DNA from: Pseudomonadota bacterium | GTDB lineage: Bacteria > Pseudomonadota > Gammaproteobacteria > Enterobacterales > Alteromonadaceae | Direction: 5' to 3' | Assembly (NCBI GenBank): GCA_051746345.1 | Contig: JBNJEZ010000009.1 | Coordinates: forward strand, 4,451-68,450 | Length of the DNA stretch: 64,000 nucleotides | In this document: piece by piece, positions 1 to 64,000 of the stretch | How the letters are laid out: every line of letters starts with the position of its first letter | How positions within the stretch are numbered: position 1 is the first letter of the stretch | Notes under the pieces: model-generated | Databases searched by the model: none | Seen by the model: the letters and a program-made list of their open reading frames with translations, nothing else | Told to the model about the DNA's origin: nothing | Translations under genes and position numbers: made by a program

Positions 1-621
1 ACGCAGCTGCGGATTTAACAACGCAGCAGAATTGTGCAACGAACGACGGTGCTCAGGGTAAGTCCGCTTGATGGCTTCGTACTGCTGCCGCTGAAAATGG
101 TTAAGCGGCAATCCTGTGTCAGCATTCGCTAAATGCGACATTAACGTCACGCTGGCCACATTCGATGAAGCTTCTAAGCGTTTCACAAATGCGTCTGCTT
201 GATCAGTGGCAATGCCTAATCGGTGCATGCCCGTGTCAATTTTCAGCCAAATATCCAGCGGCTGCTTTAACGACGCCTGCTCCAGTAGTTCTAACTGCTG
301 CAGACAGTGCACCACCGTACTGAAGTTTTTATCAACACATAACTTTAGTTCTTCCGCAGTCTGGCAGCCTTCCAGAATTAGTACTGAGTGCCTGGACGCA
401 GGGCAAGCAGCCCGAAGCGCCAACGCCTCGTCGGTAAATCCAACTGCAAATGCGTCAACCTCGTGCTCAAGTGCATCACAGACGGGCTTTATGCCATGAC
501 CATAACCATCAGCTTTAACCACGCCCAGTATTGACGCGGAACCACTGGCGGCTCGAATCCAACGAAGGTTATGTTGTAAAGCGGCTGTATTTATCTCAGC
601 GCGTGTTTTGCGATAATTCAT
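1..621 (-). CDS. alr: Alanine racemase (5' part; runs off window start)
   Basis: Hand translation from ATG at 621: MNYRKTRAEINTAALQHNLRWIRAASGSASILGVVKADGYGHG (PLP-lysine motif), later IDTGMHRLG. Not in ORF track because truncated. Confidence 0.92.
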   Translation of the reverse strand, partial: MNYRKTRAEINTAALQHNLRWIRAASGSASILGVVKADGYGHGIKPVCDALEHEVDAFAVGFTDEALALRAACPASRHSVLILEGCQTAEELKLCVDKNFSTVVHCLQQLELLEQASLKQPLDIWLKIDTGMHRLGIATDQADAFVKRLEASSNVASVTLMSHLANADTGLPLNHFQRQQYEAIKRTYPEHRRSLHNSAALLNPQLR

Positions 622-763
622 GGGCGGTTTGTTATTACTCATGTTAGCAGCGAGTTTATCCTATTTTTCCTCGAGTTTAACGGAAGTCTTTGCACTTCGT
701 TAGAGGCTTCAGTAACGTTAAGCCATATTCAGTTTAAATAATTAATAATTTGAGGAAATCGTT

Positions 764-2806
764 ATGTGGTTAAAAGCGTCCGCACTGGCTGTCGGCATTA
801 GCTTGCTTGCCAGTCCCTATACTGCTGCCGAGGCAGAAACATTTAAAGCCGAAGATATTTTTCAGCTTGAATACGCCAACCAGGTAACCATCTCCCCGGA
901 CGGTAAATACATCGCTTACATCAGAACCAGTTTTGACGACATGAAAGATTCTACACGTGGGTCATTATGGCTGATTGAGACCGACACCGGTGAAGCTTTA
1001 CCCATTTTTGACGATGGCCATAGTTACAGCAACCTCAGTTGGTCCAATGACAGTGGTCGACTGGCTTTCACATCAAACCGAAACGAGAAAAACCAAATTC
1101 ATGTTTATTGGGTGGAACAGCAAAAAGTCGCCAAAGTGTCGCAGGTGCATGAATCGCCCTCCAGTTTAAGTTGGTCAAACGACGACTCAACGATTGCCTT
1201 CATGATGTCAGTAAAAGCACCGCCGACTGATTTCGCCAAATCAGTAAAAATGCCGAGCAAACCTGAAGGGGCAGAATGGTCCGGCAACCCGGTCATCGTC
1301 GAGGAAACTTATTACCAACGGGATGGCAGAGGTATTTTAGATCCCGCCCACCAACAGCTTTTCACCGTTCCTGCACTGGGCGGCACAGCCCGGCAGTTGA
1401 CGGAAGGGCCTTACAGCCACCGCGGTCCACTAACTTGGGCAGCCGACGACAGTAGCATCGTATTTTCAGCTAATCGCAATGAAGATTGGGCGTATCAAGT
1501 TAATGAAAGCGATCTTTATTCGGTGTCTGTCAACGATAAGAAGCTAAGCCAAGTCACTGATATCCCTGGGCAGGAGCATTCGGCCCAGTTTTCGCCTAAT
1601 GGCGAGCGACTGACCTACTTACATAGCGGTAACGAGCCGGTGCCATATCATAAAAGTCAGCTGTGGGTTATGGATTGGGACAGCCAGGACAGCCAACAGC
1701 TGCAAACAGAGTTAGACCGTTCATTCAGTAATCCGCAGTGGACAGGGCAAGACAGTATTGCAGTACAATTTGCAGACCGTGGTAAAAACGTGATTGCGTC
1801 GGTTTCTCTTAACGACGAGATGACCCGTCTTACCGACGATGTTGGTGGAACCTATGTTAGCCGCCCATACACCATGGGCTCATTTAGCGCCGCCGAAAAC
1901 GGCGCTATTGCTTATACTCAGGGCAGCGCTTATCGACCTGCGGACGTTGGTTTCATCAATCCAAGCGCTGAGCGCACAGCGTTAACCGAGCTGAACGAAG
2001 ATTTACTCGGTTATCGCGAATTGGGTGAAGTTCACGAAATTGAATTTGAATCTCGTTACGACGGAGAGCAGATTCAAGGCTGGTATATTACGCCTCCGGG
2101 ATTCGATAGCAGTAAAGAGTATCCTTTACTACTGGAGATCCACGGCGGGCCTCACCTATCTTATGGTCCGCACTTTGCCGCCGAGCACCAGCGGTACGCA
2201 GCTGAAGGCTACGTTGTGTTATATGTTAACCACCGCGGCAGCACCTCGTACGGCAAAGACTTTGCCATGCTACTCGATGGCAACTATTCCTCGCCGTACG
2301 ACTTTGCTGATCACATGAGTGGTGTTGATGCACTTATCGACAAAGGCTTTATCGACAGCAACAACCTGTTTATTGCCGGCGGCTCGGCAGGTGGCATTGC
2401 TACTGCCTATGCCGTTGGTATGACCGATCGATTTAACGCAGCGGCCGCCACTAATCCGGTGATCAACTGGGTCAGTAAAGTACTTACTGCGGATAGCTCG
2501 ATAGGACAAATTCATAACCAATTCCCTGGCATGCCCTGGGAAGAGATAGAGCACTATTGGGAGCGTTCCCCGCTATCGTTAGTCGGCAATGTTAAAACGC
2601 CTGTGCTGTTATTTACCGGCGAAGATGATCGGCGCACACCAATCTCAGAGACTGAACAATTTTATCAGGCGCTTCAATTGCAACAGGTAGACACCGCTAT
2701 GGTAAGAGTGCCCGGCGCCTCTCATGGCGTTACTGCGCGGCCGTCTAATATGATTGCTAAAATTGAACACGCGCTGGCGTGGTTTGCGAAGTATAAACAA
2801 GACTAA
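764..2806 (+). CDS. Secreted S9 family (acylaminoacyl/prolyl oligopeptidase-like) serine peptidase
   Basis: Signal peptide, beta-propeller repeats, HGGP, GGSAGG nucleophile motif, C-terminal Asp and His (ASHG). Confidence 0.9.
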   Translation: MWLKASALAVGISLLASPYTAAEAETFKAEDIFQLEYANQVTISPDGKYIAYIRTSFDDMKDSTRGSLWLIETDTGEALPIFDDGHSYSNLSWSNDSGRLAFTSNRNEKNQIHVYWVEQQKVAKVSQVHESPSSLSWSNDDSTIAFMMSVKAPPTDFAKSVKMPSKPEGAEWSGNPVIVEETYYQRDGRGILDPAHQQLFTVPALGGTARQLTEGPYSHRGPLTWAADDSSIVFSANRNEDWAYQVNESDLYSVSVNDKKLSQVTDIPGQEHSAQFSPNGERLTYLHSGNEPVPYHKSQLWVMDWDSQDSQQLQTELDRSFSNPQWTGQDSIAVQFADRGKNVIASVSLNDEMTRLTDDVGGTYVSRPYTMGSFSAAENGAIAYTQGSAYRPADVGFINPSAERTALTELNEDLLGYRELGEVHEIEFESRYDGEQIQGWYITPPGFDSSKEYPLLLEIHGGPHLSYGPHFAAEHQRYAAEGYVVLYVNHRGSTSYGKDFAMLLDGNYSSPYDFADHMSGVDALIDKGFIDSNNLFIAGGSAGGIATAYAVGMTDRFNAAAATNPVINWVSKVLTADSSIGQIHNQFPGMPWEEIEHYWERSPLSLVGNVKTPVLLFTGEDDRRTPISETEQFYQALQLQQVDTAMVRVPGASHGVTARPSNMIAKIEHALAWFAKYKQD

Positions 2807-3630
2807 TGCAGGTAACAGAATCTCAACTCGTTACTTTGGGGCCTGCCGGCACGTTCTCGGAGCTTGCCGCGCAGACTTGGTTAAAACAACAGTCTCTGGA
2901 CTTAACGATTAACCTACAGGATTCGTTGCCGGCCGTTATTGAGGCCGTCAACGAGTCACAGCTCGGACTTGCACCGATCGAAAATTTAAGCGAAGGCTTT
3001 GTCTCGCCGGTGGTTGATTCTCTAGTTCATAAATCGCTACACATTATTGCCGAGTTAACCCTACCGGTAGAGTTTCAAATTGTGACCAATCATCCCAGCC
3101 CAAGGTCAATTTATGCACAGTTCGTGGCTGCCGGTCAGTGTCGAAGGGCGCTGCAGCAGCTAGCATTACCGGTAACCCATACCAGTAGCAATAGTGAATC
3201 GCTAAACAGTCTATTGGGGACGTCGGAGCCCTCTGCTGCGCTTGTGCCAAGTCATATACAATGCCCGGATCAACTTACTTTATTAAGCTCACGAGCAGCC
3301 GACATCGCGCATAACGAAACTCGCTTTGTGGTATTATCAGCAAATAATTTGGCCCCTGCATACGACCCCAACAGGCGCTGGAAAAGCAGTGTTCTGTTGA
3401 TTGATGACAATGATCATCCAGGACTTCTGGTGGATAGTTTGTCGGTTTTTGCGCGACGAGCTATAAACTTAACATCAATTGTTTCGCGGCCAACCGGGGG
3501 CGGTTTTGGTCAGTACCACTTTTTCATTGATTTTGATGGCCATATTCAACAGTCTCACGTGCAAGAAGCCCTGGAGCAGCTTGCTAAATTAAACCATTTA
3601 CGCTGGTTGGGCAGTTACCAAGCTGCTTAA
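2806..3630 (+). CDS. Monofunctional prephenate dehydratase-like protein (PDT + ACT domain)
   Basis: LGPAGTFSE, PIENLSEG, NETRF, ACT domain with PGLL, SRP, FFIDFDGH, LGSY; TAATG overlap with upstream gene. Confidence 0.8.
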   Translation: MQVTESQLVTLGPAGTFSELAAQTWLKQQSLDLTINLQDSLPAVIEAVNESQLGLAPIENLSEGFVSPVVDSLVHKSLHIIAELTLPVEFQIVTNHPSPRSIYAQFVAAGQCRRALQQLALPVTHTSSNSESLNSLLGTSEPSAALVPSHIQCPDQLTLLSSRAADIAHNETRFVVLSANNLAPAYDPNRRWKSSVLLIDDNDHPGLLVDSLSVFARRAINLTSIVSRPTGGGFGQYHFFIDFDGHIQQSHVQEALEQLAKLNHLRWLGSYQAA

Positions 3631-3657
3631 CCCAATATCTTAGAAACAGGAGAGTAC

Positions 3658-4311
3658 ATGTCACTGGACGTTATAAAGCATGAGCCAAGCCAACCGGCGG
3701 ACGCGGTAATTATCTGGCTACACGGACTTGGCGCATCGGGTAACGATTTTGTTCCGATGACTGAACATTTGCAGTTTGACAATGCCAACCTGCGCTTTTT
3801 GTTTCCTAACGCCCCGCAACTACCGGTGACAATTAATCAGGGCATGGTCATGCCTGCCTGGTACGATATTACTGACATTAGTATCGATCGCACAATAGAC
3901 AGCAAGCAGTTAAGAGAGTCTGCGCAACAGGTGCATGCATTAATTGATCAACAAATAGCGGCAGGAGTTGATAGTCGCCGTATTATTATTGCTGGTTTTT
4001 CGCAAGGTGGCGCGGTCGGCTACGAAGCGGCGTTAACCTACCCTAAAGCACTGGGAGGCTTAATGGCCCATTCGACTTACTTTGCAACGGCCAACGATAT
4101 ACAACCCAGTGACGCTAATAAAGCGTTGCCGATATTGGTCCAGCACGGCACTCAGGATCCGGTTGTGCCGGAAGCATTGGGTCGTAAAGCCGCAGACGAG
4201 CTAAAAAGCCGCGGCTATACGATTACTTATCAGACCTACCCCATGCCACACTCGCTGTGTCTGGAGCAGGTGCAGGATATGAAGCAGTGGCTGACGGCAC
4301 GGTTTAGCTAG
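3658..4311 (+). CDS. Phospholipase/carboxylesterase (alpha/beta hydrolase)
   Basis: WLHGLGA, MPAWYD, GFSQGG, HGTQDPVV, MPHS motifs. Confidence 0.9.
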   Translation: MSLDVIKHEPSQPADAVIIWLHGLGASGNDFVPMTEHLQFDNANLRFLFPNAPQLPVTINQGMVMPAWYDITDISIDRTIDSKQLRESAQQVHALIDQQIAAGVDSRRIIIAGFSQGGAVGYEAALTYPKALGGLMAHSTYFATANDIQPSDANKALPILVQHGTQDPVVPEALGRKAADELKSRGYTITYQTYPMPHSLCLEQVQDMKQWLTARFS

Positions 4312-4319
4312 ATTATTGG

Positions 4320-5405
4320 TTACGCCAGTAGCTGGAGCTCGTTACACCATTGTGAAGCGAGCTTCTCACCCCGCTCAAAGGTATCAATCATAAAGTTTAC
4401 ATGACCGACTTTGCGGCCCGGCCGGGAGTCTTTACCATACCAATGGCAATCGGCTGCTGAGGCCTCCCAAAGAACTTCTGGCAAGCCATCAATACCAATC
4501 GCATTAATCATCAGTGTCGGCGCTACTAAAAAATCCGGTAGCGGCAATCCGGTAATACAACGAATATGTAAATTAAACTGGTCACAGTTGGCACCGCTCA
4601 TGGTCCAGTGTCCAGAGTTATGGACTCTGGGTGCAATTTCGTTAACCAACAGCTGCTGACTCTCGCCATCACCCACCACAAAAAATTCGATGGCTAAAAC
4701 GCCAATGTAATCAATATGATCGGTTAGTTTTTGGTGATATTCCTGCGCTTGTTGCTCTAAAGCTTCCGAAAACTGCTGAGCACCGGCCATGCTATAGGCT
4801 AAAATTCCGTCCTTATGGACATTGACGGTGAGTGGATAGCCACGCTGTTCGCCATGGTGATCGCGGGCAGCAACAACAGACACCTCGTGCGTAAATCCGA
4901 TCATGTCCTCAACGATACCCGGCCGCTGTCCGGCATCCATCGCCAGCGACGAAATATCTTGGCCTGGCTTCCAACGCCACTGACCTTTACCGTCATAACC
5001 GCCCCGAGCTGACTTAATAACAACCGGTTTTTCTGTTTTTTCCAAGATCCGCTGCAGTTGTTCTGCATCCTCAAATGCTTGCCAGGGGGATGTCGGTATA
5101 CCTAGTTCATCACACAATGCTTTTTGTGAGCGACGGTCGGTTAATTGTTTAAACCGCTCGGCTTTCAATAAAAACTTGTCGTTGGTAAGACTAACAAGAT
5201 CATCGGCAAGGTGCTCATGCTCCCAGGTGACTACGTCGGCCCAATTTTTGGCTTCGTCTAACGACAGACTTAACGCCTGCTGACTGCCAAGCGCCATCAC
5301 TTTATGTTCGCGATCACTGTAGAGCACACATTGATGTCCCTGCTGGATAACCGCTTTACCCAACATTTGTCCCAGCTGACCGTTACCGAGAATCAGTATA
5401 TTCAT
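4320..5405 (-). CDS. purK: N5-carboxyaminoimidazole ribonucleotide synthase
   Basis: [39 protein letters not shown]; downstream of purE. Confidence 0.95.
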
Positions 5406-5893
5406 TTAGGAAGCTCCAGATCCGCGTTGGCCATTACCTTATCGCGCTGTCGCTGTCGAAACTGTATCACCCGCTCGCGCACGGTTGCATCGAAAGAACC
5501 AATTATCTGTGCCGCCAACAACCCGGCGTTAGCTGCTCCGGCTTCACCAATAGCCAAGGCACCCACGGCAACACCTTTTGGCATTTGAACGATAGATAGC
5601 AAGCTGTCCATACCTTTTAGCTGCTTACTGGCTACCGGAACACCTAGCACCGGGATTGCCGTATGAGCCGCTAACATTCCAGGTAAGTGCGCTGCACCAC
5701 CGGCTCCAGCTATCACAACTTTGACGTCGTCAATTTCTGCCTGCTCCATGTGCGACTTTAATAAGTCGGGCGTACGATGAGCAGAAGCCACTTTTGCTTG
5801 CCAGTCGACGCCGAGGTCATCGAGCATTAATGCTGCTTTTTGCATTGTCGGCCAGTCAGACTGAGAGCCCATAAGAATTAGAACGGAAGCCAT
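5402..5893 (-). CDS. purE: N5-CAIR mutase
   Basis: [34 protein letters not shown]; start taken as ATG at 5893. Confidence 0.95.
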
Positions 5894-5941
5894 GGAACAC
5901 CTTTTTGATTGGGTAGATTTCAACCACTTGAAAAGCACGGA

Positions 5942-5970
5942 ATTGTAGCCATCGCGGGCCAAAACTGCAA
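5942..5970 (-). promoter_or_regulatory. Putative sigma-70 promoter of purEK
   Basis: Minus strand TTGCAG-N17-TACAAT about 50 nt upstream of purE. Confidence 0.55.
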
Positions 5971-6087
5971 ATAAATCGCAGGTTTTTTGGCCGCCTCCCC
6001 CTATCAATTTAGACCAATGGAGGGTGGCAATCATGCCATTTTAAGGTATGGTTTTAGTCTATTGACTTGTCGTTTAGAGGCCTGAAT

Positions 6088-6633
6088 ATGCTTTTATCTG
6101 CGGAACATTCGTTACTCCTTATCGTTGATGCTCAAGAAAAATTACTACCAGCGATTCACCAGCGCGATAACGTAACTTCACGCATGCGTTGGTTATCGGA
6201 GATAGCTCTACAACTGAGTCTACCGGTACTTATTACTGAGCAAAACCCGAAAGGCCTTGGCTACACAGTACCCAATCTGCAGGAAATAATCGAATCCGCA
6301 CGAGTAGTCGAAAAGACCCACTTTAGCGCGATGAAAGAAGAGAGTTTTCGAGAGGTACTCAGCGAATATAATAAAAAGCAAGTCGTGGTAATGGGTATGG
6401 AGACTCATGTTTGTGTTATGCAGACAGCCATGGAAATGAAGTCAGAGGGTTATCAAGTGTTTTTGCCCTCTGACTGCGTTGGTTCACGCCGACCCAGCGA
6501 TAAAGAGACTGCAATAGAGCGTTTACGTAATAATGGCGTTCATATTATTACTTCCGAAATGGCCGCTTTTGAGTGGTTAGAGAAGTCTGGCACCGACACA
6601 TTTCGGCATATCAGTCGAAACTGGCTGAAATAA
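6088..6633 (+). CDS. Isochorismatase family hydrolase
   Basis: LLIVDAQEKL, TEQNPKGLG, KTHFS, GMETHVCV; ATG at 6088 after GAGG. Confidence 0.88.
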   Translation: MLLSAEHSLLLIVDAQEKLLPAIHQRDNVTSRMRWLSEIALQLSLPVLITEQNPKGLGYTVPNLQEIIESARVVEKTHFSAMKEESFREVLSEYNKKQVVVMGMETHVCVMQTAMEMKSEGYQVFLPSDCVGSRRPSDKETAIERLRNNGVHIITSEMAAFEWLEKSGTDTFRHISRNWLK

Positions 6634-6645
6634 TTTGGCTTTTCA

Positions 6646-6673
6646 TTGACAGAGCTTTTGTAGTGTATATACT
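6646..6673 (+). promoter_or_regulatory. Sigma-70 promoter of the cold-shock gene, implying a ~135-nt 5' UTR
   Basis: TTGACA (6646-6651)-N16-TATACT (6668-6673). Confidence 0.7.
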
Positions 6674-6816
6674 CGGAGGTGCTGAGAAAATTCGGCTATT
6701 GATTTGAGATTTGTGTACGAAGTCCTCCTTTTTGCTGTACCTCGTTTTGTAAGTCCAAGTAATACCTAAGTTTCTGAGCAATTGATTTTTAACATGCACT
6801 ACGAGGATATATCAGC

Positions 6817-7023
6817 ATGTCTACTACGACTGGTAAAGTAAAATTCTTTAACGAAGCGAAAGGCTTCGGTTTCATCGAGCAAGAAAATGGCGCGGACGTT
6901 TTCGTTCATTTCAGCGCTATCCAAGCAGACGGTTTCAAAACTTTGGCTGAAGGCCAGCAAGTTTCTTTCACCGTAGCACAAGGTCCTAAAGGTCCTCAGG
7001 CTGAAAACGTCGTTCCTATGTAA
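6817..7023 (+). CDS. Cold-shock protein (CspA family)
   Basis: RNP1 KGFGFI, RNP2 [15 protein letters not shown]. Confidence 0.97.
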
Positions 7024-7045
7024 GCAACGCGTTTAAAGAATTCTG

Positions 7046-7082
7046 AAAAACGCCGCTCTGGTTTCAGAGCGGCGTTTTTTTA
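7046..7082 (+). terminator. Rho-independent terminator after csp
   Basis: AAAAACGCCGCTCTG-GTTT-CAGAGCGGCGTTTTTTTT. Confidence 0.92.
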
Positions 7083-7094
7083 TGGAAATACACT

Positions 7095-7121
7095 TAAATT
7101 TAGTAAGGGTTTAGCCGATAA
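7095..7121 (+). promoter_or_regulatory. Sigma-28 (FliA) promoter of the chemoreceptor gene
   Basis: Exact TAAA-N15-GCCGATAA consensus. Confidence 0.88.
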
Positions 7122-7176
7122 TACGTCTATTGATACAAATCAACGCAGCGATGCTACTTAGCTAAGTTATAAAATT

Positions 7177-8748
7177 ATGAGAGATAACGGGCCTGTAACC
7201 CAGAAAGAGAAACATATTCCAGCGCATTACCGGTTGGTCTCATCGACCGACTTAAAAGGGGTTATTACCCACTGTAACCAAGACTTTGTCGATATCAGTG
7301 GCTATACCGAACAGGAGCTAATTGGAGCACCACACAATATTCTACGTCACCCTGACGTGCCGGCTCCCGTGTTCGAGAATATGTGGAAAACCATTAAGCG
7401 CGGCAAGCCTTGGATGGGGCTTGTTAAAAACCGCAGTAAAAACGGTGACCATTACTGGGTTAGTGCGTATGTTACCCCGATCATGGAAAACGGCAAACCG
7501 AAAGGGTTTGAGTCAGTCAGAGTCCCCACCACTGACGAACGGAAAACGCGAGCTATGGCCGTCTATGAACGGTTGAATAATGGTAAGCAGCCGCTACCGA
7601 CTATCAAACGCCTATGGTTTTCAGTTAAAAACCTGTCTCCGGTTATAATACCTGGCTTATTGGCTACAGCAGCGCTGTGGGTAGTATCCGGTGGTACGGC
7701 AGCGCTAATCTCACTGGCAGCGACGCTCGTTTCTGCGGGCTTTTATCGCCACTACATCAGCTCCATGATGCAACGGCTACTGGATAGCAGACCCGAAGCC
7801 TTCGCTTCCGAACTGGTTGGCATGACCTACTTTCCCACGCATGGCCGCGAAGCTCGGCTAGCAATGTTGTTGCACAGCGAGGCAGCTCGAAACTATACCG
7901 CGTTAACTCGTATCAAAGACGCCGTTGCCGGTATCCTCTCAGTCGCCGAAGACACCCGTCAGCAGGCTCGTAACAGTCACGAGCAAGTTGGCCGTCAGAC
8001 CGCTGCAACCGATCAAACGGCTACAGCCATGAACCAAATGGCGACTGCCATTCAAGAAGTCGCCGGTACCGTTGAAAAGAATGCTGAGCAAGCCGACTTT
8101 GCCCGACAAAATGTTGAACGCAGTGTGGCGCTGGCGCGCGACGCTAGCAGCGTTATCGTCGATTTACATAAAGCGGTAGAACAGATAGCGACAACCGTTC
8201 AAGCGCTGGACGAATCGACCGGAGCAATTGGCGAAGCTGCCGACCTAATCTCGTCCATAGCGGACCAAACGAATCTGTTAGCGCTTAACGCTGCCATAGA
8301 GGCAGCAAGAGCTGGTGAGCATGGCCGCGGGTTCTCAGTTGTAGCGGATGAAGTTCGAAATTTGGCGTCCCGAACTACCGACTCGACTGACAGCATTCAC
8401 CAGGTCATTGCTCAGTTACGAGAACGTGCAAAAGAAGCCGTACAAGTTTCTAGACGCGGTGAGACTGCCGCTGCAGAGGGCGTTGAGAAGGTTCGCAAGG
8501 CCGACGAAGCGCTGGGTGAAATTGCTGAAGCTATCGAACAAATTGCGGCAATGTCGACACAGATGGCATCAGCAGTAGAAGAACAAAGTGGTGTTGCTGA
8601 GCACATTAGTGAGCAGGTTACCGAAATTTCGGACATTGGCCGACAGACACAGAAAACTTCTGAAGACACAGAATCCTCTAGCCAAGAGCTAGAGAAAACT
8701 GTGAAAGAACTGTATGAGTTAATTGAGCGCTTTAATCTGAAGAATTAG
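7177..8748 (+). CDS. aer: Aer-type PAS-domain methyl-accepting chemotaxis protein
   Basis: N-terminal MRDNGPVTQ...HNILRHPD...[11 protein letters not shown], membrane hairpin, [34 protein letters not shown]. Confidence 0.88.
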
Positions 8749-9574
8749 AGTTTGCGTTAGTGTTTGTCTTACCATCGCTTTGATGGGATTCGCGTCGCTC
8801 TGCGGCGCGAACCGTCTCTTCTAAGAATTCCACGTCCTCTACGTCAACTTTTGGAATTTCGCCGCAAACATCACCACCCAGCTTGTTAACTGCCTGGCAC
8901 AAATCAGAGACTTTTTGATCCAAAACATCCACATGATCAAGCATTCGGCCAATTGCCGTGGCAACAGGATCTGGATTATCTGCGGCAATAGCGTACGCAT
9001 CGAAGCCGTAAGCTTTGGCCATTTTCTTGCGACGCTCCGAGGTTTCGTTATCAATATCGGACTTAGCGACTCGAGCGGGAATGCCAACCATGGTCGCTTT
9101 CTCCGGAACATCTCTAACCACGACGGCATTAGAGCCAATCCTGGCAGCCTCACCCACAGTTACAGGGCCTAATACTTTTGCGCCAGCGCCAATAACCACC
9201 CCATTTTTTAATGTTGGATGACGCTTACCTTTGTCCCAACTCGTGCCGCCCAGGGTAACCCCGTGGTACAAAGTGACATCATCGCCAATATCAGCGGTCT
9301 CGCCAATGACAACACCCATACCATGATCAATAAAAAATCGGCGCCCTATCTTAGCGCCGGGATGTATTTCTATACCAGTCAGCCAACGGGCAATATTGGA
9401 TAAGAACCGGGCTAACCAATACATACGCCAGCACCAAAGCTTATGGCTTATCCGGTGAAACCAGATGGCGTGCAACCCGGGGTAATTAAACAACACTTCA
9501 AACGCATTACGCGCCGCAGGATCACGCTCGAAAACGCTGCGAATGTCTTCCCTCATACCGCTAAAAAAGGCCAT
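8732..9574 (-). CDS. cysE: Serine O-acetyltransferase
   Basis: [32 protein letters not shown] hexapeptide repeats. Confidence 0.93.
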
Positions 9575-9589
9575 AATTCTTCTCTATCA

Positions 9590-10039
9590 CTAGCCGAACG
9601 GTTTTAAGAGCTTATTAACATCAGCAAGAATTGCTTCTTTCATGCTAACTTCATAGCCCTCTCGTTCCTTATCCATTTCCCGTATTTTCTTTTTAGGGAA
9701 CTTTTTTCTATTTTCATGGGTAGGCATATGTTTTATTTTTTCATACATCTCATGCATTGCAGGATAGTCTTTCGAGTAATCATATTCCACCGCTTCTGGA
9801 CGGTGATCAAGGAGCACAACAATACGTAAGCAGCCTTCAGAGAAAGGGCATTGCTCTTGCTGCATCGCCTTAGCAATAGTGATGATACTCTCGTCAATAC
9901 GGTCAACCCGCTTTTGCACCGAATCCCGGCGAAGCTGATTTTGCTGTTTTAACCGACGTAATAGTTTACTAGCGTACAACGCCAGTCCAACAATAATCAG
10001 TACACCCAAAATAATTATTAATAACGTTGTTGCTGACAT
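9590..10039 (-). CDS. DUF2489-like membrane-anchored protein
   Basis: N-terminal TM, IAKAMQQEQCPFSEGCLR, HMPTH; usual neighbour of yihI. Confidence 0.75.
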   Translation of the reverse strand: MSATTLLIIILGVLIIVGLALYASKLLRRLKQQNQLRRDSVQKRVDRIDESIITIAKAMQQEQCPFSEGCLRIVVLLDHRPEAVEYDYSKDYPAMHEMYEKIKHMPTHENRKKFPKKKIREMDKEREGYEVSMKEAILADVNKLLKPFG

Positions 10040-10479
10040 TAGTACTCCTCGTCGTCCCAGTCGTCTTCTATATCAATACCGAGTTTCTCTGCTAATTGTT
10101 CATAACGCTCAGACTTTTTATCCAAATAGCGCTGTTCTTCTGCGCTCAGCTCTTCACCCTGTTCAAAACGCTCAACTAACGTCTGTAGTTTTACATCTTG
10201 CTCTAATTGCTTGAGCTCTTCAGCCGGTGACATTTCGCTTGAACTGCTCGGTTCCAACGGCGTCACTAATGGGATTTTTCGACGGCTACCTTTACGTGGG
10301 TCCTGCTTTTCGGTCGTCTGCTGTTCAGTATGTGATTTTCCACTAGAGTGACGTTGACCGGGTTGATGCCCCTTGCCTTTCTTCTTTCCTTTTACCGTTT
10401 TCTCTGATGTTTTTTCATCGCGAGGTTTTTTTCCCGGGGCTAATGGACCCGGCTTTCTAGATTTCTTTTGGCGAGTCAT
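10039..10479 (-). CDS. yihI: Der GTPase-activating protein YihI
   Basis: MTRQKKSRK, DPRKGSRRKIPL, acidic C-terminus; near engB. Confidence 0.88.
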   Translation of the reverse strand: MTRQKKSRKPGPLAPGKKPRDEKTSEKTVKGKKKGKGHQPGQRHSSGKSHTEQQTTEKQDPRKGSRRKIPLVTPLEPSSSSEMSPAEELKQLEQDVKLQTLVERFEQGEELSAEEQRYLDKKSERYEQLAEKLGIDIEDDWDDEEY

Positions 10480-10569
10480 ACTAATTCCTTATCATGTGCA
10501 ATACAGTTATTGTAACGCATTGCAGGATAATTCGTCAGTGAATGATTGATAGAGAAGGGATTAAAGCCT

Positions 10570-10602
10570 AAAAAGAAAAAAGGCGATGCATTTGCATCGC
10601 CT
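10570..10602 (-). terminator. Rho-independent terminator of the candidate ncRNA
   Basis: Minus strand AGGCGATGCA-AA-TGCATCGCCT followed by TTTTTCTTTTT. Confidence 0.88.
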
Positions 10603-10905
10603 GTCTCTCTCATATTTGGCAGCGCACTGCACCTATGAGAATGGTTGTCACTGCTTCCGAGTTTTTATAATGGTCTTCCGTAACCGGTCTTTTATTATTG
10701 TTTTTATTATATAAAAGGAGCTCCATAGCCAAAAGCATTTTCACTCCCTGGATTATCGAACACTTTTTTGTTGTTCTTAATTATCGATAATCATTCTCGA
10801 CCTCTTGTTATTTTTTTGTGTCGAGCAGTGCCGTCTTTTTAATCAACGATCTTATTATTATTTGTCTGAAGCCCTTCTTAGAAATGAAGGTTTCGCTGCA
10901 GACGC
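10574..10905 (-). ncRNA. Candidate ~330-nt structured regulatory RNA with A-rich loops (CrcZ/CsrC-like sponge or dual-function RNA)
   Basis: Own promoter and terminator, at least five stem-loops, AAN-rich loops, four GGA motifs; csrC-syntenic position upstream of yihI. Confidence 0.68.
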
Positions 10906-10910
10906 TGTAA

Positions 10911-10938
10911 AGACTACTGCAATAAGATTTTTATTCAA
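10911..10938 (-). promoter_or_regulatory. Putative sigma-70 promoter of the candidate ncRNA
   Basis: Minus strand TTGAAT (10938-10933)-N16-TAGTCT (10916-10911). Confidence 0.55.
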
Positions 10939-11037
10939 TGATTTTATTGATCTAAAAAACTCGTTTCTTATTACTTTTTGTTGTAAAAGCGTATATTTTA
11001 ATGATTTATATGCTTTTTGTTATGTTTTTTAGGTCTT

Positions 11038-11062
11038 AAAAAGGGCGGTTATAACCGCCCTT
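11038..11062 (-). terminator. Terminator after cytochrome c4 gene
   Basis: AAGGGCGGTT-AT-AACCGCCCTT followed by T run on the minus strand. Confidence 0.8.
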
Positions 11063-11078
11063 CCATGAAATCGACTTT

Positions 11079-11705
11079 TTAGTATAAGCCGTGTAAGTAT
11101 TTTGACAGTAGCTCTATTTCTTCATCGGTCATTTTTTCAGCAACTCCGCGCATCATCCCATTTGGATCATTTGCACGCTCGCCACTGCGAAACATCTCCA
11201 GCTGCGATATGACATACGCCGGATATTGTCCGGAAATGTCAGGAAACGCAGCTAACCCCATTCCGTTGCCACGAGGGCCATGGCAGCCTGCACAAGAAGG
11301 CACGTTGCTCTCTGGGTTGCCGCGCCGATATAAGTCAGCGCCTTTACTGATGACATCTTCAGCTGTCTCGCCCTTCGGCTCGTCCTGAGCGGCATAAAAC
11401 GCTGCTAAGTCAGCCATATCCTGCTCGGACAGGCTTGCTACCTGACCCATCATAACAGCGTTGTTACGGCCTTCTTCACCACCAGTTTCTGACGCGGTTT
11501 TAAAATCCATTAACTGCTTATACAGATACTTTTCGTGCTGACCAGCAAGGTGCGGGTACATATCCGTAGGCGCCTCGCCCTGAGGTCCATGACATGCGGC
11601 ACAAACTTGTGATTTATCTTTGCCTGCTTCAGGATCGCCTTGCTGGGCTAAAGCCACACCGGTTGATCCTAGAAATAATCCCAAAATAATCGCGAATTTT
11701 TTCAT
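11079..11705 (-). CDS. Diheme cytochrome c4
   Basis: Signal peptide from MKKF, two CxxCH motifs (CAACH, CAGCH); divergent from engB. Confidence 0.92.
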   Translation of the reverse strand: MKKFAIILGLFLGSTGVALAQQGDPEAGKDKSQVCAACHGPQGEAPTDMYPHLAGQHEKYLYKQLMDFKTASETGGEEGRNNAVMMGQVASLSEQDMADLAAFYAAQDEPKGETAEDVISKGADLYRRGNPESNVPSCAGCHGPRGNGMGLAAFPDISGQYPAYVISQLEMFRSGERANDPNGMMRGVAEKMTDEEIELLSKYLHGLY

Positions 11706-11904
11706 GTTTGCTTCTCTTGTATCTCTAGTGGCGAGCGTCGCCGACATACATCGCTATAAACAGTCTGCTATTTTACACAAAACTCATGTGGATTAAATGA
11801 TTAAAACACATTCAATACCGATTTGATCATTGGCTGATGGGTTGTGATCCGTCATAATGGGTACTCGAACACGCCATTCCCAACTATAGAGTGAATCTTG
11901 CACC

Positions 11905-12528
11905 GTGCCGGATAATAAACCAATTAACTACCAAACCGCTAAATTTATTACCAGCGCCCCAGATATCAGCAAGTTACCTGATGACACCGGAATTGAAATA
12001 GCATTTGCCGGACGCTCAAATGCGGGCAAATCTAGTGCGCTAAACACACTCACACGTCAAAATTCGTTAGCCCGAACCAGTAAAACTCCTGGCCGTACTC
12101 AATTAATCAATGTCTTCGAATTAGATAGTGGACAACGACTCATTGATCTACCGGGCTATGGTTTTGCTAAGGTTCCGCTGGCCGTTAAAGAAAAATGGCA
12201 GCAATCGCTATCTGAGTACCTGCAAAAAAGGGATTCCTTAAAGGGGCTCGTGGTACTTATGGATATAAGACATCCTTTTAAAGAAACGGATCAGGAGCTC
12301 ATTTATTGGGCTGTTAGCTGTGACATCCCAGTTTTAGCGTTACTGACTAAAGCAGACAAACTGAAGCAAGGGGCTCGAATGAATATGGTACTTAAAGCCC
12401 GTCAGGCTGCGATTGCTTTTAATGGCGATGTTACTGTAGAAGCTTTTTCGTCACTAAAACGGTTTGGTGTTGATGCCGTCGAAAACGTACTAAACCAGTG
12501 GTTTAACGATGACACAAACGCACAATAG
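11905..12528 (+). CDS. engB: Ribosome biogenesis GTPase YihA/EngB
   Basis: [26 protein letters not shown]. Confidence 0.97.
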
Positions 12529-13441
12529 CCCGCCTTTAAATGCCTGGTTGTTGCTCGGACTGTTAGCACTCATATGGGGCAGCTCCTTTCTATTAATAAA
12601 GAAAGGTTTAATCGCATTTGGTGCGATGGAGGTCGGTGCGTTACGGATATCATCCGCGGGACTGGTACTCGCTCCTTTAGTCGCTAAACGACTGCATCGA
12701 ATTACGGCCAAGCACTGGGCAAAACTGGCCAGTGTCGGCTTGGTCGGTAGTCTGATACCCGCATTTATGTTTGCTATCGCACAAACTCAGCTGGACAGCG
12801 GCATTACCGGAGTATTGAACGCCCTAACCCCAATTTCGACACTTGTTATTGGTGTTTTATTGTTCCACCAACAAGCAAAAGTCACCCAGATAGTGGGTGT
12901 ACTGATTGGCTTGTTCGGTACCATCTTACTAATGACAGCAGGGGCCGATGGCACTTGGACATTTAACGCCTATGCTTTATTGGTACTGGTGGCGACAGTT
13001 TGTTACGGCCTGAATTTAAACCTTATTAAACACAAAATTTCCGACCTTAGTCCGCTAACGATAACTGGAGTCTCACTCTTGATGGCCAGTATCCCGGCCA
13101 CCTTTTATTTGTTTATCGGGACTGATTTTATTCAGCAGGTTCAGCAACCTGACGCGCTACTCTCGCTAATATCAGTACTTGCGCTTGGCATTATTGGTAC
13201 AGCTGGGGCGCTGGTGATCTTCAATCATGTGGTGCAATTAACTAACACCGTATTTACCAGCTCAGTCACTTATTTAATTCCGGTGGTTGCAATGCTATTG
13301 GGAATTTTTGACGGCGAACCTTTTTGGCTTCAGCACGGCGTCGGTATGCTGGCCATTCTGGTCGGCGTTTGGTTTGCGAACCGAAAAGGAAGAAGCGGAC
13401 TTGCGGGTATCCCCAGAAAAGAAAAAAGCCCGACTCAATGA
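12509..13441 (+). CDS. DMT/EamA family transporter
   Basis: About 10 hydrophobic helices, IWGSSF, two EamA repeats. Confidence 0.88.
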
Positions 13442-13448
13442 GCCGGGC
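13422..13448 (-). terminator. Terminator for the sRNA (and probably polA)
   Basis: 9-bp stem with one G-U pair that only pairs on the minus strand, then U6. Confidence 0.85.
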
Positions 13449-13512
13449 GAAAATATAATCCAGGGAGAACAAATTCTGAAGGCTTAAGCACTAAGCTTAA
13501 TTATTGCCCTCA
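13422..13512 (-). ncRNA. Candidate sigma-E-dependent sRNA (~90 nt) at the Spot 42/ErsA locus
   Basis: Sigma-E promoter immediately upstream, internal hairpin UUAAGC/GCUUAA, CU-rich single-stranded segment, terminator GCCCGGCUC-AUU-GAGUCGGGC-U6. Confidence 0.72.
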
Positions 13513-13517
13513 CTTAC

Positions 13518-13544
13518 TCCGACCGGGGTGCTTAAAAAAAGTTC
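13518..13544 (-). promoter_or_regulatory. Sigma-E (RpoE/AlgU) promoter
   Basis: Minus strand GAACTT (13544-13539)-N16-TCGGA (13522-13518), preceded by an A9 tract. Confidence 0.8.
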
Positions 13545-13559
13545 AGGTTTTTTTTTACA

Positions 13560-16328
13560 CTAGTGAGCCTGATCCCAGTTGTCGCCCTTTCCAGCCTCTG
13601 CAACCAAGGGCACATCAAGGCTTGCAGCCTTCTCCATAACCTTAGCCAATGCCGGCATATAATCATCTAACTTGGACTCTTTAATCTCGAACACTAATTC
13701 ATCATGTACCTGCATCAACATGCGCACGTCCTGCTGGCATTGTTGCTCTTCGATCCAGCCATCAACCAAAATCATCGCGCGTTTGATAATATCCGCAGCC
13801 GTTCCTTGCATCGGCGCATTGATAGCGGCCCGTTCAGCCCCTTTGCGACGAGCGCCATTAGACGCTTTAATTTCCGGTAAAGGCAGTCGACGGCCAAACA
13901 GCGTTTTTACATATCCCTGTTTTTTGGCCCGTTCGCGGGTATCTTCCATATAATTAAGCACACCAGGGAAGCGCTCAAAATATTTATCCATATAATGCTG
14001 AGCTTCGTGACGGGGTATATCCAGTTGCCGCGCAAGACCGAATGCCGACATGCCATAAATCAATCCAAAGTTAACCGCCTTAGCGCGCCGCCGCTGCTCA
14101 TCGCTAACGTCACCAAGGGCGCATCCAAACACTTCTGCTGCGGTCGCCCGGTGAATATCCTTGCCCTCGGCAAAGGCTGTTAATAATGCTTTATCTTGCG
14201 ATAAATGGGCCATTATGCGTAATTCAATCTGGCTATAGTCAATAGCGACTATCTTATAACCAGCTTCCGGCACAAAAGCTTGCCTTACGCGGCGTCCCTC
14301 TGCCGTGCGAATCGGAATGTTTTGCAGGTTAGGCTCGGTTGATGACAGTCTCCCTGTTGCTGCTACGGCTTGCTGATAGGAGGTGTGCACTCGCCCGGTA
14401 CTCGGGTTAATCATTCTTGGCAGCTTATCGGTGTAGGTCGATTTTAGCTTAGATAAGCTACGATGCTTCAGGATAACGTCCGGCAGCGGGTAGTCGTGCG
14501 CCAGCTCATGCAATACGTCTTCGGCGGTAGACGGTGCCCCTTTAGGTGTTTTCTTTATTACTGGCAACTCAAGCTTTTCAAATAAGATTTGCTGTAGCTG
14601 TTTGGGCGACCCCAGATTAAACTCTTCGCCGGCGATATCGAATGCTTCGCGCTCATACTGAATCAGTAGATCGGCTATCTCATGGCTTTGTTTAGCGAGC
14701 ATCTCCGCATCGATTCTTACGCCATACTGTTCCATATCGGTTAATACCGGAATTAAAGGCACTTCAATGTCGGTTAAAACTGTTAATAGCTCATCACTGG
14801 TTGCTTTAACTTTTTCCCATAGAATTTCATGCAATCGCAGCGTAACGTCGGCATCTTCAGCGGCATAAGGGCCTGCCTCTTCTAATGCAACCTGATTAAA
14901 CGTTAACTGCTTAGCGCCTTTACCTGCAATATCCTGGAACTTAATCGGCTTGTGGTTCAAATACTGCAGACTTAAGGTATCCATATCATGCCTGGAGCCG
15001 ACGCTATTGAAGACATAAGAAGCCAACATTGTATCGTTTTTGATTCCGGCAAGACGAATACCGTAGCGCCGTAAAATATGAGCGTCATACTTTAGGTTTT
15101 GCCCTACTTTACCCGGCTTTTCACTCTCGAGTAATGGCGCTAATTGCTCAAGTAACCAATCCCTGGATACCTGTTCTGGCGCGTCCATGTAGTCGTGCGC
15201 GACCGGAATATAAACGCCTTCGCCAAGCTCCGTCGATAACGATACTCCGACTAACTCAGCGTCCATATAATTCAGGCTTGTTGTTTCCGTATCAAATGCG
15301 AAGTAATCAGAGTTCTTAACTTTTTGTAAGTACTCACTGACCTCACTTTCCTTAAATAGGGTTCGGTAAGCATCTCTCTCAACCGCGGTGTCGGGTTCGT
15401 TGGTTGGCTCTTCCAGCCCCAGCGCCTGATCAGTTGCAGCCCCTTTTTCAAGCAACTCTTCTAACCAGCGGCGGAATTCACAGCGGCCATACAGTTCAGC
15501 CAACTGATCATTATCAGCCGGAGTAATAGACAGCTGTTGCGGGTTAAAATCAAGCTCAACATCACACTTAATAGTCGCCAGCTCTTGCGACATAAACAGT
15601 TGCTCACGGTACTCCTCGAGCTTTTTCGGCATAGTCTTCGCACCTCTAAAGTTCAGCGAAGCTACTGCATCGACGTCGTCATAAATGGCTTCAATCGAAG
15701 GAATGCCTTGTAGTAGTGCTTGAGCCGTTTTGTTACCAACTTTTGGCAAACCAGGAATGTTGTCCGAGCTATCTCCCATTAGTGCCAGATAATCAATAAT
15801 TTGATCAGGGCTAACTCCAAACTTCTCTTTGACGCCTTCTTCGTCCAGCAAAGTATCGGTCATCGTGTTGATCAGCATAACGTGTTCATTGACCAGCTGC
15901 GCCATATCCTTGTCGCCGGTACTAATCAACGTAAAGCGCCCTTCCTGACCCGCTTGTGTTGCTAAGGTACCAATAACATCGTCTGCCTCTACTCCGTCAA
16001 TGCATAACAGCGGTAACCCCATTGCTTTGACAATTTCATGTAAAGGCTCAATTTGAGTTCTTAAGTCATCCGGCATTGGCGGACGGTTTGCTTTATAATC
16101 CGCGTAAATATCACTCCGAAAAGTTTTACCTTTCGCATCAAAAACCACCGCCATATTTTCGGGTTTATAGCGTTTTAGCAGGCTACGGAGCATGTTTACA
16201 ACGCCGTAAATAGCGCCCGTTGGCTCTCCCTTAGAGTTTGTTAGATGAGGAGGAGCATGGAATGCGCGAAACAAATACGAGGAGCCATCCACTAAAATGA
16301 ACGGGTTCTCCGATACACTTTTGGTCAT
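13560..16328 (-). CDS. polA: DNA polymerase I
   Basis: 5'-3' exonuclease (LVDGSS, EADD), 3'-5' exonuclease (FDTET), polymerase motifs DYSQIELR, KAVNFGLIYG, QVHDEL. Confidence 0.99.
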   Translation of the reverse strand: MTKSVSENPFILVDGSSYLFRAFHAPPHLTNSKGEPTGAIYGVVNMLRSLLKRYKPENMAVVFDAKGKTFRSDIYADYKANRPPMPDDLRTQIEPLHEIVKAMGLPLLCIDGVEADDVIGTLATQAGQEGRFTLISTGDKDMAQLVNEHVMLINTMTDTLLDEEGVKEKFGVSPDQIIDYLALMGDSSDNIPGLPKVGNKTAQALLQGIPSIEAIYDDVDAVASLNFRGAKTMPKKLEEYREQLFMSQELATIKCDVELDFNPQQLSITPADNDQLAELYGRCEFRRWLEELLEKGAATDQALGLEEPTNEPDTAVERDAYRTLFKESEVSEYLQKVKNSDYFAFDTETTSLNYMDAELVGVSLSTELGEGVYIPVAHDYMDAPEQVSRDWLLEQLAPLLESEKPGKVGQNLKYDAHILRRYGIRLAGIKNDTMLASYVFNSVGSRHDMDTLSLQYLNHKPIKFQDIAGKGAKQLTFNQVALEEAGPYAAEDADVTLRLHEILWEKVKATSDELLTVLTDIEVPLIPVLTDMEQYGVRIDAEMLAKQSHEIADLLIQYEREAFDIAGEEFNLGSPKQLQQILFEKLELPVIKKTPKGAPSTAEDVLHELAHDYPLPDVILKHRSLSKLKSTYTDKLPRMINPSTGRVHTSYQQAVAATGRLSSTEPNLQNIPIRTAEGRRVRQAFVPEAGYKIVAIDYSQIELRIMAHLSQDKALLTAFAEGKDIHRATAAEVFGCALGDVSDEQRRRAKAVNFGLIYGMSAFGLARQLDIPRHEAQHYMDKYFERFPGVLNYMEDTRERAKKQGYVKTLFGRRLPLPEIKASNGARRKGAERAAINAPMQGTAADIIKRAMILVDGWIEEQQCQQDVRMLMQVHDELVFEIKESKLDDYMPALAKVMEKAASLDVPLVAEAGKGDNWDQAH

Positions 16329-16404
16329 GAGTTAAACCTTAACTGGGGTACTTAGATATAGCACAGAGAATGCCACAGGTCGGGCTTTAACGCTAGCAAC
16401 ACGC

Positions 16405-16571
16405 TGTTGACAAGCTGTGGATAAGTCTGTTGACAATAGTTAACGCCACAGCGAAAGAATGATTCTTTGCCGTGTCAGTTACATCTCTAAGTTATTGATA
16501 GTGAGGGCTTTTATTACAGCGGGCATCCCATACTGCCCATCTTATTATAATACTGGTTTCGCTGTGGAAAC
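16405..16571. promoter_or_regulatory. DnaA-box cluster with IHF consensus site upstream of polA
   Basis: TGTTGACAA 16405, TGTGGATAA 16416, TGTTGACAA 16428, IHF match TATCAATAACTTA (minus, 16488-16500), degenerate TGTGGAAAC 16563. Confidence 0.65.
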
Positions 16572-16734
16572 TTATTTTCAGGCTTCGCGTCGCAACTATG
16601 CGTTACTTGCTAACCGGCCAAACAGATTACCACAAACTCGACATTGGTCTACTGCTATATGCTATTTTCTTAGACCATTTTGTAATCCTTTTACCGGCTC
16701 TTTATAAGCAAGCCCAACTTTCGCTAGGAAATCA

Positions 16735-18372
16735 ATGAATTGGAAAGCAGCAGACATCGATGATCCCGTTTACTATTGGAAAAACTTTCAATTAGTACAG
16801 CAGTGGGTCACAAAGTATCATGACAACTTAATCAGTCCGTCATTAGCTGTCGCATTAGAAGGTTACGACCACTTATCCAGCAACGCTCAAAAGCTTTGGC
16901 TCAGATTATACTCCCGTAAAGGCTACTATTTACGGAGCGACCGGCTGAATTACCCCGAGATTGAGGTTGCTTCAGCAATTGATGAACTGGCGGCTCAGAA
17001 CTGGCTGACGTTTGCCAATTCCAGCAGCCAGTCTGAATGGCTACCACAACTGCTCAAACCCGAACTGATAGCGCTAGCCAAAAAGCATCAACTGCAGGTG
17101 CCAAGTGCTGCCGATAAACGCGCTCTACTCGATCTTATAATGACACAGGAAATCGAGCCGCCAATCACTATTTTACAGCTCGAAAAGAAAGAATTGTTTA
17201 GTCAACTAGCGCTGCTATTTTTTGGTAATTCGAGACAGCAACTGTCCGAGTTTGTAGTAACCGCTTTGGGACACCGTTCCTACGAAAATTATAAAATTCG
17301 TCCTCGCGGAGTTTTCCGCAATTTCGATGACTTTCAGTTGGTCTTAAAACTTCTGCAGTGGCAAAAAGAATACAAAGAGCTGGAATCTCCCCAATTGCGC
17401 GTAGAATATGCCCGCCAGTTACCGTTAGAAAAACTTGCCATGAGCGTACCTGCGCACCACACGGGTAAATTCAGTCGATTTCTCAACAAAATTGGTCGCG
17501 ATGCCGAGCGTGCCGCAGACACCGATTTTGCAATGGATGTTTACGCGCTATCTCAGCGTTCCCCGTCACGAGAGCGACGAGTAAGGCTTTTAAAGAAAGT
17601 GAGTGAACCTGAGCAAGCCCGACAATTGCTTGAGCAAATGCAAGCCCAGCCATGGGATGAGCCTGAACTGGCTATTGCCACCCAACTGTATGCACGTTGG
17701 TTTTGCCCTGATGATAAGAGCCAGTTGGCAATGCTTCCCAAGAGCCAAAAGTCGCTAGCATTTACGCCTCGAAAAATTGAGCAGGCAGTCCTTAATGATT
17801 ACTGTAAAAAAGACTGGGAAGGCGATCACTGCGAAAATTTGATTCCACAGATACTATTCGGCTTGTGCTTTTGGGACATTATCTTTGCAGATATTGATGG
17901 TGCCTTTGTTCATCCCTTTCAACGCGGCCCTCGCGATCTAACCTCACAAGAGTTTTATCAAAACCGAAAAAGCTTAATTGATAAACGAATTCATCGCGTT
18001 AAAACACACCCGGAGCAAGTACTTGAAGAGATGAAACAAGCCGCCGTTGATAAGCAGGGCCTTAACAATCCCTTTATTCCCTGGAAGTTAAAATTAACCG
18101 ATCTCGCCATTAACTGGTTTAGTTATCTGCCAAGTGAAACTTGGGCGCAAGTGTTCGAGCGAATCGCTTTTGATGTAAAGAACAATCGCAGTGGGTTTCC
18201 CGACTTATGGCTGCAAAAAAATAATGGTGAACAGGTTTTGTTAGTTGAAGTTAAAGGACCCGGAGACACTCTACGAGCCAACCAGTCCCGTTGGCTGAGC
18301 TATCTGCAAGCACTGGGCGTACCAATAAAACTAGTTACTGTGCAACAAGCATCCGGCGAACCTTTTGAATAA
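16735..18372 (+). CDS. VRR-NUC domain nuclease, bacterial FAN1-like
   Basis: YYWKNF N-terminus, LFFGN, HPFQRGPRDL, GFPDL...VEVKGPGDTLRANQSRWL PD-(D/E)xK core. Confidence 0.88.
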   Translation: MNWKAADIDDPVYYWKNFQLVQQWVTKYHDNLISPSLAVALEGYDHLSSNAQKLWLRLYSRKGYYLRSDRLNYPEIEVASAIDELAAQNWLTFANSSSQSEWLPQLLKPELIALAKKHQLQVPSAADKRALLDLIMTQEIEPPITILQLEKKELFSQLALLFFGNSRQQLSEFVVTALGHRSYENYKIRPRGVFRNFDDFQLVLKLLQWQKEYKELESPQLRVEYARQLPLEKLAMSVPAHHTGKFSRFLNKIGRDAERAADTDFAMDVYALSQRSPSRERRVRLLKKVSEPEQARQLLEQMQAQPWDEPELAIATQLYARWFCPDDKSQLAMLPKSQKSLAFTPRKIEQAVLNDYCKKDWEGDHCENLIPQILFGLCFWDIIFADIDGAFVHPFQRGPRDLTSQEFYQNRKSLIDKRIHRVKTHPEQVLEEMKQAAVDKQGLNNPFIPWKLKLTDLAINWFSYLPSETWAQVFERIAFDVKNNRSGFPDLWLQKNNGEQVLLVEVKGPGDTLRANQSRWLSYLQALGVPIKLVTVQQASGEPFE

Positions 18373-19153
18373 CAGGGTTTATTTGAGGTAACTCGCAATT
18401 CCACCAAAGCCTATAGCTCTCAGCGGCCTGCCCTACTAACATGCCTAGCCCGTCATAACATGAGGGTGCAGCAATACTCTGCACGTGGCGAATAAAAGGT
18501 GTCGCTGTTGCCGCGTACATCATGTCGTATATCACAGCTGACGACGCCAGCAAACTATCCGGAACCGCCGGTAACTCGCCATGCAACGACGCGCTGGTCG
18601 CGTTAATAACCAGCTCCACACCAGTAAGCTCCTGCCAATTACTGACTACCTTTACCCGACTGCGCCCAGCGGCTAATGCGTCAGCTTTTTCCTGGCTGCG
18701 ATTATGAAGCCAGAGTACTTCCGGCTTCTCATCCAACAGATTTCTTAGCACGCCACGGGCGGCACCACCGGCGCCAACTAGTAGTACCCGCTTGCCTAAC
18801 AGGTCGATGTTTAATCGTTTTAAATCATGCAACAGGCCCAGCCCGTCCGTATTAGCACCCAGTAAACCGTGTGCTTCAGTCGGAATCAACGTATTAACAG
18901 CGCCAGCATCCCTGGCCTCAGCGGTTACCATGGTCGACAATCTAAAAGCTCGCTGTTTAAACGGTAAAGTAACGTTAGCTCCGCTTAAGTTCTGTCTAAA
19001 CCGGCGAGCAACTGTCGACTCAAAATTATACTCAGTCGCTAGTTGTCGCTGATAACTTATTGCATGATCAAACTGGTTCGCAAATAACTCGTGAATAAAT
19101 GGGGAATAGCTATGAGCTATCGGATTTCCGAATACGCAAAAGTGCTTAGTCAT
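18335..19153 (-). CDS. aroE: Shikimate dehydrogenase
   Basis: [41 protein letters not shown]. Confidence 0.96.
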
Positions 19154-20066
19154 TACTTTTCGATGCCCAGTCCTGCGGAATTAAAAAGTATTCTGTTAAC
19201 TGTGCCTCAGCAGAATCCGGAGTCGGTTGCCAGTCATATTCCCACCGCACTAGCGGTGGCATAGACATTAGAATGGATTCTGTTCTGCCACCCGTTTGTA
19301 ATCCAAATAACGTGCCCCGGTCCCAAACCAGGTTAAATTCCACGTAACGTCCGCGGCGATAAAGCTGAAAATCACGCTGTTGCTGAGTATATGGCTCGCT
19401 TTTACGTTTTTCGACAATCGGACAGTAGGCATCGCAAAATGCATCGCCGACAGCTTGAATCACCGCAAAGGCATCTTCAAACGGGCGGTCGTTGAGGTCA
19501 TCAAAAAATATGCCTCCTACCCCCCTAGCCTCATTCCTGTGTTTCAAGTAAAAGTAATCATCACACCAGGTTTTATACTTGGGGTATAAAGATTCATCTA
19601 ACTGATCCAGTGTTTGTTTTGCCTTTTTATGCCAGTCAATGACGTCCTCTTCAACGGCATAAAATGGCGTTAAATCAAACCCTCCGCCAAACCACCAGAC
19701 CGGCTCTTCGCCTTCCTTTTCCGCAATAAAAAAGCGAACATTCATATGTACTGTCGGCACATGCGGGTTGTTAGGATGAAACACCAGCGATACGCCACAA
19801 GCATTAAAGTCGCGTCCCTCGAGCTCCGGCCGGTGAGCCGTAGCGCTTTTTGGCAGCTGCTCACCGTGCACGTGTGAAAAACCAACACCCGCCTGCTCGA
19901 ATATATTACCCTGCTTTAAAACACGAGAACGGCCTCCACCGCCCTGCTCTCGTTGCCATTCGTCCTGCTTAAAACGGTTCCCGTCGACTGCTTCGATGCG
20001 GCTGCAAATGCTGTCCTGTAAGCCTGTTAAATAGGCTATAACGGGTTTCAGGTACTGTTCATTCAT
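19146..20066 (-). CDS. hemF: Oxygen-dependent coproporphyrinogen III oxidase
   Basis: [34 protein letters not shown]. Confidence 0.97.
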
Positions 20067-20622
20067 TATCTCTTACTACCTTTTTCGAGAGCGGGTCAAT
20101 GATTCTACTGGGAGAGGTTGCTCCGCCAGTCGGCGCATCAAATATCCAGTTCAATTGGTCTGCAAAATAACTGCGAACTTGTTCCGCAGTGCGGGCGGGC
20201 TCTTCCCCAGCCGGATTAGCACTAGTTGAAACCAAGGCAGTGCCTAATTTGCGGCAAAGCTCACGAGCGGGCTCAAAGTCTGTTACTCGCACTGCAATAG
20301 TATCTCTGCCTCCGGTCAATAACTTTGATACCGAAGGTCTCGCCGGCAATACTAAAGTAATTGGCCCTGGCCAATGAGAGAATACGGTAAACCGTTTATC
20401 CTGACCTATTGCCTGATCGTCAACATAAGGCAGCAACTGACTGTAGTCAGCAGCAATTAAAATTAACCCTTTATCTGCCGGTCGTCCTTTTAACGCTAGA
20501 ATTTTTTCTATTGCCTGCTCGTTCATTGGATCACAGCCAAGCCCAAATACGGCTTCCGTCGGATACGCTATAACCCCTTCTAACAAGGCTTGGCGAGCGG
20601 CAGTTAAATCAAATGTAGTCAC
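20059..20622 (-). CDS. tsaC: Threonylcarbamoyl-AMP synthase
   Basis: [17 protein letters not shown]...KGL, STSAN. Confidence 0.95.
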
Positions 20623-20652
20623 GTTAGGTTACTCCGGTGAATCATATTGCAA

Positions 20653-21171
20653 TTATAGAGGTTCCGATTTGTAGTCACAGCTTTTTTGCGGACAAATATG
20701 ACGCACCAAGCCACTCTGTTTTTTGCGCAACAATAACGGGAACTGGCAAAGTGGACAATTTTTCGAAACTGGCGGTAAATTAACTGAAAAGTCACAGTTT
20801 GGGTATTGGTCACAGGCAAAAAATGAGGAACCTCGGCGGGACGTTTTCTGAATAAGCTGTCCTTTGCGTCCATGTTTTAGACACTCAGGGCAGGCAACCC
20901 CGTGCTCTGCCGTGGTGGTGTCAGGCTCGGTCACAAAGTCACATTCGGGAAAGCCACTACAGCCAACAAACAATCCATAGCGACCACTTTTAAGTTGTAG
21001 TTCCTCGCCGCACTGCGGACAGGGCACATCAAGTCCTTCGGGCTCAATTTCTGATTGCTCCCGCAGGCCGCGGGTAAAATCACATTGAGGAAAGCCCGAA
21101 CATCCTAAAAAGCTGTTTTGACCTTTGTGTTTTACAACAAGGTCTTTGCCACACTGTGGGCACGTTTGCAT
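20653..21171 (-). CDS. yrdD: Topoisomerase C4 zinc-ribbon repeat protein (YrdD-like)
   Basis: Repeated CPxCG...GCSxFPxC zinc ribbons; smg-tsaC context. Confidence 0.85.
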   Translation of the reverse strand: MQTCPQCGKDLVVKHKGQNSFLGCSGFPQCDFTRGLREQSEIEPEGLDVPCPQCGEELQLKSGRYGLFVGCSGFPECDFVTEPDTTTAEHGVACPECLKHGRKGQLIQKTSRRGSSFFACDQYPNCDFSVNLPPVSKNCPLCQFPLLLRKKQSGLVRHICPQKSCDYKSEPL

Positions 21172-21186
21172 GACTCTCCCTTAGAA

Positions 21187-21660
21187 TCAGTGCAATGGAC
21201 CCTCAGGCTCTTCAAACAGTAGCCCTTCCATCTGGTCGTAAGCAGTCTCGTGTCCCGGCAAATTAAACAGCACCATCAACACAACCCACTTTAAATCATC
21301 CAGATTAAAGTTTGTCGCCTCCAGCTCCATCACACGGTCAATGACCATTTCTCGTGTTGCGAAGTCTAACACGCCTAAGTTTTCCAAATAAATTAAAAAG
21401 CCACGACATTGGCTATCTAACCGGACAACTTCTTGCTCTGTAAACACACGCGTAGATTGTGATGGCTGAGAGGACAAGTAAGACTTACCGCCTGAGTCCT
21501 GTAAATCCGCTAAGCGTTCTAGCCAGGCTAGTGCCTTTTGGATCTCCTGACGGTGAAACCCCGCTCGTGCAAGCTCATCCGTTAACTCATCGTGGTCGAC
21601 CACGACTTCCTGCTCGGAATGTATATAGTTTTCGAATAAATACATGAGGATATCAAACAT
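21187..21660 (-). CDS. smg: Smg family protein (DUF494)
   Basis: [32 protein letters not shown]. Confidence 0.95.
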
Positions 21661-21663
21661 GAT

Positions 21664-22704
21664 TTAGCGCCTCCCCACTTTTATGTAACCGCCCGGAACA
21701 GCCGCAACAGCCCCTTGTAACTCAAGTAATAATAATTGTTCAGTAACCTCTGCAGCTGAGAGCCCACTTCTACCAACCAGTTGATCAATAGTGGCAGGTT
21801 CTAACCCCACACTAGCGAACAAAGTTGAATTTGCCAAGCTTTCTTGCTCATTCATTTCTCGCTCTATCGGACCCGCGAGCCGTGGGCTCGACAGTTCAAA
21901 CCAAGCTAAGATATCGTCGGGATGAGTCACCACTTCGGCCCCTTGCTTAAGTAACCAGTGACAACCTTCCGACTCTTTTGCAAAAACTGGCCCTGGAACC
22001 GCCCCAACGTTTCTTCCCTCACTAATTGCTGCTATTGCGGTAGAAATAGAGCCGCTGCGTTTTGCCGCCTCGACCACTACCGTTCCTTTACTTATTCCAC
22101 TAATAATACGGTTCCTCCGCGGAAAATGATCCATTCGAGCAGCAACTCCCGGGGGAAATTCGGAAATTAATAATCCTTGGTGAGCAATCAAACGATGCAA
22201 CTGACGGTTGCGCGGAGGGTATATTTTATCGATGCCTGTACCAAGGACAGCGATGGTTAGACCATGTTCAACAGCGGTTTTATGGGCTTGTGCATCGATG
22301 CCCATGGCCAGCCCACTAACCACCGTTACTCCCTGACTGACACTCTGCTGTGCTAGCCAATCAGCCATTTGCAGACCGCTGTGCGACGCTTTACGACTGC
22401 CCACAACAGCCACCATTGCGCCAGTTAACAACTCCTTGCGGCCTTGCCAAAATAAAAGCCATGGTGGATTCGAGATGGTTCTTAATAAGCTTGGGTAGTC
22501 GTCATCAAAATAACTGATAACCCCCTGGTTAGAAAGCTCTTGCCACTTCAACGATGCCGTAATAAGGCTGCTATCGACCGGTTTCAGCGATTGCTGCCAT
22601 CGTTCCAGCACTTCCGCGGAACAGGCCATTTCCTTCGCAGCCTGCTTAACTTCTTGTTTTGCGCGATTTAACCCCAATAAAATGCATAAATCCTGTTGGT
22701 TCAC
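21664..22704 (-). CDS. dprA: DNA-processing protein DprA
   Basis: VAVVGSR, SGLAMGID, FPRRNRIISG, VVEAAKRSGS. Confidence 0.95.
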   Translation of the reverse strand: MNQQDLCILLGLNRAKQEVKQAAKEMACSAEVLERWQQSLKPVDSSLITASLKWQELSNQGVISYFDDDYPSLLRTISNPPWLLFWQGRKELLTGAMVAVVGSRKASHSGLQMADWLAQQSVSQGVTVVSGLAMGIDAQAHKTAVEHGLTIAVLGTGIDKIYPPRNRQLHRLIAHQGLLISEFPPGVAARMDHFPRRNRIISGISKGTVVVEAAKRSGSISTAIAAISEGRNVGAVPGPVFAKESEGCHWLLKQGAEVVTHPDDILAWFELSSPRLAGPIEREMNEQESLANSTLFASVGLEPATIDQLVGRSGLSAAEVTEQLLLLELQGAVAAVPGGYIKVGRR

Positions 22705-22768
22705 AGACTGTCCTTACCCCCCATAAATGCGTTAAACTAAGGGTAGTAAAAGCAAAGGAGCTAAATTT

Positions 22769-23290
22769 ATGTCTAAGTTAACGGTTCTAAAATATCCGGA
22801 TGAGCGGTTACGCAAGGTTGCAGAGCCGATAGCTGGTGTTGATGACGCGCTACGCGGCACCATCGATGACATGTTTGAGACCATGTATGAGTCTCAGGGC
22901 GTCGGTCTGGCCGCCACTCAGGTAGACGTACATCGTCGCTTATTCGTTGCTGACTGTAGTGAAGATCAGAACGAACCCATGGTGTTCATTAACCCCGAGA
23001 TTACAAAAGCAGAGGGTCATTTCACCAATGATGAGGGCTGTCTGTCTTTTCCCAACGTATACGCCAAAGTCGAGCGTGCGGAACACATCACGGTGAAAGC
23101 CATTGACCGCAACGGTGAAGAATTTAGTCTGGACGCAGAAGGTCTATTAGCGATATGCATACAGCACGAAATTGATCACCTTAACGGCAAGCTTTTTGTC
23201 GATTACTTATCTCCATTGAAGCAAAATCGCATTCGCAAAAAATTGGAGAAAGAACAACGTATTCAGGAAAAGTTAGAGGCGGACGCATAA
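22769..23290 (+). CDS. def: Peptide deformylase
   Basis: [20 protein letters not shown]. Confidence 0.98.
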
Positions 23291-23293
23291 CTG

Positions 23294-24256
23294 ATGAAGC
23301 CAGCTTTGCGAGTAGTTTTTGCCGGGACCCCAGAGTTTGCAGCCAAGCACTTACAAGCGCTGATCGACTCTTCGCATGAGGTTGTTGCTGTTTATACACA
23401 ACCCGACCGGCCAGCCGGACGAGGGAAAAAATTACAACCTTCGGCAGTTAAGGTTTTAGCACAGCAAAACGATCTTTCGGTTTTTCAACCGCAAAGTCTT
23501 AAGCCGGAAGAGCAACAACAACAGCTCGCAACGCTAAACGCGGATGTCATGGTAGTGGTAGCCTATGGGTTATTATTACCGCAGTCTATTCTTGATACAC
23601 CGGCCCTTGGTTGTATCAACGTGCACGGCTCTTTATTACCGCGCTGGCGTGGAGCTGCACCGATTCAAAGGGCGATTTGGGCTGGCGACAAAGAGTCCGG
23701 AATCGCGATTATGCAAATGGAGGCTGGTCTTGATACAGGACCGGTCCTGCTAGAGCATCGCTGTGCCATAGCAGGCGACGAAACCAGTAGCTCTTTGTAC
23801 CATAAACTGGAGCAGTTGGGCCCCGATACTTTGCTGTCGGTATTAGAAAATTTGCCGGCAATGCAACAAACCGCTGAACCTCAGAATGAGACATTGGCAA
23901 CTTACGCTAAAAAACTCAGTAAAGAAGAAGGGAGAATTGACTGGACGCTTGACGCACAGCAATTAGAACGCAACGTTCGTGCATTTAATCCCTGGCCCAT
24001 AGCGTTTTTCGCTATTGATGGCTTTAAGGGGGATCAGTCAACGGTAAAAGTGTATGCCGCTGAGGTGCTGCCAACACACCCCGATGCAGCCCCGGGCACT
24101 ATTATAGAAGCCTCCGTAACAGGACTTGATATTGCCTGTGGTAGCGGCGTATTGCGCATCCTTGAAGCTCAGGTTCCCGGCAAAAAACCACAGCCTATAG
24201 CAACCATCATCAACGGTTACGGCGCCATATTCAGCGAAGGTAAACAACTCTCTTGA
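23294..24256 (+). CDS. fmt: Methionyl-tRNA formyltransferase
   Basis: FAGTPEFA, QPDRPAGRG, NVHGSLLPRWRGAAP. Confidence 0.98.
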   Translation: MKPALRVVFAGTPEFAAKHLQALIDSSHEVVAVYTQPDRPAGRGKKLQPSAVKVLAQQNDLSVFQPQSLKPEEQQQQLATLNADVMVVVAYGLLLPQSILDTPALGCINVHGSLLPRWRGAAPIQRAIWAGDKESGIAIMQMEAGLDTGPVLLEHRCAIAGDETSSSLYHKLEQLGPDTLLSVLENLPAMQQTAEPQNETLATYAKKLSKEEGRIDWTLDAQQLERNVRAFNPWPIAFFAIDGFKGDQSTVKVYAAEVLPTHPDAAPGTIIEASVTGLDIACGSGVLRILEAQVPGKKPQPIATIINGYGAIFSEGKQLS

Positions 24257-25575
24257 TGACAAATAATAGAAACCAGGCCTCTGGTGCTGAAAGCCGGGCA
24301 GCCGCCGCAAGAATACTCTTTCGCATCCTTGAGCAAGGGGAAAGTTTATCAACAGCTTTTCCTGCGGAAACAAAGACTCTGGATGCCGGTGACAAGCGGC
24401 TAGCTCAAGCTATTAGCTACGGTGTATTAAGGTTCTTGCCGGCGCTCAATAAGCTGGTCGCTGCTAAGCTCGACAAGCCGTTAAAAGGTAAGATTAAAAT
24501 ATTAAACTCTCTTTTGTTAGTGGGCGCTTACCAACTTTATCAGCTACGCACAAAAGACCATGCTGCCGTCAGTGCAACGGTGGAAGCAGCCAAACTGCTT
24601 AAGCGAAAAAATCACACGGGCTTGATCAATGGCGTACTCCGTCAGCTGTTACGCGAAGCACCCGAGCGCGATGAAAATGAGCAACGCCCTCTTCCCGCTG
24701 ATGCATTAGAAAACCATCCCCGCTGGCTTGTCGACATCATAAAATCCGATCACCCGGACCATTGGTTAGAATTATTACAAGCCAATAACCAACATCCGCC
24801 TATGTGGTTACGTGTGAATCTTAACAAAACCTCTCGCTCCGACTACCAGACTCAGCTCAGCGATAAAGGCATCAATGCGACCGCTGACGACCTGGTACCC
24901 AGCGCGCTGCGGTTGGATAAAGCCACTAGTGTTGACCAGTTGCCGGGATTTGAGCAAGGGGCTGTATCAGTTCAGGACCGTTCTGCACAAATGGCGGCTT
25001 TTCTGCTTAACGCAGACCCCTCACATAACGTCTTAGACTGCTGTGCCGCTCCTGGAGGAAAAACACAACACCTGCTTGAGCAACACCAATTCGCAACGCC
25101 TTTAACGGCTATCGACATTGATCCTCGCCGGCTAGTGCGTGTCGAGGAAAACCTGGCCCGCCAGGAGCAACCAGCGAAGGTTATTTGCGCCGATGTTATC
25201 GATACTGAAAGTTGGTGGGACGGACAGCTTTTTGACCGCATCCTGTTAGACGCTCCCTGCTCTGCCACCGGGGTTATTAGACGTCACCCTGACATTAAAT
25301 GGCTACGTCGTTCATCAGACATTGATGCGTTGGTGGCACTTCAAGCTAAGATTCTTGACCATATTTGGCCGTTAGTTGCCAACGGTGGTGAACTCCTATA
25401 CGCCACCTGTTCAGTTATTAGCAAAGAAAATCAACAGCAGGTCGATAGCTTCCTAGAACGAACAAGCGATGCTAATCTCATACCTATCAATGAGCAGACA
25501 GACACATTGCAAATTCTTCCCGCAGCAGATGGTGGCGACGGGTTCTTTTACGCAAGGTTTAAAAAGCAACAATGA
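24256..25575 (+). CDS. rsmB: 16S rRNA m5C967 methyltransferase
   Basis: NusB-like N-terminus, [25 protein letters not shown]. Confidence 0.96.
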
Positions 25576-26948
25576 AAATTATCATATTAGGTGTTGGCCA
25601 GGTAGGCGGTACGCTGGCAGAAAATTTAGTTGGTGAGCGCAACGACATTACTGTTGTCGATACGGATACCGAGTTACTGGAAGAACTGCAGGATAAACAT
25701 GACCTACAAATCATTGTGGGTCACGGCGCACACCCCGATACTTTGCGCCGCGCCGGAGCAGATGACGCCGATCTACTCATTGCAGTCACTAACAGTGATG
25801 AAACCAATATGATTGCCTGTCAGGTTGCTTATTCAATATTCAACACCCCAACCAAGATTGCCCGTATCCGCTCAGAAGAATACATTCGTTACCGAGACCA
25901 GCTGTTCCATAAAAATGATGCGCCGGTGGACTTTATTATTTCACCAGAGCAGTTAGTCACCAACTACATCAAGAAGCTGATCGATTATCCTGGCGCACTG
26001 CAAGTTATGGAATTTGCCAGTGGCCGCGCCAGTTTAGTAGCAGTTAAAGCCTACTATGGCGGTAAGCTAGTAGGCCACGCAATTTCTAACCTGCGTGAAC
26101 ATATTCCGAATATTGATACCCGCGTGGCAGCAATTTATCGCCAGGGAAAACCCATTCGGCCAACCGGAACCACGGTTATCGAAGCAGACGACGAAGTCTT
26201 TTTTATCGCCGACACGCGTCATATCAGTACGGTCATGGAAGAGCTTCAAAAGCTTGAAACGAAGTACCGCAGAATAATGATTGTCGGCGGCGGAAATATA
26301 GGTGCAGGGCTTGCCAAGCAGCTGGAAAGCGATCACCGCGTTAAGCTGATAGAAAGAGATGAAGCGCGAGCCGAAGAACTGTCTCAACGATTAGAGCATA
26401 CCTTGATTTTTAAGGGCGATGCCTCTGACCAGAAGCTGTTAGAAGAAGAGCACGTCGAAGACATAGATGTCTTTATTGCCGTCACTAACGATGACGAAGC
26501 TAACATTATGTCAGCAATGCTGGCAAAACGTATGGGCGCCCGTAAAACCATGGTCCTTATCCAGCGTAGTGCCTACGTAGACCTAGTTCAGGGCGGCGAA
26601 ATTGATATTGCGATATCACCACAACGAGCGACCATCTCAGCGCTGTTAACGCATGTCCGCCGGGGCGATATAGTTAATGTTTATTCGCTTAGAAAAGGTG
26701 CCGCTGAAGCCATTGAAGCGATAGCTCATGGCGATGAAAAGACGTCTAAAGTCGTGGGCAATGGGATCAAAGATATTAAGTTACCACCCGGCACGACTAT
26801 CGGTTCCGTCGTTCGTGGTAATGAAGTGCTAATGGCACACAGCGAAACAATTATTCAGTCTGACGACCACGTGATCCTGTTTCTGCTGGACAAAAAGTAT
26901 ATCGACGAGGTTGAGCGGTTATTTCAGCCTAGCGCCATGTTCTTCTAG
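25572..26948 (+). CDS. trkA: Trk potassium uptake NAD-binding subunit
   Basis: [12 protein letters not shown], second GGGNIG RCK domain, 458 aa. Confidence 0.97.
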
Positions 26949-27548
26949 CAGTTTTACACGCCCTTGCGTAGCGGCATCTAATTTGGTTTGTAAATCTAAC
27001 GCCTGTGCAGGAATCAATGCCAGGCGTTGCTCAACCTCAGCGCCAAAGTCACTACTGATAATTTTTACATCACACTTGTTCCAGAGTGTTTCGATAGCAC
27101 CCTGATCCGAATATGGGTAACTGACCCGGAAGGTCTCACGATAAACACGCAGCTCAGTTTGCACATTCGCTAAAGCATCTGATACCGCCTGACTATATGC
27201 GCGCTGCAAGCCCCCAGTACCTAACTTAACCCCGCCAAAATAACGAACAACAACAGCCGCAATCTCGCCTATCGGTCTGTTTTGCAGCACCATTAGCATC
27301 GGCCGCCCGGCCGTTCCTGAGGGCTCACCATCATCGCTACAAGTCAGGACTCTATCATCATACGGAGAGCCAACAATACTTGCTGTACAATAATGGTTTG
27401 CTTTAGGCCAACGGAGTTGTATCGCTTTTAAAAAATCATTAGCTTGCTGGTCGCTACTTGCCGGTGCCAGACACGCGATAAAACGGCTATTTTTTACCTC
27501 GAGCTCAAATTCTAACGGGGTTACGGGGCGGTAATAATCTTTAGTCAT
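26919..27548 (-). CDS. yigZ: IMPACT/YigZ family protein
   Basis: [32 protein letters not shown]. Confidence 0.93.
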
Positions 27549-29484
27549 AGCTTGGTTGAATCATCATCGACTCAATAGTCTCGAACAGATTGCCTTCGTT
27601 ATTGTGCAACAAATAATAGATTTGCTGGTATGACAACACTGCTTTTAAGTAGTCTCGCGTCTCGTAATAGGGTACCTGCTCTATCCACTCGTCTGCCGGA
27701 ATTGGCTCGTCTGGAAGCCATCCAAGCACTTTGTAATACCCTGCATTATAGGAGGCTGTCGCTAACAGGTGATTATCCGCGAACCGGTCTTTTAATTGGC
27801 TTAAATAATAGGTACCTAATTCAACATTCACTTTTGGCTGGTGCAATTGCTTATAGCTAATATTGTCATTTCGGAGTCGCTTCGCAGTACTAGGAAGTAT
27901 CTGCATTAACCCTCTTGCTCCAGCTCCCGAATAAGCGTCAGCGCGAAAAGCACTCTCCCGGCGGGTAATTGCCATTGCCCACGCGGGTTCAATGCCAACC
28001 TGATTAGCAGCGTTGGTTAAGAGACTTCCATAAGCCATTGGAAAACGGATATTCACGGCATCAAAATGACCAATTTGTGCGAGCGTCCAAATAGCTTGAT
28101 CATGCCACTCCCATTGGCTCGCTAATAAAGCGGCGGCTTTGTGCTGCTGACCATCAAGCTCCGTCAATAAATGATTCCATTCTCGACGCGCATCAACAAA
28201 CCGCTCTAACTGAATAAATTCATAAGCTCGTTCTGCACTGGGGTGACGCCGAACTTCCTCGATTTCCATCAAACTAACACTAATTGGCTGCCGCTCAAGA
28301 TTCACCGGCTGTCCGATGTGAGCAGCCGCCAGAAAACCATAATAATGCCGTTCTTTGGCAAGCTCCTGATAAAGCTGGTTAGCACTAAGCTCATCCCCGG
28401 TTTCTTCGCTCGCGCGGGCTAACCAATAGCGCCATTGCGATCCGGCAGCAATAGCCGGGGGCAGGTTTTCTATTATCTTTTTTAAACCGCTAAAGTCGCG
28501 ATCTCTCAAGTAGGTTGCCAAGCGCCATTGCAACGTTCGTTCATCAAGTGCTGAAGGGGGGACTCGTTGATGCCAAACGCGAGCCTCTGGGTGCCCTTTT
28601 AAACTCAATGCAACCGCGAATTCTTCCGCAATATTTTGTCGTTGCTGAGCGGAGAACGGAAGCCGTACACTTAGTTTTTCATAGGCCTGCAAAGCTATGT
28701 TTTCTTCTCGCCAGATCAACTTTTTTAGCCCATAAGACGCTATTTCTGCTTCTTTTTGTCTATCCACGCCTTGCCAACGTTGATCGGAGTTTATGACTGC
28801 GGGCGAATATCGAACTTTATGATACAACTCACCCAAATATTGAACGGCCGGCGGCAGTAAACCGGTTAAATAAGGAATCAATGTAGGGTTGCCGCCGTCC
28901 GCGGCCAAACCAATTCGCTGCCAAACTTTTTCAACGGTTCGACCACCAAGCTCAGCCCACTCTGCCAAAATTCCGTTGCAGGCGGTAGGAACCGAAAACC
29001 CATGGCTCCAAATAGTATCCACTTTCTGGATGAAGGCTTGATCGGCCAGACCCTGATTGCGCTCTGCTTCTATTAATTGGCAACGGTGCGTTAACGTACC
29101 CGGATGTCGGAAGTCACGAATAAACCGCTGTTCCTCGCCCTGCCCGGCAAGATAAGTAAGCCACTTACGTCTAAGCTGCCAGTCGAGCGGCGTGCCCTCA
29201 TAGCGCTCTAAAAAAGATAAAGCTCTGTCTTCATTGGCTAAGTAGCCGATTTGCTGTAATCGCTCAAGTTCTAAATAAGGAGCAAGGGGATACTCTTTAA
29301 GTCGGTTTAATAACAACCGGTATTCACCTAAGCGACCTCGTTTTGCTGCATATTCGGCTTTTAAAAATAACTCGCGTTGATCTGCTCTAGTATCCTCAGA
29401 TGTCTCTGCAGCCTTTAACGGCGTAGCCAAGCACAATGCTGTAGTTAGCACACTGATCACTAAAGACCGACTGTAACGAATCAT
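27541..29484 (-). CDS. slt: Soluble lytic murein transglycosylase (Slt70-like)
   Basis: Signal peptide, YPLAPY, YWLAR, YYGFLAA, RRESAF, GARGLMQ, ASYNAG, PYYETRDY; start uncertain (29484 chosen). Confidence 0.9.
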   Translation of the reverse strand: MIRYSRSLVISVLTTALCLATPLKAAETSEDTRADQRELFLKAEYAAKRGRLGEYRLLLNRLKEYPLAPYLELERLQQIGYLANEDRALSFLERYEGTPLDWQLRRKWLTYLAGQGEEQRFIRDFRHPGTLTHRCQLIEAERNQGLADQAFIQKVDTIWSHGFSVPTACNGILAEWAELGGRTVEKVWQRIGLAADGGNPTLIPYLTGLLPPAVQYLGELYHKVRYSPAVINSDQRWQGVDRQKEAEIASYGLKKLIWREENIALQAYEKLSVRLPFSAQQRQNIAEEFAVALSLKGHPEARVWHQRVPPSALDERTLQWRLATYLRDRDFSGLKKIIENLPPAIAAGSQWRYWLARASEETGDELSANQLYQELAKERHYYGFLAAAHIGQPVNLERQPISVSLMEIEEVRRHPSAERAYEFIQLERFVDARREWNHLLTELDGQQHKAAALLASQWEWHDQAIWTLAQIGHFDAVNIRFPMAYGSLLTNAANQVGIEPAWAMAITRRESAFRADAYSGAGARGLMQILPSTAKRLRNDNISYKQLHQPKVNVELGTYYLSQLKDRFADNHLLATASYNAGYYKVLGWLPDEPIPADEWIEQVPYYETRDYLKAVLSYQQIYYLLHNNEGNLFETIESMMIQPSYD

Positions 29485-29523
29485 AAACGACTGTTTTTTC
29501 ATTAATTCAAACGCATGTTTAAA
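29485..29523. promoter_or_regulatory. Two PsrA-type operator boxes upstream of fadB
   Basis: TTCAAAC-GCAT-GTTTAAA (29506-29523) and AAAC-GACT-GTTT (29485-29496). Confidence 0.65.
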
Positions 29524-29643
29524 TAACCGTTGAAAAATAAGCGCATTCACGCCAAACTCTCTCTACCTTAACCTAAAGCTATCTTAGATTCAGTTTCTTT
29601 ATAGCTATAGCTCTAAATTAATGGATGTCGTGGGAGACCCAAC

Positions 29644-32984
<3,341 letters not shown>

Positions 32985-33015
32985 CTTGCGTGTTTATAGC
33001 TTGTTGAAGCACAAT

Positions 33016-33045
33016 AAGCGGACAGACCCTCTGTCCGCTTTTTTT
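33016..33045 (+). terminator. Terminator after fadA
   Basis: AAGCGGACAGA-CCC-TCTGTCCGCTTTTTTT. Confidence 0.9.
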
Positions 33046-33058
33046 AGGCCTGAATTAA

Positions 33059-33289
33059 ATGAATGAAAATAAAGAACTCGACACGTTAGGGCTTCGCTGC
33101 CCAGAGCCGGTAATGATGTTGCGCGCAGCAGTCCGCAAGATGGAAGTTGGCGAGGTTTTATTAGTAATTGCAGACGACCCTGCCACCACCCGCGATATAC
33201 CGGGTTTTTGCGACTTTATGGACCATGAGCTGGTTGCTAAAGAAGTTAACGAGACTCCTTACCGCTATTGGGTAAAGAAGTCTCACTAA
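33059..33289 (+). CDS. tusA: Sulfur carrier TusA
   Basis: [24 protein letters not shown]. Confidence 0.95.
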
Positions 33290-33313
33290 ATTTAATCACT
33301 AGCAAAGGTGTCG

Positions 33314-33790
33314 TTACAGATACATTTCCCAAAACTCTGCTTGACCAACATCGCCTAACTCGTAAGGTTCAAACCCAAATTTCTTATAGGCATTTTTAGC
33401 CCGTTCGTTTTTATCCAGCACTTCTAATGTGAGTTTTACGCAACCTCGAAATTGTGCCAGGGTCTTAACCTCTTCTAACAGTTTCTGGGCAACCCCTTCA
33501 CCCCGGTATTCCGGAATGACCGCAATATCATGAATGTTCATAAGTGGTTTCGCAGCAAAAGTTGAAAACCCTTCAACACAATTGGCAACACCGACAGGCT
33601 GGTCACCATCAAAGGCTAACAATGAAAAAACGTGGTCCCGTTTATCCATTTCCTTAATCAAGTTTTCTTTCACATCCTCGCTGATCCCCTCGCTGCCACC
33701 CATTGGGTCTTTAGCATAAGCATCAAGCATGGCAATAACCGCCTGTGCATGGGCTGGATTTGAGTAATCTGCTAACGTTATTTCTATCAT
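33314..33790 (-). CDS. GNAT family N-acetyltransferase
   Basis: NIHDIAV..YRGEGVA, TLEV...N..A...YKKFGF. Confidence 0.88.
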   Translation of the reverse strand: MIEITLADYSNPAHAQAVIAMLDAYAKDPMGGSEGISEDVKENLIKEMDKRDHVFSLLAFDGDQPVGVANCVEGFSTFAAKPLMNIHDIAVIPEYRGEGVAQKLLEEVKTLAQFRGCVKLTLEVLDKNERAKNAYKKFGFEPYELGDVGQAEFWEMYL

Positions 33791-33801
33791 TATTATTCCA
33801 A

Positions 33802-34407
33802 CTAACTCGTTATCGAAAAATGCCTCATTTGCTCACTCACAGGGTGATAGCAGTGGCAGTCCACTAAATGGTCATTCATCATACCGACTGCCTGCATAAA
33901 AGCATAACATATCGTTGGTCCGACGAACTTAAATCCCTGTTGTTTTAACGCCTTTGCCATGGCCCTCGACGCATCGCTTTCAGTCGGGACCTCTGCTAAC
34001 GTCTGGTAGTTGTTAATTATCGGGCTGCCGTCAACAAACTGCCAAAGCCATTCTGCAAAGTTTATTCCCTCCTGTTTCATTCTAATATACGCCGCTGCAT
34101 TGGTGAAAATAGCGTCTATCTTCGCCCTGCTGCGGATAATTTCCCGGTTGCCGTAGAGCTTCTCTCGCTCTTCATTGCTCATATCGCAAATTGCTTCAGG
34201 ATCGAAGTTTAAAAACGCACGCTCATAGCCGCGCTGTTTTCTTAGTATTGTTAGCCAACTAAGACCAGCTTGCTGCCCGTCGAGACATAATTTTTCAAAC
34301 AGTTCTATCGGATCAGCGACAGGCCTACCCCACTGCTGGTCATGATAAACTCGATAATCTTCTGCTTGCTCACACCATGGACATCGTTTAAGCCTTGGAT
34401 TTGTCAT
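33802..34407 (-). CDS. tag: DNA-3-methyladenine glycosylase I
   Basis: RCPW, YHDQQWG, QAGLSW, GFKFVGPTICYAFMQA, NDH. Confidence 0.95.
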   Translation of the reverse strand: MTNPRLKRCPWCEQAEDYRVYHDQQWGRPVADPIELFEKLCLDGQQAGLSWLTILRKQRGYERAFLNFDPEAICDMSNEEREKLYGNREIIRSRAKIDAIFTNAAAYIRMKQEGINFAEWLWQFVDGSPIINNYQTLAEVPTESDASRAMAKALKQQGFKFVGPTICYAFMQAVGMMNDHLVDCHCYHPVSEQMRHFSITS

Positions 34408-34500
34408 TAAGTCCCCTATAACCAAGCGGCATCAAAGGGTATAATCTAGGCATATTTTCTAGTCAGTGGTCAACTGTCATCACGTTTTAAGAGATTTCTT

Positions 34501-35415
34501 ATGTCCAAATACGATGTGAAAACCTTTCAGGGATTGATTCTTGCGCTGCAAGACTACTGGGCTCAACAAGGCTGCGCTATAGTTCAGCCACTTGATATGG
34601 AAGTTGGCGCCGGGACCTTTCACCCCATGACCTTCTTGCGTTCGATTGGCCCTGAACCATCCAGTTATGCCTATGTTCAGCCCTGCCGCAGGCCGACCGA
34701 CGGTCGTTACGGGGAGAACCCCAACCGGCTGCAACATTATTATCAGTTTCAGGTCATTATGAAGCCGTCCCCGAAAGAGATTCAACAGCTGTACCTTGGG
34801 TCGTTAGAACTGCTCGGCTTTGATACCTTGACCCACGACATCCGCTTTGTCGAAGATAACTGGGAATCCCCGACTCTTGGGGCCTGGGGCTTGGGTTGGG
34901 AAGTCTGGCTAAATGGCATGGAAGTAACTCAGTTTACCTATTTCCAGCAGGTTGGTGGACTTGAATGTAAGCCTGTAGCGGGCGAGATCACCTATGGCCT
35001 TGAACGTTTAGCGATGTACATTCAAGGCGTAGATAGTATTTACGATCTGGTCTGGACTGACGGCCCTCGTGGTAAGATTTTCTACCGAGATGTGTTTCAC
35101 CAAAATGAAGTCGAGCAGTCGACTTATAATTTTGAGTATGCCGATGTAGATGTTCTATTCCAACGATTCGAACACTGCGAACGCGAGTGCCAGCTGTTAA
35201 TTGATAAGTCATTAGCCCTTCCGGCGTACGAGCAGGTGATGCGCGCATCCCATGCGTTTAACTTACTCGATGCCAGGCATGCCATTTCCGTTACCGAAAG
35301 ACAACGTTATATTTTGCGCGTTCGCACGATGGCAAAAGCTTGTGCGGAAGTCTATTACCAATCTCGCGAAGCGCTTGGTTTTCCACTTTGCCAGTCCCAG
35401 TCTGAAGGAGCATAA
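34501..35415 (+). CDS. glyQ: Glycine-tRNA ligase alpha subunit
   Basis: [30 protein letters not shown]. Confidence 0.99.
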
Positions 35416-35418
35416 GCA

Positions 35419-37488
35419 ATGAATACGGATAATTTGTTGATTGAAGTTGGCACGGAGGAACTGCCGCCAAAGTCACTTAAATTACTGGGCGATAGCTTTG
35501 CTCAAGGCGTAGCCAAGGGGCTTAAGGAATCAGGACTCGCGTATTCATCGATTAAAGCACTGGCGACACCGCGCCGGCTTGCGGTAGCAGTCGAGCAGCT
35601 TGAAGCGGAACAACAAGATAAAACGGTTGAAAAACGAGGCCCCTCCGTGGATGTCGCCTTCGACGACACAGGCAAGCCAACTAAGGCGGCTGAGGGTTGG
35701 GCGCGTTCGAACGGAATAACCGTCGATCAAGCACAAAGACTTAAGACCGACAAAGGCGAATGGTTGCTTCACAAAGCAGAGGTCAAAGGCGAAAAACTAG
35801 ATGCAATTCTACCTGGCATTGTAGAGTCAGCTTTAAAGCAGCTACCAATTCCTAAGCCAATGCGCTGGGGCGATTCAGATGCTCAGTTCATACGCCCTGT
35901 CCACACATTGACCTTAATATATGGCACCAACCTCATTAAGGCCGAGATACTTGATACCCAAAGTGCTCGACACATATTAGGACATCGCTTTCATGCCCCT
36001 CAGGGATTCGAATTAGAGCACGCCGATGATTATGAGCAGCAACTGCAGAAGCACTATGTGATTGCCGACCAACAAGCCCGCATACAAACCATTACCGACG
36101 AAGTAAAAAGATTGGCGTCTGAGGTTGGCGGAACCGTTGTTCATGATCGCGAACTTATTGAGGAAGTCTCAGCATTGGTTGAATGGCCAGTAGCGTTAAC
36201 GGCGACCTTTGACGAGAGCTTTTTAGAAGTTCCCAAGGAGCCTCTCATTGGGACGATGAAGGACGATCAACGCTATTTTCCAATAGAAGACGATAACGGA
36301 TCATTGTTGCCGCAGTTCATCTTTATCTCCAATATCGAAAGTAAGGATCCTAAGCAGGTCATACAGGGCAACGAAAAGGTAATACGCCCTCGCCTTGCAG
36401 ACGCTCAATTCTTTTTCGAAGCAGACAAAAAGTTTCCACTCGCATCCCGGGTTGATAAGTTATCGTCTGTTCTTTTCCAAAAACAATTAGGCTCGATAAA
36501 AGACAAGTCTGATCGAATTTCACGGCTGTCCGGTGTTATTGCTGAAATATTACAGACTGATGCGGATTTGGCCCGTCGAGCGGGTTTTTTATCTAAGGCC
36601 GACCTTGTTACCGAAATGGTTTTGGAGTTTCCTGATACGCAAGGCACCATGGGTAAACATTATGCTCTTAATGATGGTGAACCAGCAGTTGTCGCCGATG
36701 CTATTGAGCAACACTATTGGCCACGCTTTTCAGGCGATGATCTTCCGACCTCCGATGTTGCTTGTGCGGTAGCATTAGCAGATAAATTAGATACCTTGAT
36801 AGGAATCTTTGGTATTGGTCAGGTACCGAAAGGTGACCGCGATCCATTCGCTTTACGTCGAGCTGCATTGGGGTTAATTCGTATTATTGTTGAAAAAAAC
36901 CTAAACCTCGATCTTCAGCACTTAATCAGCAAAGCCGTTGAGCAGTTTGGTGATAAGCTGACAAATAAGACGGTAGAAAGCGATGTATTCCGATTTTTGA
37001 TGGGCCGTTTCCGGCCTTGGTACCAAGATCAGGGCATCGAAGTTGATGTGATTCAGGCTGTTATAGCAAACGCACCATCGCGTCCAGCGGACTTTGACGC
37101 CCGAATTAAGGCGATAGCTGCATTTAAACAATTAGAGGCCGCAGAGAGCCTTGCTGAAGCCAATAAGCGTGTCAGCAACATACTTTCCAAAGCAGATATT
37201 GAGCTTACCGGCATGGTCAATCACGATTTACTGGTTGAGCCACAAGAGCAGACATTAGCGTCTAAAATTTCAGAGACAGAGTTAAGCTGTGAACCTGAAT
37301 TGGAAATGGGCAATTATGAGGGAGCATTAAACCGTATGGCCTCCCTTAAAGACGATATAGATGCATTTTTCGATCATGTGATGGTTAATGCAGACGACCA
37401 GAATATTAAACAAAATCGTCTTAACCTGCTTCACCAACTCCGTCAGTTGTTCTTAAGAGTCGCTGATATTTCTTTGTTAAACAAATAG
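35419..37488 (+). CDS. glyS: Glycine-tRNA ligase beta subunit
   Basis: [37 protein letters not shown]. Confidence 0.98.
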
Positions 37489-37503
37489 TTATCAACGGAC
37501 AAT

Positions 37504-37539
37504 AAAAAACCTCGCTGTTTTTAGCAGCGAGGTTTTTTT
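37504..37539. terminator. Bidirectional terminator between glyS and gyrB
   Basis: A6-CCTCGCTG...CAGCGAGG-T7 between convergent genes. Confidence 0.9.
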
Positions 37540-37563
37540 ATGTCCGGTTATCAGTATTCACCG

Positions 37564-41084
<3,521 letters not shown>

Positions 41085-41096
41085 ATTGGCTAAACG

Positions 41097-42200
41097 CTAC
41101 AACCTCATAGGCATGACTACATAACAACATGAATCATCATTATGAGGTTCAATTAATGCGCTACTGTTAGAGTCTGCCAAAGTAAAACTAACCTCAGAGT
41201 TATCAACGTTATTGAGTACATCTAATAGGTAGCTAACATTGAAACCTATCTCTAGGTCCTCACCTTGATAGTCGACTTCAATAACCTCTTCTGCCTGTTC
41301 TTGCTCTGGGTTAGTCGCCGTAATACAGAGCTCGCCACTCGACAAATTCAACCTAACGCCTCTAAACTTTTCATTCGATAAAATTGATGCGCGCCCAAAC
41401 GCTTGTCGTAACGTATCCTTGTCTGCGACGACCAGCTTATCGCCGCCGCTCGGAAGAACACGTCGGTAATCAGGGAATCTTCCATCAACAAGTTTACTGG
41501 TGAAAACGATGTTCTGTGTCTCAACCCGAATATGGTTATTACCAATAGCCACCGCTACTTCAAGTTCCTCATCACCCAGCAAGCGCAATAGTTCAACCAC
41601 CCCTTTTCTAGGAACTATCACCTGGCGTTGAGTCAGCCCCGGTTGTTGCACAGAGCAACTGCTCATTGCCAACCGGTGACCATCGGTTGCTACCGACCGT
41701 AACATTCCGTCGTCTGTTTCGAATAACATACCATTGAGATAATAGCGGACGTCTTGGTTAGCCATCGAAAAGTGGGTCTTCTCCATCAGTCGCTTAATTA
41801 CTACCTGATCGCTGACGAAATTAATTTCGCTAGTCCAATCGTCAATATTCGGAAAGTCTTCGGAACTCAAGGTACTCAACTTAAATTTGCTTCGACCAGA
41901 CTTAACAAACGCCTTATCTTCTTCAGCGGAAACTTCAATGCTTGCATCGTCGGGCAAACTGCGCACGATATCTAAAAGCTTTTTAGCAGGCACAGTGACT
42001 GACCCATCGCCTCCGGATGACTCAACATTAACTGAGGAAATTAACTCAACCTCAAGATCCGTACCGGTCAACTTTAATTCGTTACCTTCAACCTGAAGTA
42101 ACAAGTTCGAAAGAATCGGCAGTGTGTGGCGACGTTCCACCGCACCACTAACTATCTGTAAAGGCTTAAGAAATGCGTCTCGGCTAACTATAAATTTCAT
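41097..42200 (-). CDS. dnaN: DNA polymerase III beta clamp
   Basis: LPILSN, TDLEVE, QDVRYYLNG, ATDGHRL, VVMPMRL. Confidence 0.99.
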   Translation of the reverse strand: MKFIVSRDAFLKPLQIVSGAVERRHTLPILSNLLLQVEGNELKLTGTDLEVELISSVNVESSGGDGSVTVPAKKLLDIVRSLPDDASIEVSAEEDKAFVKSGRSKFKLSTLSSEDFPNIDDWTSEINFVSDQVVIKRLMEKTHFSMANQDVRYYLNGMLFETDDGMLRSVATDGHRLAMSSCSVQQPGLTQRQVIVPRKGVVELLRLLGDEELEVAVAIGNNHIRVETQNIVFTSKLVDGRFPDYRRVLPSGGDKLVVADKDTLRQAFGRASILSNEKFRGVRLNLSSGELCITATNPEQEQAEEVIEVDYQGEDLEIGFNVSYLLDVLNNVDNSEVSFTLADSNSSALIEPHNDDSCCYVVMPMRL

Positions 42201-42230
42201 CTAGATATCCCCTGGTTCTACCCGATCGCA

Positions 42231-43607
42231 CTACGACGATAACGTACGAATTAGGTTGCGATAGTCTTCTTTAATATCGTGTTGTTCTTCTTTTAATTTT
42301 TGAATCTGACGACAAGCATGTAAAACCGTCGTGTGGTCTCGTCCACCAAACGCATCGCCAATCTCTGGTAGGCTATGGTTGGTTAATTCCTTAGCCAGTG
42401 CCATCGCTAATTGTCTAGGACGGGCCACCGACCGACTACGACGTTTCGACAGTATATCTGCTAGCTTTATGTTGTAATACTCAGCAACTGTTTTTTGAAT
42501 ATTATCGATAGTTACTAGCTTCTCTTGCGCTGCAATCAAGTCACGCAAGGCTTCCCTTACAAAATCAATAGTTATCGAACGACCGGTTAATGAAACGTTT
42601 GCCACAACGCGATTTAACGCCCCTTCTAACTCTCGAACGTTCGAACGCAATCTCTTTGCTATAAAGAAAGCGACTTCGTGAGGCATGTGCAAACCACGCT
42701 CTTCAGCCTTACGAATTAATATCGCTACGCGAGTCTCAAGCTCAGGAGGCTCAATTGCAATGGTCAACCCCCAACCAAATCGAGATTTTAAACGATCTTC
42801 TACGCCATCAATCTCTTTAGGATAAAGATCGCTGGTCATAATAATTTGTTGGTTTCCTTCAAGCAGAGCGTTAAAGGTATGGAAAAACTCTTCTTGTGAG
42901 CCTTTTTTATTGGCAAAGAAATGAATATCGTCAATCAACAAAGCATCGACCGAGCGGTAGTATCGCTTAAACTCATCCGTCGAGCTGTTCCGAATAGAAT
43001 TTACCATATCCTGAACAAAGCGCTCCGCCCGGATGTAAAACACCTTCGCGTCTTTTTTATGAGCAATTATACCGTTACCTACAGCATGCAGCAGGTGGGT
43101 TTTACCTAAGCCGGTACCGCCGTACATAAACAACGGGTTATACACGCCACCGGGATTCTCAGCAACTTGAATAGCTGCCGCTCTGGCTAACTGGTTTGAT
43201 TTACCCTCAACAAAGTTATCAAAGGTATATTCAGGGTGAATATTACTTTCGAACGCTTCTACTTCACTGGCTGAAGCAGATCGACCAAATGTGGGACCAG
43301 TTCGTCTAGTGGGTTTCTCTGATCGCTTGGAAGTTGCGCTTGAATTCGACTGCGGAGACTGTCTTACATTACCAACCTTTAAAACGACTTTCGGCGGTTT
43401 GTTATCAGTCAGAGCTGTTAATAGTGAATTAATTGACTTGAGATACTTATCCCTGACCCAGTCAACTGAATAAATATTCGGTGCATATAAGGTCAGTGTG
43501 TCGCCAGATTGATCCGCCTGAATCGGACGAATCCATGTGTTGAACTGTTGCAAAGGTAGGTCTGATTGCAATCGTTCAGCACACTGCTGCCAAAGCGAAT
43601 TATTCAC
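42231..43607 (-). CDS. dnaA: Chromosomal replication initiator DnaA
   Basis: [37 protein letters not shown]. Confidence 0.99.
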
Positions 43608-43728
43608 ACTAACATCTCCACTCTCTTTATAATTATTTATGCGATTAATTGTACGTCAGAGCTTTAAGGATCGCTACCTTTAAACGATTAAATCAGCACA
43701 TATTTATAATTCAAACAATGGCCATAAA

Positions 43729-43789
43729 TGTGGGTAACCATACTCATTATCCACATAAGTAAGTTTTATATCGACAATTTTGTGGATGA
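43729..43789. promoter_or_regulatory. DnaA boxes in the dnaA-rpmH intergenic region
   Basis: TGTGGGTAA 43729, TTATCCACA 43747, TGTGGATGA 43781. Confidence 0.8.
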
Positions 43790-43899
43790 AATATTTCAAT
43801 TTTTAAGCGCTTTCTAGCACTATTAATGTTGACTACATCATTAAAGATCGGTAAGATCCGCGCTCTAAAATTTAAGCTCTGACCGATGGAATAAATGTT

Positions 43900-44034
43900 A
43901 TGAAAAGAACTTTTCAACCCAGCGTATTAAAGCGCAAGCGTTCTCACGGTTTCCGTGCTCGCATGGCAACTAAAAATGGCCGTAAGGTTATCGCACGTCG
44001 TCGTGCTCGTGGCCGCAAAGTATTAAGTGCATAA
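43900..44034 (+). CDS. rpmH: 50S ribosomal protein L34
   Basis: Hand translation [44 protein letters not shown] (44 aa, below ORF track cutoff). Confidence 0.99.
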
Positions 44035-44065
44035 GGTAACGGTAGCGGTCACTTAGTGGCTCACT

Positions 44066-44437
44066 ATGCCTGATTATGCCTATGTAAGGGAGTTGCGACT
44101 GCTAACTCCCTCTCACTTCCAAACCGTTTTCTCCAATCCTCCGGTTAAAGCTGTAACAGCTCACGTAACCATGTTGGCTGTACCCAATCTCCTTGATAAT
44201 CCAAGAATCGGCGTTACTGTCAGCAAAAAGCGAGCTAAAACAGCGGTCCAGCGTAACCGCATAAAGCGACAAGTTCGAGAAACATTTCGCTTACGACAGC
44301 ACAAAATTCCAAATTTCGATATTGTTGTCATCGCGAAACAAGGTATTGTTGAACTTAACAACGATGAACTTAGAAACACATTGAATTATTTATGGCGAAA
44401 ATTGGCAAAGCGTTGCGAACAATACCAATCGCGCTGA
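44066..44437 (+). CDS. rnpA: Ribonuclease P protein component
   Basis: [26 protein letters not shown]. Confidence 0.97.
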
Positions 44438-44667
44438 TAAAAATATACCAATGGACAATATCTCCGATATTAGGTCCTCGTTGTCGATTTTATCCAACTT
44501 GTTCGCAATATGCCTGTGAGGCAATTGAGAAACACGGTACAATCAGGGGAATTGGTTTAGCCAGCAAACGCTTAGCCAAATGTCATCCAGGCAGTGAAGG
44601 TGGCTTTGACCCTGTACCAGAGAAGAACTCGGGACAGGCTAAATCGAATCATTCACACGAACATTAG
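44392..44667 (+). CDS. yidD: Membrane protein insertion efficiency factor
   Basis: [29 protein letters not shown]. Confidence 0.95.
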
Positions 44668-44688
44668 CAACTTAGAGACGAAATCACT

Positions 44689-46359
44689 ATGAATTCGCCA
44701 CGATCGATACTTTTTATTGCTTTTTTAGTGGTGTCCTTTTTCCTATTCCAAACTTGGATGGTCGATACAGCGCCAGGGACTCAGGCATCAAGCGAAACCA
44801 ATTCGTCAAATTCTGAAACTGAAGCTAACAATAGCAACAATACAGTTCCAGAAGCTCAGGGCCCTGTCAGCTCTGATTCATCGGTACCAGACGGTGACCG
44901 TCCCGTTGCCAATACAAACTCCGGGCAGTTAGTTGAAGTTAAAACTGACGTGCTGGATATTGTTATTGATGCTAATGGTGGTGATATTGTCTCAGCTAAA
45001 TTACTTAAGTTTGCTGAGTCTTTGGATTCCGAAGAACGATTCCAGTTATTACAACGAGAGACTGGCAACCTTTATATCGCTCAGTCAGGTCTAATCGGTC
45101 CTAACGGCATCGACTCAAGTGGCGGGCGCGCTAATTTCTCGGTAGAAAAAAACAACTACACCCTAAACGGTAACACGCTGGAAGTGCCATTAACTTACAC
45201 CAGCGAAGATGGTAGTCAGGTTACAAAAATCTTTAGTTTCGAACAGGGTAAATACCACGTCGATGTTCGTTACGAGATAAGTAACCAAGGTCAGCAAGCC
45301 AAACAGATGCAGTTTTATGGACAGTTACAGCAGACCATGAGTGCCGGCGAAGGTGGCAGCATGATTATGCCTACCTACTTCGGTGCGGCTTACTCTCATG
45401 ATAATGACAAGTTTGAAAAGTATGACTTAGATGACATGCAAGACCAGCGTCTGAATATATCCACTCAGACCGGTTGGATAAGCATGCTAGAGCACTACTT
45501 TGTGTCTGCCTGGATTCCTACTCAACAACAAGATAACCGTTTGTTCTCTCGAGTTGCGGGTAATTCCCAAGCTATTATTGGTGTCATTTACCCAATCGTG
45601 CAAGTCGATTCAGGCCAAACAGAGACTATCGAGTCAACTTTGTATCTAGGTCCTAAGGATCAGGATTCAATGGCCGCGCTGGTCGAAAACCTAGACTTAA
45701 CGGTCGACTACGGCTTCTTATGGTGGTTGGCACAACCCATATTTAAGTTACTGCAGTTCTTGCAAAGCATCGTCCTGAACTGGGGTCTTGCCATTATCCT
45801 GACAACTGTCGTGGTCAAAGCAGTGTTATTCCCACTGACTAAAGCACAGTACGTGTCTATGGCGAAAATGCGTATGCTGCAGCCTAAAATGACTGCTCTA
45901 CGTGAACGTTATGGTTCAGACCGCCAAAAAATGTCTCAAGCCATGATGAAGCTCTATAAAGAAGAAAAGGTGAACCCTCTAGGGGGCTGTTTACCTATGT
46001 TGTTGCAGCTACCGATCTTCTTGGCCCTATATTGGGTACTGCTGGAAAGTGTCGAGTTACGCCACTCACAGTTTGTTTTCTGGATTCAGGATCTTTCAAC
46101 CAAAGACCCTTACTATATTCTGCCAATTCTTATGGGCGCGAGCATGTTCTTGATGCAGCGGTTGCAGCCAACACCGACTGCCGACCCAATGCAGCAGAAA
46201 CTGTTCCAGTACATGCCGGTTATCTTTACCGTATTTTTCCTATGGTTCCCATCCGGTCTGGTACTTTACTGGCTAGTCAGTAACTTAATCACCATCGCTC
46301 AGATGCTGATTATTTATAAAGGCCTTGAGAAAAAGGGCATAAACGTCCGAGGAAAATAG
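44689..46359 (+). CDS. yidC: Membrane protein insertase YidC
   Basis: DYGFLW, NPLGGCLP, DPYYILP, PSGLVLYW. Confidence 0.98.
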   Translation: MNSPRSILFIAFLVVSFFLFQTWMVDTAPGTQASSETNSSNSETEANNSNNTVPEAQGPVSSDSSVPDGDRPVANTNSGQLVEVKTDVLDIVIDANGGDIVSAKLLKFAESLDSEERFQLLQRETGNLYIAQSGLIGPNGIDSSGGRANFSVEKNNYTLNGNTLEVPLTYTSEDGSQVTKIFSFEQGKYHVDVRYEISNQGQQAKQMQFYGQLQQTMSAGEGGSMIMPTYFGAAYSHDNDKFEKYDLDDMQDQRLNISTQTGWISMLEHYFVSAWIPTQQQDNRLFSRVAGNSQAIIGVIYPIVQVDSGQTETIESTLYLGPKDQDSMAALVENLDLTVDYGFLWWLAQPIFKLLQFLQSIVLNWGLAIILTTVVVKAVLFPLTKAQYVSMAKMRMLQPKMTALRERYGSDRQKMSQAMMKLYKEEKVNPLGGCLPMLLQLPIFLALYWVLLESVELRHSQFVFWIQDLSTKDPYYILPILMGASMFLMQRLQPTPTADPMQQKLFQYMPVIFTVFFLWFPSGLVLYWLVSNLITIAQMLIIYKGLEKKGINVRGK

Positions 46360-46367
46360 AAACAAAC

Positions 46368-46394
46368 AAGCCCGGCTATCAGTCGGGCTTTTTT
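46368..46394 (+). terminator. Terminator after yidC
   Basis: AAGCCCGGCT-ATC-AGTCGGGCTTTTTT. Confidence 0.85.
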
Positions 46395-46408
46395 AGAGGA
46401 GTTATAAA

Positions 46409-47071
46409 ATGAGTAAAAAGGATTTTATTTATTTAATAATTATCGTTGGCCTTTGCAGCTATATTATTATTGATCGCTATAGCAATCCTCTGCCGACGCA
46501 AGCGCTTCCAAAAGAAACTGTTACCACCACAGCCGAGACCGACATTGACGTTAGAAAAGAAAGGCTGGAAACTAAACCTCAACTAGAAAGAAAAAACGAC
46601 CCGGCGAGAGCTGTTACTAGAGAAGAAACGACTACTCCGGAATTGGCAACTGTCGGAACAAACGACTCAAGAACTCGTCCCGAGACAGTAGACGAATCAA
46701 ACAATGAAACACCGGATGTATACGACGAGATAAGAATCAGAAGCTCTGCGGAATATATTGCGCAGCGCGCAAAACAATTTGAAAAGGCTGCTCCTGATGC
46801 ATGGGGAGATGATATGAAATACGCCCTTGAAACGCGTTTTTATAACAACATTAGCCAGCCAAACATCAAGCAGTTTGAGGCTCAATGTAAGGCGCAGATG
46901 TGTAATGTTAATTTAGATATAGAAGAAGGCTCTAAGCCACAGTTATACCTCATATCGTCTAAACTTTTCCCCCCAGGGTCAGCAGCAGAACACGTAAGAT
47001 CGACGATTTCGGGAAATACCGTCACCATACAAGCTGACTTTAAAGACTTAGTGGATACCGATGCAAACTGA
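46409..47071 (+). CDS. Hypothetical membrane-anchored protein
   Basis: Strong GAGGAG RBS, N-terminal TM, Thr/Glu-rich linker, C-terminal domain with CxxxxC; overlaps mnmE start. Confidence 0.75.
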
Positions 47072-48437
47072 ATCCGATTTTACCGATACCATAGTCGCAC
47101 AAGCTACACCTCCGGGTAGAGGCGGTGTTGGCATCGTGCGTGTGAGTGGAAAAGCCAGCGAAGCAGTTGCCAAAAAGCTTCTCGGTCACTGCCCCAAACC
47201 ACGAAAAGCAGAGTACCTTCCCTTTAGAGATTTAAATGGCGAAATGCTGGACGAGGGGATTGCTCTTTATTTTCCCGGTCCTAATTCCTTTACAGGCGAA
47301 GACGTTCTTGAATTACAGGGTCATGGCGGACCCATACTGATTGATATGATCATCAAGGCTATCCTTGAGATTCCAGGTATCCGCCCCGCTCGTCCTGGCG
47401 AATTCAGCGAGCGAGCATTTCTCAATGATAAGCTTGATTTGACCCAAGCCGAAGCGATTGCAGATCTCATCGACACAAACTCGGCGCAAGCGGCGAAAGC
47501 CGCATTACAAAGTCTTAAGGGTGAGTTTTCACATAAAATTGACCAATTGGTCGACGCTGTCATTCATTTAAGAATGTACGTCGAAGCAGCTATCGATTTT
47601 CCGGATGAAGAAATTGATTTTTTATCCGATGGTAAAGTTACCGGAGATTTAACAGAAATTATCGAGCAGTTGTTCCACATAGAACAACAAGCCAAGCAAG
47701 GCACATTAATGCGCGAAGGTATGCGTATCGTTATTGCTGGCCGCCCAAACGCAGGTAAATCTAGTTTGCTTAATGCTCTAGCCGGACGTGAATCAGCAAT
47801 CGTAACAGAGATTGCGGGAACAACTCGTGACGTATTGCGAGAGCATATTCAAATAGATGGCATGCCTCTGCATATTATTGATACTGCTGGACTAAGGGAT
47901 TCACCTGACCAAGTCGAAAAAATTGGTATCGAGCGAGCCTGGGATGAAATCCGCCAGGCCGACCGAGTGTTGTTTATGGTTGATAGCCAAGAGACAAGTG
48001 CCATACACCCTGACGACATTTGGCCCGAGTTTTTTGCCCAGCTACCTGATGATATGCCTTACACCGTTGTTCGCAATAAAGTTGATTTAACCCAAGAATC
48101 AATAGGTCTGGAAGAGCACAATGGCATCCCGTTACTGCAACTCTCTGCCAAGACAGGACATGGTATCGACTTACTCCGGGACCATTTAAAGCATTGCATT
48201 GGCTACACAGCCACCTCGGAAGGCAGCTTTATGGCGCGCCGTCGGCACCTTGACGCGCTGGAAAAAGCAAAAGCCCATTTGTTGATAGGACAAGAGCAAC
48301 TTGAGCTAAGCCTCGCCGGCGAACTGCTCGCTGAAGAACTGCGGCTTGCGCAACAACACTTAAACGAAATAACCGGTGAATTTACCTCGGACGATCTTCT
48401 TGGCCAAATATTTGGCTCATTTTGTATTGGTAAATAA
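47061..48437 (+). CDS. mnmE: tRNA modification GTPase MnmE
   Basis: [32 protein letters not shown]. Confidence 0.99.
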
Positions 48438-48463
48438 TTTTCTAACTTAAAACGAGAACAATA

Positions 48464-49609
48464 ATGACACTTATTCTAAAACTAATTGCCGGTATTGCCG
48501 GCGGTATCGTTATAGGTCTGTTTGCTCCAGATTGGATTAGCCAACTGCTAATTACCTTTAAAAGCCTTTTTGGCCAGCTGCTGTTTTTTACCATACCACT
48601 ATTAATCCTGTTCTTTATAACCAGCGGTATTGCGAGCCTTCCCAGTAATTCCGGCAAATTACTGGGCAAAACTCTTGGCGTCGCTTATTTGTCGACAATA
48701 ACTGCCGGTATCATCGCCTTTATTGTCGCCAGTGCAGTTGTTCCTATGTTGAGTGCAGACGCTCAAACGGTCTCAGAGCAAGCAACTAAGACACTCGAAC
48801 CTTTTATTAGCCTGGATGTTCCGCCGCTAATGAGCGTCATGTCAGCGCTTGTAATGGCCTTTATATTTGGTCTTGGTATTGCCGCCACAAAAGCAAACCA
48901 ATTAAAGCAGTTATCCGATCAAGGGCGAGATATCATAGAGCTGTTACTAGTTAAGGTAATAATTCCCTTATTGCCATTTTACATCGCAGGTGTTTTTACC
49001 GAGATGGCGGTAGCAGATACAGTTTTCGATACCTTGAAGACTTTCGGCATCATCTTGTTATTAGCAGTAGCTTTACACTGGGTGTACATCACCAGCATGT
49101 TCATTATCGCGGGTATTAAAAGCCAGCAATCACCACTAAAGCTGATTAAAAATATGTTGCCAGCTTATTTTACCGCCTTAGGCACAATGTCCAGTGCTGC
49201 AACAATTCCGGTAACGCTGCAAAGTGTTCGCAATAATAATGTTAATGATAACGTGGCTAACTTCTCAGTGCCTTTATGCGCGACCGTTCATTTAGCCGGC
49301 TCAACCATTACTATCGTGAGCTGTGCTGTTGCCGTTATGGTACTGCATAGTGCATTGGCTATTCCTTCATTCTTGACGGTACTGCCGTTTATTATGATGC
49401 TCGGCATCGTTATGCTTGCTGCCCCTGGCGTGCCCGGCGGGGCTGTTATGTCAGCCGTTGGACTGCTTGGTTCAATGCTTGGCTTTGGTGAAACCGCAAT
49501 CGCCTTAATGATTGCTTTATACATGGCTCAAGATAGCTTTGGCACGGCTTGCAATATAACCGGTGATGGTGCAATTGCAGTGTTAATAGATGACTCCGTT
49601 AAACGCTAA
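48464..49609 (+). CDS. Dicarboxylate/amino acid:cation symporter (DAACS)
   Basis: GTMSSAATIP, APGVPGG, DSFGTACNITGD. Confidence 0.9.
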   Translation: MTLILKLIAGIAGGIVIGLFAPDWISQLLITFKSLFGQLLFFTIPLLILFFITSGIASLPSNSGKLLGKTLGVAYLSTITAGIIAFIVASAVVPMLSADAQTVSEQATKTLEPFISLDVPPLMSVMSALVMAFIFGLGIAATKANQLKQLSDQGRDIIELLLVKVIIPLLPFYIAGVFTEMAVADTVFDTLKTFGIILLLAVALHWVYITSMFIIAGIKSQQSPLKLIKNMLPAYFTALGTMSSAATIPVTLQSVRNNNVNDNVANFSVPLCATVHLAGSTITIVSCAVAVMVLHSALAIPSFLTVLPFIMMLGIVMLAAPGVPGGAVMSAVGLLGSMLGFGETAIALMIALYMAQDSFGTACNITGDGAIAVLIDDSVKR

Positions 49610-51275
49610 ATTTGCTCACTTCGGATTTGACTACACGCGGTTCCGATTTGGTTTCCGAACCGGAATCGCTGCCTGCCTGTCATTAGTCATCGCCTGGGCT
49701 TTGGGTCTGGAGCATCCGCAATGGTCCGCTATGACCGTTTGGGCAGTATCTCAGCCAACACGCGGACTACTACTAGAAAAGGCCGCCTATCGAACACTAG
49801 GCACTCTTATCGGTACAGTGGTAGGCATGGTGCTGGTGGTTACCGCTGGCGATAACATTATAGCGCTCGCACTTGGACTTACTGTTTGGGTCGGACTATG
49901 TGTTTATGTTGGAAATCTGCTGCACGGGCTTATTTCCTACGGTGCTATTTTAGCAGGCTACTCTGCCGCAATGGTCGCACTGCTTACACGAACTCCCGAT
50001 GCCCTATTACCTCTTGGAATAGACCGTTTACTAACTGTATTTGTCGGGGTTATTACCGCGCTTTTTATTGGCTGGTTATTTACCTATAAAAAAGCAGAAC
50101 AAACATTGGTTAACCAGTTTAGACGGCAAACAGCTGAAAACCTAAAGCTATTAGCAAATGCATACCAATCCGGTTCTTTAAGGCAGCTGAATACTCATGA
50201 TCGTTTATCACAACTCGCACACCTGGAAGCTCAGCTCATCGAACACGGTACGGGTTCTCCGGCAGCTCACCTCTCAGCAAAAACCATCAGGCGTGTTCTG
50301 AATGCTCAAATGGGATTATTTGCCCAACTTGAGGCTAAAGGAATTATCCAGTCTCAAAAGATAAGTGAACACTTACATTCATGCTCCGAAGCTTTAGTCA
50401 AGAATCAAACCAAATCAATACGGTATAACCTTAAACAATCCCTCAAGGTATTTAATCACCAGCCAATGACAAGTTATTTTAGGGAGTTTGTCGAAGCCTC
50501 ACTAGCACGTCTTGAATTCAGGGATACCGGCACCACAGCACGCTCAGTTCGTGGCGTTTCAGTATTATTGCACCGTGACTGGCGTGGCGCCCGCCAAGCC
50601 GCTATCAGAACCATTATTGCAATGACCATTATTAGCGTTGTTTGGGGGTACACCGGCTGGTTTCAAATGGCGTACCTGCTGTTGGGAGCTTCGGTTATGC
50701 TGACCTTATTCTCAACTGGGGAAAACCCTGCAAAAACTATGTACTACGTCTTTTTAGGACAAACCGCCGGAGCCATTACAGCTCTGGCTATGCAAGCCTT
50801 AATCTGGCCCTATGCAGATTCGATATTGCTCATGCTGGTCTATCTGATGCCGATCATTTTACTGGCCGCATTTCCAATGTCTCACAATCGCACAGCACCC
50901 GGTGCTATGGACTTTAATTTCGTTTTCCTATTACTAATGCAGCCGGCATTGCAATACCAGTTTGAACCGATTCAGGCTATCACCATTGCGCTTGCAGTTA
51001 TTGCTGCACCACTTGTTGCGATGGTAAGTTATCGTCTAGTATTCCCTACTAACCTTCGCAGCCGCCAGCAGCAACTTATTATTTCCCTAGAACGAGACCT
51101 TAACGAACTGCAACGGCATCAACTTAGCGGAACAAAATTAACGCGTTATCGTGCACGGCTTTATCATCGTCTATTTAAGCTTTTCTTAATGGCCGATAAA
51201 TTGGGCGTCGATGCTAAAGTAACTGCAACACATTATTTATTCCGTGTACAACATCAGGTTAATCAACATGAATGA
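49590..51275 (+). CDS. FUSC family (aromatic acid exporter-like) membrane protein
   Basis: LGLEHPQWSAMTV..VSQP..G..LEK..YR..GTLIG; two hydrophobic blocks. Confidence 0.85.
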   Translation: MTPLNAKFAHFGFDYTRFRFGFRTGIAACLSLVIAWALGLEHPQWSAMTVWAVSQPTRGLLLEKAAYRTLGTLIGTVVGMVLVVTAGDNIIALALGLTVWVGLCVYVGNLLHGLISYGAILAGYSAAMVALLTRTPDALLPLGIDRLLTVFVGVITALFIGWLFTYKKAEQTLVNQFRRQTAENLKLLANAYQSGSLRQLNTHDRLSQLAHLEAQLIEHGTGSPAAHLSAKTIRRVLNAQMGLFAQLEAKGIIQSQKISEHLHSCSEALVKNQTKSIRYNLKQSLKVFNHQPMTSYFREFVEASLARLEFRDTGTTARSVRGVSVLLHRDWRGARQAAIRTIIAMTIISVVWGYTGWFQMAYLLLGASVMLTLFSTGENPAKTMYYVFLGQTAGAITALAMQALIWPYADSILLMLVYLMPIILLAAFPMSHNRTAPGAMDFNFVFLLLMQPALQYQFEPIQAITIALAVIAAPLVAMVSYRLVFPTNLRSRQQQLIISLERDLNELQRHQLSGTKLTRYRARLYHRLFKLFLMADKLGVDAKVTATHYLFRVQHQVNQHE

Positions 51276-51585
51276 CGAATGGGTTGTCGCGTATTACGCC
51301 AAAGATCCGATAGAAGCTGAATTGCTCAAAGGTCTATTAGAAAGCCAGTCAATTAATGCCCGAGTAAGCAGTAATGGAATGATTGGAGGGGTTGGTGAAC
51401 TTCCGGCGGACGCCATTGAAACATCAATTAAAGTAATGCCTGAAGATTACAACCAAGCGCGCCAAGTACTGGAGTCTTATGAAAAAGATGACAGTAAGGA
51501 GATACTCTGCCCTGACTGCGGAGAGACAAACTTTGCTAACTTCGAACTTTGCTGGTGTTGCGGTAAAGTGCTTGCTTCGCCTTAA
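51268..51585 (+). CDS. DUF2007-like protein with C-terminal zinc ribbon
   Basis: EAELLKGLLES, GELP, CPDCGETNFANFELCWCCG. Confidence 0.8.
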   Translation: MNDEWVVAYYAKDPIEAELLKGLLESQSINARVSSNGMIGGVGELPADAIETSIKVMPEDYNQARQVLESYEKDDSKEILCPDCGETNFANFELCWCCGKVLASP

Positions 51586-51799
51586 CGGGTAATCGCTTTA
51601 ATTGCCGTTCACGACTCGTCGCTGACGACCGGCTATCGTGTGACTCTTGGTAAACGACAGTAACCGGGCGTCGGCTTCGCGTATAACGAGCTCCACCGAC
51701 TAATTCACCATTGTGTTGCTTCACCCGCCTTTCCAGATCGGTGGTAATACCACAGTAGAGACTGCTATCGGCACATTTAACAAGATATACCTTCCACAT
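51536..51799 (-). CDS. Small GIY-YIG nuclease (YhbQ-like)
   Basis: WKVYLVKCADSSLYCGITTDLERRVKQHN, GARYTR..RP, RERQLK. Confidence 0.88.
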   Translation of the reverse strand: MWKVYLVKCADSSLYCGITTDLERRVKQHNGELVGGARYTRSRRPVTVVYQESHDSRSSATSRERQLKRLPVKAKQALYRNTSKVRS

Positions 51800-51873
51800 A
51801 CACCCGTCTTGAAACTTTATCGACATAACCCAAGTATAAAGATTAACACGCATTCACGCTTAGAGGAGCGATT

Positions 51874-52425
51874 ATGAGTCGACATTTCGACCAAGCCGAA
51901 GGTTTATCGGAACAGCATGACGACGAAACACATCATTACGTCTTTAATCAAACAATGATGCGTATTAAAGATCCCGCCCGGACCTTAAAATTCTACAGCG
52001 AAGTTTTAGGGATGACCCTGGTTAAGCGGCTGGACTTTCCAGAGATGGAGTTCTCGCTTTACTTTATGGCAGCACTTTCACCAGAACAACACAAGCAATG
52101 GTCTAGCGATGATGACCAGCGAATAAAGCAAACATTTTCCAGGCCAGCAATGCTTGAATTAACTCACAACTGGGGCGATGAAAAAGATGGCTCCGTCGAT
52201 TTTCACAGCGGTAATAATGAGCCTAAAGGGTTTGGTCATATCGGTTTTGCCGTGCCTGATATTGATGCCGCCTGTGAACGTTTTGATAAAATGGATGTTG
52301 AGTTTCAAAAACGTCCGCAAGACGGCAATATGAAAGGTATCGCCTTTATTAAAGATCCTGACGGCTACTGGATTGAGATATTCACCGCCGATAACATGCC
52401 GGGTCTACTCAGCAAGCATCTTTGA
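51874..52425 (+). CDS. gloA: Lactoylglutathione lyase (glyoxalase I)
   Basis: [36 protein letters not shown]. Confidence 0.93.
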
Positions 52426-52908
52426 AACTTTTCCTTCAAGTGACTTCATACCATGTTGACGGCCAATTTCGAGTGCTTTCTCTTTCGATTGGCCGTCCAA
52501 CCATGCGGCTCGCAGGGCAAATAGAGCGCCCACTCGGTTAGCCGATGCACAATGCACCAATATCGTTTTACCAGTGTTCATTAACAACAACTTATCCAAT
52601 GCCCGGGCGTTGTCAAAGGTAACCCCTTTAGCCCCATCAACAGGTACATGATAGAAAGCCAGCTTGTTATTGGTCGTCCACTGAGTTTCAGCACTGCCCG
52701 CCATTTCTTCAACGGAAAGTAAACTAATAACAACCTCGCCGCCCTGCTCGGCAAAGTATTCAATATCTTGTTTGTGAGGTACACCCATAACCCAGATTCT
52801 ATCGGTTACCTGAGTTGGTTCCTCAATGCCCTTAGCCTGAGCTGGCATAGAACTACCAGCGGCAGAGACTATGACAAACGCTAATGTCCACATTAATGAT
52901 TTAAGCAT
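52405..52908 (-). CDS. Exported PTP-fold phosphatase/sulfurtransferase-like protein (DUF442-like)
   Basis: Signal peptide ending [12 protein letters not shown] (CX5R). Confidence 0.75.
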
Positions 52909-52970
52909 GCTACTTCTCCTGTAAAATAAACCCAAGTATTCATATTTAAGCTTGAGACAGATTATCCATT

Positions 52971-53423
52971 ATGGCAACTATTCAAATACTCGTTGGCACC
53001 ACATCCGGAAATACGGAGTTCTTAGCGGACCACGTAGCGGACTTACTTAAACAACATAGTTTCGACGTCGAGCTACACTACGAACCTGATCTTAGTGTTA
53101 TTGACCAGACCCAGCCCTGGCTTATCTTTATAGCAAGTCATGGCGCCGGAGACTATGCCGACTCGATGCTCGATTTTCATCAACAGTTACTCGACAGCAC
53201 CAGTCTAAAAGCTTTTCCTTACAGCGTTATTGCCATCGGCGAGTCGTGCTACGACACCTATTGCGCAGCGGGTCGAGATATTGATCAACGTCTCGATAAA
53301 CTTGGTGCAAATCGCTTCAGCAATCGATTAGAAATCGATATGTTGCAAGATGATCCCGAAATTATGGTCGAAAACCAAATTTCTTTTTGGATCGAAAAAT
53401 TGCGATCATATACACAAAAATGA
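52971..53423 (+). CDS. mioC: Flavodoxin MioC
   Basis: VGTTSGNTE, SHGAGD, GESCYDTYC; adjacent to oriC. Confidence 0.88.
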   Translation: MATIQILVGTTSGNTEFLADHVADLLKQHSFDVELHYEPDLSVIDQTQPWLIFIASHGAGDYADSMLDFHQQLLDSTSLKAFPYSVIAIGESCYDTYCAAGRDIDQRLDKLGANRFSNRLEIDMLQDDPEIMVENQISFWIEKLRSYTQK

Positions 53424-53810
53424 TCATTAATTTCGGGCCTCTTAATGCAGATCATAGATCCTGTCCACCGACTTACGCACAGCCCTATTTGCTTGTGATT
53501 AGATCGGGTATAAGATCACTTAAGGGCTGTAGCCCGGCTGGGCATATCTGTGGGGATAACTATGGTTGTGTATAAACAGGGTAGTTATCCACTAGCTATG
53601 ATCCCAGTTTAAAGCCCGTTACTCACACCTTTTGATCGCTCTGTAAATCTTTGCTAATAAGGCTCGTAGCGATCTATACACAGAAAATCGAAAGCTAATA
53701 GAAGTAATAATAGAAGATCTATAAAGATCTTAAACTGATCTTTCTTAGATCTTTAAACAACAATCTCTTCGTTTAAATCATTGGCTAAAAAATAACCTTT
53801 TCGATCTGAG
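53424..53810. other. Chromosomal replication origin oriC
   Basis: mioC-mnmG intergenic; about 15 GATC within ~420 bp; DnaA boxes at 53551, 53567, 53585, 53674; IHF-like site 53644-53656; AT-rich GATCT repeats 53716-53760. Confidence 0.9.
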
Positions 53811-53869
53811 TCAATTCGCGTTAAAATGCCCGGCTCGATTACACGTTTTAACCTAAAGGTCTATTGTTA

Positions 53870-55765
53870 ATGCCACGCACCAGTTCCCAACAGTTTGATG
53901 TCATCGTTGTCGGAGGCGGCCATGCAGGTACCGAAGCGGCTCTTGCAGCAGCCCGAATGGGAAGCCGTACGTTATTGTTAACTCACAACATCGATACTTT
54001 AGGTCAAATGTCCTGCAACCCAGCCATTGGTGGCATCGGTAAAGGTCATCTGGTAAAAGAAATAGACGCGTTGGGCGGCGTAATGGCTAAAGCTGCTGAC
54101 CGAGCTGGTATTCAATTTAGAACCCTTAACTCCTCGAAAGGACCAGCAGTAAGAGCAACTCGCGCACAAGCAGACAGACAACTCTATAAACAAGCAATTC
54201 GATATGCGCTCGAAACTCAACCAAACTTGACCTTATTTCAGCAAGGCTGTGATGATCTGATCGTCGAAAACGATCGAATTTGCGGTGTTGTTTCGCAAAT
54301 GGGTTTGAGTTTTTACGCTGACAGCGTCGTCTTAACCGTAGGTACCTTCCTTGGCGGACAGATCCATATTGGTTTAGACAATTACCAAGGTGGTCGCGCT
54401 GGCGACCCACCTGCAAATGCACTGGCTAAACGGCTTAGAGCTTTACCATTGCGTGTGGAACGCTTAAAAACCGGCACCCCGCCACGTATAGCCAGCCGGT
54501 CAATAGATTTCTCCGGAATGCAGGAGCAGCCTGGCGATAACCCGACGCCAGTATTTTCCTATATGGGATCTCGCGCCGATCACCCACAGCAGATTTCGTG
54601 TTACATCACACATACCAATCAACAAACTCACGATATTATTCGCTCAGGGTTGGATCGCTCGCCAATGTATTCAGGCGTTATTGGTGGTGTTGGACCAAGA
54701 TATTGTCCCTCGATAGAGGATAAAATTGTACGCTTTGAAGATAAAAGCTCTCATCAAATATTTGTCGAGCCAGAAGGGCTTGATACCTTTGAAGTGTATC
54801 CAAACGGTATATCAACCAGTTTACCTTTTGATATTCAGGAACAATTAGTTCGTTCGATTAAAGGTTTTGAAAATGCCGTTATAACCAGACCTGGATATGC
54901 CATCGAATATGATTACTTTGATCCTCGTGATCTGAAACAGTCACTAGAGACCAAAGTTATTGAGGGATTGTTTTTTGCCGGACAAATTAACGGCACGACT
55001 GGCTATGAAGAAGCAGGTGCTCAAGGCTTAATTGCTGGCCTCAACGCTTCATTAAAAGCTCAAGGTAAAGACAGTTGGTCACCGAGACGGGATCAAGCTT
55101 ATGCCGGCGTGTTAATCGATGACTTATCAACTCTGGGTACTCAAGAACCCTACCGTATGTTCACCTCCCGTGCTGAATATCGGCTGTTGCTAAGAGAAGA
55201 TAACGCAGATATTCGATTGACCGAAAAAGGTCGTGAACTGGGACTAGTTGATGACCAACGTTGGGCCGCATTTAACCAAAAGATGGAATCGATAGAGCAA
55301 GAAAAGCAACGCCTAAAAACCACTTGGGTGCATAAGGACCATGAAGCTGTGGGCAGCATTAATGCCCTGGTAAAAAGTCCTATTACCAAAGAAGTTAGTG
55401 GTGAAGAGTTATTACGTAGACCTGAAATTCACTATCAGGAGCTGGTAAAAACACCGTTTTTTGAACCAGGCCTGAACGATCCTGCAGCAGCGGAACAGGT
55501 TGAAATTCAGACCAAATATGCCGGTTATATTTCGCGACAGCAAGACGAAATAGCAAAACAACAGCGGCATGAAAATACACTGCTGCCTGCAGGATTCGAT
55601 TACGCAGGTATTAAAGGTTTATCCAACGAAGTTATTGCTAAGCTTAATGACCATCAACCAGAAACAGTTGGCAAAGCGGCTCGTATTTCCGGCATTACTC
55701 CGGCGGCAATTTCAATGTTGTTGGTTCATCTTAAAAAACAAGGGTTGTTGCGTAAAAGCGCGTAA
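53870..55765 (+). CDS. mnmG: tRNA uridine-5-carboxymethylaminomethyl modification enzyme
   Basis: [38 protein letters not shown]. Confidence 0.99.
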
Positions 55766-55774
55766 GGGTTTGTT

Positions 55775-56410
55775 TTGAAAACGGAATTGAAAAAGCTCAT
55801 CGAGCAAACAAGATCTGATCATTTAATTGCATTAAACGATCAACAGTTAGACAAACTGACGGCCCTGGTTGAACAGCTGCACAAATGGAATAAAGCGTAC
55901 AATCTAACCAGTGTCCGTGATCCTAAAGATATGTTGAGCAAACATATCGTGGACAGCTTGGTGATAGCGCCTTATTTAACAGGTAATACTTTCATTGATG
56001 TCGGCACTGGTCCGGGCTTGCCAGGCTTACCTTTAGCCATTGCAGAACCCGATAAGTCGTTTGTATTGCTCGACAGTCTGGGCAAACGCATTCGTTTTAT
56101 CCGCCAAGTGTGCCATCAGCTCAATATAGACAATGTAACTGCTGTGCAAAGCAGAGTTGAAGACTACCGACAACAGGATTTTTCCTTTGATGGTGTGTTA
56201 AGTAGAGCCTTCGCCTCACTTAATGATATGCTCAGCTGGTGTCAGCATTTACCAAAAGCTGACGGCAAGTTTTATGCGCTTAAGGGACAATACCCGCAGC
56301 AAGAACTGGACGAATTATCTCAACAGTATAAGATTGACCAGATAGAAAAGTTACAGGTACCCGGTGTCGATGGCGAACGACACATTGTGATTATATCGCC
56401 AGCGCATTAA
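55775..56410 (+). CDS. rsmG: 16S rRNA m7G527 methyltransferase
   Basis: [25 protein letters not shown]. Confidence 0.97.
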
Positions 56411-56441
56411 CACCCGTATAACGATAAGAGGTTAAACACCC

Positions 56442-57233
56442 GTGGCCACTACCATTGCGATAGCGAACCAAAAAGGCGGTGTCGGCAAAACCACCACAGC
56501 AGTAAATTTAGCAGCCTCAATGGCTGCCACACGCCGAAAAGTCTTGTTAATAGACCTCGACCCGCAAGGCAATGCCACTATGGGCAGTGGTGTTGATAAG
56601 TACGACGTAGATAATACGGTTTACGAATTACTGGTCGAAGAGAAACCGGTTAAAGATGTGGTGGAAAGTGATACTACTGGTAAATACCATTTAATCGCCG
56701 CGAATTCCGATGTAACGGCAGCAGAAATTAAATTGATGGAATTTTTTGCTCGAGAAGTACGCTTGCGTAATTCATTAAAAGCGGTTCAGGATGACTACGA
56801 TTTTATATTTATTGATTGCCCTCCATCGTTAAACTTATTGACTGTTAATGCTATGGCTGCTGCCGATTCGGTGCTAGTTCCCATGCAGTGCGAGTATTAT
56901 GCGTTAGAGGGCTTAACCGCTCTAATGGAAACCATTCGCCAACTGGCTGAAGTCGTCAATCCAGGGCTTTCAATTGAAGGTATTTTGCGAACCATGTACG
57001 ATCCTCGTAATCGTCTGGCTAATGATGTCTCTGAGCAATTAAAACAGCATTTTGGTGATAAAGTTTACCGTACGGTCATCCCCCGCAATGTACGTTTAGC
57101 TGAAGCGCCGTCGTTCGGTGCCCCTGCCATGTACTATGATAAATCATCGACAGGAGCTAAAGCATACCTATCTCTGGCCGGCGAATTAATTCGTCGTTCT
57201 GAACAACGGGCTAGTGCCGAAGTAAGCTCTTAA
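56442..57233 (+). CDS. parA: Chromosome partitioning ATPase ParA/Soj
   Basis: NQKGGVGKTT, DLDPQGN, DCPP, QCEYYALEG. Confidence 0.97.
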   Translation: MATTIAIANQKGGVGKTTTAVNLAASMAATRRKVLLIDLDPQGNATMGSGVDKYDVDNTVYELLVEEKPVKDVVESDTTGKYHLIAANSDVTAAEIKLMEFFAREVRLRNSLKAVQDDYDFIFIDCPPSLNLLTVNAMAAADSVLVPMQCEYYALEGLTALMETIRQLAEVVNPGLSIEGILRTMYDPRNRLANDVSEQLKQHFGDKVYRTVIPRNVRLAEAPSFGAPAMYYDKSSTGAKAYLSLAGELIRRSEQRASAEVSS

Positions 57234-57264
57234 CGGGTTATTAAAATAAGGAAATAGACAACTT

Positions 57265-58155
57265 ATGTCGGCAAAAAAACGAGGTTTAGGGCGTGGGCTA
57301 GATGCCTTGCTAACTAACAATAATGCGAGCCAACAAAAACAATCCCAGCAGACATCTGAAGAAATAACAGATGCGGTTGTTAAAGGCGAACTGCAAAAAT
57401 TGCCAATAGAGAGTTTAAAGCCGGGCCGTTATCAACCTCGTAAAGATATGTCGCCTGAGGCATTGGAAGATCTTGCCGCATCGGTAAAAGCTCAAGGGAT
57501 TATTCAGCCCATCGTAGTGCGTCCGGTTAGTGACGGCGAATATGAAATTATTGCTGGTGAACGTCGTTGGCGAGCCGCTCAATTAGCCAAGCTTGAGTTA
57601 GTTCCTTGTTTAATCAAAGACGTTACCGATGAAGCTGCTGTTGCCATTGCGTTAATTGAAAATATTCAGCGCGAAGATTTGAATGCAATGGAAGAAGCAA
57701 ACGCTCTACAACGGTTGTTGGACGAATTTAAAATGACCCATCAGGACGTTGCTCAGGCAGTGGGTAAATCGCGTACTACGGTAACCAATTTACTACGGCT
57801 GAATAACCTTGAATCAGGCGTAAAAACCTTACTTGAACGCGGCGACATAGACTTAGGCCACGCTAAATTGTTATTGGCACTACAGGGTGAGCAACAAACC
57901 GATGTAGCACAACAAATTGTTGCTAAAGACTTAACAGTGCGCGAGTCTGAAAAATTAGTTCGCAAAACATTAGAACCCCCAAAACCGACCGAAAAACCAG
58001 AGCCTGATGCTGATATTGAGCGACTTCAAACACAACTGTCAGAAACGCTCGGTGCTAAAGTAGCGATCAACCACGGTCGTACCGGTAAAGGTAAAGTTGT
58101 TATTAATTACACTAATTTAGATGAGCTCGATGGCATTCTTTCTCATATAAAATAA
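57265..58155 (+). CDS. parB: Chromosome partitioning protein ParB
   Basis: GLGRGLDAL, AGERRWRA, ENIQREDL, HTH GKSRTTVTNLLRL. Confidence 0.97.
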   Translation: MSAKKRGLGRGLDALLTNNNASQQKQSQQTSEEITDAVVKGELQKLPIESLKPGRYQPRKDMSPEALEDLAASVKAQGIIQPIVVRPVSDGEYEIIAGERRWRAAQLAKLELVPCLIKDVTDEAAVAIALIENIQREDLNAMEEANALQRLLDEFKMTHQDVAQAVGKSRTTVTNLLRLNNLESGVKTLLERGDIDLGHAKLLLALQGEQQTDVAQQIVAKDLTVRESEKLVRKTLEPPKPTEKPEPDADIERLQTQLSETLGAKVAINHGRTGKGKVVINYTNLDELDGILSHIK

Positions 58156-58324
58156 CAGCTTTAGCTTAGTCTCTGCGTCACTTGTAGAACTTTTGTTAAA
58201 TAGCATTGAAACCATAGCCTGTAGCCAAATTTGTTTGCAATTAATCGGCAGATCTTTATACTAGCGCGAGTTTCATACTGACTGCTAAATAGTGAGTCAG
58301 ATGGTAGGCCAACGACCGAGGGTA

Positions 58325-58717
58325 ATGTCAGTGTCTCAGTCAATGACCAGAGCAGGTAGACAGCTAGCTCTAAAAACAATTTCAGGTCAGTTGGTTATCG
58401 TTGCTCTGCTAACTTTAATAGTAGCATTGAGCTTAAGTGGAAAAGCAGCCATCGCGTGTTTTGTTGGTGGGTTGGCTGCTGTTGTTCCCAATACCTTGTT
58501 TGCCGTTATTGCGTTTTTACACGCAGGGGCTAGAGCAAACCAGAAGGTTGTGAAAAGTTTTTTTGTTGGAGAAGGTGTTAAATTATTACTCACGGCAGTA
58601 TTAATTAGTGCTCTTTTCCTAGCAACAGATTTAAATCCAATGTGGTTACTAACAGGCTTTGTTGCTGCCGTTTTAGCACAGTGGATTGCGCCAATTTTAT
58701 TTTTAAAATCAACGTAA
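58325..58717 (+). CDS. atpI: ATP synthase protein I
   Basis: Hydrophobic, VVPNTLFA, FFVGEGVK; first gene of the atp operon; start uncertain. Confidence 0.85.
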   Translation: MSVSQSMTRAGRQLALKTISGQLVIVALLTLIVALSLSGKAAIACFVGGLAAVVPNTLFAVIAFLHAGARANQKVVKSFFVGEGVKLLLTAVLISALFLATDLNPMWLLTGFVAAVLAQWIAPILFLKST

Positions 58718-59527
<810 letters not shown>

Positions 59528-59553
59528 GTTTTAGTTTTATTTTTTAACTTTAA

Positions 59554-59832
<279 letters not shown>

Positions 59833-59869
59833 GCGCGATTCGACGGTCACCAGATAAAGGAGGTCCGTT

Positions 59870-60340
59870 GTGGATTTAAACGCAACTATAATTGGACAAA
59901 CGATCGCGTTCATCGTGTTCGTGTGGTTCTGCATGAAATTTGTGTGGCCACCGATCATCAATGCCATCGAAGAACGTCAGAAGAAAATTGCTGACGGGTT
60001 AAATGCGGGCGAGCGCGCTCAAAAAGACTTAGAGAAAGCCCAGCAAGAAATTGCTGAGCAGCTCAAAGAAGCTAAACAGCAGTCTGCTGAAATCATTGAA
60101 CAGGCGAAAAAACGTGGTGCCAAAATTGTTGAGGAAGAAACTCAACGCGGCCACGAGGAACGTGAAAAAATCGTTGCGTCTGGTCATGAGGAAGTTACTG
60201 CTGAGCGCAACCGTGCTCGTGAAGAACTGCGTAAACAAGTTGCGGTACTTGCCGTAACTGGTGCGCAAAAAATCATTGAGCGCGAAGTTGATAAAGACGC
60301 TCATAGCGACATCGTTGAAAAACTGGTCGCTGAACTTTAA
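59870..60340 (+). CDS. atpF: ATP synthase F0 subunit b
   Basis: [23 protein letters not shown] plus coiled coil. Confidence 0.98.
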
Positions 60341-60357
60341 TTAAGGGGTTAGAGCTT

Positions 60358-60891
60358 ATGTCAGAACTGACTACGGTCGCTCGCCCTTACGCAAAAGCAG
60401 CTTTTGATTTTGCTTTAGAACAGGGAGCGCTCGATAAGTGGGCCGATATGCTCGAATTTGCCGCTGTGGTGGCAAAAGACGAGACCATGGCATCGTTTTT
60501 GAGCAGCTCCTCGACTGTTGAAAAAACATCTGAAGTTTTTATTGGCGTCTGTGGTGAAGAGCTAGACAAAAATGCAGAAAACTTTATTAAGGTGTTGGCG
60601 GAAAACCAACGTTTACCCGCTTTATCAGCAGTTAGTGAGCTTTATCGGACATTCCGTGCTGACTACGAAAAAGAAGTTGTTGTTGATGTGAAGTCGGCAG
60701 TAAAACTGCTGAAAGCACAACAAACAGCATTGAGTAAAGCATTGGAAAAGCGTCTGCAACGCAAAATTAAGCTGAACTGCAGTGTCGATAAGTCCATTCT
60801 CGGTGGACTGGTTATTGAAGCAGGTGACACCGTGATAGATGGCACCTTGCGCGGCAAGTTGGATAGACTTGCCTACGCACTGCAATCCTAA
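60358..60891 (+). CDS. atpH: ATP synthase F1 delta subunit
   Basis: [19 protein letters not shown]. Confidence 0.98.
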
Positions 60892-60905
60892 TTGGGGACT
60901 TGAGC

Positions 60906-62447
60906 ATGCAATTGAATTCAAATGAAATCGCAGAACTGATCAAACAGCGAATTGAGAAGTTCGAAGTCACCAGCGAAGCTCGTAACGAAGGTACCATCAT
61001 GTCTGTGCAAGACGGTATCATTCGCATTCACGGACTTGCAGACTGTCTGCAAGGTGAAATGGTTGAGCTGCCTGGTAATCGTTACGCTATCGCACTGAAC
61101 CTTGAACGTGATTCAGTTGGTGCGGTTGTTATGGGTCCTTATGCAGATTTGCAGGAAGGAACCAAAGTAAAATCGACTGGCCGTATCCTTGAGGTACCGG
61201 TTGGTGAAAAGCTTTTAGGTCGTGTTGTTAACACATTGGGTCAGCCTATTGATGGTAAAGGTCCAATCGAAGCAGACGGCTATGAGCCTGTTGAAAAAAT
61301 CGCCCCTGGTGTTATCGAACGTCAATCCGTTGATCAGCCTGTACAAACTGGCTACAAATCAATTGACTCGATGATTCCAGTTGGTCGTGGTCAGCGTGAG
61401 CTTATCATCGGTGACCGTCAGACCGGTAAAACAGCTTTAGCCGTGGACGCTATTATTAACCAGAAAGATTCTGGTATTAAGTGTGTTTACGTTGCAATTG
61501 GTCAGAAAAACTCAACCATCTCTGCAGTAGTGCGCAAGCTAGAAGAACACGGCGCATTGGAAAACACTATTGTAGTAGCTGCATCTGCTTCAGAATCTGC
61601 AGCGTTACAATATTTGTCCGCTTATTCTGGCTGTACTATGGGTGAATACTTCCGTGACCGTGGTGAAGACTCGTTAATTGTATATGATGACTTGTCTAAG
61701 CAGGCTGTTGCCTATCGTCAGATTTCACTGTTGTTGCGTCGTCCACCGGGTCGTGAAGCATTCCCTGGTGACGTTTTCTACCTTCACTCTCGTTTGCTTG
61801 AGCGTGCAGCGCGTGTTAACGCCGACTACGTAGAAAAGTTCACTGACGGTAAAGTGAAAGGTCAGACTGGTTCTTTAACAGCCTTACCTATCATTGAAAC
61901 TCAGGCAGGTGACGTATCGGCATTCGTACCGACTAACGTTATCTCAATCACCGATGGTCAGATCTTCCTTGAAACTGACTTGTTTAACTCAGGTATTCGT
62001 CCTGCGGTTAACGCGGGTGTTTCGGTTTCACGTGTTGGTGGTTCAGCACAAACCAAAATCATCAAGAAATTGGGTGGCGGTATCCGTCTTGCTCTTGCTC
62101 AGTACCGTGAATTGGCGGCATTCGCGCAGTTCGCATCTGACCTTGATGAATCGACTCGTTCACAGTTGGAACACGGTCAGCGTGTTACCGAACTGATGAA
62201 ACAGAAACAGTACAAGCCTATGAGCGTGTCTCAGATGGCTGTATCAATTTACGCCGTTGAAAAAGGCTTCTTGAAAGACGTTGAAATCGACAAAATCATG
62301 GATTTTGAAGAATCACTACAGTCTTTCATGGCGAGCGAATACGCCGAGCTAATGGCTGAGATTGATAAAACTGGCAACTATAACGACGACATCGATGCGC
62401 AATTGAAAGCTGCGCTTGAGAAATTCAAGCAAACGCAATCATGGTAA
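60906..62447 (+). CDS. atpA: ATP synthase F1 alpha subunit
   Basis: [29 protein letters not shown]. Confidence 0.99.
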
Positions 62448-62501
62448 TCGCACGTGGCCGCAGTAGCGGCCATTTGTCGTTGAGTTAACAGGAGAATCGT
62501 C

Positions 62502-63365
62502 ATGGCCAGCGGTAAAGAGATAAAAACTCAGATCTCGAGTATCGGTAATACTCAGAAGATCACCAGTGCTATGGAAATGGTCGCTGCGTCGAAAATGAAA
62601 AAGGCGCAGGAACGTATGGAGGCAAGTCGCCCCTATGCGGACACCATTCGCAAGGTGATTGGTCATGTGGCGCGCGGTAACCTTGAATATCGTCATCCAT
62701 TTATGGAAGAACGTCAGGTTAATCGTGTGGGTTACATCATTGTTTCTACCGACCGTGGTTTGTGTGGCGGCTTGAACGGTAATGAGTTCAAGAAAGTCGT
62801 TAAGCACGCTAACGAATGGAAAGAGCAGGATGTTGAAGCGGATTTTGCCGCAATAGGCAGCAAAGCAACCGGTTTCTTCAAGCGTTTTGGTAAGTTGAAA
62901 GCGCAATTTTCAGGGATGGGCGATAAGCCAGAACTGAAAGAAATTACCGGTTCGATCCAGGTTATGCTGGATGCTTTCGAAGAAGGCAAAATCGATCGCT
63001 TGTACGTTGTGTTCAACAAGTTTGTGAATACGATGACCCAGGAGCCGACCATTCATCAATTGTTGCCATTGCCGCAAACAGGATCGGACGAGAATGTCCA
63101 GACAGGTAGCTGGGATTATCTGTACGAGCCGAATCCTGAAAGTATTCTAGATACGCTGATTCGTCGCTTCGTAGAAATGGAAGTGTACCAGGGCGTGGTA
63201 GATAACTTTGCTAGCGAGCAAGCCGCTCGGATGATTGCAATGAAAGCTGCAACAGATAACGCCGAGGACATTATTGACCAACTGCAATTGCAGTATAACA
63301 AGGCGCGTCAGGCAGCAATTACGCAAGAAATTTCGGAAATCGTGTCCGGCGCCGAAGCGGTATAA
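62502..63365 (+). CDS. atpG: ATP synthase F1 gamma subunit
   Basis: [31 protein letters not shown]. Confidence 0.99.
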
Positions 63366-63389
63366 CGCGGCAACGGTTAACAGAATTGA

Positions 63390-64000
<611 letters not shown>

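Follow-up and report, generated by a model that had tools for sequence, protein, structure and literature searches.

CrcZ and CrcY of Pseudomonas (RF01675) are long, highly expressed sRNAs; CrcZ carries six AANAANAA motifs, and (ARN)n tracts of this kind are bound by the distal face of Hfq. A different mode of capture is represented by SroC, the chbBC decoy and QrrX, which act as base-pairing sponge or decoy RNAs for GcvB, ChiX and the Qrr sRNAs, respectively, and most known sponges of this type arise by processing of mRNAs or tRNA spacers. In the Csr/Rsm sponge RNAs, GGA density is the usual recognition mark, and one of them, CsrC of E. coli and Salmonella (RF00084), lies directly upstream of yihI, co-oriented with it and near yihA. 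Homologues of csrC always adjoin yihI/yihA, CsrC depends on BarA-UvrY, and a csrC homologue with few GGA motifs has been proposed in Shewanella (Kulkarni et al., 2006). CsrC is quoted with 14 GGA motifs, and Pf3 of Pseudoalteromonas fuliginea BSW20308, which has 9 GGA motifs, showed CsrA binding both in vitro and in vivo, by EMSA, RIP-seq and a glycogen assay (Commun Biol 2025, PMC11882849). Pf3 lies in the gap between a cytochrome c4 gene (D172_RS16045) and the gene of a YihI-type GTPase-activating protein (D172_RS16040), which is followed by hemN.

The locus described here lies within a 64,000-nt stretch of Idiomarina DNA (the window) and encodes an abundant, discrete non-coding RNA gene of this genus. 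The gene, its signals and its flanks are as follows.

10570..10906, minus strand: non-coding RNA gene, about 330-335 nt, running from a predicted start (about 10904-10906) through the U-run of the terminator
10939..10982, minus strand: A/T-rich region upstream of the promoter, near-invariant in Idiomarina
10933..10938, minus strand: -35 hexamer TTGAAT; TTG kept in the genus and in other genera (TTGTAA/TTGTTG)
10911..10916, minus strand: -10 hexamer TAGTCT, with a 16-nt spacer to the -35 hexamer; TAnnnT kept
10570..10602, minus strand: intrinsic terminator, stem near-identical to that of some other genera
11079..11747, minus strand: upstream flank, dihaem cytochrome c4-like gene with its own terminator at 11038-11060
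10039..10479, minus strand: downstream flank, yihI (NF003560, 119.6 bits) with its own conserved promoter at 10509-10538

The RNA gene is present in all 24 other Idiomarina genomes sampled (69-96% identity by BLAST) and in the sister genus of Idiomarina, and its promoter, terminator and internal blocks are kept across Idiomarina. The promoter, TTGAAT-N16-TAGTCT, is sigma-70-like, with -10 variants TAGTCT, TATTGT, TAGTGT and TAGGCT in Idiomarina and TATTCT, TAATCT and TATGCT in other genera, and in other genera the promoters of the related RNAs again have a AAAGTTGT element. A GG-N10-GC (sigma-54) element is absent from the conserved promoter, and no palindromic GacA box was seen by eye upstream of the gene. 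The predicted fold (-87.5 kcal/mol, z = -4.8) is more stable than any of 100 shuffled sequences. RNA contigs from the metatranscriptomes of three studies have coverage that is limited to the unit itself (10647-10893), with 10503-10636 and 10905-11038 uncovered, and in one run the word depth is 1800-6260 for the RNA versus 24-185 for the flanking genes. These contigs end at 10660, 10648 and 10647, with adapter sequence attached in one run. The ends could mark a processing site within the conserved site B described below, or equally a library or assembly effect at the stable 3' hairpins or the invariant stretch, since the contig of the cytochrome c4 gene likewise stops at its own terminator hairpin. 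The strings quoted in the original prediction (promoter, hairpins, AAAUAAUAAUAAG and terminator) were all found at their minus-strand positions, and its view of the locus as a discrete non-coding RNA is borne out by the independent promoter and terminator, the conservation, the transcript coverage and the lack of a conserved ORF.

A profile search with nhmmer found no paralogue elsewhere in the genome, and no Rfam family matches the RNA at its gathering threshold or at E <= 10. A strong match to a known Rfam family had been named as the result that would remove the novelty of the locus; no match anywhere in the window, to CrcZ, CsrB, CsrC or another model, attains the gathering threshold. Literature searches returned no paper on sRNAs of Idiomarina.

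The neighborhood of the gene is that of csrC, as had been pointed out: the E. coli order polA-spf-yihA-csrC-yihI corresponds here to polA, an sRNA, a transporter gene, yihA, cytochrome c4, the RNA and yihI, with a methyltransferase gene between the RNA and yihI in several species. Pf3 shares with the RNA the cytochrome c4/YihI-type gap, a promoter and a terminator of its own as an independent gene, and a length of a few hundred nt. At least 12 other Alteromonadaceae genera have a related slot RNA; these RNAs contain 5-9 GGA motifs along with comparable A-rich tracts, and the blocks that they have in common with the Idiomarina RNA occur in the same order, namely the -10 TAnTCT, AAUAAAG..GGAAGACC..AAAACAA, CGG(G)AG.AGUG(U/A)CA and a AGGCGAUG-type terminator. 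A full-length profile of these slot RNAs has no match in this genome; for a profile of their 3' halves the best genome-wide match is the 3' end of the RNA, at E = 0.44, the detection limit. The Rfam CsrC model gives 9.6 bits on the RNA against a cut-off of 61, in the terminator region only, the best CsrB match in the genome (12.2 bits) is located elsewhere, and the related RNAs of other genera likewise fall below both models. Judged by its position and by the shared blocks, the RNA is best read as a diverged CsrC/Pf3 orthologue in the yihI slot, directly upstream of yihI, where many gamma-proteobacteria have an sRNA of this type, and the original link to CsrA would hold by ancestry, through Pf3 and csrC.

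The difference between the RNA and these relatives is illustrated by their GGA motifs. In comparison with CsrC, which has 14 GGA motifs and depends on BarA-UvrY, the RNA has a chance-level number (4, versus a mean of 5.5 in dinucleotide shuffles), no UvrY and no covariance-model match; in comparison with the 9 motifs of Pf3, taken here from its published description and position, there are 3-7 motifs per RNA across Idiomarina, three of them conserved and with no excess. CAGGGA, ACGGA and UCGGA, three of the four motifs in the original prediction, are conserved, whereas AUGGA is not, and the count shows no enrichment. One conserved GGA is clearly in a hairpin loop (H6, below); for the other two, the predicted context is a single-stranded pairing site. 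Idiomarina has mutated forms of GGA motifs seen in the other genera, for example AAGAUC or AAGACU in place of AAGGAC; in addition, the first A-rich tract of the RNA corresponds to AAUAAUAAGGAC in other genera, and one GGA has therefore been lost in Idiomarina. A UvrY orthologue (52-61% identical) is found in four other genera; no UvrY/GacA orthologue was found in three complete Idiomarina genomes, the present genome and three genomes of the sister genus, in which the best match is 30-34% identical. The GGA-poor RNA correlates with the evolutionary loss of UvrY/GacA, and a yihI-slot RNA can persist, as this case shows, without the GGA density by which such RNAs are usually recognized.

The structural parts of the RNA, in 5' to 3' order, are listed here.

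10864..10903, minus strand: 5' hairpin (MFE fold of this species); sequence wholly different between subclades
10851..10863, minus strand: A-rich tract 1, AAAUAAUAAUAAG, conserved
10831..10849, minus strand: hairpin H2, with a compensatory change from U-A to C-G in 6 of 21 sequences
10796..10825, minus strand: hairpin H3, presenting an 18-nt, near-invariant A-rich loop at 10802-10819
10751..10792, minus strand: hairpin H4, GAUUAUCGA/UCGAUAAUC; stem kept, loop variable
10688..10710, minus strand: A-rich tract 2 (AAU/AAC repeats), kept in the genus and the sister genus
10672..10685, minus strand: hairpin H6 with loop ACGGAAG, a CsrA-type hairpin with conserved GGA no. 2
10607..10641, minus strand: 3' hairpin H7, UCUCAUA/UAUGAGA; base pairs present in 15-17 of 17 species and for the most part invariant

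Structural covariation among relatives is observed as compensatory changes or multiple pair types in the stems of H2, H3, H4 and H6. The H3 stem changes from CUCGAC/GUCGAG to AUCGAU/AUCGAU in two species, and a comparable hairpin with an A-rich loop, on a CUUC/GAAG or CUCU/AGAG stem, can be read by eye in other genera. One position of the H4 stem shows four pair types, and in one subclade the stem is replaced by CUGGAUUUC/GAAGUCCAG. The H6 stem can form in 16-17 of 17 species, through three pair types, and GGAAGACC and A-rich flanks are common to H6 and GUCAGGAWGACC, the block that is best conserved among the related RNAs of 12 other genera. Other parts of the structure first proposed fared less well. 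The presentation of A-rich loops on stems holds for the H3 loop, but only the subclade of this species has an A-rich loop on the second hairpin; at their central positions, the CUUUUAU/AUAAAAG stem is paired in only 2-5 of 17 species and the long-range CACUGCU/AGCAGUG helix in only 2-3 of 17.

The most invariant stretches of the RNA, AUAAUCCAGGGAG and UCGGAAGCAGUGACAACCAUUCUC, take in the UCGGA motif and one arm of the latter helix, and are better explained as putative pairing sites for other conserved sRNAs. These two sites, and the one predicted partner that is encoded in the window, are the following.

10744..10756, minus strand: site A, AUAAUCCAGGGAG, complementary to the CCCUGGAU-type seeds of a sigma-E-type sRNA and of sRNA-R; conserved GGA no. 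1
10637..10660, minus strand: site B, UCGGAAGCAGUGACAACCAUUCUC, with predicted pairing to the 5' module of sRNA-R; conserved GGA no. 3
13416..13544, minus strand: sigma-E-type sRNA downstream of polA, about 90 nt, with promoter GAACTT-N16-TCGGA and an invariant seed, UUGUUCUCCCUGGAU, at 13455-13472

The second conserved candidate sRNA, sRNA-R, lies in the ruvB-ybgC gap and is present in 27 of 28 genomes of the genus and in the sister genus, with a conserved promoter, three invariant modules and a terminator stem that differs in sequence between species. The sRNA downstream of polA is likewise present in 27 of 28 genomes of the genus, and its 5' hairpin and terminator vary between species in a manner that looks compensatory in the alignment, by eye; BLAST found none in the sister genus. 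Neither sRNA has an Rfam family, the only matches being sub-threshold ones to anti-hemB and mmgR. BLAST found no sRNA-R in five other genera, in which the slot RNA has neither site A nor site B. Relative to Pf3, the Idiomarina RNA belongs to a clade with no UvrY/GacA and carries predicted sRNA-R pairing sites that are missing from the other genera.

The complementarity of the RNA to the sRNA modules exceeds chance on comparison of the duplex energies with those of shuffled sequences and of 1500 random genome windows, and it shows a few compensatory changes (the complementarities were first noticed post hoc). Site B and the 5' module of sRNA-R form a duplex of -31.3 kcal/mol, which is matched by none of 600 shuffles and none of the 1500 windows, whereas the corresponding values for site A are -24.8 kcal/mol with the sigma-E-type seed (1/600 shuffles, 2/1500 windows) and -22.8 kcal/mol with the middle module of sRNA-R (3/600 and 11/1500). 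The third module of sRNA-R, UUGUUGUU, pairs with the A-rich parts and loops of the RNA no better than chance (192/600 shuffles). The core of site A, UCCAGGGAG, is kept in nearly all genomes. The site B duplex is kept at -29 to -39 kcal/mol in 21 of 21 genus genomes computed, and its ungapped pairing is maintained in 27 genomes, two of them from the sister genus; one of its positions is A:U, G:U, U:A or G:C according to lineage, and the 11-mer AGUGACAACCA is unique in the genome apart from the antisense of the sRNA-R gene. Own partners pair at 22.0 of 28 positions versus 21.6 +/- 0.16 for permuted partners (P = 0.014), a modest difference that is not corrected for phylogeny, and the covariation rests on a few events because both pairing partners are almost invariant. 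The 5' arm of H7 overlaps site B by 5 nt.

Also significant is the density of A-rich motifs, for which the original prediction is confirmed: among all 330-nt windows of the 2.35-Mb genome, the one at this locus ranks first for AANAANAA, at 14 overlapping matches versus 9 at the next locus; the RNA itself has 11 overlapping matches, and in all but one of 21 species it contains 9-13. The second ARN-dense locus of the genome was rejected as a non-coding RNA, being the coding region of infB. Tracts of this kind recur family-wide, in the slot RNAs of other genera, and suggest a possible contact of Pf3-type RNAs with Hfq as well as CsrA.

The loss of most CsrA sites, the dense A-rich tracts and the conserved sRNA pairing sites lead to the proposal that the RNA is a diverged CsrC/Pf3 orthologue that now serves, probably mainly, as an Hfq-associated RNA decoy, a reading to which we assign a probability of roughly 55%. 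In such a mechanism, the RNA would have shed most of its CsrA-binding GGA motifs in Idiomarina and the sister genus, both of which have no UvrY/GacA; the three that are retained include one in a conserved hairpin loop, and binding of CsrA would be of low valency at most. The RNA would dock on Hfq in the manner of an mRNA target, with its ARN tracts beside the pairing sites; site B would capture sRNA-R by its 5' module and site A would capture the CCCUGGAU seed common to sRNA-R and the polA-downstream sigma-E-type sRNA, with the result that the partner sRNAs would be sequestered or co-degraded with the RNA. Here we infer the binding of Hfq, the residual binding of CsrA and in which direction regulation runs (sponge or regulator). 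With SroC, chbBC and QrrX the RNA shares conserved sites complementary to functional modules of trans-acting sRNAs of the Hfq type; it differs from them as a long, stand-alone gene with sites for at least two sRNAs, an exceptional ARN density and an apparent descent from a protein-sponge RNA.

The evidence can also be set against a simpler view, in which the function of CsrC and Pf3 is retained and CsrA dimers are sequestered mainly through the GGA motifs. Such a role would agree with the slot, which is the same as that of csrC and Pf3, with the ACGGAAG loop of H6, which corresponds to the most conserved block of the related RNAs, with the presence of a csrA gene in the genome and with the precedent of the GGA-poor homologue in Shewanella (Kulkarni et al., 2006). 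Furthermore, the GGA-dense non-coding windows of the genome are tRNAs, small ORFs or repeats and include no sponge locus, nor does the genome contain an Rfam CsrB, so that no alternative sponge is visible, although another sponge could be unassembled because the assembly is 87% complete. An ordinary CsrA sponge is nonetheless unlikely, given that only three GGA motifs are conserved in a total at or below chance, that two of these three fall within the RNA-RNA pairing sites, that the motifs of other genera are mutated in Idiomarina, that Csr sRNAs are usually activated by UvrY/GacA, which is missing here, and that the CsrC model, at 9.6 bits versus 61, recognizes the terminator only.

Slightly less credit is given to a CrcZ-like protein sponge, as originally envisaged, in which the A-rich tracts would titrate Hfq and base pairing would be inessential. 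The RNA does resemble CrcZ in its length, in its many AANAANAA motifs of the Hfq-binding kind and in its high expression, being the densest locus of a genome that contains hfq and having a very high RNA word depth; the tracts are also kept across the genus and in the related RNAs of other genera, with H3 and its counterparts showing A-rich loops on stems that vary between species. In contrast, the best local matches to the Rfam CrcZ model (RF01675) score 12.7 and 12.2 bits versus a cut-off of 95, the promoter is sigma-70-like rather than of the CbrB/sigma-54 type, the neighbors are cytochrome c4 and yihI, not cbrB, and Crc was not found in this 87% complete assembly, whose Exo_endo_phos proteins are XthA, ExeM and a 416-aa orphan. 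Complete relatives give the same picture, their additional Exo_endo_phos members being YafD-like or an orphan without a PDB relative; a 250-aa XthA-like protein considered as a Crc candidate was rejected, having no PDB relative and occurring in two relatives' genomes only. Membership in the CrcZ family is accordingly not upheld. Genera with UvrY and a higher GGA count, moreover, also have A-rich tracts of this sort in their slot RNAs, and titration of Hfq leaves the invariant, non-A-rich sites A and B and their complementarity to sRNA-R unexplained. Far less probable than either sponge is a cis-acting leader of yihI or the mRNA of a small protein (a 44-codon ORF at 10610-10744). The RNA is co-oriented with yihI and the ORF has a GGGAG Shine-Dalgarno-like sequence in this genome, but the RNA has its own terminator and yihI its own promoter, the methyltransferase gene intervenes in several species, and no RNA contig spans both the RNA and yihI. 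The ORF was rejected as a gene, as its start, frame and length are not conserved and it is broken already in a 96%-identical relative.

If the RNA is indeed an Hfq-associated decoy, the GGA-rich Pseudoalteromonas-like genera and the GGA-poor, pairing-rich Idiomarina would form a natural series in which a change in the mode of action of a regulatory RNA could be studied; if it is an ordinary, weak CsrA sponge, it is merely a divergent member of a known family. A more specific scenario, which is advanced tentatively and is rather doubtful, is that after the loss of GacS/GacA (BarA/UvrY) a protein sponge of the CsrC/Pf3 type was converted to an RNA hub, shedding GGA sites, retaining the A-rich tracts of Hfq type and acquiring sites for the capture of one lineage-specific sRNA and of sigma-E-type sRNAs. 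If true, such a hub would document the change of a protein-sponge RNA into an RNA sponge, joining the CsrA, Hfq and envelope-stress networks. The RNA brings with it a testable network of partners, namely sRNA-R, the sigma-E-type sRNA, Hfq and CsrA.

The Rfam CsrC model likewise found no match in 20 yihI loci from other families, although 4 of these 20 are visibly GGA-rich upstream of yihI.

The window comes from an Idiomarina genome: a 24-nt pattern from the long RNA matches 22 Idiomarina/Idiomarinaceae records, besides a single chance match. The long RNA (about 335 nt) is flanked by the genes for a dihaem cytochrome c4 and YihI, and it and its neighbours occupy the following positions of the window:

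10039-10479, minus strand: yihI, the downstream flank, beyond the 599-nt gap after cytochrome c4
10570-10906, minus strand: the long RNA
10607-10641, minus strand: H7, a kept hairpin
10672-10685, minus strand: H6, a kept hairpin with ACGGAAG in its loop
10751-10792, minus strand: H4, a hairpin for which one subclade has a CUGGAUUUC/GAAGUCCAG stem instead
10796-10825, minus strand: H3, a hairpin with a stem that changes from CUCGAC/GUCGAG to AUCGAU/AUCGAU
11079-11747, minus strand: the dihaem cytochrome c4 gene, the upstream flank
13416-13544, minus strand: an sRNA of about 90 nt that directly follows polA and so takes the Spot 42 slot, conserved in 27/28 genus genomes
13560-16328, minus strand: polA

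A transporter gene and yihA lie on the opposite strand, between the sRNA downstream of polA and cytochrome c4. The order in E. coli is polA-spf-yihA-csrC-yihI, and the csrC-syntenic position proposed in the original prediction is borne out, as the long RNA occupies the same yihI-side slot; yihI/yihA adjoin csrC homologues in every case, and a Shewanella csrC homologue with few GGA (CsrA-binding) motifs has been proposed (Kulkarni et al., 2006). In four Idiomarina species (loci L021-L024) and in another genus (L159), the slot RNA and yihI are separated by a methyltransferase-like gene.

All strings quoted in the original prediction are present in the cytochrome c4-yihI gap at the positions assigned to them. 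For the segment 10574-10905 the computed folding energy is -87.5 kcal/mol (z = -4.8). A terminator is predicted at 10581-10602, and BLAST finds the RNA in 24/24 other genus genomes (69-96% identity), located in the cytochrome c4-yihI interval in every genus genome with a match. In the genus alignment the promoter region is near-invariant (TTGAAT-N16/17-TAGTCT-like hexamers), the internal blocks and terminator are invariant, the 5' segment is completely different between subclades, and yihI has a separate conserved promoter 3' of the long-RNA terminator. A 44-codon ORF varies between species in start, frame and length, and is already gone in a 96%-identical relative. Because this ORF is not conserved, and because the methyltransferase-like gene intervenes before yihI in four species, a small-protein gene and a yihI leader are both ruled out, the latter also by the RNA's own terminator and the separate yihI promoter.

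The long RNA is a genuine, expressed transcript. In three metatranscriptome studies (two of salt lakes, one of seawater), RNA contigs are confined to 10647-10893 and share the adapter orientation of the minus-strand cytochrome c4 contigs, and word depth in one run is 1800-6260 on the long RNA versus 24-43 over yihI and 55-185 over the cytochrome c4 gene. Since such contigs cannot define RNA ends, they are taken only as evidence for a discrete, abundant RNA. Their ends in the three studies (minus strand, 10660, 10648 and 10647, with adapter attached in one run) fall inside a putative pairing site, site B (10637-10660), and may reflect processing in the region of its duplex with a second sRNA, sRNA-R, or an artefact of library preparation or assembly.

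Among 17 Idiomarina representatives, the terminator and four hairpins are conserved, and some of the changes in them are compensatory. The originally predicted long-range CACUGCU/AGCAGUG helix and CUUUUAU/AUAAAAG stem are not kept, the central positions of the two pairing in only 2-5 of the 17 species. The long RNA is not a member of the CrcZ family: the Rfam scan of the window gives no family for the long RNA at gathering threshold, and at E <= 10 CrcZ scores 12.7 bits (cut-off 95) and CsrC 9.6 bits (cut-off 61), on the terminator part only. Likeness to CrcZ is limited to the A-rich motifs, the promoter is sigma-70-like, and Crc was found neither in the genome, where the Exo_endo_phos proteins are XthA, ExeM and one orphan, nor in relatives, where the extra members are YafD-like or an orphan without PDB relative. 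Both csrA and hfq are encoded in the genome, where searches returned no Rfam CsrB and no GGA-dense non-coding window. The sole gathering-level Rfam match in the window is a cspA thermoregulator (6677-7079, plus strand; 107 bits), which lies a short way upstream of a gene for a PAS-containing chemoreceptor (7177-8748).

The long RNA appears to be a diverged orthologue of CsrC/Pf3 and not a CrcZ. The Pf3 sRNA of Pseudoalteromonas fuliginea sits between cytochrome c4 and a YihI-type gene, carries 9 GGA motifs and binds CsrA by EMSA, RIP-seq and glycogen assay (PMC11882849), so that the RNAs of this slot belong to an already known Csr-type sRNA family. Within Alteromonadaceae, BLAST with the Idiomarina RNA matches nothing outside Idiomarina and one sister genus; even so, a related RNA gene of 240-330 nt stands downstream of cytochrome c4 in at least 12 further genera, with 5-9 GGA motifs, 6-11 copies of AANAANAA and a hairpin whose loop is A-rich. 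Blocks shared with Idiomarina stand in the same order: a -10 TAnTCT; AAUAAAG..GGAAGACC..AAAACAA; CGG(G)AG.AGUG(U/A)CA; and a AGGCGAUG-type terminator. A profile of the related 3' halves has its best genome-wide match at the 3' end of the long RNA, at only E = 0.44. In other families of the order, 4/20 yihI loci (L146, L147, L149, L158) have a visibly GGA-rich unit upstream of and co-oriented with yihI (11-18 GGA per 500 nt), with a T-run 70-230 nt before yihI; Rfam CsrC/CsrB make no gathering-score call on these units, which are likely unannotated csrC-type genes.

The long-RNA locus is the genome's top 330-nt window for AANAANAA, an A-rich motif of the Hfq distal-face kind (14 versus 9 at the next locus), and 20/21 species have 9-13 per RNA. 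The second most dense locus lies in the ruvB-ybgC gap on contig C17, and its opposite strand encodes sRNA-R (about 120 nt):

contig C17, about 25510-25650 (locus L059/L060), minus strand: sRNA-R, with a strong sigma-70 promoter (TTGATA-N16-TATAAT) and a U8 terminator

This sRNA has no Rfam family, is present in 27/28 genus genomes and the sister genus, and was not found by BLAST in five other genera. It has three invariant modules and a terminator stem of species-variable sequence. Two of the modules are complementary to the long RNA, the 5' one (GAGnUUGGUUGUCACU...) to site B (10637-10660) and the middle one (GUUCCCUGGA) to site A (10744-10756). Judged against 600 dinucleotide-shuffled versions of the long RNA and 1500 random genome windows, the site B duplex (-31.3 kcal/mol) is reached by 0/600 and 0/1500, and the site A duplex (-22.8 kcal/mol) by 3/600 and 11/1500; pairing of the A-rich RNA with the U/G-rich 3' module (-16.5 kcal/mol) is not significant (192/600 and 165/1500). 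The site B duplex has -29 to -39 kcal/mol in all 21 genus genomes computed. Directly after GACAACC, most species have an A:U pair, one species has G:U, a further one U:A and the sister genus G:C, and two more positions change in step; own partners score slightly better than permuted ones (P = 0.014, without phylogenetic correction). Outside the long RNA, the genome contains the 11-mer AGUGACAACCA only antisense to the sRNA-R gene.

Site A is also complementary to the sRNA downstream of polA, which has a sigma-E-like promoter (GAACTT-N16-TCnnA), an invariant seed UUGUUCUCCCUGGAU and only sub-threshold Rfam matches (anti-hemB/mmgR); the seed duplex, at -24.8 kcal/mol, is reached by 1/600 shuffles and 2/1500 windows. 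Sub-threshold Spot 42 matches (45.8 and 37.7 bits) occur at the cytochrome c4 loci of two other genera. A third sRNA-like element (contig C1, 253676-253805, plus strand), with CACUCCCUGGAUUAGA just before its terminator and also GGGUUGUCG, is possibly paralogous to sRNA-R or to the sigma-E-type sRNA, and it would match site A too. A signal-peptide protein gene (contig C22, about 6800-6830, minus strand) has UCCAGGGAG as its Shine-Dalgarno region, 9 nt ahead of the start codon ATG, making its mRNA a candidate target of CCCUGGAU-seed sRNAs.

Among its single-stranded parts, the long RNA conserves best the putative sites of pairing with other sRNAs, which have Hfq-type A-rich tracts on their flanks, and an Hfq-associated decoy with residual CsrA binding at most is therefore favoured (probability about 0.55). 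Compared with the 9 GGA motifs of the CsrA-binding Pf3, the Idiomarina RNA, in the same slot, has 3-7 across the genus. The four GGA motifs originally noted are present and three are conserved (CAGGGAG, ACGGAAG in the H6 loop, UCGGAAG), but their number is not enriched, at 4 versus 5.5 in dinucleotide shuffles. Of the alternatives, an ordinary weak CsrA sponge is unlikely, and a pure Hfq titrator slightly less likely still.

Sites A and B are missing from the slot RNAs of the five genera in which BLAST gave no sRNA-R. Orthologues of UvrY/GacA are found in four other Alteromonadaceae genera (52-61% identity); none is found in G000 (this genome), three complete Idiomarina genomes (G004, G007, G019) or three sister-genus genomes (G159, G118, G070), where best matches are 30-34% identical. 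These genomes keep csrA, and the best BarA match in G000 is only 30% identical. Across the genera compared, the absence of UvrY, the reduced GGA density and the presence of sRNA-R with its putative pairing sites therefore fall together in one clade.

Follow-up and report, generated by a model that had tools for sequence, protein, structure and literature searches.

Two predicted RNA genes beside polA and yihI

The window analysed here (the whole stretch of 64,000 nucleotides) comes from a genome that is, judged by its sequence, an Idiomarina close to I. seosinensis. It carries two separate RNA genes on the minus strand, with 2.7 kb between them. The promoter of the smaller one begins 16 nt past the stop codon of polA, and a gene for an EamA transporter, which is convergent to the small RNA, lies between it and engB. 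The longer one is located between the gene for cytochrome c4 and yihI, just ahead of yihI and in its orientation, which is the position of csrC. Hfq and CsrA are both encoded in the genome. An earlier note on this DNA knew of no described module of an sRNA and a sponge or target at the polA-engB-yihI locus. The locus itself has been described, with ErsA in the polA-engB gap (PMC8575079) and csrC near yihA/yihI (PMC1488887). For Idiomarina itself, we found nothing relevant on small RNAs in the literature, and no expression or interactome data. The relatives compared were 28 Idiomarina genomes, a set of 31 genomes that consists of Idiomarina and the sister genus g52, and a third genus, g35; all of these are related, so they are not independent samples.

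The small RNA is a predicted sigma-E-type sRNA of ∼92 nt (13,421–13,512, minus strand), with its 5′ end placed from the promoter; its length in relatives is 77–94 nt. It is present in 28/28 Idiomarina genomes and at the 3′ end of polA in four further genera, and the position next to polA holds in genera g1, g52, g35, g36 and g75. The −35 element of its promoter, GAACTT (13,539–13,544, minus strand), is invariant in 27 Idiomarina genomes and is also found in the remaining one, G016. TCNNA comes after it at a constant distance of 16 nt, and GAACTT-N16-TCNNA as a whole is invariant across the 28 Idiomarina genomes. The −10 element reads TCGGA here (13,518–13,522, minus strand), and its TC and final A are conserved in the variants TCACA, TCAGA, TCTGA and TCGTA. 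Moreover, the rpoE-like gene of the same genome carries GAACTT-N16-TCACA. The promoter of the sRNA matches it, which supports the earlier suggestion that this promoter is of the sigma-E type.

The 5′ stem-loop of the sRNA (13,477–13,513, minus strand) shows compensatory changes (GAGGG/CCCUC, GAAGGC/GCCUUC, GAGAGC/GCUCUC), and 98.8% of its cells are paired, a value reached by none of 500 shuffles. The single-stranded seed GUUCUCCCUGGAU (13,458–13,470, minus strand) is identical in 27 genomes and has one 2-nt insertion in G016. Its opening energy is predicted to be as low as 1.2–4.7 kcal/mol (about 1–5), which agrees with its earlier description as unpaired. The intrinsic terminator (13,422–13,448, minus strand), a 9-bp stem with a U run, overlaps the 3′ end of the EamA gene; it covaries, with GC, GU and AU at two pairs, and the plus strand has no U run.

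The second RNA is long, A-rich and non-coding, with a length of ∼330 nt (10,573–10,905, minus strand), and its identity across the full length is 74–93% in the 28 genomes. The promoter, TTGAAT-N16-TAGTCT (10,911–10,938, minus strand), is kept in the 28 Idiomarina genomes and in genera g52 and g35. Its −35 element is overlapped by a palindrome, TCAAT-N6-ATTGA (10,935–10,950, minus strand), which is conserved in the three genera. The palindrome was rejected as a Fur box: only 12/19 positions fit, and 139 sites in the genome match at 14 positions or more. We found no sigma-54 consensus at this promoter, and no GacA/UvrY box (TGTRAG-N6-CTYACA, with up to three mismatches allowed) in the promoter region 10,911–11,000.

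The long RNA is indeed as rich in A as had been noted. It has four runs of at least four ARN triplets (12–21 nt each), and its ARN density is in the top 0.05% of genome windows. The first tract, AAUAAUAAUAAG, lies at 10,851–10,862 on the minus strand, as do all elements of this RNA. The second (10,801–10,815) is in the loop of hairpin H2 (CUCGAC/GUCGAG, 10,796–10,825), which covaries at 3/6 pairs and whose loop sequence, ACAAAAAAAUAACAA, is nearly invariant. The third (10,764–10,778) is in the loop of hairpin H3 (10,751–10,792), where GAUUAUCGA (10,792–10,784) pairs with UCGAUAAUC (10,759–10,751). At each position of H3, 17–22 of 22 sequences pair; compensatory variants occur, and in one clade the register is shifted. 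The fourth tract (10,688–10,708) consists of seven consecutive ARN triplets and is kept as AAUAAUAACAAUAAUAAA in most species.

A small hairpin, GGUUACGGAAGACC (10,672–10,685), is nearly invariant and holds a GGA in its loop, making it a possible CsrA-type site; equivalent GGA motifs were found in g52 and g35. Altogether, the 336 nt contain four GGA motifs, three of them conserved, and the composition predicts about four. Elsewhere in the genome, the candidates for a canonical Csr RNA rich in GGA proved to be only coding regions and two TwoAYGGAY-like elements, and no Rfam family, CsrB, CsrC and CrcZ (RF01675) included, matched at the long-RNA locus. The gene ends in an intrinsic terminator (10,573–10,602), downstream of which yihI has its own conserved promoter.

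The earlier note had read both RNAs on the minus strand. The conserved promoters, the one-way terminators and the predicted helices, with 39 G.U cells vs 4 A.C cells, point the same way, and both RNAs look like real, genus-conserved minus-strand genes.

A complementarity shared by the two RNAs

On the plus strand, CTCCCTGGATTAT is located at 10,744–10,756 and ATAATCCAGGGAG at 13,455–13,467, exactly as first reported. On the minus strand, therefore, the sRNA carries CUCCCUGGAUUAU (13,455–13,467) and the long RNA carries the pairing site AUAAUCCAGGGAG (10,744–10,756), with the conserved core AUCCAGGGAG at 10,753–10,744. In the target sense, the 13-mer occurs only twice in the 2.35-Mb genome, once within the long RNA and once opposite the sRNA gene as its antisense, where ∼0.07 occurrences are expected. 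A perfect 13-mer proves little by itself, because ∼25 others that are complementary to parts of the 336-nt RNA exist genome-wide, which is the chance expectation. The match is notable only because it falls within the ∼25-nt unpaired seed of a neighbouring sRNA; the chance of a match in that seed is estimated at ∼1e-4, before allowing for the other pairs that a reader could have compared. By hybridisation energy alone, the site ranks ∼12th genome-wide in a filtered sliding duplex scan, mostly behind sites in coding regions. The chance estimate given in the earlier note was 4e-4.

The core of the site is 98.6% identical in the 28 Idiomarina genomes vs 79% for the whole long RNA. The core is kept above its flanks and in two genera; of the full 13-mer, only 10/13 bases are conserved. 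In 31/31 genomes of Idiomarina and g52, the seed finds its best partner in the homologous site, with a duplex of 10–13 bp, and in Idiomarina the observed duplex energy was reached by only 0–6 of 200 shuffles. Site variants in three genomes (G001, G013 and G021) pair through G.U; all three are A→G substitutions opposite U, so the pairing is kept, and G019 loses one base. In G021 the flanks differ on both RNAs, yet 13 bp are kept. True covariation is almost absent from the core, since the seed does not vary within Idiomarina, and each of the two motifs could be conserved for a reason of its own.

In the sister genus g52, the duplex has 10–11 bp at a site that is predicted to be unpaired and hence accessible, with a net energy of about −13 kcal/mol; the last G of the site is changed to A there without a matching change in the sRNA. 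In g35 both RNAs are present, and their pairing is no better than that of shuffles. One g35 genome (G061) shows a possible compensatory change from G-C to A-U, on which we do not rely because the pairing in g35 is not above shuffles.

How accessible the site is in Idiomarina was assessed by seed-only duplexes together with opening energies; co-folding the full-length RNAs gave meaningless long duplexes, because the internal structure is ignored. The site spans the junction of helices H3 and H4, and the 3′ strand of H3 overlaps its 5′ half. The 9-bp stem that the earlier note had placed beside an exposed toehold is real and covaries, but it covers AUAAUC, and the GGAG is predicted to be paired rather than exposed. 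Its predicted partner is a CUCC further downstream, so that opening the site would cost 6–16 kcal/mol in Idiomarina. The site is thus largely base-paired in the predictions, and the net pairing energy is about 0 to −10 kcal/mol. The segment AAUCCAGGGAG stays fixed where H3 changes its sequence or register (G016 and the G011 clade).

A candidate decoy for a predicted envelope-stress sRNA

What the sRNA may regulate is suggested by its start-proximal seed matches. Among the 157 matches in this genome, genes for TonB-dependent receptors rank 1, 7, 8, 11 and 35, and the genome has only 19 such receptors. Throughout the genus, one of the receptor orthologues retains UUCCAGGGAG directly preceded by an A-rich tract. 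The site on the long RNA resembles the ribosome-binding sites of the receptors that are matched by the seed.

The conserved complementarity of 10–13 bases makes it probable that the long RNA is either a decoy for the sRNA or one of its targets. We argue, with a confidence that is about evenly balanced, for Hfq-assisted pairing in which the long RNA serves as a sponge or decoy. Under envelope stress, sigma-E would drive the transcription of the ∼92-nt sRNA from the promoter behind polA. The unpaired anti-Shine-Dalgarno seed would pair with the ribosome-binding sites of TonB-dependent receptor mRNAs, resulting in less synthesis of outer-membrane proteins, and the rpoE leader is perhaps another partner. 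With its ARN tracts, the ∼330-nt RNA is predicted to occupy the distal face of Hfq, and it would present a copy of the target site, AAUCCAGGGAG, between two hairpins. On Hfq, the seed could anneal to this copy over 10–13 bp, and the long RNA would then act as a decoy that buffers the sRNA or sets a threshold. Once paired, the long RNA may also become prone to decay.

It is also conceivable, though we regard it as rather unlikely, that the complementarity is a by-product, and that CCAGGGAG of the long RNA and the seed of the sRNA are each conserved independently in RNAs that never meet productively. CCAGGGAG would then be an SD-like GGA site for CsrA or ribosomes and a part of the H3/H4 helices. 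The seed would be kept for its mRNA targets; anti-Shine-Dalgarno seeds in general match a site of this type over 6–7 bases, and the rest would be due to chance or shared descent, but the conserved match is 10–13 bp. The position of the site at a junction of two helices, which is costly to open in Idiomarina, is consistent with such a by-product; against this, the site in g52 is predicted to be unpaired, and AAUCCAGGGAG remains fixed in spite of the changes of H3 in G016 and the G011 clade. A role in binding CsrA would fit the csrC position, the other conserved GGA motifs in hairpin loops and the presence of a CsrA gene, but GGA is not enriched, with four motifs in 336 nt. Sigma-E-type sRNAs with (U/C)UCCCUGG seeds are found in many genera without the long RNA (g36, at least, has the sRNA and no long RNA before yihI), the two RNAs of g35 have no significant pairing, and ∼25 chance 13-mers elsewhere in the genome are complementary to the long RNA. 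All of these would be expected of a by-product, whereas the retention of 13 bp in G021, with flanks changed on both RNAs, would not.

If the two RNAs do pair, the control could run in the reverse direction, which we consider improbable. The stress-induced sRNA would trigger the decay or refolding of a long RNA that titrates Hfq, and perhaps CsrA, in the manner of CrcZ or CsrC, and Hfq would thereby become available to the envelope-stress response. The four ARN runs may be compared with the six A-rich stretches of CrcZ, the pairing must open H3 and H4 and would amount to a remodelling of the long RNA, and the latter stands alone with its own conserved promoter and upstream palindrome. However, one pairing site per 330 nt fits both directions, and sRNA-triggered control of CrcZ-type RNAs is not described in the literature cited here.

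That the long transcript is an mRNA for a 42-residue peptide with its Shine-Dalgarno sequence masked by the sRNA, or a leader or attenuator of yihI, is highly improbable: AGGGAG-N5-ATG, with the pairing site as the Shine-Dalgarno sequence, does open a frame of 42 codons that ends just before the terminator in this genome, and yihI follows the RNA directly in the same orientation, but the frame is missing even in the 93%-identical G002, no ORF is conserved in the long RNA (14/31 homologues are without any ORF of 20 codons), and a strong intrinsic terminator is followed by the separately conserved promoter of yihI.

Relation to known regulatory RNAs

The closest counterpart of the small RNA is ErsA of P. 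aeruginosa (Rfam Pseudomon-1), a sigma-22-dependent sRNA in the polA-engB gap. The seed of ErsA is an unstructured stretch flanked by a 5′ hairpin and the terminator, and with Hfq this sRNA represses the porin gene oprD (PMC8575079). Like ErsA, the Idiomarina sRNA adjoins polA in the polA-engB region, has a promoter for an envelope-stress sigma factor (sigma-22 there, predicted sigma-E-type here), holds its seed in the corresponding place and has predicted outer-membrane targets, which are TonB-dependent receptors in our case. Unlike ErsA, it is shorter (77–94 nt), does not match the family model and has the EamA gene before engB. A sponge of ErsA is not described in the literature cited here. 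The same slot after polA is occupied by Spot 42 (spf), but the promoter of our sRNA is sigma-E-like, and in a search of all Rfam 15 families with E up to 10 neither Spot_42 nor Pseudomon-1/ErsA matched.

In that search, the best match of the sRNA was anti-hemB (RF02837) with 31.1 bits and an E-value of 1.5e-4, which is under the cut-off of 49.5 bits; the other matches with E up to 10 were weak and to anti-hemB and mmgR only. With anti-hemB/ncS04 and mmgR, the sRNA shares an anti-Shine-Dalgarno motif of the CUCCCU type with a terminator behind it, but its motif is located in a linker and not in a defined hairpin loop. The sRNA may be a distant relative of anti-hemB and is no member by the Rfam criterion.

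Most of the sponges known so far arise as by-products when tRNAs or mRNAs are processed; the best-studied ones are either short pieces of tRNA or mRNA precursors or the products of prophage genes. The candidate described here differs from the best-studied sponges in that it is a stand-alone 330-nt gene of the core genome that has a conserved promoter to itself and contains several ARN tracts as well as further invariant blocks. It resembles sponges in joining ARN tracts with a seed-complementary site, and the complementarity is found in 31/31 genomes of two genera, but not in g35. SroC and AgvB are Hfq-dependent sponges of GcvB, where the annealing of the seed via Hfq sequesters the sRNA (PMC4474525). 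A sponge of a sigma-E sRNA is also known: 3′ETS-leuZ, with single-stranded ARN repeats, anneals on Hfq to the seed of RybB (bioRxiv 10.1101/2021.04.25.441314). From its sequence, the system in Idiomarina is predicted to add a new case to a type of RNA cross-talk that is already known.

If the pairing is real, Idiomarina would have a compact circuit in which an envelope-stress sRNA shuts down TonB-dependent receptors and is itself buffered by a dedicated, conserved, Hfq-binding RNA. A stand-alone decoy of 330 nt would imply that dedicated decoy genes exist beyond the model enterobacteria. In addition, the gene order known from ErsA, with a sigma-E sRNA next to polA, would be extended to Alteromonadaceae, and this class of sRNA would gain a predicted regulon.

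CrcZ, with 407 nt and six A-rich stretches, binds the distal face of Hfq (PMC4063720). The long RNA is similar in size (∼330 nt) and has several ARN stretches that would be able to fill this face, but it does not match the CrcZ model, has no sigma-54/CbrB-type promoter and is found at another locus. CrcZ acts by binding and titrating Hfq, and pairing with the seed of an sRNA is not described for it (PMC4063720).

The position of the long RNA points to CsrC, since csrC is always found near yihA and yihI (PMC1488887). Like CsrC of E. coli and Salmonella, which is also predicted in some Vibrionaceae, it lies upstream of yihI near engB (yihA) in the same orientation and has a few conserved GGA motifs in loops. 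Unlike CsrC, it is A-rich, has GGA at chance level, and lacks both a match to the CsrB/CsrC models and a GacA/UvrY box. We can imagine, as a speculation that we do not think likely, that the long RNA descends from CsrC and has been rebuilt as a CrcZ-like titrator of Hfq, tied to envelope stress by base pairing. The sigma-E-induced, ErsA-like sRNA would invade H3 and H4 of the long RNA; the invasion would either destroy the long RNA and free Hfq for the stress regulon, or the long RNA would restrain the sRNA. Were this true, a protein sponge and an sRNA sponge would be combined in one molecule, linking the availability of Hfq to outer-membrane homeostasis, and the locus would show a possible fate of csrC after the loss of its GGA sites. 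The most conserved block of the long RNA, CAGUGACAACCAUUCUCAUAG (10,633–10,653, minus strand), has exact matches in 20 metagenome contigs, in a scan that returned genomic contigs only.

Predicted pairing of the seed and its site

The host organism is an Idiomarina; comparing its cytochrome c4 with the I. seosinensis CL-SP19 protein gives 96% identity. Between polA (13560-16328, minus strand) and yihI (10039-10479, minus strand) lie an EamA transporter gene (12509-13441, plus strand), 118 nt from polA, engB (11905-12528, plus strand) and the dihaem cytochrome c4 gene (11079-11747, minus strand), 599 nt from yihI. A predicted sigma-E-type small RNA of ~92 nt (13421-13512, minus strand) follows polA, and an A-rich long RNA (roughly 10905 to 10573, minus strand) lies upstream of yihI. 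The earlier note reported a perfect 13-nt complementarity between the two, and both sequences are where it placed them: CTCCCTGGATTAT at 10744-10756 (plus strand) and its exact reverse complement at 13455-13467. In minus-strand sense this gives CUCCCUGGAUUAU for the element that follows polA and AUAAUCCAGGGAG for the long intergenic one. The target-sense 13-mer occurs in two places only in the 2.35-Mb assembly, the long RNA and the antisense of the small-RNA gene, with ~0.07 occurrences expected. A perfect 13-mer alone is weak evidence, since ~25 other genomic 13-mers are complementary to parts of the 336-nt RNA, matching the chance prediction; by raw duplex energy the site is about 12th genome-wide. 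The case for pairing depends on the position and conservation of the match.

That the 13-mer is conserved above its flanks held for a 10-nt core, AUCCAGGGAG, and failed for the three 5' bases, whose conservation is only average. Across Idiomarina the core reaches 98.6% identity and the long RNA overall 79%; only 17 of the 320 ten-base windows of the long RNA match its conservation. In 31/31 genomes (28 Idiomarina and three of the sister genus g52) the homologous site gives the best duplex between seed linker and long RNA, with 10-13 contiguous bp and -19 to -27 kcal/mol; in one of them (G019) a site base is lost and the duplex has 11 bp, counting one G.U. Only 0-6 of 200 shuffles equal the observed duplex in Idiomarina. 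Each of the three core substitutions replaces A by G where the partner base is U. The only clear change on both sides is in G021, the most divergent species, whose flanks differ in both RNAs (GGAUGUU with AAUGUCC) and whose duplex still has 13 bp.

H3 (10751-10792), a real, covarying hairpin of the long RNA, takes up the 5' half of the site with its 3' strand, and the GGAG of the site is predicted to be able to pair with a downstream CUCC. Because these structures occupy the site, it is costly to open in Idiomarina (predicted 6-16 kcal/mol), so that a net energy of roughly 0 to -10 kcal/mol remains. The predicted cost of opening the seed is 1-5 kcal/mol. In g52 the site is predicted to be open, with a net energy of about -13 kcal/mol; its final G has become A without a matching change in the small RNA. 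Since a third genus, g35, gave no pairing of the two RNAs better than shuffles, the pairing relationship, if real, would be confined to the lineage of Idiomarina and g52.

We consider Hfq-assisted pairing, with the long RNA as a decoy, to be the best reading of these data, with about an even chance of being right. A less probable explanation, still to be taken seriously, is that the match is a by-product of separate constraints, one on an anti-Shine-Dalgarno seed and the other on a Shine-Dalgarno-like motif that serves CsrA or the structure of the long RNA. The genome encodes both Hfq and CsrA, and the GGA content of the long RNA is at chance level.

In one clade (long-RNA homologues of G011, G013, G018 and G027; loci L055, L050, L052 and L054) the 5' strand of H3 is CUGGAUUUC, a copy of CUGGAUU of the small RNA. 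It pairs with the (G/A)AUCCAG in the site and is a built-in competitor of the small RNA for those bases. A second element resembling the small RNA lies 3' of a stop codon on another contig of the host genome (C1:253690-253810, plus strand; L253:790-910). It consists of a hairpin, AAUCCA-CUCCC-UGGAUU, and a strong terminator, and 14 nt of its CACUCCCUGGAUUA are complementary to the long-RNA site. Of the 28 Idiomarina genomes only four, the I. seosinensis / I. aquatica group, were found to have it, and its weak Rfam matches, to mmgR and anti-hemB, are those of the small RNA.

The long RNA as a candidate decoy

The long RNA is 74-93% identical end to end among 28 genomes. Its promoter, TTGAAT-N16-TAGTCT, is conserved with a palindrome upstream; several of its hairpins covary, and its terminator is strong and one-way. 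Its predicted helices contain 39 G.U and four A.C cells, which fixes its strand. It is also found in g52 (model R2), and in g35 its counterpart is longer and has diverged further. With four runs of four or more ARN triplets, some within hairpin loops, the long RNA ranks among the most ARN-rich 0.05% of genome windows. CrcZ binds the Hfq distal face through A-rich stretches of this type (PMC4063720), and the sponges AgvB and 3'ETS-leuZ also have the feature (bioRxiv 10.1101/2021.04.25.441314). The long RNA shares the position of csrC in enterobacteria (PMC1488887); it did not match the CsrB, CsrC or CrcZ models, and neither a GacA box nor a sigma-54 site was found at its promoter.

In the decoy reading, Hfq would hold the long RNA via the ARN tracts and the small RNA via its U tail, and the seed would anneal to a site that mimics the ribosome-binding sites of receptor mRNAs. 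Known counterparts exist for every part: the small RNA resembles ErsA, the long RNA resembles csrC in its position and CrcZ in its design, and 3'ETS-leuZ is a sponge of the sigma-E sRNA RybB. The membership tests for curated families placed neither RNA. The predicted difference lies in the candidate decoy, a dedicated and conserved gene of 330 nt that contains several Hfq-type tracts along with further invariant blocks.

It is also conceivable, though unlikely, that the pairing is real and runs the other way, with the small RNA controlling a long RNA that titrates Hfq; the direction of regulation is beyond decision from sequence data. That the long transcript serves as a small mRNA or as the leader of yihI is very improbable. 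The 42-codon frame of this genome is missing even in the 93%-identical relative and an ORF of 20 codons is absent from 14/31 homologues, which marks the RNA as non-coding, and a conserved yihI promoter (CTGACG-N18-TACAAT, 10509-10538, minus strand) downstream of the long-RNA terminator makes the two separate transcription units.

Conservation in the long RNA peaks at CAGUGACAACCAUUCUCAUAG (10633-10653, minus strand). Part of this block forms a pre-terminator stem, but its invariance exceeds the needs of that stem. Elsewhere in the host genome (C7:30650-30900 and C22:13680-13900; L127 and L128), two elements that resemble each other and contain many GGA hairpins (GGCCAU-GGA-UGGCC, CACAC-GGA-UGUG) match the TwoAYGGAY RNA model below threshold (35.6 bits vs 43) and adjoin inverted copies; possibly they are RNAs that bind CsrA, or members of a repeat family.

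The small RNA, sigma-E and predicted targets

The small RNA was found in 28/28 Idiomarina species genomes searched. Its promoter, made up of GAACTT, a 16-nt spacer and TCNNA, begins 16 nt past the polA stop. Its 5' hairpin varies in length with compensatory changes, its linker GUUCUCCCUGGAU (seed at 13458-13470) is invariant, and its terminator also covaries, with 98.8% of cells paired and 0/500 shuffles as good. Rfam gave only sub-threshold matches, to the anti-Shine-Dalgarno sRNAs mmgR and anti-hemB (31 bits for the latter, against a 49.5-bit cut-off); the sole match above gathering score in the window is a cspA thermoregulator 5' UTR at 6677-7079 (plus strand, 107 bits). A covariance model of the small RNA detected sigma-E-type sRNAs with (U/C)UCCCUGG seeds in 70/151 genomes of the family, and those of five genera are located at the polA 3' end. 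ErsA of Pseudomonas lies in the polA-engB gap, depends on sigma-22 and represses the porin OprD (PMC8575079); the small RNA shares this position and, as read from its promoter, probably the regulation.

The rpoE-like ECF sigma gene of the host (C6:104850-104950, minus strand; L141) has the same GAACTT-N16-TCACA 91 nt 5' of its start, as would be expected of an autoregulated sigma-E promoter. The leader of this gene, AGGGAGAAC, has a 9-nt match to the seed, which makes negative feedback of the small RNA on sigma-E synthesis possible. Among 157 genes with a start-proximal seed match of at least 7 nt, TonB-dependent receptors (19 in the genome) take ranks 1, 7, 8, 11 and 35, an enrichment that is indicative and not exact, as the receptor paralogues share kinship. 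One receptor leader has, genus-wide, an A-rich tract followed by UUCCAGGGAG, 11 nt and AUG; the only variants, UUCCGGGGAG and UACCAGGGAG, keep most of the pairing. The receptor mRNAs and the rpoE-like leader are predicted targets of the small RNA.

In other genera of the family, tandem units resembling the small RNA, with UCCCU-type seeds and terminators, were seen at L079 (G188) and L084 (G131); one of these genomes contains as many as 10 matches in a 25-kb stretch, and in another four adjacent copies bear sigma-E-type promoters.
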